A stretch of DNA of 27,120 nucleotides, taken from Sphingomonadaceae bacterium. Its GTDB lineage: Bacteria; Chloroflexota; UBA6077. The stretch is from NCBI GenBank assembly GCA_050261575.1, contig JBLNDL010000067.1, forward strand, positions 62,001-89,120, given 5' to 3'. Within the stretch, counting starts at the first letter, position 1, and the number at the start of each line of letters is the position of its first letter. Made by a program: the position numbers and the translations under genes. The notes under the pieces were generated by a model, which saw nothing but the letters and a program-made list of their open reading frames with translations, did no database searches and was not told the DNA's origin. This document shows, one piece after another, positions 1 through 27,120 of this stretch.

Positions 1-242
1 CGATGTGCGCCACCGTCTGCCCCAGCGGCGCCATATTCTTCGGTAGCTACCAGGAGTTCACGGCGCGCCAGCGAGGCCGCCCGGTGAACGTGCACCGCTT
101 CGGCCGCCAGAGTGTGCGAACGAGGGTGTACGTGATGGCACCTCCAGGGGTGGAGGAGCTGCCAGTGGAGCAGTTGCCCGACTACAGCGAGGCGCTCACC
201 GCCGAGCCGCAGGCGACCGACTCAGCTGAGAGGCCACGATAG
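1..242 (+). CDS. C-terminal part of a 4Fe-4S dicluster (DmsB/NrfC-like) electron-transfer subunit; truncated by the window edge
   Basis: Begins MCATVCPSGAIFFG, the CxxxCP-xxA-xxFG end of the last Fe-S cluster motif of DmsB-type subunits; lies upstream of Rieske and NarK genes; stop TAG at 240-242. Confidence 0.8.
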   Translation, partial: MCATVCPSGAIFFGSYQEFTARQRGRPVNVHRFGRQSVRTRVYVMAPPGVEELPVEQLPDYSEALTAEPQATDSAERPR

Positions 243-244
243 AT

Positions 245-318
245 CCACAGACGTCGCAGGCTTGCGCAGAATGGTGCCCTCCAGATCGGCATCTGCGACC
301 CTCTGCGTGCATCTGCGG
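245..318. repeat. Degenerate palindromic element built from ~10-nt CGCAGA units
   Basis: Left arm CACAGA..CGCAGG..CGCAGA (245-270); right arm ATCTGCG..CTCTGCG..ATCTGCG (291-317, exact 10-nt period) is its approximate reverse complement. Confidence 0.6.
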
Positions 319-381
319 GTAGGTCGTGTTGGGGACTAGGACGCGCGATTCCTGGTAGGGCACGATAAGGAGGAATGCTGA

Positions 382-897
382 ATGAATCTGGACGAGCAGC
401 GACGCCGCCACCCCAGGGCTCAGCGATACCCCTACCACACACTGGATTTCCCATACCAGCGCGACCTCGACAGCTACGTCACCCGGCGCGACTACCTGCG
501 GTTGCTGGTCTTCACCTCCTTCGGTCTCTTCCTCGGGACCGCCGCCATCGCCGCGGTGGCGCGACTCCCGCGACAGCCCGCGCCGCCGCTGCGGGTCGCA
601 GGGATCGGCGACATACCGGAAGGGGAGGCTCTCCAGTTCCACTATCCCACGCCAGACGACCCCGCCATCCTGATACACCTGCCGGGCGGCCGGTTCGTGG
701 CCTACAGCCAGCTATGCACCCACCTCGCCTGCGCCGTTCTGTGGGACTCCGGCCGGCGAGTGCTGGAGTGTCCCTGCCACGAGGGGTTCTTCGACCCTGA
801 GACCGGCCGGGTCCTTGCTGGCCCACCCCCCCGGCCACTGCCGAGGATCGATCTCAGGATCGAGGGCCAGGATCTCATCGCCTTCCAGGAGGTCTGA
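382..897 (+). CDS. Rieske [2Fe-2S] protein with N-terminal Tat-like motif and membrane anchor
   Basis: Rieske boxes CTHLAC and CPCHEGFFD, C-terminal GPPPRPL; TRRDYLR followed by a hydrophobic helix; AAGGAGG Shine-Dalgarno (SD) upstream of ATG 382. Confidence 0.92.
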   Translation: MNLDEQRRRHPRAQRYPYHTLDFPYQRDLDSYVTRRDYLRLLVFTSFGLFLGTAAIAAVARLPRQPAPPLRVAGIGDIPEGEALQFHYPTPDDPAILIHLPGGRFVAYSQLCTHLACAVLWDSGRRVLECPCHEGFFDPETGRVLAGPPPRPLPRIDLRIEGQDLIAFQEV

Positions 898-899
898 GA

Positions 900-1133
900 A
901 TGGCAGCACGTCCCGGCTTCGACCCCGAGCAGCGCGGAAGTTCCGGCTGGATGGCGGTGATCAATGGGCTCCTGGCAGGGGTGATTATGCTGGTGATCCT
1001 GCAGCTCTGGCTGCTGACGGTGGCGCTGGATGCTCTGCTGGCCGGCAACCTCGCCGAGACGGCGGGCCTGGCTGTGGCCTCGGGCCTCGCCTTCCTGGGT
1101 TGCCTGGGAGCGCTGTCAGTGGCGCGCCGATGA
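900..1133 (+). CDS. Small two-TM membrane protein, DUF6755-like
   Basis: 77 aa with two hydrophobic helices and an LQLWLLT motif; starts 2 nt after the Rieske stop and overlaps the narK start (ATGA at 1130-1133). Confidence 0.75.
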   Translation: MAARPGFDPEQRGSSGWMAVINGLLAGVIMLVILQLWLLTVALDALLAGNLAETAGLAVASGLAFLGCLGALSVARR

Positions 1134-2320
1134 CGCGCGAAAGGGCCCGGACGGAGGCCGATCTCCCCTCCTGGGGGGCGCTGGCGCTGGCCACCGCCGC
1201 CTTCGCCCTCTGCTTCGCCGTGTGGGGCTCGATCGCGCCCCTGGCCCCCAAGTTCGCCCACGTCCTCTCCCTCTCCGCCACCGAGACTGGAGTACTGATC
1301 GCGGTGCCGGTGCTACTGGGCTCCGTCGCCCGCATCCCCACCGGGCTGCTCGCCGACCGCTACGGCGGCAGGCGCGTCTTCACCGGCCTCCTGCTCTTCC
1401 TTCTCCTCCCAGTGGCGCTCATCGGCACCGCCACATCCTACGTTGCGCTCCTCTTCTGGGGCTTCTGGCTGGGAGTGGCCGGAGCATCCTTCTCCGTGGG
1501 CATACCTTACGTGGCCCGCTGGTTCCCGCCGGAGCGGCAGGGCACAGCCCTCGGCATCTACGGTATGGGGAACATAGGCACCGCCCTGGCGGCCTTTCTC
1601 TTCCCATGGATCGCCGCCCGCTTCGGCTGGCCCGCCGCATTCTGGGTCTTCCTTCCGCCCCTCGCCCTCATGGCGGCACTGTTCTGGTTCCTGGGCCGCG
1701 AAGCCCCATGGCCAGCCGGGCCACCTGCCTCCTTCTCCGCCCAGTTCGATCTGATGCGCACCCAACCCCTCACGTGGGCACTCAGCCTCTTCTACTTCGG
1801 CACCTTCGGGGGCTTCGTCGCCCTCTCCATCTACCTCCCCACCTTCCTCGTCCAGGCATACGGACTCGACCTACCGGACGCCGCCGCTCGTGCAGCGGGG
1901 TTCGTGGTGCTGGCCACTCTGGCACGGCCCCTGGGCGGGCTTCTGTCCGACCGAATCGGCGGGGCACGTGTGCTGGATGTGGTGTTCCCCGTAGTCGCAC
2001 TGCTGGGAGCGCTGCTCGCCACCCTTCCCGACATGCCGCTGCTCACGGTAGCCTTCCTCGGGATCGCCATGGCGCTGGGGGTGGGCAACGGCGCCGTGTT
2101 CAAGGTGGTAGCCGAGCGCTTCCCACGAAACGCCGGCGTGGTGAGCGGCCTGGTGGGAGCGGCGGGCGGGCTGGGAGGCTTCTTCCCACCGATCATGATG
2201 GGACTCTTCCGTGACCTCACCGGCAGCTATGCCCTCGGCTTCCTCCTGCTCGCGGCCTTCGCCCTGCTGAACCTCACCATCAACCTGCTGGCGCTACAGC
2301 CGGGCGGCCACGGCTCGTAA
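1130..2320 (+). CDS. narK: Nitrate/nitrite MFS transporter (NNP/NarK family)
   Basis: Multi-TM MFS with DRYGGR, nitrate signatures GIYGMGNIG and GAAGGLGGFFPP, and the two conserved Arg (ARIPTG, ARPLGG). Start set at the ATGA overlap (1130), not 815. Confidence 0.9.
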   Translation: MTRERARTEADLPSWGALALATAAFALCFAVWGSIAPLAPKFAHVLSLSATETGVLIAVPVLLGSVARIPTGLLADRYGGRRVFTGLLLFLLLPVALIGTATSYVALLFWGFWLGVAGASFSVGIPYVARWFPPERQGTALGIYGMGNIGTALAAFLFPWIAARFGWPAAFWVFLPPLALMAALFWFLGREAPWPAGPPASFSAQFDLMRTQPLTWALSLFYFGTFGGFVALSIYLPTFLVQAYGLDLPDAAARAAGFVVLATLARPLGGLLSDRIGGARVLDVVFPVVALLGALLATLPDMPLLTVAFLGIAMALGVGNGAVFKVVAERFPRNAGVVSGLVGAAGGLGGFFPPIMMGLFRDLTGSYALGFLLLAAFALLNLTINLLALQPGGHGS

Positions 2321-2405
2321 GAGCTGGCTCCTGCAGGCGCCCCGGTCGTCCACACCCGGGCGGCAGGGGACAGGTGACACGAGCGTGCGCAGCACCGCGC
2401 CTGCC

Positions 2406-3266
2406 CTACCGATTCACCACGTCGATGGCCGCCGACACGTCCAGGAGCCCCAGTCCGCGGCGGCTCGCCTCCTCGTAGATGGATAGCGCTGCGGAGACCA
2501 CCGGCAGCTCCAGCCCCAACTCCGCCGCCATCTCGCGCGCCAGCCTGAGGTCCTTGGCCACCACGTCGACCGCGGCGCCGCGGCTGAACTCGCGCTCCGC
2601 CACCTTGTCGAAGCGGGTCTCGACGGCCCGACTGAAGCCGGTCCCCACCCAGACGACCTCCTTCAGCAGCTTCAGGTCGACCCCGGAGCGCAGCGCCACC
2701 GCCATCATCTCCAGCACCGCCGCGTTGTTGATCCCCATCAGGATCTGGTGCAGTGCCTTGACGGTGCAGCCGCTGCCCACTGGGCCCGCGTGGAACACCC
2801 GCTTGCCGATGCACAGCAGTACCGGCTCGGCTCGCTTCACCGCCTCGGCGTCGCCCCCGACCATGATCCCCAGGGTGCCTGCCTTGGCGCCGATGGTTCC
2901 GCCCGTCACCGGAGCGTCGAGGAAGACGGCCCCCTTCGCGGCGAAACGGGCGGCGATCTTCCGGGCCAGGCTCGCGCTGATGGTGCTGAGGTCGGCGAGT
3001 ATCTGTCCAGGGCGCGCCCCCTCCAGCAGGCCCTGCTCCCCCAGGTAGACCGTCTCCACCACCGCGAGGTTGGGGAGAGAGGTGAGCACCATCTCCGTCG
3101 ACTCCGCGACCTCACGGGAGCTGGTCGCCACCTGCGCCCCTGCCCGCGCCATCCGCTCCAGCGCCTCCGGAGAGGCATCGTAGGCGAGCAGGCTGTGCCC
3201 CGCTTCCAGGAGATGGGGGGCCATCAGCGACCCCATGTTGCCGACCCCGACGAAGCCAAGATGCAT
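2406..3266 (-). CDS. NAD(P)-dependent beta-hydroxyacid dehydrogenase (3-hydroxyisobutyrate dehydrogenase / tartronate semialdehyde reductase family)
   Basis: MHLGFVGVGNMG Rossmann start, FLDAPVTGG, catalytic Lys in GSGCTVK, KDLRLA; GGAG SD upstream of ATG 3266. Confidence 0.92.
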   Translation of the reverse strand: MHLGFVGVGNMGSLMAPHLLEAGHSLLAYDASPEALERMARAGAQVATSSREVAESTEMVLTSLPNLAVVETVYLGEQGLLEGARPGQILADLSTISASLARKIAARFAAKGAVFLDAPVTGGTIGAKAGTLGIMVGGDAEAVKRAEPVLLCIGKRVFHAGPVGSGCTVKALHQILMGINNAAVLEMMAVALRSGVDLKLLKEVVWVGTGFSRAVETRFDKVAEREFSRGAAVDVVAKDLRLAREMAAELGLELPVVSAALSIYEEASRRGLGLLDVSAAIDVVNR

Positions 3267-3486
3267 AGATCGATCTCCATTTCCCACGCCGCTTCGAGGC
3301 GGCGCATTATTGGGTTGCGCGCCACGAGATTTGGCCCTGGCGACTGTACCCCCTTCCGCCGCATCTTTCAAGCTTCCTTGCCATCCTCGAGAGCCGCAGA
3401 CGGGGAGGCCCGAAAGGCCTGTAGCCGCGCCCCTTAGCGCGTGACGCACGTTGCCGCATAGCGCAGATGGAGACTTCGGTGGCCCC

Positions 3487-3514
3487 TTGCATGCCTATGC
3501 GGTACAATTACTAT
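3487..3514 (+). promoter_or_regulatory. Candidate sigma70-type promoter for the mutS2 leader
   Basis: TTGCAT (3487-3492)-16 nt-TACTAT (3509-3514), with an alternative TACAAT at 3503-3508, in a locally AT-rich patch. Confidence 0.4.
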
Positions 3515-3600
3515 ACAGACCATGTGAAGGGGGCTTCTCGGGGGACACCAAGTTCACTCCGAGTGATCCAGAATACAGCCCACGTGAAAGGGGGCTTCTC
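3513..3600 (+). repeat. Direct repeat pair (27/28 nt, 60-nt period)
   Basis: ATACAGACCATGTGAA-GGGGGCTTCTC (3513-3539) versus ATACAGCCCACGTGAAAGGGGGCTTCTC (3573-3600): 2 mismatches and 1 indel. Confidence 0.9.
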
Positions 3601-3622
3601 TCGATAGAGAAGCCTTCTCCTT
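3589..3622 (+). terminator. Hairpin in the mutS2 leader (possible attenuator or weak terminator)
   Basis: GGCTTCTCT-CGAT-AGAGAAGCC perfect 9-bp stem (3593-3614), extendable to 13 bp with G-U pairs; followed by pyrimidine-rich TTCTCCTT rather than a clean U-run. Confidence 0.45.
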
Positions 3623-3640
3623 GAAAGCCTACGGAAGCCG

Positions 3641-6166
3641 ATGGAAGAGCACGACCTGCAGACCCTGGAACTGAACAAGGTGCTGGAGCGGCTGGCGGGC
3701 CACGCATCCTTCTCCGTCAGCCACGAGAAGGCCCTTGCCCTGCGTCCGGCCACGGAGATGGCCGAGGTGCTGAGGCGGCAGGCCGCGACCCACGAGGCAC
3801 GCCGCCTCCTGGACCTGAAGCCCAACTTCAGCATCGGCGGTGCCAGGGACATCCGCAGCCAGGTCCGGCGCGCCGCGGTGGGTGCGCTTCTGGCCCCCGA
3901 CGAGCTGCTGCTCGTCGTCTCTACCATCGCGAGCAGCAGAATCGTACGGGGAACGATGGCCAAGCTGGGAGACCAACTGCCGACCCTGGAGGAGATCACA
4001 CTCCCGATCGGCACGCACGACGGCCTGGAGCAGGAGATCCGTCGGGCCATCAACGACGCCGGCGAGGTGGTGGATTCCGCCAGTCCGGCGCTGGCCCACG
4101 TCCGCCTGGAGCTGCGGCGAGCCCACGAGCGGCTGATGTCTAAGCTCAACGAGATCGTCACCTCCCCAGCGTATCGACAGGCCTTGCAGGAACCGATCGT
4201 CACCCAGCGGGGCGGCCGCTACGTGGTGCCGGTGAAGGCGGAGTTCAAGGGGCAGGTGAAGGGCATCGTCCACGACCAGTCGGCCAGCGGCGCCACGGTC
4301 TTCATGGAGCCGTTGGTGGTAGTGGATCTGGCCAACCGATGGCGGCAGCTTCAGATCGACGAGGAGCACGAGATCGAGCGGATCCTCCGGCAGTTGAGCG
4401 GCCTGGTGGGTCGGGATGCCGAGGCTTTGGAGCGCACCCTGGAGGCCCTGGCGGAGGTCGACCTCTGCCTCGCCAAGGCGAAGCTGGCGGAGGCGATGCG
4501 GGCCGAGAGCCCCCGACTGGTGGATCTGCCGTCGCGAGGCGGGGACACGGGGACTCTGGGCCTCGGGGAGGCAGGGGCCACTCACCCAGTGAAGGTGCCC
4601 CCCGGCACGGTCACGCCTCTCCCAGGGGGAGAGGGAGGACACGGCCGCCCGGGGCCCAGGACCCCGGGCTCAGGGCTGGGCATCCGGAACCCGACGGAGC
4701 CGTGCGTCCGGCTGGTCAACGCCCGCCACCCCCTGCTCACAGGCCACGTAGTGCCGATCACAGTAGAGCTAGGGGGCGACTTCGACGTCCTGGTGATCAC
4801 CGGTCCCAACACGGGCGGGAAGACGGTGGCGCTGAAGACGGTGGGGCTTCTCTGCCTCATGGCCCAGTGCGGGCTGCAGATCCCGGCGGAGCAGACCTCT
4901 GTCGTCGGGGTGTTCCGCGCCGTCTACGCCGACATCGGGGACGAGCAAAGCATCGAGCAGAGCCTCTCCACCTTCTCCTCCCACGTCAGTCGAATCGTGG
5001 ACATCCTTGGCAAGGCGGACGAGCGCTCGCTGGTGCTGCTGGACGAGCTGGGGGCCGGCACCGATCCCCAGGAGGGTTCTGCGCTGGCGCGGTCGATCCT
5101 CTCTCACCTGCTGGCGAGGAGGATTCCCACCATCGCCACCACCCACTACTCGGAGCTGAAGAGCTTCGCCCACACCACGCCGCGGGTGGAGAACGCCTCC
5201 GTGGAGTTCGACCTCGAGACCCTCTCGCCCACCTACAAGCTGAGCATCGGCCTCCCAGGTCGCAGCAACGCCCTGGCCATCGCAACGCGATTGGGGATGG
5301 GGCAGGCGATCATCGAGGGGGCGAGGGAGCTACTGCAACCTGCCGACCTGGAGATCGAGGGGTTGCTGGCCCAACTCCAGACGGACCGAGAGGAGGCCCG
5401 AAACGCCCGGGCGGAGGTCGAGCGGCTGCGGGACCAGTTGCGGGCCCAGAGGGCCCGACTGAACGCCGAGCTGGACGACCTGCACGAGCGCAAGGCGCTG
5501 ATCCTGGAAAGGGCCAGGGAGCAGTCGGAGCAGGAGCTGGCGGCCCTGCGTCAGAAGATGCAGCAAGTGGTGCGTGAGCTGGAGAGAATCCGAGTCGAGC
5601 GGGATCATGCTGCTCCCATTGCCGACCTGGTGAAGCAGGTAGAGGACCTGCGCCCACTGCGAACCTCCGGCAGGCGGCGGCAGCGCCGCGAGCCGATGGA
5701 CACCCACGATCTGAAGGTCGGCCAGGCGGTGTACCTGGCGAGCCTGCAGACGACGGGTGTGGTCGCGTCCCTGCCAGACGACCGGGGCGAGGTGGAGGTG
5801 CAGGTGGGAAGCCTGCGAACCCGGGTAAAGACGCGGGACCTCTGGCGAACCGACCAGCCACAACCACTGGCGCCGCGCTCGCCGGACATCACCTATCGGT
5901 TCCATCAAGAGGCGCCGGATATCAGCATCCAGCTCGACCTTCGGGGTCGCCGGCCTCCGGAGGCCGAGGAGGAGTTGGACCGCTACCTCAACGACGCCTA
6001 CCTGGCCGGACTGAAGCAGGTCCGGATCGTCCACGGCAAGGGCACCGGTGCCCTGCGCCAGGCCGTCCGGCAGCAGCTCGCCTCCAGTCCCCTGGTGCGC
6101 CACTTCGAGTCGGCGGGCGACCGCGACGGCGGCGAGGGCGCCACCGTGGTCTCCCTCGCCAACTAG
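3641..6166 (+). CDS. mutS2: MutS2 endonuclease / ribosome-collision splitting factor
   Basis: HDQSASGATVFMEP, ARHPLL, Walker A GPNTGGKT, IGDEQSIEQSLSTFS, Walker B LLDELGAGTDP, coiled coil, KOW-like segment and Smr domain (LDLRG...IVHGKGTG). Confidence 0.97.
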   Translation: MEEHDLQTLELNKVLERLAGHASFSVSHEKALALRPATEMAEVLRRQAATHEARRLLDLKPNFSIGGARDIRSQVRRAAVGALLAPDELLLVVSTIASSRIVRGTMAKLGDQLPTLEEITLPIGTHDGLEQEIRRAINDAGEVVDSASPALAHVRLELRRAHERLMSKLNEIVTSPAYRQALQEPIVTQRGGRYVVPVKAEFKGQVKGIVHDQSASGATVFMEPLVVVDLANRWRQLQIDEEHEIERILRQLSGLVGRDAEALERTLEALAEVDLCLAKAKLAEAMRAESPRLVDLPSRGGDTGTLGLGEAGATHPVKVPPGTVTPLPGGEGGHGRPGPRTPGSGLGIRNPTEPCVRLVNARHPLLTGHVVPITVELGGDFDVLVITGPNTGGKTVALKTVGLLCLMAQCGLQIPAEQTSVVGVFRAVYADIGDEQSIEQSLSTFSSHVSRIVDILGKADERSLVLLDELGAGTDPQEGSALARSILSHLLARRIPTIATTHYSELKSFAHTTPRVENASVEFDLETLSPTYKLSIGLPGRSNALAIATRLGMGQAIIEGARELLQPADLEIEGLLAQLQTDREEARNARAEVERLRDQLRAQRARLNAELDDLHERKALILERAREQSEQELAALRQKMQQVVRELERIRVERDHAAPIADLVKQVEDLRPLRTSGRRRQRREPMDTHDLKVGQAVYLASLQTTGVVASLPDDRGEVEVQVGSLRTRVKTRDLWRTDQPQPLAPRSPDITYRFHQEAPDISIQLDLRGRRPPEAEEELDRYLNDAYLAGLKQVRIVHGKGTGALRQAVRQQLASSPLVRHFESAGDRDGGEGATVVSLAN
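4533..4692 (+). repeat. Composite repeat insertion in frame within mutS2
   Basis: Octamers GGGGACAC/GGGGACTC/TGGGCCTC/GGGGAGGC (4541-4572), palindrome CCTCTCCC-AGG-GGGAGAGG (4616-4634) and seven degenerate heptamers ending with GGAACCC (4644-4692). Confidence 0.65.
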
Positions 6167-6195
6167 TACTCCGACACACTGAAGGCGATCGGTAC

Positions 6196-6265
6196 TGTCA
6201 TCCTGAGCGGAGCGAAGAATGCCCACGCCGCGGCGGGAGGGCCTTCGCCGGCCCTCAGGTTGACA
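6196..6265. repeat. 70-nt miniature inverted-repeat element (TGTCATCCTGAGC..GCGAAG type)
   Basis: Left arm TGTCATCCTGAGCGGAGCGAAG; the right arm CTTCGCCGGCCCTCAGGTTGACA reverse-complements to TGTCAACCTGAGGGCCGGCGAAG. Confidence 0.75.
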
Positions 6266-6340
6266 CCCATCGAGACCAAGTGGCACAGCGCTGGAACCGA
6301 TTCCTGTTTCGGGGGAAGGGTTGGGATGAGGGTGGCACTC

Positions 6341-6349
6341 TGCTACAAT
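6341..6349 (+). promoter_or_regulatory. Extended -10 promoter element
   Basis: TGCTACAAT (TGn-TAnnAT) about 55 nt upstream of the ATG at 6406. Confidence 0.5.
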
Positions 6350-6405
6350 GATGGCACCCTTCGTGCTTTCCCTCTGCGCAGCACTTCTTTGAGAGGTTCA
6401 TCCTA

Positions 6406-6864
6406 ATGGATAAGCTGATCCAAACGGCCCTGATCGTGGTGGGGGCCTACCTCCTCGCTCTCTGGGTCGCCGCCATCTGGTGGACCTATCGCGATATCAG
6501 GAACCGCACTCGCGACATCCTGCTCCAGATGGCCGCTACGCTGCTGGTTGCAGTCTTCAGCTTCCCCGGGCTGCTGATCTACCAGGTGCTGCGCCCGCCG
6601 AAGACCCTGTCCGAGGTGTACGCCATCGCGCTGGAGGAGGAGGCGCTGCTCCAGGACATCGAAATCCGCACGGCTTGCCCGGAGTGCAAGCACCGAACCG
6701 AGGAGGACTTCATCTTCTGTCCCAACTGTGGGACGCGGTTGAAGAGGCTGTGCAGCAACTGCCGAAGGCCGATGTCGCTGCGATGGAACACCTGTCCCTA
6801 CTGCGGAGAGGGGGTGGATACCCTCTCCTCACTCCGAGAACGGGAGTCGGCCCACAGAAGCTGA
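6406..6864 (+). CDS. Membrane protein with C-terminal double zinc ribbon
   Basis: Two N-terminal TM helices (W..RD..R, Y..LRP..TL) followed by four CxxC pairs (CPEC, CPNC, CSNC, CPYC); GAGAGG SD. Confidence 0.88.
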   Translation: MDKLIQTALIVVGAYLLALWVAAIWWTYRDIRNRTRDILLQMAATLLVAVFSFPGLLIYQVLRPPKTLSEVYAIALEEEALLQDIEIRTACPECKHRTEEDFIFCPNCGTRLKRLCSNCRRPMSLRWNTCPYCGEGVDTLSSLRERESAHRS

Positions 6865-6890
6865 CCATCACGACGCGATCATCGACGAAG

Positions 6891-6918
6891 CAGGGGCGGG
6901 TCCTGTAACCCGCCCCTG
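6891..6918. terminator. REP-like perfect hairpin between convergent genes (probable bidirectional terminator or stabiliser)
   Basis: CAGGGGCGGGT-CCTGTA-ACCCGCCCCTG, 11-bp perfect stem between the zinc-ribbon gene and der. Confidence 0.65.
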
Positions 6919-6968
6919 AAACGCGCACGGCCCGCTCGACTGGGACTCGTCCTCCAGGTCTGCCCTTT

Positions 6969-8291
6969 CTACTTCTCGCTCCTGGGCTTCATGACGATCC
7001 GGATCGGAGTGCCCTCGAAACCCCAACGGGCACGAATCTCGTTCTCCAGGTATCGCACGTAGGAGAAGTGGGCCAGCTTCGGCTCGTTGACGAAGAACAC
7101 GAAGGTGGGAGGCTCCACCGCTGCCTGAGTCACGTACAGCAGCTTCAGCGACCGTCCCCGGACAGACGGCGGGGGATGGTGAACGAACGCCTCCTGCATG
7201 GCATCGTTTAGCGCTGAGGTGGGAACGCGCTTCCTTCGCTCCTCGGCTATGGCCAGGGCCATGTCCAGGATCTTGGTCACGCGCTGCTTGGTGAGGGCCG
7301 ACGTGAACACCAGTGGCACGTAATCCATGAACCGGAAGGCGCGGCGGATCGCCTGGGTGTACTCCGTGGTGGTGGTGGGCCCCTTCTTGACGAGATCCCA
7401 CTTGTTGGCCACCAGCATCATACCCTTGGCGGCATCCAGGACGTATCCGGCCACGTGGGCGTCTTGCGCCGTCACGCCCTCCTCGGCGTCGATCACCAGG
7501 GCGGCCACGTCGCTTCGCTCCACCGCCTGCACCGCGCGGATCACGCTGTACTTCTCGATCCCCCGATCGATCCGGCCGCGTCGACGGATTCCGGCCGTGT
7601 CCACCAGCAGGATCGACTTATCCCTGTACCGGATCAGGGTATCGATGGCATCCCGAGTCGTGCCCGGCACCGAGCTAACCATCACACGGCTCTCCCCCGC
7701 CAGGACGTTCACCAGGGAGGACTTGCCCACGTTCGGCCGACCCACGATGGCCAGCCGGACGTCCGCCGCCTCCTCCGCCGCCTCGGCCGTCTCCTTGCTG
7801 AACCCCCGGACTACCTCGTCCAGGAGGTCCCCAGTACCGTAGCCGTGGATCGAGGAGACGGCGATGGGCTCGCCCATTCCCAATTGGTAGAACTCCACCG
7901 CGTCCATGGTGCGCTGGGGGTTGTCGGCCTTGTTGGCGACCAGGATCACCGGCTTATCCGTCCGGCGGAGCAGATCGGCCACATCGTAGTCGACGGCGGT
8001 AGGCCCCTCCCTGGCGTCCACCACGAAGAGGATGGCGTCCGCTCGTTCGATCGCCTCCTCTGCCTGGCTGAGGATTCCCTGGTTCACCTCGTCCGGCTCC
8101 CCGAAGTCCAGTCCCCCCGTGTCGATCAGGGTGAAGGGGGCACCGTTCCACTCCACCGTCCCGTAGATCCGGTCGCGGGTTGTGCCGGGGGTCTCGTCGA
8201 CGATAGCCCTCCGCTCCCCCACCAGCCTGTTGAACAGGGTGGACTTGCCCACATTAGGTCGGCCAACGATGGCCACGATAGGCTTAGCCAT
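6969..8291 (-). CDS. der: Ribosome biogenesis GTPase Der (EngA)
   Basis: Two tandem GTPase domains (GRPNVGKS twice, GTTRD twice, DTGG/DTAG, NKAD/NKWD) and KH-like C-terminus PPTFVFF...YLEN..R..GFEGTPI. Confidence 0.98.
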   Translation of the reverse strand: MAKPIVAIVGRPNVGKSTLFNRLVGERRAIVDETPGTTRDRIYGTVEWNGAPFTLIDTGGLDFGEPDEVNQGILSQAEEAIERADAILFVVDAREGPTAVDYDVADLLRRTDKPVILVANKADNPQRTMDAVEFYQLGMGEPIAVSSIHGYGTGDLLDEVVRGFSKETAEAAEEAADVRLAIVGRPNVGKSSLVNVLAGESRVMVSSVPGTTRDAIDTLIRYRDKSILLVDTAGIRRRGRIDRGIEKYSVIRAVQAVERSDVAALVIDAEEGVTAQDAHVAGYVLDAAKGMMLVANKWDLVKKGPTTTTEYTQAIRRAFRFMDYVPLVFTSALTKQRVTKILDMALAIAEERRKRVPTSALNDAMQEAFVHHPPPSVRGRSLKLLYVTQAAVEPPTFVFFVNEPKLAHFSYVRYLENEIRARWGFEGTPIRIVMKPRSEK

Positions 8292-8316
8292 TCACAGTCC
8301 CTAAACAGAACGATGG

Positions 8317-8336
8317 GGGCAGACCTGCGTCTGCCC
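8317..8336. repeat. REP-like hairpin
   Basis: GGGCAGAC-CTGC-GTCTGCCC, 8-bp perfect stem, 25 nt upstream of the der start. Confidence 0.6.
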
Positions 8337-8450
8337 TGAATGCACGCTTACCGAATAAAGAGCCGATTTCCTGACCTGGAGGCACCCCAACTCGCCGCGG
8401 GGCCACGCCCTCTGGATCCCCAGCCTTGGCGGCCAGCCCCAGGTGGCCTA

Positions 8451-9734
8451 TCACTGAGGGCTCGAAGCGGCCGGCGGGGTCGGCGTTCCGGAAGGCAGGC
8501 CCGAGGGGCGAACCACACCGGTGGGCGGCGGAGCCGGTGTCGGAGTGGTCGCCGTTGCCAAGATCAAGCTCACCGTCTGCGGGTTGACAGACACCACCGT
8601 CAGGTCCGAGGGCGCAGAAGCCTTCGGACTCACCCTATGCACCCCCTCGCTCAACCCCGAGGCATCCAGGGTCACCATCACCGCATCCAGCTTCAGCCCC
8701 TGCATTATCGGTGCCGGTCCCTGGAGCGTCACCTCCACGAAGGAGGGCCTTTCCACCACCTGCAGCTTCGGGTCCAGGTTGACCACCTGTGGAGCCACCC
8801 TCACGACCTGGCTGGTCTGCAGCGTGGAAACTGACACCCGCACACGGGTCGTCTGCTGCTGAACCAGGGAGATGCCCTGGGGCACCACGATCTTGAGGTC
8901 CTGGACGACGCTGGCGGAGCCACCATCCACGTTGAGGGGCGCCGTCTCCAGGTAGTTGATGCCGGCCAGCACCTTCGGATCGCCCACCACGGTGACGGAG
9001 GAGGGCTCGGCGGTGATCGACTCGATCCAGTAGCCCGAGGCGACGTTTCCGGTGACTGCCGGCCGTATCCCCACCTGCTTGTAGCTCACCTGTTGGTCCA
9101 CGGGAACGCGCACATTCACCGTTTGGGGCGAAAGCTGTACGTTGCGCACCTCTGCGCCGGTAGAATCGACCGGAATGGGGTGGAACGCGGAGTCGATCTC
9201 CACGGTGACGCCCTCCAGACGCACCTCCACAGAGGCGGTTTGGACACTCTGGAGCAGGCTGGCCGGGCCCGCGGCCACCACCACCTCCGGCTCCACCTTG
9301 GGGGCGCGGTAGACGTAGCCGAAGGGCACGTTGCCCACCAGATTCACCTTGACTGGCACGGTGCGCTCCTGGATCTCCTCCAGTCTGACGGAAACGGTGG
9401 CCGGCACCACCTCCAGCACCCTGATCTGGGGATCCGAGACCTCCGGCACCACGGGCACGGCCTGGATGCCGGGTCCCTGTCTGGATAGATCCACGTAAGC
9501 CCGGAAGCTGGCGGTGCGGATCCCCGCCCACTTGTCCCTGGGGGCGCGGATCCTGAACCTGACCGGCTCCGGGTTGTTCATCACCACCAGCCCCGGCGGG
9601 ATCCTGGTGATCTCCACTGGGATCGCCATGTCCGGCGTGTCCGTTCTCTCGGGGTTCTGATCGTTGACCACCAGCACCCAAAGACTCACGGAGAGCAGGA
9701 GGGCCAGGGCAGCCAGCCCGAAGTTGATCCTCAT
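8451..9734 (-). CDS. cdaR: CdaR/YbbR-domain regulator of diadenylate cyclase
   Basis: N-terminal TM ending SLWVLV, then repeated YbbR-like units (P..V.V.GP/GD motifs) and a Pro/Thr-rich tail; starts 5 nt after the cdaA stop. Confidence 0.9.
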   Translation of the reverse strand: MRINFGLAALALLLSVSLWVLVVNDQNPERTDTPDMAIPVEITRIPPGLVVMNNPEPVRFRIRAPRDKWAGIRTASFRAYVDLSRQGPGIQAVPVVPEVSDPQIRVLEVVPATVSVRLEEIQERTVPVKVNLVGNVPFGYVYRAPKVEPEVVVAAGPASLLQSVQTASVEVRLEGVTVEIDSAFHPIPVDSTGAEVRNVQLSPQTVNVRVPVDQQVSYKQVGIRPAVTGNVASGYWIESITAEPSSVTVVGDPKVLAGINYLETAPLNVDGGSASVVQDLKIVVPQGISLVQQQTTRVRVSVSTLQTSQVVRVAPQVVNLDPKLQVVERPSFVEVTLQGPAPIMQGLKLDAVMVTLDASGLSEGVHRVSPKASAPSDLTVVSVNPQTVSLILATATTPTPAPPPTGVVRPSGLPSGTPTPPAASSPQ

Positions 9735-9739
9735 CGATC

Positions 9740-10603
9740 CTACTTAGCCGTCTCTTCTCGTCGTTGTATCCTGGCCGGTATCCGCTCCATCAACCACGCT
9801 GGCAGCCAGGTGGGAGTGCTCTGGGGGCGATAGAGGGCAGGAAGGACCTTCTTCAGCTTCGCCTCGTCCAGGTTTCGCACTATCCTACCGTTGTTGGCCA
9901 GGGAGATCATCCCCGTCTCCTCGGAGACGATGATCGATATCGCGTCGGTGCGCTCGGTGATCCCCACCCCTGCCCGATGCCGGGTCCCCAGGTGCTGGTC
10001 CGAGTGGAGCATCTCGGTCAGCGGCAGAAGACACGCCGCCGCCACCACACGGTCCCCCCGGATTATCGTCGCCCCATCGTGGAAGGGGGAGTTGGGGAAG
10101 AAGATGGTCATCAGGAAGTCCACGGAAACCAGGCCGTCGATCTCGACGCCGGTATCCACGTACTCGCCGAGCCCGGTCTCCCGCTCCAGGACGATCAATG
10201 CACCCCATTTCCGGTCGGACATCCGCCTGCAGGCCACGGCGATCTGTTCCATGGCCCGCACCCACTCGTTGTTGGGCGCGCCCCGTGCCAGGAAGCGGCT
10301 GGTCCGGCCCAGTCGCTCCAGCGCCCGACGTAGCTCCGGTTGGAATAGAATGGGTATCGACACCAACATGGCGGGAATGGAGTTCCTGAGCACCCAGTTC
10401 AGGACCACCAGATCCAGGACGCTCCCGAGGATGGCGGCCAGGAGGATCAAGGTGATCATGCCGCGGACCAGTGCCACTGCCGTGGTCCCCTGGATCAGCA
10501 CCAGGATCCAATAGACGATGGCCGCCACGATCAGAATGTCTATGGCCGCGCGCACGTCGAGACGCGACAGCGTCGACAGCACCATCTCCACAAAGCTCGC
10601 CAT
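9740..10603 (-). CDS. cdaA: Membrane diadenylate cyclase CdaA (DacA)
   Basis: Three TM helices, ILFQPELRRALERLG, catalytic motifs PFHDGA and LGTRHRA, VSEETG. Confidence 0.96.
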   Translation of the reverse strand: MASFVEMVLSTLSRLDVRAAIDILIVAAIVYWILVLIQGTTAVALVRGMITLILLAAILGSVLDLVVLNWVLRNSIPAMLVSIPILFQPELRRALERLGRTSRFLARGAPNNEWVRAMEQIAVACRRMSDRKWGALIVLERETGLGEYVDTGVEIDGLVSVDFLMTIFFPNSPFHDGATIIRGDRVVAAACLLPLTEMLHSDQHLGTRHRAGVGITERTDAISIIVSEETGMISLANNGRIVRNLDEAKLKKVLPALYRPQSTPTWLPAWLMERIPARIQRREETAK

Positions 10604-10604
10604 C

Positions 10605-12779
10605 TTAGTCCGCCAACTCCGCGGGCAATCCCAGCCCTCTCAGGATCCCCCCCAGCCCCTCCCGGCAGTCGCTATCGCCCATCAACTGCAGGACCCTGAG
10701 GAGGGCAGCTCGATGGGCATCGTCGAGGGTCCGGTCGCCCTCAACGGCCTCTCGTATCAACTCCATCGCGCCGTCGCGGTCGTCGTAGGCCAGCCGCTCC
10801 TCCGCCAGATCCAGCAACTCCTGCCAGTCCTGGAAGCCGAGCACGAGACTCCGTGTTCCGGGCGCTGGGTTACGGGTGGTGAGTGCTGATCGCTGGGTTC
10901 CACGCGATTCCGCGTCCCCGCGTCCCCGCGTCCCCACATCACTCCACCTGGGCACCCGCCATCCGTCCAGCCGGCCGGCCTCGATCTCCTCCGCATCCGA
11001 TCGCCGACCCTGCTTCTGTAGCAACTCTACCAGCCGGAGGCGATCATCGCCATCACCCAGCCCCTCTGCGAGCCGCCATCCCAGTATCTCCAGGGCCTGA
11101 TCGGGGGCGCCCCTCATCTCATACAGCTTCAGCAGCCGCGTGGACTGCGCCCTTGCCTCCTCAGGGCGCCCCTGGGCGACCAGGATCCACCCCAGCAGCG
11201 ACTGGGCAGGGAGGAAATCGGGGTGATCGGCGATGAGCCGGTGGACTTCGTCCATCGAGGAGCGAAGCCGGCCCGCGGCCAGCCACTCCTCGGCCCGCCT
11301 GAGCGCAAGCACCACATCACCTCGAGCCTCCGGCGAAAGGAGAGCCAGCTCCTCCAGATGCTCGGCGCCGCACCGACCCAGCAACCCCACGAAGGTCGTC
11401 GCCGCGCTTTCCAGCGTGGAGGGATGGAGCCCATCGGATGCGGCCGTGGAGCGAAGCCACAGCAGCCCCTCCATCGCGGCGTCGAGGTCGCCGCCGGCCG
11501 ACCTTTCCATCAGCGCACTCACGAGCGAATCCGCCGACTGCCCCGCCTCTCCAGCCTGCTCGTGAGCCCCGGCGGTCTCCGCCGATGCCTCGCCGGAGTC
11601 GACCCGATCCTCGGGAGCCTGCGTTGGGCCGGAGGACGACTCCAGGGGCGGCTCCGTCTCCTCTGCGTCGGTGTGGCACACCACGTCTTGCTCTGCAATG
11701 GCAGTGCCAGACGATGGAGCCGAGGTTGGGGGCAATACCGGCGGGCCCGCGGGTGCCGGCGGCACATCCTCGGGGGACGACTCCGCCTCCTTCGCATCGA
11801 TGTAGCGGGCTTCGAGATGCACCTCGGATGGCTCGACAACGGTCTCCTCCGCCTCCCCGTCTCGAAGCGTCACCAGGGGCGAGGGGCTCTCGCCCTCCCG
11901 AGGTGGGCTATCCTCGTAGACGGGTGCCGCCAGCTCGTCCGTTCGGGGGTGCCCGCACTCATCCGAGAGCACGGGCGTCTCTCCCTCCCCCACCGTCGAC
12001 GGCTCGGGCACCCCCTCCGAGTCGGGCCGAGAGATCAGGCGCGCCAGGTCCTCGGGCAGAGGCTCCTCCCCCTGAGCCGCGGCTCTCCAACTGTACTCCA
12101 GGGCTCGCCGAATCGAGGCCGCCAGCGGCGGTATCTCGGGGTTGGTGGGGTCGAGGGAGCGGCCGCGCTCCACCACCTCGATGGCTTCTTGGAACCGACA
12201 CCCCAGGGCCAGCTCACGGGCAAGCGCCAGGTAGCCGGGCATCAGCTCGGGGAGCGCCCCCGCCCGAGCAGCGTCCTCCATCAAGAGGGCCCACAGCTCC
12301 GGGTCATGGGGCTTGAGCCGCACGGCTGTCCGCCAGGCCGCAATAGCCTCTCGGTAGGAGGCACGACGGCTATGGTTTTCGGCCAGCAGCCTGTGGCCAG
12401 CAACGGCGCCTTCCACGTCTCCCAGGGCTTCCCGTATCTCGGTCAGCCGTTGGAGTGTGGACAGGTTGGAGGGTTGGGCGCTCCACAGCTCCTCGTACAG
12501 GCTCCGGGCCTCGTGGAGCTGTCCGGACTTGTAGAGGGCCATCGCCAGGTAGGTCTTGGCCGAGACGTCTTCCGGGGAGTGCTTCAGGGCAAGGCGGTAC
12601 TGTTCGGCAGCCTCCACCCACTGCCCCTTCCAGGCATGGGCGGAGCCCCGCTTCAGCGCATCCTGGAACGCGCCGTCGCCTTTGGCCCTGGCGCCTTCCC
12701 CCTTGTCCGATTCCCGCGAGGGACCGCCACCTCCCCCTTTGTAGAGGGAGCCCCCGGTTGCGGTGAAGGGATTGACCAT
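10605..12779 (-). CDS. Tetratricopeptide-repeat protein with central acidic Pro-rich linker
   Basis: N- and C-terminal TPR-like helical repeats (AAEQYRLAL..SPED, YLAMALYKSGQLHEA, PDFLPAQSLLG..LVAQGRPEEA) flanking a low-complexity E/P/S/A region; stop lies 1 nt from the cdaA ATG. Confidence 0.8.
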   Translation of the reverse strand: MVNPFTATGGSLYKGGGGGPSRESDKGEGARAKGDGAFQDALKRGSAHAWKGQWVEAAEQYRLALKHSPEDVSAKTYLAMALYKSGQLHEARSLYEELWSAQPSNLSTLQRLTEIREALGDVEGAVAGHRLLAENHSRRASYREAIAAWRTAVRLKPHDPELWALLMEDAARAGALPELMPGYLALARELALGCRFQEAIEVVERGRSLDPTNPEIPPLAASIRRALEYSWRAAAQGEEPLPEDLARLISRPDSEGVPEPSTVGEGETPVLSDECGHPRTDELAAPVYEDSPPREGESPSPLVTLRDGEAEETVVEPSEVHLEARYIDAKEAESSPEDVPPAPAGPPVLPPTSAPSSGTAIAEQDVVCHTDAEETEPPLESSSGPTQAPEDRVDSGEASAETAGAHEQAGEAGQSADSLVSALMERSAGGDLDAAMEGLLWLRSTAASDGLHPSTLESAATTFVGLLGRCGAEHLEELALLSPEARGDVVLALRRAEEWLAAGRLRSSMDEVHRLIADHPDFLPAQSLLGWILVAQGRPEEARAQSTRLLKLYEMRGAPDQALEILGWRLAEGLGDGDDRLRLVELLQKQGRRSDAEEIEAGRLDGWRVPRWSDVGTRGRGDAESRGTQRSALTTRNPAPGTRSLVLGFQDWQELLDLAEERLAYDDRDGAMELIREAVEGDRTLDDAHRAALLRVLQLMGDSDCREGLGGILRGLGLPAELAD
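10846..10942 (-). repeat. Octamer plus heptamer tandem repeat in frame within the TPR gene
   Basis: Three exact CGCGTCCC copies (10911-10934) next to eight degenerate 7-mers (10846-10901; coding strand GGAACCC AGCGATC AGCACTC ACCACCC GTAACCC AGCGCCC GGAACAC GGAGTCT). Confidence 0.8.
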
Positions 12780-12866
12780 TCAGCGCCCCCCCAGGCAATC
12801 AGCCTTCATCATCCGATCGCTCCCGTCCCGAACGGCCTTCCCGAACGCGACCTCCTCTGGATTCAT
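12780..12866 (-). CDS. Possible 28-aa small ORF
   Basis: GGAG SD, then MNPEEVAFGKAVRDGSDRMMKADCLGGR; its TGA directly abuts the TPR gene ATG. No recognisable family. Confidence 0.2.
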   Translation of the reverse strand: MNPEEVAFGKAVRDGSDRMMKADCLGGR

Positions 12867-12912
12867 CGTCCGGCTCCACCCGCGGCAATAGTCCCACGCT
12901 CCAGACAGGCGA

Positions 12913-13836
12913 CTACGGACGTCCAAACAGCCAGGAGAGCAGACCCTTCTGGGCGTGGAGGCGGTTCTCAGCCTGGTCGAACACCACCGACTGCGGCCCA
13001 TCTATCACCTCGTCGGTGATCTCCTCGCCCCGGTGGGCCGGCAGGTCGTGCATCACTATGGCGTCGGGCTTCGCCAGCCTCAGAAGCTCCTCGTCGATTC
13101 GGTATCCGGCGAAGGCCGCCTTTCGAACGGCGTTCTCAGCCTCCTGCCCCATGCTGGTCCACACGTCGGTGTAGAGGATGTCGGCTCCAGCCGCGGCCTC
13201 CACGGGGCTGCGCAGGAGGGTGAAGGTCGCCTCGGTCGCCTCCCTATCGGCCTGAGAGAGTTGAAGCATGGTGGACTTCGGCTCGTAGCCCTCGGGGCAG
13301 GCCACCCGAAGGTGAATACCCACCTTGGCGGTGCCGAGGATGAGGGAGTGGAGAACGTTGTTGCCGTCTCCGATGTAGGCCATGGTCAGGCCCGCCAAGC
13401 GATTCTTCTTCTCTCGAACGGTCAACAGGTCGGCGAGGCACTGGCACGGGTGGCTCAAGTCGGACAGGGCGTTGATCACGGGCACAGTGGCGAAACGGGC
13501 CAGCAACTCCTGATCCGAGTGGCGGTTGGTGCGAGCCACGATACAGTCCACGTAGCGGCTCAACACCCTGGCGACATCGGCAACGCTCTCCCGCTCCCCC
13601 AGACCCACCTCGGCGGGCGAGAGGTAGAGGGAGTGTCCACCCAGATGGCGGACCCCTTGCTCGAAAGAGACCCTGGTGCGAAGCGACGGCTTCTGGAAGA
13701 TGAGAGCCACGGTCTTCCCAGCCAGTTCGGTTCGCCAGCGCCCCTGCTTCGTCTCTTGTTTGAGGACCGAAGCCCTCTCCAGGACTCGCGAGAGTTCGTC
13801 CCGCGATAGGTCGGCTATGCTGAGGATGCTGCGCAT
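12913..13836 (-). CDS. argF: Ornithine carbamoyltransferase
   Basis: FQKPSLRTRVSFE, HPCQ, GDGNNV, YTDVWTSMGQE, MHDLPAHRGEE, QAENRLH; AGGGGGA SD upstream of ATG 13836 (307 aa). Confidence 0.95.
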   Translation of the reverse strand: MRSILSIADLSRDELSRVLERASVLKQETKQGRWRTELAGKTVALIFQKPSLRTRVSFEQGVRHLGGHSLYLSPAEVGLGERESVADVARVLSRYVDCIVARTNRHSDQELLARFATVPVINALSDLSHPCQCLADLLTVREKKNRLAGLTMAYIGDGNNVLHSLILGTAKVGIHLRVACPEGYEPKSTMLQLSQADREATEATFTLLRSPVEAAAGADILYTDVWTSMGQEAENAVRKAAFAGYRIDEELLRLAKPDAIVMHDLPAHRGEEITDEVIDGPQSVVFDQAENRLHAQKGLLSWLFGRP

Positions 13837-14022
13837 GTGGTCCCCCTGATCAGTCCGGGAGATGTGTTTGGCCGGAGGGCGCAGATTGGGTCGCGATGGG
13901 GAATCGCGCGGAGACGCGACCCGGGGAGTCGCCGTCGGGAGGTTGCTGTGCTCAATCGCGCCCGTGCCGGAGTGCCGGCCGTGCAGCAACTCCCGTGGCC
14001 GCTGCCGACCCAGCCCGGGGCC

Positions 14023-14031
14023 AGTATACCA
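14023..14031 (-). promoter_or_regulatory. Extended -10 element for argF
   Basis: Minus strand TGGTATACT (TGn-TATACT), about 190 nt upstream of argF. Confidence 0.5.
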
Positions 14032-14113
14032 TAAGGGTAGCAATGGCATGGCTCCTGCTTTGCAGCCCATCCGGCTCGGCGTGCCGGCCGAAATGACGGG
14101 GAAGGAGGCCATC

Positions 14114-14275
14114 ATGCTCAGCACGATCCTGTGGGTGATCATCGCGTTGCTCGTCATCTTCTGGCTCTTCGGCACGGTGGTGGGCAATCTCGGCGACATC
14201 GTCTGGATAGCGCTAGTGATCGCCGCGATCCTGCTGGTGTACAACCTGCTCACCAGGGGAAGAGCAGAAGTCTGA
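14114..14275 (+). CDS. Small membrane protein (lmo0937/DUF5670-like)
   Basis: 53 aa MLSTILWVIIALLVIFWLFG..G.LGDIVWIALVIA.ILLVYNLL.GR; strong AAGGAGG SD. Confidence 0.85.
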   Translation: MLSTILWVIIALLVIFWLFGTVVGNLGDIVWIALVIAAILLVYNLLTRGRAEV

Positions 14276-14288
14276 CCTGCGCGAACTC

Positions 14289-14313
14289 AGGGCAGGGCAG
14301 GGCGCCCTGCCCT
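14289..14313. terminator. REP-like hairpin between convergent genes
   Basis: AGGGCAGGGC-AGGGC-GCCCTGCCCT, 10-bp perfect stem. Confidence 0.55.
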
Positions 14314-14340
14314 CTGCTCGACGGCAAGCAGCGCCGAGGA

Positions 14341-15087
14341 TCAGACGGGTGCGACGAGGAGCAGAGAGCCAGCCATCACCGGAGTCACGATCATCGCACC
14401 CCTCACCAGCCAGCGAGGCGCTCGCTTGGTGAACTTGGCTCCCACGAAGGTGCCCGTGGAGAGCCCAAGGATCACGCTCGCCAGCAGCGCAGGGCTCACC
14501 TGCCCTCCCTGGGCGAAACGTATCGCCCCCGTCAGGCTCATCAGGGAGAGGGAGAACATCGTGGTTCCGACGACCCTCCGCAACTCCATCCCTTTCAGGA
14601 GCAGCAACCCCACCTGTATCCAGGGGGCGGTGCCGATGCTCAGGAAACCCGATCCGAAACCACACAGGAAGCCCACCACGGCCGATCCCGGTAGCTCGCG
14701 CCAGAATCTCTCCGCCAGGGGGGCGGCCTTGGCCGAGGACTCCCGCGCGGGGGCCCTCCTCGTTCTCAAGTAGACGATGGCGGCGTTGAGGATAAGGGTG
14801 AGTCCGGCGAAGGTCTTCAACTGGAAGGCGTCGGTTGCCAGGGCGAGCCCGCCACCCAGGTAGGCTCCCAGCACACCCACCAGGCCGACCTGCACGCCCG
14901 CCACCGGGTCGACGTTCCCCTCTCGGAGGTGGCTCCAGCCCCCGGCGGCGGCGCTGACGAACATAGCCCCGAGCGCGGTGCCGAAGGACAGATGGACGGG
15001 GAACTGGAAGATAATGATCAGGAGCGCCGCCACGAAACCGGCTCCACCGAGGCCAACGAAGCCCAGCAACAGCCCCAGGATAAGCAT
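14341..15087 (-). CDS. Sulfite exporter TauE/SafE family membrane protein
   Basis: Gly-rich TM repeat architecture (GFVGLGGAG..GTALG..SHLREGNVD; GFLSIG....VVGTT..G.FVGAK). The start may be a CTG at 15111. Confidence 0.88.
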   Translation of the reverse strand: MLILGLLLGFVGLGGAGFVAALLIIIFQFPVHLSFGTALGAMFVSAAAGGWSHLREGNVDPVAGVQVGLVGVLGAYLGGGLALATDAFQLKTFAGLTLILNAAIVYLRTRRAPARESSAKAAPLAERFWRELPGSAVVGFLCGFGSGFLSIGTAPWIQVGLLLLKGMELRRVVGTTMFSLSLMSLTGAIRFAQGGQVSPALLASVILGLSTGTFVGAKFTKRAPRWLVRGAMIVTPVMAGSLLLVAPV

Positions 15088-15166
15088 GACGGCGGCGACG
15101 GCAGGGTCCAGCGCAGTAATACCTCTCTAGTCCAGCGCCGAGCCATCCTCCGCTCGGCCGGGGCTC

Positions 15167-15196
15167 AGTTTATCCACCTGTGGCAAGCGGAGTCAA
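15167..15196 (-). promoter_or_regulatory. Sigma70-type promoter for the tauE-family gene
   Basis: Minus strand TTGACT (15196-15191)-18 nt-TAAACT (15172-15167). Confidence 0.55.
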
Positions 15197-15250
15197 CGGC
15201 ACGTCGCTCCACCGGGGGATTCTCGGAGCCTTGCGGCGCTGCAGGTGACG

Positions 15251-15349
15251 ACCCTCGCCCGCCCTTCGGACCTCGACGGCACGCTCGCTACCGCCAAGTC
15301 CCCCAAAGGGAGAGGCGACACCAAACGCCCCCTCTCCCTCTGGGAGAGG
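15251..15349. repeat. CCTCTCCC..GGGAGAGG palindromic element cluster
   Basis: CCTCTCCC-TCT-GGGAGAGG (15331-15349), a degenerate copy TCCCCCAAAGGGAGAGG (15299-15315) and an ACCCTCGCCCGCCC lead-in; same core as 4616-4634. Confidence 0.6.
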
Positions 15350-15390
15350 CGCAACGCTGCGCTCGCTCGCGCTGCGGGGCAAGGACCGCG

Positions 15391-16068
15391 CTATGCCGCC
15401 TTGCGCATCCGCTGCGGCATGTAGCGCAGGAACCAGTCGCGCGCCAGACGGGCCACCTCCTCCAGAGCGCCGGGCTCCTCGAACAGGTGGGTCGCCCCCG
15501 GCACGATCACCAACTCCGACACACCCGGCAGCAGGTTGTTCGCCTCCTCGTTTAGCTCCACCACCGGCTCGTCGTTCCCGCCGACGATCAGCAGCGTCGG
15601 CGAGACCACCCTCGCCAGGACATCGCCCGCCAGGTCCGGGCGGCCTCCCCGTGAGACTACGGCGGCGATGCTCGCGCCCTCCCGGGCGGCGGCCTTCAGG
15701 GCCGCGGCCGCCCCCGTGCTGGCGCCGAAGTAGCCCACCGGTATCCCGCCGAGATCCGGGTGCCCCCTCACCCACGCGGTCGCCTCCAGCAGCCGCTCGG
15801 TAAGCAGGTCGATGTCGAACACCTGGGTCCGGTCCTCCGCCTCCTCCTCGGTGAGGAGGTCCATCAGTAGGGTGGCAATGCCCCCCTCTTGCAGGACCCT
15901 GGCTACGAAGCTGTTGCGCGGGCTGAACCGGCTGCTTCCGCTTCCATGGGCGAAGATCACCACTCCCCTCGGGTCGGGTGGTAGGCCCAGAATACCTTTC
16001 AGGGCGCCTGCCCTCGATGGAATCTCGACGGACAGCTCCCGCAGTGGCCCGGCGCCACTCTCTGCCAT
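15391..16068 (-). CDS. Dienelactone-hydrolase-like alpha/beta hydrolase
   Basis: FAHGSGSSRFSPRN, nucleophile elbow GYFGASTG, VSRGGRPDLA, GGNDEPV (Asp), GATHLFEE (His); GGAGG SD upstream of ATG 16068. Confidence 0.92.
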   Translation of the reverse strand: MAESGAGPLRELSVEIPSRAGALKGILGLPPDPRGVVIFAHGSGSSRFSPRNSFVARVLQEGGIATLLMDLLTEEEAEDRTQVFDIDLLTERLLEATAWVRGHPDLGGIPVGYFGASTGAAAALKAAAREGASIAAVVSRGGRPDLAGDVLARVVSPTLLIVGGNDEPVVELNEEANNLLPGVSELVIVPGATHLFEEPGALEEVARLARDWFLRYMPQRMRKAA

Positions 16069-16345
16069 GGCCTTCCTCCCTCCTCCAACGATTGGGCGGC
16101 CGGGGGCCATTCCACCGGACCTGAGCAGGTATCTCTGGTTCATGCCAGCTTCTCTGGCGGGAAACGTGTACTCATCTAGAGATTCCTGCTCGGTCCGGCC
16201 ACCCCCTGATCGTGGATGACCCCGCGAGCCGAGCCACTCGGCGCTGCACACCGCATGCCGGAGGATTCGACCTGGAACACGGCGCAGCCCGCCGCGAGCG
16301 GCTTCGGGCCACCAACTCTCACTCCGGAGTCGATCGACCCCACTG

Positions 16346-16354
16346 TGGTAGAAT
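16346..16354 (+). promoter_or_regulatory. Extended -10 element for the EamA gene
   Basis: TGGTAGAAT about 55 nt upstream of ATG 16410. Confidence 0.5.
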
Positions 16355-16409
16355 TGCCCCTGCCCCACACGGCACCACACCATCTGTTCCCTGCAGAAGA
16401 GTTGCGAGA

Positions 16410-17294
16410 ATGATAGGCGAACTGCTCGCGCTGACATCGGCCTTCACGTGGGCCCTGGTCAGCGTCCTCCTCAGAGTCCTCCAGACGCGCGCCAACGCCC
16501 TGTCGCTGAACGCCTTCCGCTCCCTGGTGGCGGCGATCGTCACTGCCGGGGTGGTGGTCGCCACGGGGCGACTGGAGGCCGTGGCCCATTTCTCCCCGTC
16601 CACCGTCTTCATCCTGGTAGCGTCGGTGCTAGTGGGGATGGGAATCGGCGACACACTCTACTTCTACAGCCTGCGGCTGGTGGGTGTCGTCCGAGGGCTG
16701 ATCCTATCCAACGCCTACCCGGTCTTCGCCGCCATCATGGCCGCCGCGTTCCTCGGGGAGCGAATGAGCGTCGGCCTGCTGGTGGGAACGATGCTGGTCG
16801 TGTTCGGCGTCGCGCTCGTGCTGGTCCCGAGCCGCGGGCTCCTCCTGAAGTCCACGGTGGAACCAGGGAAGAACGTGAGACTGGGGGTGGCGCTCGCGCT
16901 GGCTGCGGCTCTCTTCTGGGCGTGCGCGACAGTGCTGGTGCGAGTGGGGGCACAGGAGACCGACGGAGTGGCAGCCACTTCCCTTCGACTGATCGCCGCC
17001 TCGGTCGCCCTGATGGTGGCGTCCGGCCTCAGCAGGTCGGGGCTGCAGACCCCAAAGTACCGAGGCCGGCAACTGCTCGGGATCCTGGCCGCAGGGGTGG
17101 TCACCGCCGCCACCTCCGTCACGTTCCTGCTGGCGGTCCAGTACACTGGTGCCGCCAAGACGGCGACCCTTACATCCACAGCGCCACTCTTCGGTGCGCC
17201 GATGTCGCTCCTGATGGGAGAGCGGCTGACCTGGCAGACCTTGGTGGGCTGCGTGGTCTCCGTCGTCGGGATCTGGCTGGTGATGGCTGGGTAA
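16410..17294 (+). CDS. EamA/DMT family transporter
   Basis: Two EamA repeats, about 10 TM (GELLAL.SA..WA; GDTLYF; P.FAA..A..FLGER; PLFG......GER). Confidence 0.92.
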   Translation: MIGELLALTSAFTWALVSVLLRVLQTRANALSLNAFRSLVAAIVTAGVVVATGRLEAVAHFSPSTVFILVASVLVGMGIGDTLYFYSLRLVGVVRGLILSNAYPVFAAIMAAAFLGERMSVGLLVGTMLVVFGVALVLVPSRGLLLKSTVEPGKNVRLGVALALAAALFWACATVLVRVGAQETDGVAATSLRLIAASVALMVASGLSRSGLQTPKYRGRQLLGILAAGVVTAATSVTFLLAVQYTGAAKTATLTSTAPLFGAPMSLLMGERLTWQTLVGCVVSVVGIWLVMAG

Positions 17295-17367
17295 TCCATG
17301 CTATCCTTGCGCGCGGTTCAGGCGAGAAGCTGACGGTTCCATTCCACGATGAATGGAGATTGACTAC

Positions 17368-18504
17368 ATGCGAGAGAGCATAGTCCTCAGTGACGGCACC
17401 AGCTTCGAAGGCACCAGGTTCGGCTCGCCGACCACTGTGACCGGGGAGGTCGTCCTCTACACGGGGGTGGTGGGCTGGCAGGAGGTGCTTACCGACCCCT
17501 GCTACGCTGGGAAGATCGTGGTTTTCACCTACCCCCACGTGGGCAACTACGGGGTGAACGACGAAGACGTCGAGTCCTCCGACGTGACGGTAAGAGGGAT
17601 AGTGGTTCGAGACCTCGCACGCTTCCACTCCAACTTCAGGGCCAAGGGCAGCTTTCGCGCCTGGGTGGAGGAGAGAGGCATCGCGGGATTGGACGGCGTC
17701 GATACTCGGGCTATCATGGTTCACGCCCGGAACCAAGGGATCGGAACGGGCGCCATCGCGGACAGCCCCGAAGCCGGCCTCCGCGCCCTGCGTGAGACCA
17801 CATCCCCCTTCGAGTGGAACCTGGTGGCCAAGGTCCAGGGGATCTGCCGATGGCCCGCCGCCTCAGGACTGAGGACTGAGGACTCAGAACCGAGCCTTCA
17901 AAGCCCACCTCAATCCTCAGCCCTCGGCCCTCAGTCCTCAGCCTTGCGCCTCGGCGTGCTGGACCTGGGCGGCAAGTACTCCCTCTACCGGCAGATGGCC
18001 GAGCTGGGGTGCGCTCTCCGCTACTTCCCGTGGAACAGCAGCGCCGAGTTGATCGCCGCCTCGGGGGTCGACGGTCTGCTGCTGCCGCCTGGCCCCGGCG
18101 ACCCGAACCGGCTGGGCTCCATTGTCGAGCAGGTCCACCGCCTGGTTGGCAAGCTCCCCATCCTGGGGATCGGCCTGGGCTTCCAGGTGTTGGCCCTGGC
18201 TCTGGGAGGCCGGGTGGTCCGGCTGAAGGCCGGCCGCCACGGGGTGAACTACCCGGTCCGTTCCACGCGGGGCGAGCCGTCGATGATCGTCGCCTGCCAC
18301 CACTCCTTCGCCGTCGACGGCGCATCGCTGCCGCCGGGCGTGGACATCACCTACGTCCACCTGAACGAAGGAACGGCCATGGGGCTCGAGGCCCGAGGGC
18401 TGCGAGCGTGGGGATACCAGTTTCACCCCGGGTGGGACGGGGACAACCGACCCTCTCCTCTGCTGGCGCGCTTCGTCGAGACCTTGCGGACGGCGTCCGC
18501 GTAG
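17368..18504 (+). CDS. carA: Carbamoyl-phosphate synthase small subunit homolog with degenerate glutaminase active site
   Basis: LSDGTSFEG, GEVV, QEVLTDPCY.G..V.FTYPHVGNYG, GVDTRA, GPGDP, but GIGLGFQ instead of GICLGHQ and HPG instead of HPE. GGAG SD favours ATG 17368 over 17353. Confidence 0.93.
   Translation: MRESIVLSDGTSFEGTRFGSPTTVTGEVVLYTGVVGWQEVLTDPCYAGKIVVFTYPHVGNYGVNDEDVESSDVTVRGIVVRDLARFHSNFRAKGSFRAWVEERGIAGLDGVDTRAIMVHARNQGIGTGAIADSPEAGLRALRETTSPFEWNLVAKVQGICRWPAASGLRTEDSEPSLQSPPQSSALGPQSSALRLGVLDLGGKYSLYRQMAELGCALRYFPWNSSAELIAASGVDGLLLPPGPGDPNRLGSIVEQVHRLVGKLPILGIGLGFQVLALALGGRVVRLKAGRHGVNYPVRSTRGEPSMIVACHHSFAVDGASLPPGVDITYVHLNEGTAMGLEARGLRAWGYQFHPGWDGDNRPSPLLARFVETLRTASA
17865..17943. 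repeat. Heptamer-based palindromic element in frame in the carA interdomain linker
   Basis: AGGACTG AGGACTG AGGACTC AGAACCG (17865-17892), spacer, then CTCAATC CTCAGCC CTCGGCC CTCAGTC CTCAGCC (17909-17943); the arms are reverse complements. Confidence 0.85.
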
Positions 18505-18506
18505 CC

Positions 18507-18616
18507 TCGCAGCCCGCCTGCGACGAGACTCGCGCCATCACATTCCGTCGCAGCCAGTCTGCAGTGGATACGCACCATCCTGAAGCATCGCAACTCGTCT
18601 GCGACAGGGACTCGCG
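18507..18616. repeat. Three ~40-nt tandem units, each starting with a TCGCAG-N5-CTGCGA palindrome
   Basis: TCGCAGCCCGCCTGCGA (18507), TCGCAGCCAGTCTGCAG (18548), TCGCAACTCGTCTGCGA (18588); units 1 and 3 continue with GACTCGCG. Confidence 0.65.
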
Positions 18617-18656
18617 TCGGAGACAGGGTCCGGCGCCACACGTTCTGGAGGTGACC

Positions 18657-21600
18657 ATGCCAAAGCGAACAGATATCCGCAAGGTGCTGATGATCGGCTC
18701 CGGACCCATCGTGGTCGGCCAGGCATGTGAGTTCGATTACTCCGGCAGCCAGGCATGCAAGGCGTTGCGGGAGGAAGGCTACGAGGTGGTCTTGGTCAAC
18801 TCCAATCCAGCCACCATCATGACCGACACGGTGATGGCGGACCGCACCTATATCGAGCCGATCACTGCGGAGGCGATAGAGAAGATCATCGCACGGGAGC
18901 GGCCCGACGCCATCATCCCCACCCTCGGGGGCCAGACGGGGCTGAACGTGGCGGTGTTCCTCGCCCGCCAGGGGGTGTACGAGAGGTACGGGGTCGAGGT
19001 GCTGGGCGCCGACCCCGAGGCGATCACCCGCGCCGAGGACAGAGACGAGTTCAAGAAGGCGATGCAGGAGATTGGCGTCAAGACCCCAGCCAGCGGCATC
19101 GCCACCTCGGTGGAGGAGGGGATGAGGATAGGCCTCTCCATCGGCTTCCCGCTGATCCTGCGCCCGGCCTTCACCCTCGGGGGCACCGGCGGCGCCACCG
19201 TCTACAACCGCGAGGAGCTGGAGTCCTACCTGCACAAGGCGCTGGACATCTCCCCGGTGCACCAAGTGCTGGTGGAGCAATCGGTCATCGGCTGGAAGGA
19301 GATCGAGTTCGAGGTGATGCGCGACTGCGTGGACAACGTGATCGCGATCACCTCCATGGAGAACGTCGATCCCATGGGGGTGCACACCGGAGACTCCGTC
19401 GTGGTGGCCCCATCCCAGACCCTCTCGGCGCCGGAGTACGCCGAGTACGTGCGCCTCAGCAAGAAGATCATCCGCAAGATCGGGATCACAGGTGGCGGGG
19501 CCAACATCCAGTTCGCTGGAAACCCCGAGACGGGTGAGATCGTGATCATCGAGGTGAACCCACGTCTCTCCCGCTCCTCGGCGCTGGCCAGCAAGGCTAC
19601 CGGCTTCCCGATAGCCCGGATCGCCACCAAGCTGGCCGTAGGATACACCCTGGAGGAGATCCTCAACTCCGTCACCGGCTGCTCGCGGAGCTACTTCGAG
19701 CCGACGGTAGACTACTGCGTCTTCAAGATCAGCCGCTTCACCTTCGAGAAGTTCCCGACCGCCGAGCGGGTCATCAACACCTCCATGAAGTCGGTGGGCG
19801 AGGCCATGGCCATCGGGCGCACCTTCAAGGAGGCGCTACAGAAGGGGATCCGCTCCCTGGAGATCGGCCGCTTCGGGCTGGGCGACGACGGGAAGGACCC
19901 CCCGCCAGCCCAGCGACGAGACCTAGATCTGATCCGGCAGAAGCTGCGGATCCCGAACGACGAGCGCTTCTTCTATATCCGCTACGCCTACGAAGCTGGC
20001 TTGACCACGGAGGAGATCCACTCCCTCTCCCACATCGACCCTTGGTTCCTGGAGAACATCCGAGAGTTGGGAGAGCGGGCGAAACAGATCCACCGTTACG
20101 CCGGCCACCCGGAGGAGCTTCCCCCGGAGGTGCTGCGGAAGGCCAAGGCCGACGGCTTCTCTGACCGGCAGCTAGCCCACCTGCTCAAGGTCCGGGAGGC
20201 GGAGATCTACGACCTCCGCCATCGGCTGGGGATACGCCCGGTCTTCAAGCTGGTGGACACCTGCGCCGGAGAGCTGGACGCCGCCAAGCCCTACTTCTAC
20301 TCCACCTACGAGCAGCACGACGAGAACCGGGTAACCGACAACCCGAAGAAGGTGATCGTCCTCTCGGGCGGACCCAACCGGATCGGACAGGGGATCGAGT
20401 TCGACTACTGCTGCTCCCACGCCGTCTTCGCCCTGAAGGAGATGGGCTACGAGGCGATCATCATCAACTCCAATCCGGAGACCGTCTCGACCGACTACGA
20501 CACGAGCGACAAGCTGTACTTCGAGCCGCTGACTCGCGAGGACGTGTTGGAGATCGTCCAGGCTGAGAAGCCGGAGGGGGTCATCGTCCAATTGGGAGGG
20601 CAGACCCCCCTGAATCTGGCCGTCCCGCTGGAGCAGGCCGGAGTGCGGATCCTGGGGACCTCGCCCGACGCCATCGACCGTGCCGAGGACCGGGAGCGGT
20701 TCAAGCAACTGGTGGAGAAGCTGGGGCTAACCCAGCCGGCCAATGGCACGGCCTTCTCCTTCGAGGGCGCGCGGAAGGTGGCTGCGGAGATCGGCTATCC
20801 CGTGGTGGTGCGCCCCAGCTACGTTCTTGGCGGCCGGGCCATGGAGATCGTCTACGACGACGAGGAGCTGCGGGAATTCATGGGGAAGGCGGCCGAGGCA
20901 TCGCCCGAGCGCCCGATCCTGATCGACAAGTTCCTGGAAGACGCCATCGAGGTAGACGTGGACTGTGTCGCCGACGGCACCGACGTGGTGCTGGGGGGCA
21001 TCATGGAGCACATCGAGATGGCGGGCGTCCACTCGGGCGACTCCGCCTGCTGCCTCCCACCCTTCTCCCTGACCGAGGCGCAGATGGAGCAGATCCGCGC
21101 CCAGACAGTGGCCATGGCGCTCGAGCTGGGAGTGAAGGGGCTGATGAACGTCCAGTACGCCATCAAGAACAATGTCCTGTACGTCCTCGAGGTGAACCCC
21201 CGAGCCTCCCGCACGGTGCCGTACGTCTCCAAGGTCACCGGCGTACCCCTGGCGAAGGTTGCGACCCAGGTGATGTGTGGCCGCACCCTGAAGGAGATCG
21301 GCTTCACCAAGGAAGTAACCTTCGACCACGTCGGCGTCAAGGAGGCGGTGTTCCCCTTCTCCCGGTTCCCGGGCGTCGACGCGGTGCTCGGGCCGGAGAT
21401 GAAGTCCACCGGCGAGGTCATGGGAATCGACGCGGACTTCGGCGTCGCCTACGCGAAGAGCCAGATGGCGGCCGGCAGCGCCTTGCCCACCAGCGGCGCG
21501 GTGCTGTTCTCCCTCAAGAACATGGACAAGCGCCCAGCGCTCTTCCTGGTGAAGCGCATGGCCGATCTGGGGTTCAAGATCTTGGCCACCGAGGGCACCG

Positions 21601-21917
21601 CCCACTTCCTCCGCGGCCAGGGGATCGAGGTGGAGATCGCCCACAAGGTCTCCAGCGGGATACGTCCCAACATCCTCGATCAGATCAGAAACCATCAGAT
21701 CCAGTTGATCGTAAACACCCCCTCCGGCAAGCACCCGCGCCAGGACGAGGTGGCAATCCGCTCCACCGCGGTGCTGTACGGGGTGCCGCTGATCACCACC
21801 TTGCAGGGGGCGTCGGCAGCGGTGGTGGGGATCGAGCAACTGGTCAAGAAGGGGCTTGCCGTCAAGACCATCCAGGAGTACCACTCCGAGGTTCGAGGTC
21901 GGCCGAGTCTGGTGTGA
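18657..21917 (+). CDS. carB: Carbamoyl-phosphate synthase large subunit
   Basis: MPKRTDI, GQACEFDYSG, HTGDS, EVNPRLSRSSALASKATG, GQGIEFDY, RPSYVLGG, HSGDS, EVNPRASRTVP, MKSTGEVMG and MGS-like C-terminus; GGAGGTG SD; 1086 aa. Confidence 0.98.
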   Translation: MPKRTDIRKVLMIGSGPIVVGQACEFDYSGSQACKALREEGYEVVLVNSNPATIMTDTVMADRTYIEPITAEAIEKIIARERPDAIIPTLGGQTGLNVAVFLARQGVYERYGVEVLGADPEAITRAEDRDEFKKAMQEIGVKTPASGIATSVEEGMRIGLSIGFPLILRPAFTLGGTGGATVYNREELESYLHKALDISPVHQVLVEQSVIGWKEIEFEVMRDCVDNVIAITSMENVDPMGVHTGDSVVVAPSQTLSAPEYAEYVRLSKKIIRKIGITGGGANIQFAGNPETGEIVIIEVNPRLSRSSALASKATGFPIARIATKLAVGYTLEEILNSVTGCSRSYFEPTVDYCVFKISRFTFEKFPTAERVINTSMKSVGEAMAIGRTFKEALQKGIRSLEIGRFGLGDDGKDPPPAQRRDLDLIRQKLRIPNDERFFYIRYAYEAGLTTEEIHSLSHIDPWFLENIRELGERAKQIHRYAGHPEELPPEVLRKAKADGFSDRQLAHLLKVREAEIYDLRHRLGIRPVFKLVDTCAGELDAAKPYFYSTYEQHDENRVTDNPKKVIVLSGGPNRIGQGIEFDYCCSHAVFALKEMGYEAIIINSNPETVSTDYDTSDKLYFEPLTREDVLEIVQAEKPEGVIVQLGGQTPLNLAVPLEQAGVRILGTSPDAIDRAEDRERFKQLVEKLGLTQPANGTAFSFEGARKVAAEIGYPVVVRPSYVLGGRAMEIVYDDEELREFMGKAAEASPERPILIDKFLEDAIEVDVDCVADGTDVVLGGIMEHIEMAGVHSGDSACCLPPFSLTEAQMEQIRAQTVAMALELGVKGLMNVQYAIKNNVLYVLEVNPRASRTVPYVSKVTGVPLAKVATQVMCGRTLKEIGFTKEVTFDHVGVKEAVFPFSRFPGVDAVLGPEMKSTGEVMGIDADFGVAYAKSQMAAGSALPTSGAVLFSLKNMDKRPALFLVKRMADLGFKILATEGTAHFLRGQGIEVEIAHKVSSGIRPNILDQIRNHQIQLIVNTPSGKHPRQDEVAIRSTAVLYGVPLITTLQGASAAVVGIEQLVKKGLAVKTIQEYHSEVRGRPSLV

Positions 21918-22018
21918 CCGATCCGCATCTTCAGTGGCATTCTTCTTGCTCCGTCCAGGCCGTCCCGACCTACGGGCAGGATAACCCACAGAAGATCCGA
22001 GCTAGAAAGGTCACCGCG

Positions 22019-22519
22019 ATGCCGTTACAGAATCCCAGAGATTCCTTCGCATACGAGCTCAGCGTTGCCCACTCGATGGAACAGTCCCTGCAGAGGCAAC
22101 TGCCTCAGTTGGAGCAGGTCTGCCAGAACCCGCAGGTGAAGCAGCTCATCAGCAGCCACATCACCGACACCCAGCGGCAATCGACGCGGCTGGAGGAGTG
22201 CTTCAGGATGATGGGCATGCAGCCGATGAACGTCACCTGCCACGCCATCGACTGCATGCAGCAGGACTTCCAGTCCTTCATGCAGCAGAGCCCCAGCCAG
22301 GAGATCATCGACATGTTCTGCCTGGGTGCCGCCGGCAAGTCGGAGCACTTCGAGATCGCCACCTACAAGGGGCTGATCGAAATGGCCCGGATGCTGGGCG
22401 AGACGCAGGTGGTCTCTCTTCTGGAGGACACCCTGCAGGAGGAGCAGCGCGCCGCCCAGACGGTCGAGCAGTTGGGGCGCCAGATCGGCGCCCAGATTAT
22501 CCACAGATCTCGGCCTTAG
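22019..22519 (+). CDS. Ferritin-like YciE/YciF (DUF892) protein
   Basis: EL..AHSMEQ, HITDTQRQSTRLEECF, EHFEIATYKGL..MA..LG, TLQEEQ; GAAAGGT SD upstream of ATG 22019. Confidence 0.88.
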   Translation: MPLQNPRDSFAYELSVAHSMEQSLQRQLPQLEQVCQNPQVKQLISSHITDTQRQSTRLEECFRMMGMQPMNVTCHAIDCMQQDFQSFMQQSPSQEIIDMFCLGAAGKSEHFEIATYKGLIEMARMLGETQVVSLLEDTLQEEQRAAQTVEQLGRQIGAQIIHRSRP

Positions 22520-22528
22520 CGCCATCGC

Positions 22529-22567
22529 CCCCACCCCGTCGATCCCACCCGGATCAGCGGGGTGGGG
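22529..22567 (+). terminator. Long hairpin after the YciF-like gene
   Basis: CCCCACCCCG..CGGGGTGGGG outer stem with inner GATCC-CACCC-GGATC; no U-tract. Confidence 0.4.
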
Positions 22568-22815
22568 ATCGCACCGACTGTGCAGCGGGTGGGCCGGGTT
22601 CCGGTCCCACCCTCCGCCTCCCGCGTCGCCACTGCACACCCCCGATCTCAGGAAGTGGGAGTGTTGCCCCCGCACCTCAGCAGCGGGGGTCCGCCGAATC
22701 CTCGCGGCCCGCAACCACGACACGGCGTGGCAGCCATCGCTCTGCTTGCAGGAGAAGCACGTGCCTGCTAGCATCGAAGTATGTGTAGTGACGGCCTGAA
22801 TTGGAGGTCGGTGAG

Positions 22816-23982
22816 ATGTCATCAACTATCGGAGACAGAGGTAGTGAGGTAATCGCTACCCTGGAGCGCAACTGGCGGGCTGAGATGGAGGGCGCCGCCA
22901 CCTACCGCGAGCTGGCGGCGATGGAGAAGGATGGGCGGCGCAAGGCACTGCTCATCAAGCTGGCCGAGGCGGAAGAGCGACACGCCAGCAGGTGGGCCGA
23001 GCGGATCGTGGAGCTGGGCGGCCAGGATCCGTCGACCAAGGGGGTACCGGTGGGACCTTCCAGGGGTGTGATCCTGACGGCCAAAGCCGTCGATCTGGAC
23101 ACGGCACTTCGAAAGGCCGAGGCCACGGAGGAGGAGCACGTCCGTCAGTACGAGGCCCAGGCCCGCGACCTAGGCGACCAGGGGATCGCGCGGATCCTCG
23201 AGGAAGTGGCCCAGGACGAGTCGTCCCACGCTCGAACCCTGCGCGCCATGGCGGGCCCCGGCCGCGAGGTTCAGAGCCGGCTGGAGTCCATCCTTCGCCG
23301 GGAGAAGTGGCACGGCAAGGGCGGGAGCTGGATCGGCGACGCCATCTACGGAGTGAACGACGGCCTCACCGCGGTGTTCGGCATCGTCTCTGGCGTCGCG
23401 GGAGCCACCAGCCACAACGAATTCATCGTGGTGGCTGGCCTGGCCGGGGTGCTCTCCAGCGCCCTCTCCATGGGCGCCAGCGCCTACCTAGCCAACAAGG
23501 CCGAGAAGGAGGTCTTCGAGGCAGAGCTGGCACGGGAGAGGAAGGAGATCGAGGAGAACCCCGAGGAGGAGAGGGAGGAGCTGGAGCTGTTCTACCAACT
23601 CAAGGGGTTCACCGAGGAAGAGGCCCGGACCCTGGTGGAGAGGCTGTCGGAGAAGCCGGACCAGTTCCTGCGCACCCTAGCGCACGAGGAGCTGGGGTTG
23701 GCCGAGGAGCGGCTGCCGAATCCGAACCTGGCGGCGGTGGTGGGCACCGTCTCCACGGCGCTCGGCGGCATGGTGCCGGTAATCCCATTCTTCTTCCTGT
23801 CGGGCACCGTGGGCATCCTGGTATCGCTGGTGGTGAGCATCGTGGCCCACTTCGCGGTGGGCGCATCCAAGAGCTTGGTCACACTGCGCAGTTGGTGGAA
23901 GAGCGGCCTGGAGATGACGGCGGTGGCACTGATCGTGGCGATAGTCGCCTACGGTCTGGGCAAGGCACTGGAGATAGGGTAG
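22816..23982 (+). CDS. Rubrerythrin/ferritin-like plus VIT1/CCC1 fusion (MbfA-like Fe/Mn exporter)
   Basis: Two ExxH diiron half-motifs (AEERHA, QDESSHA), then VIT1 motifs DAIYGVNDGL, ALSMGASAYL, EEREEL..FY..KG, HEELG; GGAGGT SD upstream of ATG 22816. Confidence 0.9.
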   Translation: MSSTIGDRGSEVIATLERNWRAEMEGAATYRELAAMEKDGRRKALLIKLAEAEERHASRWAERIVELGGQDPSTKGVPVGPSRGVILTAKAVDLDTALRKAEATEEEHVRQYEAQARDLGDQGIARILEEVAQDESSHARTLRAMAGPGREVQSRLESILRREKWHGKGGSWIGDAIYGVNDGLTAVFGIVSGVAGATSHNEFIVVAGLAGVLSSALSMGASAYLANKAEKEVFEAELARERKEIEENPEEEREELELFYQLKGFTEEEARTLVERLSEKPDQFLRTLAHEELGLAEERLPNPNLAAVVGTVSTALGGMVPVIPFFFLSGTVGILVSLVVSIVAHFAVGASKSLVTLRSWWKSGLEMTAVALIVAIVAYGLGKALEIG

Positions 23983-23995
23983 TAGTGCTTACCTC

Positions 23996-24026
23996 ACCCC
24001 CTTCCCCATCGTGGGAAGGGGGTTTT
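23996..24026 (+). terminator. Intrinsic terminator of the VIT1-fusion gene (likely also acts on comEC)
   Basis: ACCCCCTTCCC-CATCGT-GGGAAGGGGGT 11-bp perfect stem followed by TTT, between convergent stops. Confidence 0.75.
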
Positions 24027-26369
24027 CTAACGCTCGGTCAGCAGCTCGTACCCATCCCGTCCGATGGTCATCTCCACGGCACCGTGCCGATCGGTGCGCA
24101 GCAGCAGGCTGTTCCCCAGCAGCGCCACCGTCGACTCAGCCGGGTGGCCGAAGCGGTTGTTCGACTGGACCGACACGACCGCCGCGCGGGGCGAGATCGT
24201 CTGCAGGAAGCCCTCGTCCAGGGAGCCCACTGCCCCATGGCGAGGCAGTCGCAGAAGCTCCATCCGCCCCGGCGCCCCCCGAGCGATCTCGGCCTGGACT
24301 CCCCTGGAGAGGTCCCCCGGCAGCAGGACGCTGATCCCTCCGGCAGCCACCAGCTTGATCGCCATCGCAGGCTCCTCCAGATACCCCGCTGGCGCCCACA
24401 ACACCTCCAACCAGGTTTCGCCGTCCAGGGGTATCCGCTGTCCGGTGGCTGCCCGCACCACCGGCACTCGCCGCTCCCGCAACAGCTCCGTCCACGCCAG
24501 CCCCGCGCCCCTCTCCGGTGGCGATCCCGGCTGCAGGACGAACCCGACAGGATACCTGCGCACCACCTCCAGCAGCCCGGCCAAGCGGCCCTCGCCGTAG
24601 TCGGTCACCACCACCCCGTCCAGTGCCCGATCCAGGAACCCCAGCCGCTTTCCCAGGGCGTCGGCAACGCCAACCGGGCTGGGTCCGCCATCCACCAGGA
24701 GCTTGTGGCCCGCCGCGCTACGGATCAGGGTAGCGTCGCCGTGGCCCACGTCCAGGAAGTAGAGGTGGGTCTTCCCGTCCGGGCGATCGGACAGCGCCAC
24801 CAGCCCGAGGCCGAGCAAGGCAGCGGCGGCGCCGGCCAGGGTCCAACCGGGCAGCCGCCCCGCCAGGGAGAGCGCGGCCTGCCGGACCGAACGCATCTCC
24901 GCGGACGGCCAGAAGCCCACCGCGACCACCAGCAGGTAGTAGGCCACGACACTCCAGAAGCCGAGTGCGCCCACGGGGAGGACGGCCCCGGGGAGTCGGG
25001 CCGTCCAGCCGATCACCTCCACCAGGTAGGTAAGGTATAGCCAGGCGGGGAAGGCCAGCAGGTGACCGGCGGGCTCGAATAGGGCCCCGACCCCGACTGC
25101 GAGGGCACCCGCGATCATCACCCCCGGCAGCATGGGGGTGACGAGGAGGTTCGCGAGGGGAGACACCACCGAGAGGTTGTTGAAGCTGCCCACCAGCACC
25201 GGCATGGTCGCGATTTGAGCCGCCAGGGTGACCGAGAGGGAGGAGGCGAGCCATCCGGGAAGGCGGCCAAGAGCTCCTCGCAGCACCGGCTCCAGCAGCA
25301 CCAGCCCACCAGTAGCCAGAAACGAGAGTTGAAAGCCCAGATCGAACAGCAGGTTCGGGTCGGCGCCGGCCATGAACGCCGCCGAGAGCAGGAGAATCGA
25401 CAGGGGATCCGTGCCGCGCCCCACCAGGATCGCCGAGAGGCCCAGCGTAGCCATGATAGCAGCCCGGAGGGCAGAAGGCGGCAGACCTGTCAAGGCGGAG
25501 TAGAACCACACCGTGGCGATCGCAAGCAGGGTGGCTCTCTGTCGAGCAAGGAGGCGAAGCGAGGCCGCTTGAGCCAGCCCCGCCACCACCGTGACGTTGA
25601 AGCCGGAGACCGCGACGATGTGGCTGGTGCTGGTGGCGTTGAGGGCATCGCGAAACTCGGGGGGCATGCTCGCGCGAGCGCCCACCAGGATGCCCGCGAG
25701 GAGGGAGGCCTGTGGCTCGGGTAGAAGCCGTACGCAGAGCGCCTCCAGCCTGTCCCGCAGGCCGTCGATGGACCGCCGCAAGTCGGGTCCCGAGCCAAGA
25801 CGATCCCTCAGCCGGATGCCGGGGTACTCGAGGATCGTGTGGATGCCCTGGCGCGAGAGCTGCTCGGCCCAGTAGCCCGACCCCTGCTCCAGCGGGCGAA
25901 GCTGTCCCCACACTGCTAACGGGTCCCCGTAGCCCCACTCTCGGTACCGGTCGGTGCGGACCAACACCCGCCCCCGGAGCCGCTCCCGCGCGCCCCGCGC
26001 CCACAGATCCTCCACATCCAGCACCATCAGGACGTGGGAGTCCCGCACCTCGGGCCGTCCCGCCACGGTGCCGTAGATCACCACCGGCCCCGTTCGCTCC
26101 AGCAGAGGGTCGGAACCCGTCGCCATGCTCGATGCGCGCGCAACGCCGAGGACGCCCGCCCCCACCGCGAGCGCCGTGACCACGAGCCTGCGATCCCCTC
26201 GGGCAAGGATTGCAGCCGCGCCGGATAGAAGGGAGAGGGTAAGCAGCGCGAATGTCGGGGCTAGAGGGGAAAAGGCTGAAGAGTCTTCCTCTGCCGGCCC
26301 TCCGGCGCTCCCCACGAGACCCAGATAGAGGCCCACCAGCCAGCCAAGGGAGAGGAAGATCGTGGTCAT
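24027..26369 (-). CDS. comEC: DNA-uptake channel ComEC/Rec2 with degenerate metallo-beta-lactamase domain
   Basis: OB-like N-domain, competence domain (LLAGILVG, SHIVAVSGFNV, PSALRAAIM, DLGFQLSFLAT, SPLANLL) and C-terminal MBL fold (FLDVGHGDA, LVDGGP, FGHP, RTD..GAV). Confidence 0.93.
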   Translation of the reverse strand: MTTIFLSLGWLVGLYLGLVGSAGGPAEEDSSAFSPLAPTFALLTLSLLSGAAAILARGDRRLVVTALAVGAGVLGVARASSMATGSDPLLERTGPVVIYGTVAGRPEVRDSHVLMVLDVEDLWARGARERLRGRVLVRTDRYREWGYGDPLAVWGQLRPLEQGSGYWAEQLSRQGIHTILEYPGIRLRDRLGSGPDLRRSIDGLRDRLEALCVRLLPEPQASLLAGILVGARASMPPEFRDALNATSTSHIVAVSGFNVTVVAGLAQAASLRLLARQRATLLAIATVWFYSALTGLPPSALRAAIMATLGLSAILVGRGTDPLSILLLSAAFMAGADPNLLFDLGFQLSFLATGGLVLLEPVLRGALGRLPGWLASSLSVTLAAQIATMPVLVGSFNNLSVVSPLANLLVTPMLPGVMIAGALAVGVGALFEPAGHLLAFPAWLYLTYLVEVIGWTARLPGAVLPVGALGFWSVVAYYLLVVAVGFWPSAEMRSVRQAALSLAGRLPGWTLAGAAAALLGLGLVALSDRPDGKTHLYFLDVGHGDATLIRSAAGHKLLVDGGPSPVGVADALGKRLGFLDRALDGVVVTDYGEGRLAGLLEVVRRYPVGFVLQPGSPPERGAGLAWTELLRERRVPVVRAATGQRIPLDGETWLEVLWAPAGYLEEPAMAIKLVAAGGISVLLPGDLSRGVQAEIARGAPGRMELLRLPRHGAVGSLDEGFLQTISPRAAVVSVQSNNRFGHPAESTVALLGNSLLLRTDRHGAVEMTIGRDGYELLTER

Positions 26370-26452
26370 GGGCGAGCCGTCCAGCCTTCGAGAGAGGTGC
26401 ACACGGCACCGAGCGGAGACGGGGAAAGGCCGGGCAGGTCACGAACCGTCGG

Positions 26453-26794
26453 TCACAGGGAAGAAGCAGCGCCTGGGCACATTGTACATGGTGAAGCGAC
26501 AGGGGAAAAGCCCAGGTCAGCTCCCAAGGTCTCTTTCAGCCAGCGGCGCTCCTCGACGAGTCCCGACAGGATGAAGGCGACGACCATCCCTGCCCCTCCC
26601 AGCCCCACCACGACGGCGGCAAAGACCCTATAGTGGTCGGGAAGGCGGCTCAGGACGTTGTTGAAGGCGACGTGCAAGGACATAGCAGCCGCCCAGCCCA
26701 GGCAGACGAGCAGGACCTTGAAGCTGCCGGAGGCATAGAGGTCCAGCCAGCGCACCAGGTACAAGAAGGTCAGGGGAAGGGCGATGGCCACCAT
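26453..26794 (-). pseudogene. PrsW-family intramembrane protease remnant with internal deletion
   Basis: PrsW-like N-terminus (PL.FLY.VRWLDLY.......LVCLGW) joined directly to the last-motif helix (AAMSLHVAFNN), with no EExxK or FxxxE motifs between; non-coding-looking tail. Confidence 0.6.
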
Positions 26795-27107
26795 GGCGGC
26801 TGCGATCGATCCCGATGCTCCTCGTCGAAGCCGCGATCGCTCAGAATACGTAATCCTTCCTAAGGCCGATTGCGTCCTCTTGGGTTCCGTCGGCTACCAA
26901 TTGCGCGTGCCGCCTGGCATTCTGGTATTGTGAAAACGTGCGCCAGTGAGGTTGGCCCCCACCAGCACCACCAGCCATCGACGTGTGATCCTGTCAAGCA
27001 CGGTAGTATCCCGGGAAGTGGTGTAAAAAGGGCGGGTGGTTGACAGGGACGGCCACCCCGTGGTCTTCATCGAGATTGCCAAGATCATCGATAGGAGACG
27101 GAACGGG

Positions 27108-27120
27108 ATGGCCGACGAGT
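27108..27120 (+). CDS. Probable start of a gene running off the window (MADE...)
   Basis: AGGAG SD at 27093-27097, ATG at 27108, TTGACA at 27040-27045; only four codons visible. Confidence 0.35.

Follow-up and report, generated by a model that had tools for sequence, protein, structure and literature searches.

We favour the reading that a pair of adjacent carbamoyl phosphate synthetase (CPS) genes, in the 27,120-nucleotide stretch of DNA analysed here (the window), encodes a second CPS that uses ammonia and whose small subunit has no catalytic role, which would make it a bacterial counterpart of vertebrate CPS I; we put the probability of this reading at roughly 0.55. Judged by comparison with relatives, the two genes, called the window carA and the window carB below, belong to an old clade with members in several phyla, a conserved and undescribed bacterial carA-carB lineage that probably uses free ammonia. 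In textbook and review accounts, as given in the available part of PMC6022934, ammonia-specific CPS occurs only in ureotelic vertebrates and bacterial CPS is glutamine-dependent. A search of one literature library returned no paper on bacterial Cys-less CarA or on ammonia-dependent bacterial CPS.

A full-length CarA-like subunit without a nucleophile

The small-subunit gene and its parts are as follows:

17368..18504, plus strand: window carA, a 378-aa CarA-like small subunit, catalytic Cys absent (Pfam, HMM, E. coli CarA match)
17356..17359, plus strand: Shine-Dalgarno (SD) sequence GGAG, 8 nt 5′ of the ATG start codon (sequence read)
17380..17757, plus strand: N-terminal CPSase small-chain domain, residues 5-130 (Pfam)
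17863..17934, plus strand: disordered, low-complexity interdomain linker, residues 166-189, with heptamer DNA repeats (pLDDT, TRF)
17959..18438, plus strand: class-I GATase-like domain without nucleophile, residues 198-357 (Pfam)

The open reading frame consists of 378 codons plus a stop and contains neither a frameshift nor an internal stop in the window sequence. Sequence reading and Pfam thus bear out an earlier description of this DNA, the first-pass annotation, which had reported a full-length ORF with a good SD, followed by carB. Pfam detected CPSase_sm_chain (PF00988; 150.9 bits) across the full profile, positions 1-126, and class-I GATase (PF00117; 122.3 bits). E. coli CarA docks on CarB through its N-terminal small-chain domain. 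The window CarA scores 295.1 against TIGR01368, the model for the small subunit of glutamine-hydrolysing CPS, which is below the cut-off of 307.35, and 285.1 against the broader model NF009475, which is above the cut-off of 221; Planctomycetota members of the clade pass TIGR01368 with 341-365 bits. It matches E. coli CarA chains from the PDB with E 5e-64 and 219.9 bits, and human CPS1 more weakly (126.5 bits), whereas ESM Atlas matches were to generic CarA clusters only. An AF2 model (pLDDT 85.8) has both domains confident and a TM score of 0.87 to E. coli CarA chains, and predicts an intact CarA fold. The linker, with pLDDT <50, is encoded by 2.9 copies of AGGACTG and 4.1 copies of CCTCAGC, and in the alignment the length of this insert varies between relatives. 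GC content (0.671 for carA, 0.645 for carB, 0.665 for the window) gives no sign of recent transfer of either gene. Rfam at the gathering threshold had no match in the window, including the 152-nt spacer between carA and carB, and a promoter and terminator scan of positions 16000-22200 gave no excess over shuffles.

We aligned the window CarA to E. coli CarA, taken from PDB chains and from carA of NC_000913, using phmmer and MAFFT. The alignment verified the E. coli numbering C269, H353, E355 and S47 used earlier, and all five motifs quoted in the first-pass annotation lie where it had placed them. Four sites stand out (all by alignment):

17500..17502, plus strand: TGC, Cys at the position of E. 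coli Ser47
18172..18174, plus strand: GGC, Gly at the position of the E. coli nucleophile Cys269
18295..18309, plus strand: CHHSF in place of QNHGF (E. coli 310-314)
18424..18453, plus strand: HPGWDGDNRP, retaining His353 but lacking Glu355, and with a different 356-362 tunnel-wall loop

In place of the Cys-His-Glu triad the window CarA has Gly at 269, His at 353 and, in the phmmer alignment, Gly at 355 (GGG, 18430-18432). Further changes are N240 to P, H272 to F, G293 to V, Q310 to C, N311 to H and G313 to S, and in the N-terminal domain V34 (codon 17467-17469) occupies the position of the E. coli tunnel residue M36. The alignments leave no doubt that the Cys nucleophile is gone. The loop after His-Pro can be aligned in two ways: phmmer places Gly opposite E355, whereas MAFFT opens a 4-residue insert and places Asp there, so an acidic residue 2-4 positions further on could replace Glu355. 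Hence the earlier claim that both Cys and Glu were lost holds for Cys269, replaced by Gly; Glu355 is indeed absent, but a nearby Asp may substitute for it. The GGC codon recurs with 0 differences in contigs of two other soil-metagenome studies (X5 and X6), which disposes of an assembly error at Gly269. The GGG codon is covered only by run X2, a possible source of the window DNA, with no cover in X5, X6 or X7.

The replacements are shared with relatives. G269, V293, C310, H311 and S313 are common to 9/9 close-clade sequences, and Gly stands at 269 in 111 of the best 120 database matches. Val replaces M36 in 32/32 clade sequences, vs Met in 49/49 canonical CarAs; Val or Leu is found at the G293 position in 24/28. 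P358, G359, P360 and D362, invariant in the 49 canonical CarAs, have each given way to other residues in the core clade. We take P360/H361 to form part of the ammonia tunnel wall in E. coli CPS. Cys at position 47 is confined to the window: the other eight close-clade rows, representing seven distinct proteins because the G003 sequence was entered twice, have Ala, and the wider clade has Ser in 22/28. Among pocket residues, G241, G243, L270 and H312 are kept in 28/28 clade sequences, Q273 in 26/28 and H353 in 21/28; His occurs at 311 in 25/28, Ser at 313 in 23/28 and Gln at 310 in 26/28. An Asp/Glu pair is conserved in the clade 2-4 residues past Pro354. Two observations on the pocket sit less easily with an ammonia-using enzyme: its kept residues also fit continued ligand binding, and the acidic pair could still partner His353.

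We considered that the window CarA might still be a glutaminase whose nucleophile has moved, to Cys310 or Cys45 in the window subclade or to Ser313 in the wider clade, acting with His353. The kept His353 and acidic pair, Cys310 in 9/9 close-clade sequences and the window Cys at S47 are in keeping with this. However, no candidate extends across the clade (310 is Gln in 26/28, Ser313 is found in 23/28 and position 47 is variable), and the site is no longer backed by the original tunnel-wall loop. We consider a relocated nucleophile quite improbable.

Changes along the ammonia path of the adjoining CarB

The large-subunit gene and two of its codons are as follows:

18657..21917, plus strand: window carB, a full-length CPS large subunit of 1086 aa, in the clade always beside a degenerate CarA (TIGR01369, NF003671)
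19350..19352, plus strand: ACC, Thr at E. coli CarB Cys232, a tunnel gate residue (alignment)
19449..19451, plus strand: GTG, Val at E. coli CarB Arg265 (alignment)

The window carB starts 152 nt past the end of carA, behind GGAGG. Its product scores 1455.7 bits against TIGR01369 (cut-off 1027) and 1613.1 against NF003671 (cut-off 599), and its Pfam domains are complete: two ATP-grasp halves, an oligomerisation domain and an MGS-like domain. All ATP-site and carbamate-tunnel residues checked are kept and invariant.

The ammonia path is different. We take Arg265 to be part of the tunnel wall at the subunit interface; it is Arg in 23/23 canonical CarBs, and T, V, E or A in 25/25 clade CarBs (22 core and 3 Omnitrophota-type rows). 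In E. coli the tunnel gate consists of C232, A251 and A314 in the available part of PMC8674909, with C232 likewise listed as one of three gate residues in that of PMC6241538. The window CarB has Thr232, Ala251 and Ala314, and residue 232 is Thr in 25/25 clade CarBs vs Cys in 23/23 canonical ones. The clade also carries I234M and T249V and, in addition to these two and the changes at C232 and R265, nine other clade-fixed changes relative to E. coli. In both CarA and CarB the clade-fixed changes cluster along the ammonia path, and the fixed tunnel changes in CarB are as expected if nitrogen delivery had changed. Against the ammonia-using reading, E. coli gate variants are described as impairing ammonia use too (PMC4655335, available part), and a gate residue is changed here.

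Distribution and constraint of the clade

Hosts of the clade are Planctomycetota, a few Chloroflexota, MAGs labelled Proteobacteria or Deltaproteobacteria, and Omnitrophota. In a search for homologues sharing the loss, as had been proposed, a single branch set the degenerate CarAs apart (32 rows; SH-aLRT 97.8), and the CarBs encoded beside them grouped together in one clade (25 rows; support 100); eight Chloroflexota controls were fetched, and one (L139) was left out. carB lies directly downstream in 28/31 clade loci, and in the other three the contig ends there. Clade CarB identity is 66-72% across phyla, which is unusually conserved. The Cys-His-Glu triad is missing in 64 of the best 150 representatives of 50%-identity clusters, so the phenomenon is much wider than the window gene; rather than an event of this one bacterium, as first proposed, it is a trait of an old, multi-phylum clade.

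The window CarA is under purifying selection. Relative to L044, dN is 0.21 overall and 0.179 for the GATase-like domain, with pS of at least 0.75, such that synonymous sites are saturated and no formal dN/dS applies; for CarB, dN/dS relative to L044 is 0.05. At a CarB identity of 0.65-0.75, CarA of this lineage has evolved faster than canonical CarA (identity 0.42 vs 0.67), and only this rate speaks for neutral decay of a duplicate or for an error of assembly. Set against that are the intact frame, dN of 0.21 with saturated synonymous sites, the confident predicted fold, a multi-phylum clade with invariant positions, and the GGC codon in contigs of two other studies. We regard decay or error as very remote. 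The lone, neutrally decaying copy that the first-pass annotation had named as its refutation is contradicted by the same dN and by the clade, and its view of a pseudoenzyme that has been kept agrees with the intact fold, the selection and the full carB adjoining.

Constraint within CarA bears on another alternative, in which the window CarA is a ligand-sensing regulatory subunit whose pocket binds glutamine or another metabolite unhydrolysed and tunes an ammonia-using CarB. Such a role would suit the kept G241, G243, L270, H312, Q273 and H353, the newly conserved H311 and S313, and the purifying selection on the GATase-like domain. However, at matched CarB divergence constraint has slackened more in this domain than in the N-terminal one (identity 0.42 vs 0.47; 0.69 vs 0.68 for canonical pairs), we can name no ligand, and the elbow Gly and the kept glycines are explicable by the fold alone. 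We judge this alternative unlikely, though the least so of those considered.

A second CPS and the neighbouring genes

The same genome, that of a soil bacterium, encodes a second, canonical CPS in a pyrB-pyrC-carA-carB operon on contig C20. The search for a canonical carA/carB, another of the earlier proposals, was thus positive, and the window pair is not the organism's only CPS, as had been supposed. Since the canonical CPS, which uses glutamine, belongs to the pyrimidine operon, it and the window enzyme would be isozymes that differ in nitrogen supply or in the pathways they serve.

A second CarA at canonical score is present in 14/17 genomes with a degenerate CarA. Every CarA in the window's genome, G042, G045 and G482 is accompanied by an adjacent CarB of its own. 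In G041, a single 5.97-Mb contig, the clade CarB is the only CarB found, and an intact canonical carA without its own carB lies beside a 66-residue guaA remnant. CarB of this lineage may therefore also pair with a real glutaminase, which counts against the ammonia-using reading. These genomes bear on the idea that small subunits are interchangeable, canonical CarA serving the clade CarB in trans and the degenerate CarA competing with it so as to switch the nitrogen source. G041, with one CarB and two CarAs and a guaA remnant as if guaA-carB had been deleted, is what this idea would lead one to expect, as is the frequent second CarA. However, the own CarB beside each CarA in the four genomes named above, and the co-occurrence of CarB tunnel changes with CarA interface changes, point to a dedicated pair. 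Interchangeable subunits are, in our estimate, improbable.

The triad-less CarA is the only CarA found in the small genomes G478 and G481, with pyrimidine-related genes adjacent in both; PRTase and MnmG genes lie upstream of the triad-less CarA at L070, and DHOase and PyrK-type genes surround it at L083. At nine Planctomycetota-type loci, a GMP synthase ATP-pyrophosphatase without a GATase domain is encoded just upstream of the pair; the canonical locus of G042 is carA-guaA-carB with both glutaminases intact. The presence of a GMP synthase lacking its glutaminase beside the pair in Planctomycetota suggests a glutamine-independent module.

Two neighbours in the window were considered for a link to carA:

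16407..17294, plus strand: EamA-family transporter, co-oriented, 73 nt upstream of carA (Pfam EamA)
12913..13836, minus strand: argF, ornithine carbamoyltransferase, 3.5 kb from carA (TIGR00658, 400 bits)

EamA also precedes carA in the relative L044 and is absent in L159, where a dienelactone-hydrolase gene lies directly before carA; L160 begins inside carA. We therefore rejected an EamA-carA link as a conserved feature, and the functional connection once suggested for the transporter fails in L159. The window's genome has two OTCace-family matches, argF and pyrB (on C20), so that argF is the only OTC found. No OTCace match lies on the contig with carA in G003, G042, G045 or G482, some of these contigs being short, and among the loci compared proximity to an arginine gene is seen only in the window. 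The links of EamA and argF to carA are weak.

A proposed route for free ammonia

In the ammonia-using reading, CarB would perform the full ATP-dependent chemistry, and CarA would no longer hydrolyse glutamine, being retained as a folded, non-catalytic partner docked on CarB and forming part of a remodelled ammonia entry path. Cytoplasmic free NH3 would enter through the emptied pocket at Gly269, through an opening at the subunit interface, or both; replacement of the CarA 356-362 loop and of CarB Arg265 would create such an opening. Beyond either entry, NH3 would cross the altered gate (Thr232/Ala251/Ala314) to reach carboxyphosphate and react with it. We infer the binding of CarA to CarB from gene order, co-phylogeny and co-varying interface residues; the use of NH3 and its route are likewise inferred. 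A point against this reading is that the E. coli enzyme binds ammonia poorly, so physiological use would require a better affinity. The available text of PMC4655335 lends support in two ways: blocking or perforating the tunnel of the E. coli enzyme leaves its activity with external ammonia normal, and in human CPS1 the old tunnel is blocked at the position of E. coli G293.

More tentatively, at somewhat less than even odds, the wider picture could be that of an old, horizontally scattered bacterial lineage of ammonia-dependent CPS, a counterpart of CPS I of separate origin with a co-evolved entry route, which in Planctomycetota would form a 'glutamine-bypass' module with the glutaminase-less GMP synthase. 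If true, such a module would supply pyrimidines, arginine and GMP without the cost of glutamine in ammonium-rich habitats, and a nucleophile-less clade with matching tunnel changes would be a natural experiment in which an amidotransferase surrenders its glutaminase and re-routes ammonia. Public records label members of the clade as 'glutamine-hydrolyzing' small subunits, a systematic misannotation that distorts models of metabolism in Planctomycetota, Omnitrophota and soil Chloroflexota.

Comparison with known systems

Like E. coli CarA-CarB, a glutamine-dependent CPS of the 'CPS II' type (PDB 1JDB, 1C30, 1BXR), the window pair has a two-domain small subunit (TM 0.87), carA directly before carB, a complete CarB domain set, and the checked ATP-site and carbamate-tunnel residues together with A251 and A314. 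It differs in CarA by C269G, the missing Glu355, N311H, G313S, M36V, G293V and the replaced 356-362 loop, and in CarB by C232T, I234M, T249V, R265V and the nine further clade-fixed changes.

Vertebrate CPS I, represented by human CPS1 (PDB 5DOT/5DOU), uses free ammonia, keeps a glutaminase-like domain without the catalytic Cys, and has its ancestral tunnel blocked by Gln318, which corresponds to E. coli G293 and to Val or Leu in the clade (PMC4655335, in the part available). The model of the window CarA has a TM score of 0.80 to human CPS1. Unlike the bacterial pair, encoded by two genes 152 nt apart in the window, CPS1 is a fused polypeptide of about 1500 residues, has Ser294 at the nucleophile position, keeps the gate Cys648 and requires N-acetylglutamate. 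The bacterial clade and vertebrate CPS I are of separate origin, as the first-pass annotation had proposed: Cys became Gly in a separate subunit in one, and Ser294 in a fused enzyme in the other (PMC4655335, same part).

The clade has replaced the same loop and the same Arg265 as engineered E. coli tunnel mutants, namely CarA G359F (PDB 1M6V) and a 'perforated' variant, reportedly CarA P360A/H361A with CarB R265A. These mutants lose glutamine use and keep normal ammonia activity, according to the available part of PMC4655335, with which the title of 1M6V agrees; unlike them, the substitutions in the clade are natural, fixed and joined with loss of the nucleophile.

A last comparison concerns gene number. 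Bacillus and Lactobacillus have paired arginine- and pyrimidine-specific CPS, in which both small subunits are active glutaminases. The arrangement described here resembles theirs in having two complete carAB sets per genome, one of them in a pyr operon, but here the nucleophile is missing from one set, and only the window shows a link to arginine genes.

A CarA-like small subunit without its nucleophile

The small-subunit gene carA* has an intact frame with a Shine-Dalgarno GGAG and the large-subunit gene carB* downstream, all as described in the first-pass annotation.

Features of the carA*-carB* locus and its surroundings (window coordinates)
17368-18504, plus strand: carA*, uninterrupted ORF of 378 codons
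8 nt upstream of the carA* ATG, plus strand: GGAG ribosome-binding motif
18657-21917, plus strand: carB*, full-length, starting 152 nt past carA* and preceded by GGAGG
12913-13836, minus strand: argF, the genome's sole ornithine carbamoyltransferase (OTC)-type gene, with three genes between it and carA*

CarA* matches the Pfam small-chain domain of carbamoyl-phosphate synthetase (CPS; 150.9 bits) and the class-I glutamine amidotransferase (GATase) domain (122.3 bits). Its score on the NCBIfam model TIGR01368 (295.1) is slightly below the cut-off of 307.35, and it lies above the cut-off of the broader NCBIfam model NF009475. We aligned CarA* to E. coli CarA in two ways, with PDB chains and with the NC_000913 sequence. 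Residues 269, 353, 355 and 47 of the E. coli protein are C, H, E and S, confirming the numbering used previously, and the motifs and codons reported earlier were all located. Both alignments place a Gly (GGC, 18172-18174) at the nucleophile position 269; as read from the sequence, the nucleophile is clearly gone. His353 is retained. The proposed loss of Glu355 stands only in part: GGG at 18430-18432 encodes Gly, but the loop after the His-Pro can be aligned in a second way, which affects this call and not that of the nucleophile, and which puts an Asp 2-4 residues on that may replace Glu355. The oxyanion-site Ser47 is Cys (TGC, 17500-17502), and PPGPGDP and CHHSF stand where canonical sequences have SNGPGDP and QNHGF. 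CarA* is without the Cys-His-Glu triad that defines glutamine-hydrolysing CarA. A relocated nucleophile would be improbable, Cys310 being restricted to the window's subclade.

The interdomain linker of CarA* is encoded in part by heptamer repeats, AGGACTG (2.9 copies) and its near reverse complement CCTCAGC (4.1 copies), at 17865-17884 and 17915-17943; the same heptamer occurs in runs 19 times across the genome, and relatives carry inserts of differing length at the linker position. The spacer between carA* and carB* (18505-18656) yielded no Rfam family and no terminator-like site in our scan; in L044, the closest relative with DNA available, the two genes overlap.

The genome also holds a canonical pair

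A search of the same assembly for a second, canonical carA/carB found a carA on contig C20 (TIGR01368, 460.1 bits), followed by a second carB. This CarA has the motifs GICLGHQ, QNHEF and HPE, and its gene is preceded by pyrC and an ATCase-type gene, making up a pyrB-pyrC-carA-carB operon. Elsewhere the window carries ordinary chromosomal genes (MutS2, Der, CdaA, YbbR, ComEC and others). The nearness of argF to carA* was not seen in the other genomes examined. A functional link to the adjacent EamA transporter, raised speculatively before, is doubtful: EamA is upstream of carA* in L044, is missing in the related locus L159, and is not conserved. A DUF892 gene lies 3' of carB* in the window (22040-22516) and in L044 (8022-8519); in the window the next gene (22801-23979) encodes a VIT1 transporter joined to a ferritin/rubrerythrin-like domain.

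carA* is under purifying selection

Contigs of two further soil-metagenome studies are identical across the GGC codon (X5 record 8, X6 record 14). An AlphaFold2 model of CarA*, built with 20 relatives, has a mean pLDDT of 85.8, with disorder confined to the low-complexity linker (residues 166-189), and superposes on E. coli CarA with a TM-score of 0.87 and on human CPS1 with 0.80. Nei-Gojobori counting against L044 (protein 71% identical) gave pN 0.183 (dN 0.21) and a saturated pS of 0.755 for carA*, with dN in the GATase-like domain (0.179) not above that in the N-terminal domain (0.215). We conclude that carA* is therefore under purifying selection. For carB*, dN is 0.069 and dS 1.41 (ratio 0.05). 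The values for carA*, and the second carA in the genome, contradict the earlier proviso that the gene might be a lone copy decaying neutrally. Decay or an assembly error is hardly credible as an explanation of the lost triad.

Constraint on the small subunit has relaxed. With CarB identity matched at 0.65-0.75, CarA identity is 0.67 in canonical pairs (0.69 in the GATase domain) and 0.42 in degenerate pairs (N-terminal 0.47, GATase-like 0.42). These sequence comparisons indicate that much constraint is gone, mainly in the former glutaminase domain, yet the subunit is kept everywhere.

Degenerate CarAs and their CarBs form one lineage

A database search with CarA* scored 8000 candidates and returned 1526 proteins at E <= 1e-20, the best 120 of which we examined. 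The loss of the Cys is shared widely: among these 120, residue 269 is Gly in 111, Ala in 1 and Cys in 8, and the full triad occurs only in those 8. The window's close clade consists of seven matches (67-82% identical), found in Chloroflexota MAGs or on unnamed metagenome contigs; beyond it, matches are at most 46% identical and mostly from Planctomycetota.

Scanning a single genome for each species gave 80 loci, 31 of them in the degenerate clade, with L109 apart and the remainder canonical (L108 is canonical with a truncated sequence). carB lies directly 3' of the degenerate carA in 28 of the 31, and the contigs of the other three stop there. Clade CarBs are 66-72% identical to CarB* over near-full length (L044, 89%; L046, partial, 79%), as against 48-60% for CarBs beside canonical CarAs. 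Monophyly was tested for both subunits. In the CarB tree (49 rows), the 25 rows that partner degenerate CarAs group in a single clade (support 100*), outside which lies the genome's own canonical CarB; in the CarA tree (56 rows), a branch with an SH-aLRT of 97.8 sets the 32 degenerate rows apart from the others. The concordance of the two trees indicates that both subunits have been co-inherited since a single origin.

Four loci from records that bear the title "uncultured Anaerolineales" (L061, L065, L066, L073) are nested on short branches within Phycisphaerae in the CarB tree, which could reflect gene transfer or mislabelled bins. A sister subclade from Omnitrophota, Planctomycetales and unnamed MAGs (L070, L080, L083, L093) has Ser/Cys at 269, Cys/Thr at 270 and Tyr/Ser at 353, in the motifs GISCGHQ, GVCCGHQ or GISTGHE and QYYPxS. 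The CarA of L109, from a Clostridiaceae MAG, has Ser269 (GVSLGHQ) and QFDPET, falls off the clade and lies beside a long-branch CarB; by its sequence it looks like an independent degenerate case.

Rare and patchy distribution

A close CarA* homologue occurs in just two of the 41 closest genomes, G000 and G003 (858.7 and 558.4 bits; next 215). With a clade profile, the same two are the only ones above 500 bits among 251 Chloroflexota genomes (next 393), and the seven sequences read out of the eight next-best taken are all canonical. G037, G080 and G200, flagged unpublished, are counted in these two samples only. Five of 201 Planctomycetota genomes, two seeds included, match at E <= 1e-125. Within a given phylum the pair is therefore rare, and its distribution is patchy. 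No sign of recent transfer was seen in GC content.

We also read the best 150 representatives for the clade profile (P0126-P0272 among them) from about 15 billion proteins clustered at 50%. The triad is missing in 64 of the 150. The clade's Val36 is shared by 21 of 61 degenerate representatives; the 40 that keep Met36 may thus be separate losses. A quick tree of the representatives requires at least four well-supported state changes, which indicates that the triad was lost more than once among prokaryotic CarAs.

Fourteen of 17 degenerate-CarA genomes examined have a second CarA, read as canonical in eight (G000, G041, G042, G043, G045, G479, G480, G482) and judged by score only in G003 and in G408, G421, G470, G483 and G484 (460-523 bits). 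In the three without, the genome is small or may be incomplete (G044, 2.3 Mb; G478, 1.0 Mb; G481, 1.5 Mb). In G478 and G481 a triad-less gene (269/270 Ser/Cys or Ser/Thr, 353 Tyr) is the only CarA found, and its neighbours are pyrimidine-related genes. L083 has a DHOase gene 5' and a PyrK-type gene 3', DHOase also lies upstream of L080, and PRTase and MnmG genes lie upstream of the triad-less carA of L070.

GATase-less guaA genes beside carA*

In nine Planctomycetota-type loci, the gene directly 5' of carA* encodes a protein of ~311 aa with PP-loop and GMP_synt_C domains and no GATase.

GATase-less GMP synthase ATP-pyrophosphatase genes (locus: coordinates)
L048: 1950-2888
L050: 5713-6645
L053: 5079-6116
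L056: 6531-7931
L057: 10-840
L061: 185-1135
L066: 55-987
L067: 5784-6938
L075: 5814-7112

The L048 protein exceeds the TIGR00884 cut-off (360.5 vs 338.75 bits), and a full-length guaA is also present in four of five genomes with a GATase-less copy. In the window's genome guaA is present as a single normal copy, and carA* has no GATase-less guaA beside it. It is possible, judging by gene content, that the GATase-less GMP synthase is ammonia-dependent and paired with the Cys-less CPS. The canonical locus of genome G042 (L172, G042:C40:46000-57873) carries, in this order, a class-II amidotransferase gene, canonical carA, guaA (GATase and ATP-pyrophosphatase) and carB; its degenerate locus, with GATase-less guaA, carA* and carB*, resembles a duplicate of that module in which both glutaminases were lost.

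In G041, a single 5.97-Mb contig, CarB* is the sole CarB found and the GATase-less GuaA the sole GuaA. Its canonical carA (L171, G041:C1:2108000-2124000) is followed by what is left of a guaA GATase domain, a remnant of 66 residues, with no carB there. CarB* can therefore be the cell's sole large subunit. This suggests small subunits interchangeable on one CarB*, a doubtful explanation overall. G041 gave no OTCace-family match on first look, and G042 only one weak match; the arginine and pyrimidine carbamoyltransferases are either divergent or were missed by the search. Among loci labelled Proteobacteria, a LysE-type exporter gene lies 5' of carA* in L047 (7309-7941) and a DUF3795 gene 3' of carB* in L047 (12478-12924) and L049 (12400-12888).

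Substitutions along the ammonia path

The clade was compared with canonical sequences at each alignment column; the substitutions and their fixation, like the co-inheritance and selection, are observed. In CarA, residue 36 is Val in 32/32 clade sequences and Met in 49/49 canonical ones, Val replaces Thr37, 25/28 have His for Asn311 and 24/28 have Val or Leu for Gly293, and the loop 356-362 (ASPGPHD) is replaced. P358, G359, P360 and D362, invariant in 49 canonical sequences, are all altered in the 28 core-clade rows; the four Omnitrophota-type rows retain P358 and G359. Thirteen CarB positions are fixed differently in the clade, twelve of them within residues 232-398. Cys232 is Thr in 25/25 (Cys in 23/23 canonical), Ile234 is Met and Thr249 is Val. 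Arg265, present in all 23 canonical sequences, gives way in the clade to T, V, E or A (Val in the window). At the positions that we assign to both ATP sites, to the carbamate tunnel and to the nucleotide-effector site, every residue checked is conserved. Joint Ala replacement of CarA Pro360/His361 and CarB Arg265 reportedly "perforates" the E. coli tunnel. E. coli CPS with a blocked or perforated tunnel loses glutamine use and has normal activity with external ammonia, according to PMC4655335; PDB entry 1M6V is titled as a CarA G359F structure. The ammonia-tunnel gate is formed by Cys232, Ala251 and Ala314, as described in PMC8674909 and PMC6241538, and both Ala residues are kept in the clade.

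The simplest reading, to which we give a probability of about 0.55, is that carA*-carB* encodes an ammonia-using CPS. CarB* would be catalytically complete; CarA*, presumably incapable of thioester formation, would serve as a docking and structural partner. Free NH3 might be admitted via the emptied CarA* pocket, the replaced wall loop and the lost CarB Arg265, and would then reach the gate now bearing Thr232. The binding, the substrate and this route are what we infer. Several glutamine-contact residues are retained, consistent with CarA* offering a regulatory ligand pocket, which we consider unlikely.

Comparison with known systems

In public records the members of the clade appear as [quoted passage not shown], and Planctomycetota members score above the TIGR01368 cut-off. 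Our literature search, which covered mainly non-subscription journals, turned up no account of a Cys-less CarA from bacteria. According to a 2018 review, CPS I belongs to the mitochondria of animal liver and CPS II to bacteria (PMC6022934). In human CPS1, Ser294 replaces the Cys, and the old tunnel is blocked by Gln318, which corresponds to E. coli Gly293 (PMC4655335). Vertebrate CPS I would be the closest likeness to an ammonia-using carA*-carB* in working mode, yet the pair falls outside that family: it is encoded by two genes, has Gly rather than Ser at the nucleophile position, and has changed the gate Cys that CPS I keeps.

Follow-up and report, generated by a model that had tools for sequence, protein, structure and literature searches.

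A second carbamoyl-phosphate synthetase with a glutaminase-deficient small subunit and an altered ammonia-tunnel interface in a soil Chloroflexota genome

Results

The window analysed here, a stretch of 27,120 nucleotides from a soil Chloroflexota genome, carries a gene pair, carA*-carB*, that is the second carbamoyl-phosphate synthetase (CPS) of this genome. On balance, we favour the view that the encoded CPS is glutamine-independent and relies on ammonia, its CarA being structural and its tunnel rebuilt. Judged from the residues, free NH3 is probably the nitrogen substrate of CarA*/CarB* and is used directly. The canonical carAB is located on contig C20 in a pyrB-pyrC-carA-carB cluster, where it reads GICLGHQ, HPEGSPGPQD and QTLSDKEYQMLRSAS; it is preceded by ORFs of 351 and 449 aa, the first of which matches a carbamoyltransferase. 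That the window pair is a second CPS in addition to a canonical one had been overlooked in the sequence-only reading of the window.

The small-subunit gene carA* (17353..18504, plus strand; Pfam CPSase_sm_chain and GATase) combines an intact N-terminal CarB-docking domain (PF00988, E = 2e-44, residues 10-135) with a class-I amidotransferase domain. Relative to E. coli, GICLGHQ has become GIGLGFQ, the nucleophile Cys269 being lost to Gly (codon 18172-18174), and QNHGF has become CHHSF. The interface loop is also replaced, as had been noticed from the sequence: GHPEASPGPHD reads FHPGWDGDNRP, with His353 retained (codon 18424-18426), Gly at the Glu355 position (codon 18430-18432) and the new 355-365 loop, GWDGDNRPSP, at 18430-18459. 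Further differences are Asn311 to His, Ser47 to Cys, alpha-G293 to Val and alpha-G359 to Ser. Since the Cys269 nucleophile, Glu355 and Asn311 are all missing, CarA* is predicted to be incapable of glutamine hydrolysis. The glutamine-pocket residues G241, L270, Q273, H312, F314 and mostly H353 are conserved in CarA*, and this pocket may still bind a ligand. CarA* diverges 1.7-1.9 times as fast as its CarB* partner, the ratio in canonical pairs being 1.0-1.1, which indicates a constraint that is relaxed yet persisting; on this residue-level evidence, CarA* is retained as an intact subunit under selection.

The large-subunit gene carB* (18657..21917, plus strand) lies 152 nt downstream, with a GGAGG ribosome-binding site, read from the sequence, at 18647..18651, 5 nt ahead of its ATG (18657). 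The two subunits are thus separate genes and not a single fused polypeptide of the CPS I type. The product is a full-length large subunit of 1086 aa (NF003671, 1613 bits for a cut-off of 599; TIGR01369, 1456 bits), which phmmer aligns collinearly with E. coli CarB (1bxr_A; 1269.7 bits, residues 1-1079 against 1-1072), so that its numbering coincides with that of E. coli, ungapped, up to about residue 342. The domain order, including the oligomerisation and MGS-like allosteric domains, follows from this collinearity; the Pfam domains are those shown for another clade member (L287). Within the altered segment (19350..19454), carB* reads QTLSAPEYAEYVRLS where E. coli has QTLTDKEYQIMRNAS. Translation and the phmmer alignment bore out the reported substitutions C232T at the gate (19350-19352), D258A (19428-19430), Q262A (19440-19442), R265V (19449-19451) and N266R (19452-19454), with H243 encoded by CAC at 19383-19385. 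In addition, beta-I234 is Met, and GCSRSYFEP replaces GGRTPASFEP with one residue deleted. The substitution at 266 is real; as a signal from the interface it is uninformative, since this position varies in canonical CarBs, as do those of K259P and T257S.

The claim that the catalytic residues of CarB* are intact also held for every residue checked. In the first half R129, R169, E215, H243, N283, Q285, E299, N301, R303 and R306 are kept, and in the second R715, E761, H788, Q829, E841, N843, R845 and R848; these catalytic residues do not vary, either in the window or among 30/30 clade members. At both ATP sites and along the carbamate tunnel, every position checked agrees with E. coli, save Val for Ile20; across the clade (30 full-length pairs) the only exceptions are Ile20 (Val in 2/30, the window included) and Ala23 (Gly in 1/30). 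The UMP/IMP site (S948, K954, T974, T977, N1015, D1025) and the ornithine site (E783, D791) are likewise kept, and CarB* is, by its residues, a fully competent synthetase.

The co-occurrence of changes in the two subunits was examined in 133 unique CarA/CarB pairs, 77 with a Cys269 CarA and 56 with a non-Cys CarA, the control loci being canonical Cys269 CarAs obtained by scanning genome contigs with patterns from the shared N-terminal domain. All four of C232, D258, Q262 and R265 are present in 71/77 Cys269 pairs; five of the remainder deviate only by D to N or Q to H, and the last (L020) reflects misalignment of a CarB piece cut off by the contig end and is canonical when read separately. By comparison, none of the four is present in 52/56 non-Cys pairs, against 0 real cases among the 77. 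Loss at CarB 232, 258, 262 and 265 therefore tracks loss of CarA Cys269, and these changes are not common beside a normal CarA.

We define the clade by CarB T232, non-Asp 258, non-Gln 262 and non-Arg 265 beside a non-Cys CarA. The window pair has all of these and falls inside the clade in three trees, where the clade forms one branch: full-length CarB (SH-like 100), CarB 620-1073 and the CarA N-domain (98). It is still recovered from parts of CarA and CarB without the discriminating columns, and the earlier proposal of a co-inherited CPS subtype altered in both subunits is upheld by the trees and the pair counts together. Only a small, concentrated set of positions discriminates the clade: CarB 232, 258, 262 and 265, plus 31, 304, 321, 324, 360, 540 and 615, and CarA 269, 285, 288, 355, 359, 360, 362 and 365. 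C232 to Thr and I234 to Met are fixed in 30/30 members. Among the 30 CarAs from full-length pairs, position 269 is Gly in 26, Ser in 3 and Ala in 1, alpha-G293 is Val in 29/30, alpha-G359 is never Gly, and the replaced loop has a conserved charged motif of its own, PDExGRPS. The association between the CarA and CarB changes amounts essentially to one ancient origin, a single unreplicated evolutionary event. Within the clade, a comparison of beta-265 (V or T) with alpha-359 (S or other) for co-variation has only three independent pairs on supported branches to draw on, too few for statistical power. Independent Cys269 to Gly lineages exist outside it: in L213, L082 and G087 CarB is canonical, and in L219/L220 it is partly changed with C232 and R265 retained, so the CarB changes are unnecessary for life without glutaminase.

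The distribution of the clade is patchy (2/301 Chloroflexota and 8/401 Planctomycetota genomes), and all ten carriers (the 8/8 Planctomycetota, G056 and G000) also possess a CarA and CarB of the canonical kind. In 61/77 loci, the gene immediately upstream of carA* is a GMP synthase gene lacking the GATase domain (guaA-C). Its product, which covers positions 2-309 of the 310 of profile TIGR00884, is the ATP-PPase and dimerisation part only, and a GATase gene that could serve as its partner was not found next to it. One genome (G484) displays both arrangements, a canonical set of carA, full-length guaA and carB and a star set of guaA-C, carA* and carB*. The guaA-C gene is absent upstream of carA* in the window, in L154 and in G056, and the single guaA of the window genome is full-length. 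Literature searches, one of them loosely worded, turned up no account of bacterial CarAs forming a clade that lacks the nucleophile, nor of a connection between such a clade and a GATase-less guaA.

The neighbours in the window, an EamA gene and a distant argF, say little about the role of the CPS pair. An EamA-family transporter gene (16212..17294, plus strand; Pfam EamA) lies directly upstream of carA* on the same strand and adjoins the pair also in G056, the one related genome compared (synteny in L292). The ornithine carbamoyltransferase gene argF (12913..13839, ORF to 14253, minus strand; TIGR00658, 398 bits for a cut-off of 281) is located 3.1 kb upstream of the pair on the opposite strand. 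It is the sole OTCase found by tblastn of the genome, which otherwise gives only pyrB on contig C20, and its proximity is the one hint of an arginine-specific role for this CPS copy, which we regard as a weak possibility. A scan of the whole window against Rfam at the gathering threshold gave no match, which leaves carA* without a known riboswitch in front of it. The GC content of carA*-carB* (0.63-0.67) is inside the range of the window (0.63-0.70), and recent transfer is thus not signalled by base composition. The sequencing runs containing the stretch are soil-metagenome DNA only, with no RNA runs listed.

Discussion

We propose that free NH3 would serve as the nitrogen substrate of CarA*/CarB*. 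The original passage out of the inactive glutaminase site would be shut by the change of alpha-G293 to Val and of alpha-G359 to Ser, Asn or His, and the wall at the subunit interface would be rebuilt through the replaced alpha 355-362 loop and the small or apolar residues at beta D258, Q262 and R265. The tunnel gate would be retuned via beta C232T and I234M, C232 being described as part of the A314-A251-C232 gate, the constriction of the NH3 tunnel that is rate-limiting (PMC8674909, PMC6241538). Together, these changes may give solvent NH3 access to the carboxyphosphate site with usable affinity. Read from residues, a tunnel rebuilt in this way could be opened or differently sealed, the two being indistinguishable. 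In the window genome, the star pair would be an acquired extra copy beside the carAB of the pyr cluster. The operon shared with a glutaminase-less GMP synthase in most other carriers makes the general role look like the supply of nucleotide precursors directly from ammonia.

A first point of comparison is the glutamine-dependent E. coli CarAB heterodimer (PDB 1BXR/1JDB), which has two separate subunits in the same manner and a collinear CarB that is 55% identical over its full length. Unlike it, the window enzyme lacks Cys269 and Glu355 in CarA, has its alpha 360-362 loop replaced and is changed at beta 232, 234, 258, 262 and 265. The tunnel positions that the clade has altered naturally, alpha 359-362 and beta 265, are those targeted by mutation in E. 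coli CPS in order to block its ammonia tunnel or to perforate it. In the work of Huang & Raushel in 2000 and of Kim & Raushel in 2004, the tunnel was reportedly blocked by alpha-G359F/Y and perforated by alpha-P360A, alpha-H361A and beta-R265A, and beta-R265 is said, in that of Kim & Raushel in 2004, to contact alpha-P360/H361. The natural enzyme differs from these mutants in that its gate is also changed and that it has no glutaminase whatever. When its tunnel is blocked or perforated, the E. coli enzyme is described, in a general statement, as losing glutamine use while remaining active with ammonia (PMC4655335).

Vertebrate CPS I offers a second parallel. As described for human CPS1 (PDB 5DOU), the glutaminase nucleophile is lost there too (Ser294, comparable to the Ser269 subgroup inside the clade), and in place of Gly293 of the E. 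coli enzyme there is a bulkier residue, Gln318, which blocks the old tunnel, another ammonia entry path having been proposed (PMC4655335); in the window the residue is Val. CPS1 is nonetheless one fused chain that needs N-acetylglutamate (PMC4655335), whereas the window pair forms a heterodimer whose allosteric domain resembles that of E. coli. Although ammonia-specific, CPS1 also keeps its gate cysteine (Cys648, equivalent to C232) and has Gln and Arg at the positions corresponding to 262 and 265; CarB* has none of the three, and their retention in CPS1 counts against a need for the CarB changes. Two carAB pairs per genome, one of them in a pyr cluster, recall the two-CPS bacteria of the Bacillus and Lactobacillus type. 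In these, one CPS is pyrimidine-specific and one arginine-specific, and both small subunits are active glutaminases, while the second small subunit of the window genome is without glutaminase residues. The gene beside most clade members corresponds to the ATP-PPase and dimerisation part alone of the two-subunit GMP synthetases, whose ATP-pyrophosphatase unit is described as able to use ammonia (bioRxiv 10.1101/2022.02.27.481963); it differs from them in the missing partner GATase gene and, in G484, in the presence of an additional full-length guaA.

The most serious competing explanation, which we hold to be possible though doubtful, is that the interface changes represent compensatory repacking only. 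Once the glutaminase was dead, the alpha 355-362 loop would have drifted or been replaced, and beta D258, Q262 and R265, having lost their partners, would have been swapped to fit the new loop; the tunnel would not be opened, NH3 would take the alternative entry path that has been put forward for CPS1 and the E. coli enzyme, and the window enzyme would still be ammonia-dependent. That CPS1 and the independent dead-CarA lineages manage without these CarB changes is in keeping with such a scenario, as is the charged motif of the new loop, which looks like a new fit and not a hole, and the entry path of CPS1 may indeed exist in the E. coli enzyme too (PMC4655335). However, C232T and I234M are at or next to the internal gate and not at the interface, and their fixation suggests that the passage of ammonia itself was retuned. 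Moreover, the CarB changes are very tightly held across the clade while CarA* drifts fast.

A quite different source of nitrogen appears improbable: another glutaminase, unlinked or differently linked (e.g. an Ntn-type class-II amidotransferase domain), would feed CarB*, with CarA* as an adaptor. A purF-like ORF consisting of the N-terminal domain only lies downstream of carB* in L183 and L191, but these are 2 of about 90 loci searched, the ORF is absent at the locus of the window genome, and most loci have instead a synthetase itself deprived of its glutaminase. We consider it very improbable that the nucleophile is another amine, as the sequence-only reading had entertained, or that the direction is changed, e.g. 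ATP made from carbamoyl phosphate with ammonia leaving via the rebuilt wall. In favour of such a change one could cite only that it is, in general, the side of nitrogen entry that was modified, and that an EamA-type transporter adjoins the pair in the window and in G056; against it, both phosphorylation sites and the carbamate tunnel, like the sites for UMP/IMP and ornithine, are as in a biosynthetic CPS, and Thr at 232 is no smaller than Cys, so that the gate is not enlarged. The suggestion of another amine thus finds no support.

In the textbook view, bacterial CPS is glutamine-dependent and the ammonia-specific CPS is an animal invention. The ammonia-dependent reading that we prefer concerns a whole bacterial clade that gave up its glutaminase with the synthetase under very tight selection, and makes of this clade a natural experiment on the conversion of an amidotransferase to direct ammonia use, by a large-subunit route unlike that of CPS1. 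Its usual operon partner, the GMP synthase without glutaminase domain, hints at a wider branch of glutamine-independent nucleotide synthesis. At a more speculative level, and with little confidence, it can be imagined that the clade represents a portable 'glutamine-free' module of glutaminase-less GMP synthetase, dead CarA and tunnel-rebuilt CarB, with which cells would make carbamoyl phosphate and GMP directly from NH3 at times of scarce or costly glutamine. The rebuilt wall formed by the alpha-loop and beta 258-265 would then be a natural port for solvent NH3, the counterpart of the engineered perforated tunnel, and the dead yet conserved glutamine pocket of CarA* a sensor. If this were true, the module could be of use, for example, in ammonium-rich, energy-poor settings or under poisoning of Cys-dependent amidotransferases by glutamine analogues.

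There is also a practical consequence for annotation. The window CarA* scores 295 bits against TIGR01368, below the cut-off of 307.35 (the canonical CarA of the same genome reaches 460), while two clade members (P0013, P0028), at 353-357 bits, exceed it, which is why public records name them 'glutamine-hydrolyzing'. This database label for the small subunits of the clade is, as far as residues can tell, contradicted by their active sites.

Residues of the CarA*/CarB* pair

The carB* gene of the window is an open reading frame at 18657-21917 whose translation gives a CarB of 1086 residues, with a ribosome-binding motif GGAGG read ahead of it at 18647-18651; carA* (17353-18504) was assigned by translation and domain search. 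Among solved structures, phmmer aligns the window CarB along its full length with that of E. coli (1bxr_A; 1269.7 bits, residues 1-1079 on 1-1072), and since the alignment is gapless up to about residue 342, E. coli numbering (alpha for CarA, beta for CarB) is valid for the 232-266 segment. The codons of the sequence-only reading are borne out by the window sequence: T232 starts at 19350, H243 at 19383, A258 at 19428, A262 at 19440, V265 at 19449 and R266 at 19452. In the alignment with E. coli, the window CarA reads GIGLGFQ for GICLGHQ, CHHSF for QNHGF and FHPGWDGDNRP for GHPEASPGPHD; the nucleophile Cys269 and Glu355 are absent, His353 is kept and the loop 355-362 is exchanged. The interdomain linker of this CarA, whose length differs greatly between close Chloroflexota relatives, contains a near-repeat at 17902-17946, PPQSSALGPQSSAL.

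Positions were screened in 84 unique full-length pairs divided solely by CarA residue 269 (52 Cys, 32 non-Cys), and were taken as discriminating where a residue accounting for 90% or more of the Cys group made up no more than 10% of the non-Cys group. Eleven of 1073 CarB positions (T31S, C232T, D258A, Q262x, R265V/T, V304L, K321R, A324T, P360A, T540R, R615K) and eight CarA positions (269, 285, 288, 355, 359, 360, 362, 365) were retained. Of the substitutions already listed from the sequence, C232T, D258A, Q262A and R265V stand among them; N266R is uninformative, as are K259P and T257S, because positions 266, 259 and 257 vary among canonical CarBs too. On the E. coli numbering, these few changes cluster at the gate and within the segments 258-265 and 355-365. 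Passages of PMC8674909 and PMC6241538 describe C232, A251 and A314 as a narrow gate midway along the ammonia tunnel. In the 30 full-length pairs of the clade (non-Cys269 CarA with T232 CarB), A251 and A314 are retained, and C232 is Thr and I234 Met in all 30; alpha-G293 is Val in 29, and Gly is found at alpha-G359 in none. Over the residues taken from E. coli work to form them, the two ATP sites and the carbamate tunnel are as in E. coli, bar Ile20 (Val in 2/30, one being the window) and Ala23 (Gly in 1/30), and the UMP/IMP residues and the ornithine residues E783 and D791 are retained. Judged from its residues, carA*/carB* is a competent synthetase whose small subunit cannot split glutamine.

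Association and phylogeny

From all fetched loci, 178 CarA/CarB neighbour pairs were collected (same strand, spacing -50 to 6000 nt), of which 133 remained after requiring a CarA of at least 300 aa and a CarB of at least 270 aa and dropping identical sequences. Beside a Cys269 CarA (n=77), CarB positions 232/258/262/265 read C-D-Q-R in 71 and differ only by D to N or Q to H in 5; the last (L020) deviates only as an artefact of truncation, its CarB running off the contig end, and a separate reading is canonical. No genuine case of a CarB lacking all four residues occurs among these 77. The suspected co-occurrence of CarB Q262/R265 loss with CarA Cys269 loss is found in 52 of 56 non-Cys pairs, which have none of the four canonical residues, a table to be read as association and not frequency, since the non-Cys loci were drawn from a scan targeting the non-Cys motif. 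Three pairs are mixed (L082, C-N-Q-R; L219 and L220, C-H-K-R) and one, L213, has a fully canonical CarB.

The nearest relatives of the window CarA form 8 protein clusters at 67-100% identity, from Chloroflexota where named, the next match being at 46%. Residue 269 is non-Cys in 111 of the best 120 matches (110 Gly, 1 Ala), and most share N311H and a PDExGRPS loop. The non-Cys motif occurs in 80 metagenome loci, 56 of which include the CarB start; T232 and the altered 258-265 segment are present in 53 of these, at 75-95% identity to the first 420 residues of the window CarB, for which canonical CarBs show 55-66%. All trees were computed with FastTree, whose support values are local only. In the CarB tree (84 full-length sequences), one clade holds 30 of the 32 non-Cys-paired rows, including the window (SH-like 100), and is adjoined by two canonical Omnitrophota rows (99); the canonical CarB of the window's own genome (G000) lies among other Chloroflexota, and L213 and L219 fall within canonical rows. 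The same 30 rows form one side of a branch in trees of CarB 620-1073 and of the CarA N-domain, alignments containing no discriminating positions, although this branch is starred only in the latter (98). The CarA/CarB ratio of divergence rates is 1.7-1.9 inside the clade and 1.0-1.1 in canonical pairs.

The pair is carried by 2 of 301 sampled Chloroflexota species genomes, G000 and G056, which belong to one family (the 299 non-carriers include four unpublished genomes, G038, G272, G173 and G219), and by 8 of 401 in Planctomycetota. A Cys269 CarA with a C-D-Q-R CarB is also present in all 8 Planctomycetota carriers, G056 and G000; carA*/carB* is inherited as a unit and is always an extra copy. 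Its GC content is that of the window and the order EamA-carA*-carB* is common to the window and G056, so it is a resident of G000 and not a binning stray.

Gene neighbourhood

Of the 77 non-Cys loci that extend 300 nt or more upstream, 61 have carA* adjoining guaA-C, a GMP synthase gene with the C-terminal ATP-pyrophosphatase and dimerisation part and no amidotransferase domain; in 60 it lies on the carA* strand, 27-426 nt away. It is absent beside carA* in the Chloroflexota subclade (window, L154, G056) and in the Ser269 subgroup. In the planctomycetote G484, a full-length guaA with a GATase domain directly precedes the canonical CarB, and guaA-C and carA* precede the star CarB. The canonical order carA, full-length guaA, carB is seen in Planctomycetota at L294 (G484:C40), G594:C84, G467:C157 and G666:C229, so that the guaA-C, carA*, carB* set resembles a rearranged copy of the entire cluster.

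A Ser269/Tyr353 clade member (L230:5949-15311) lies in a cluster of pyrC, a TIGR00375-family gene, carA*, carB*, pyrK and pyrD, and its dead-glutaminase CPS may be the pyrimidine enzyme of its host. Downstream of carB*, two loci (L183:13655-14671; L191:6147-6992) have a separate ORF encoding just a purF/glmS-like N-terminal amidotransferase domain (Ntn, class II).

A proposed rebuilt ammonia tunnel

We propose that free NH3 would be the nitrogen source of this CPS, the old tunnel entrance being shut and the interface wall rebuilt, either as a new entry or as a new seal. In tunnel mutants of the E. coli enzyme, alpha-P360, alpha-H361 and beta-R265 are the reported perforation sites and alpha-G359 the blockage site. 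According to passages of PMC4655335, E. coli CPS with a blocked or perforated tunnel is still ammonia-active, and human CPS1 has Ser294 at the nucleophile position and Gln318 for EcCPS Gly293, which blocks the old tunnel, an alternative route for external ammonia having been proposed. Human CPS1 retains residues equivalent to C232, Q262 and R265, with Asn in place of D258.

The main evidence against this reading is that CPS1 manages with the CarB-equivalent residues unchanged or mostly so. The same applies to at least three independent Cys-to-Gly lineages (L213, L082 and the Chloroflexota genome G087), and the CarB of L219/L220 is changed in part only. Moreover, the association of non-Cys CarA with changed CarB represents a single origin, and a co-variation test inside the clade was without statistical power. 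On balance, an ammonia-dependent CPS with a rebuilt tunnel is, as a whole, the reading that we moderately favour; that the tunnel is specifically opened, one of the options in the sequence-only reading, appears far less probable. The clade would be a bacterial instance of an ammonia-type CPS, arrived at by a route unlike that of CPS1. A literature search covering few subscription papers found no description of the clade, and public records name its CarAs glutamine-hydrolysing because they score above the TIGR01368 cut-off.

Other lineages and genes

The sole CarA of G087 (1.7 Mb, 98% complete; G087:C10:28982-32153, loci L097, L242 and L272) reads MMGIGLGQN, with Cys269 replaced by Gly, and is otherwise canonical (N311, H353, E355, PGPLD loop), beside a canonical CarB (C232, D258, Q262, R265); the Gly may reflect a recent loss or an error, or the genome may rely on a sole CPS lacking a glutaminase. 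The metagenomic L219/L220 represent a separate non-Cys CarA lineage (GIGLGFQ, SQSHSY, HPQ), with carA at 9287-10348, carB from 10380 and an OTCase directly after it (13637-14545); their CarB keeps C232 and R265 and has H258, A261 and K262.

In the G000 assembly (3.72 Mb, 103 contigs), a contig search located the second carA-carB on contig C20, with CarA motifs GICLGHQ, SQNHEF and YHPEGSPGPQD and the CarB segment QTLSDKEYQMLRSAS. The canonical pair is preceded by ORFs of 351 and 449 aa; the former matches a carbamoyltransferase, which makes a pyrB-pyrC-carA-carB cluster likely. This CarB (L009:4960-8394) has a low-complexity insertion of about 55 residues in its second half, directly before the conserved motif VIVQFGGQT; the insertion breaks the match into two pieces. 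G000 has one guaA, full-length, and its single OTCase gene is the minus-strand one at 12913-14253 of the window (398 bits to TIGR00658). Elsewhere in the window, cdaA (DAC domain) and ybbR form an ordinary pair (8451-10603, minus strand), and MutS2 (3641-6166), EngA (6969-8291) and ComEC (24027-26402) are further ordinary neighbours.
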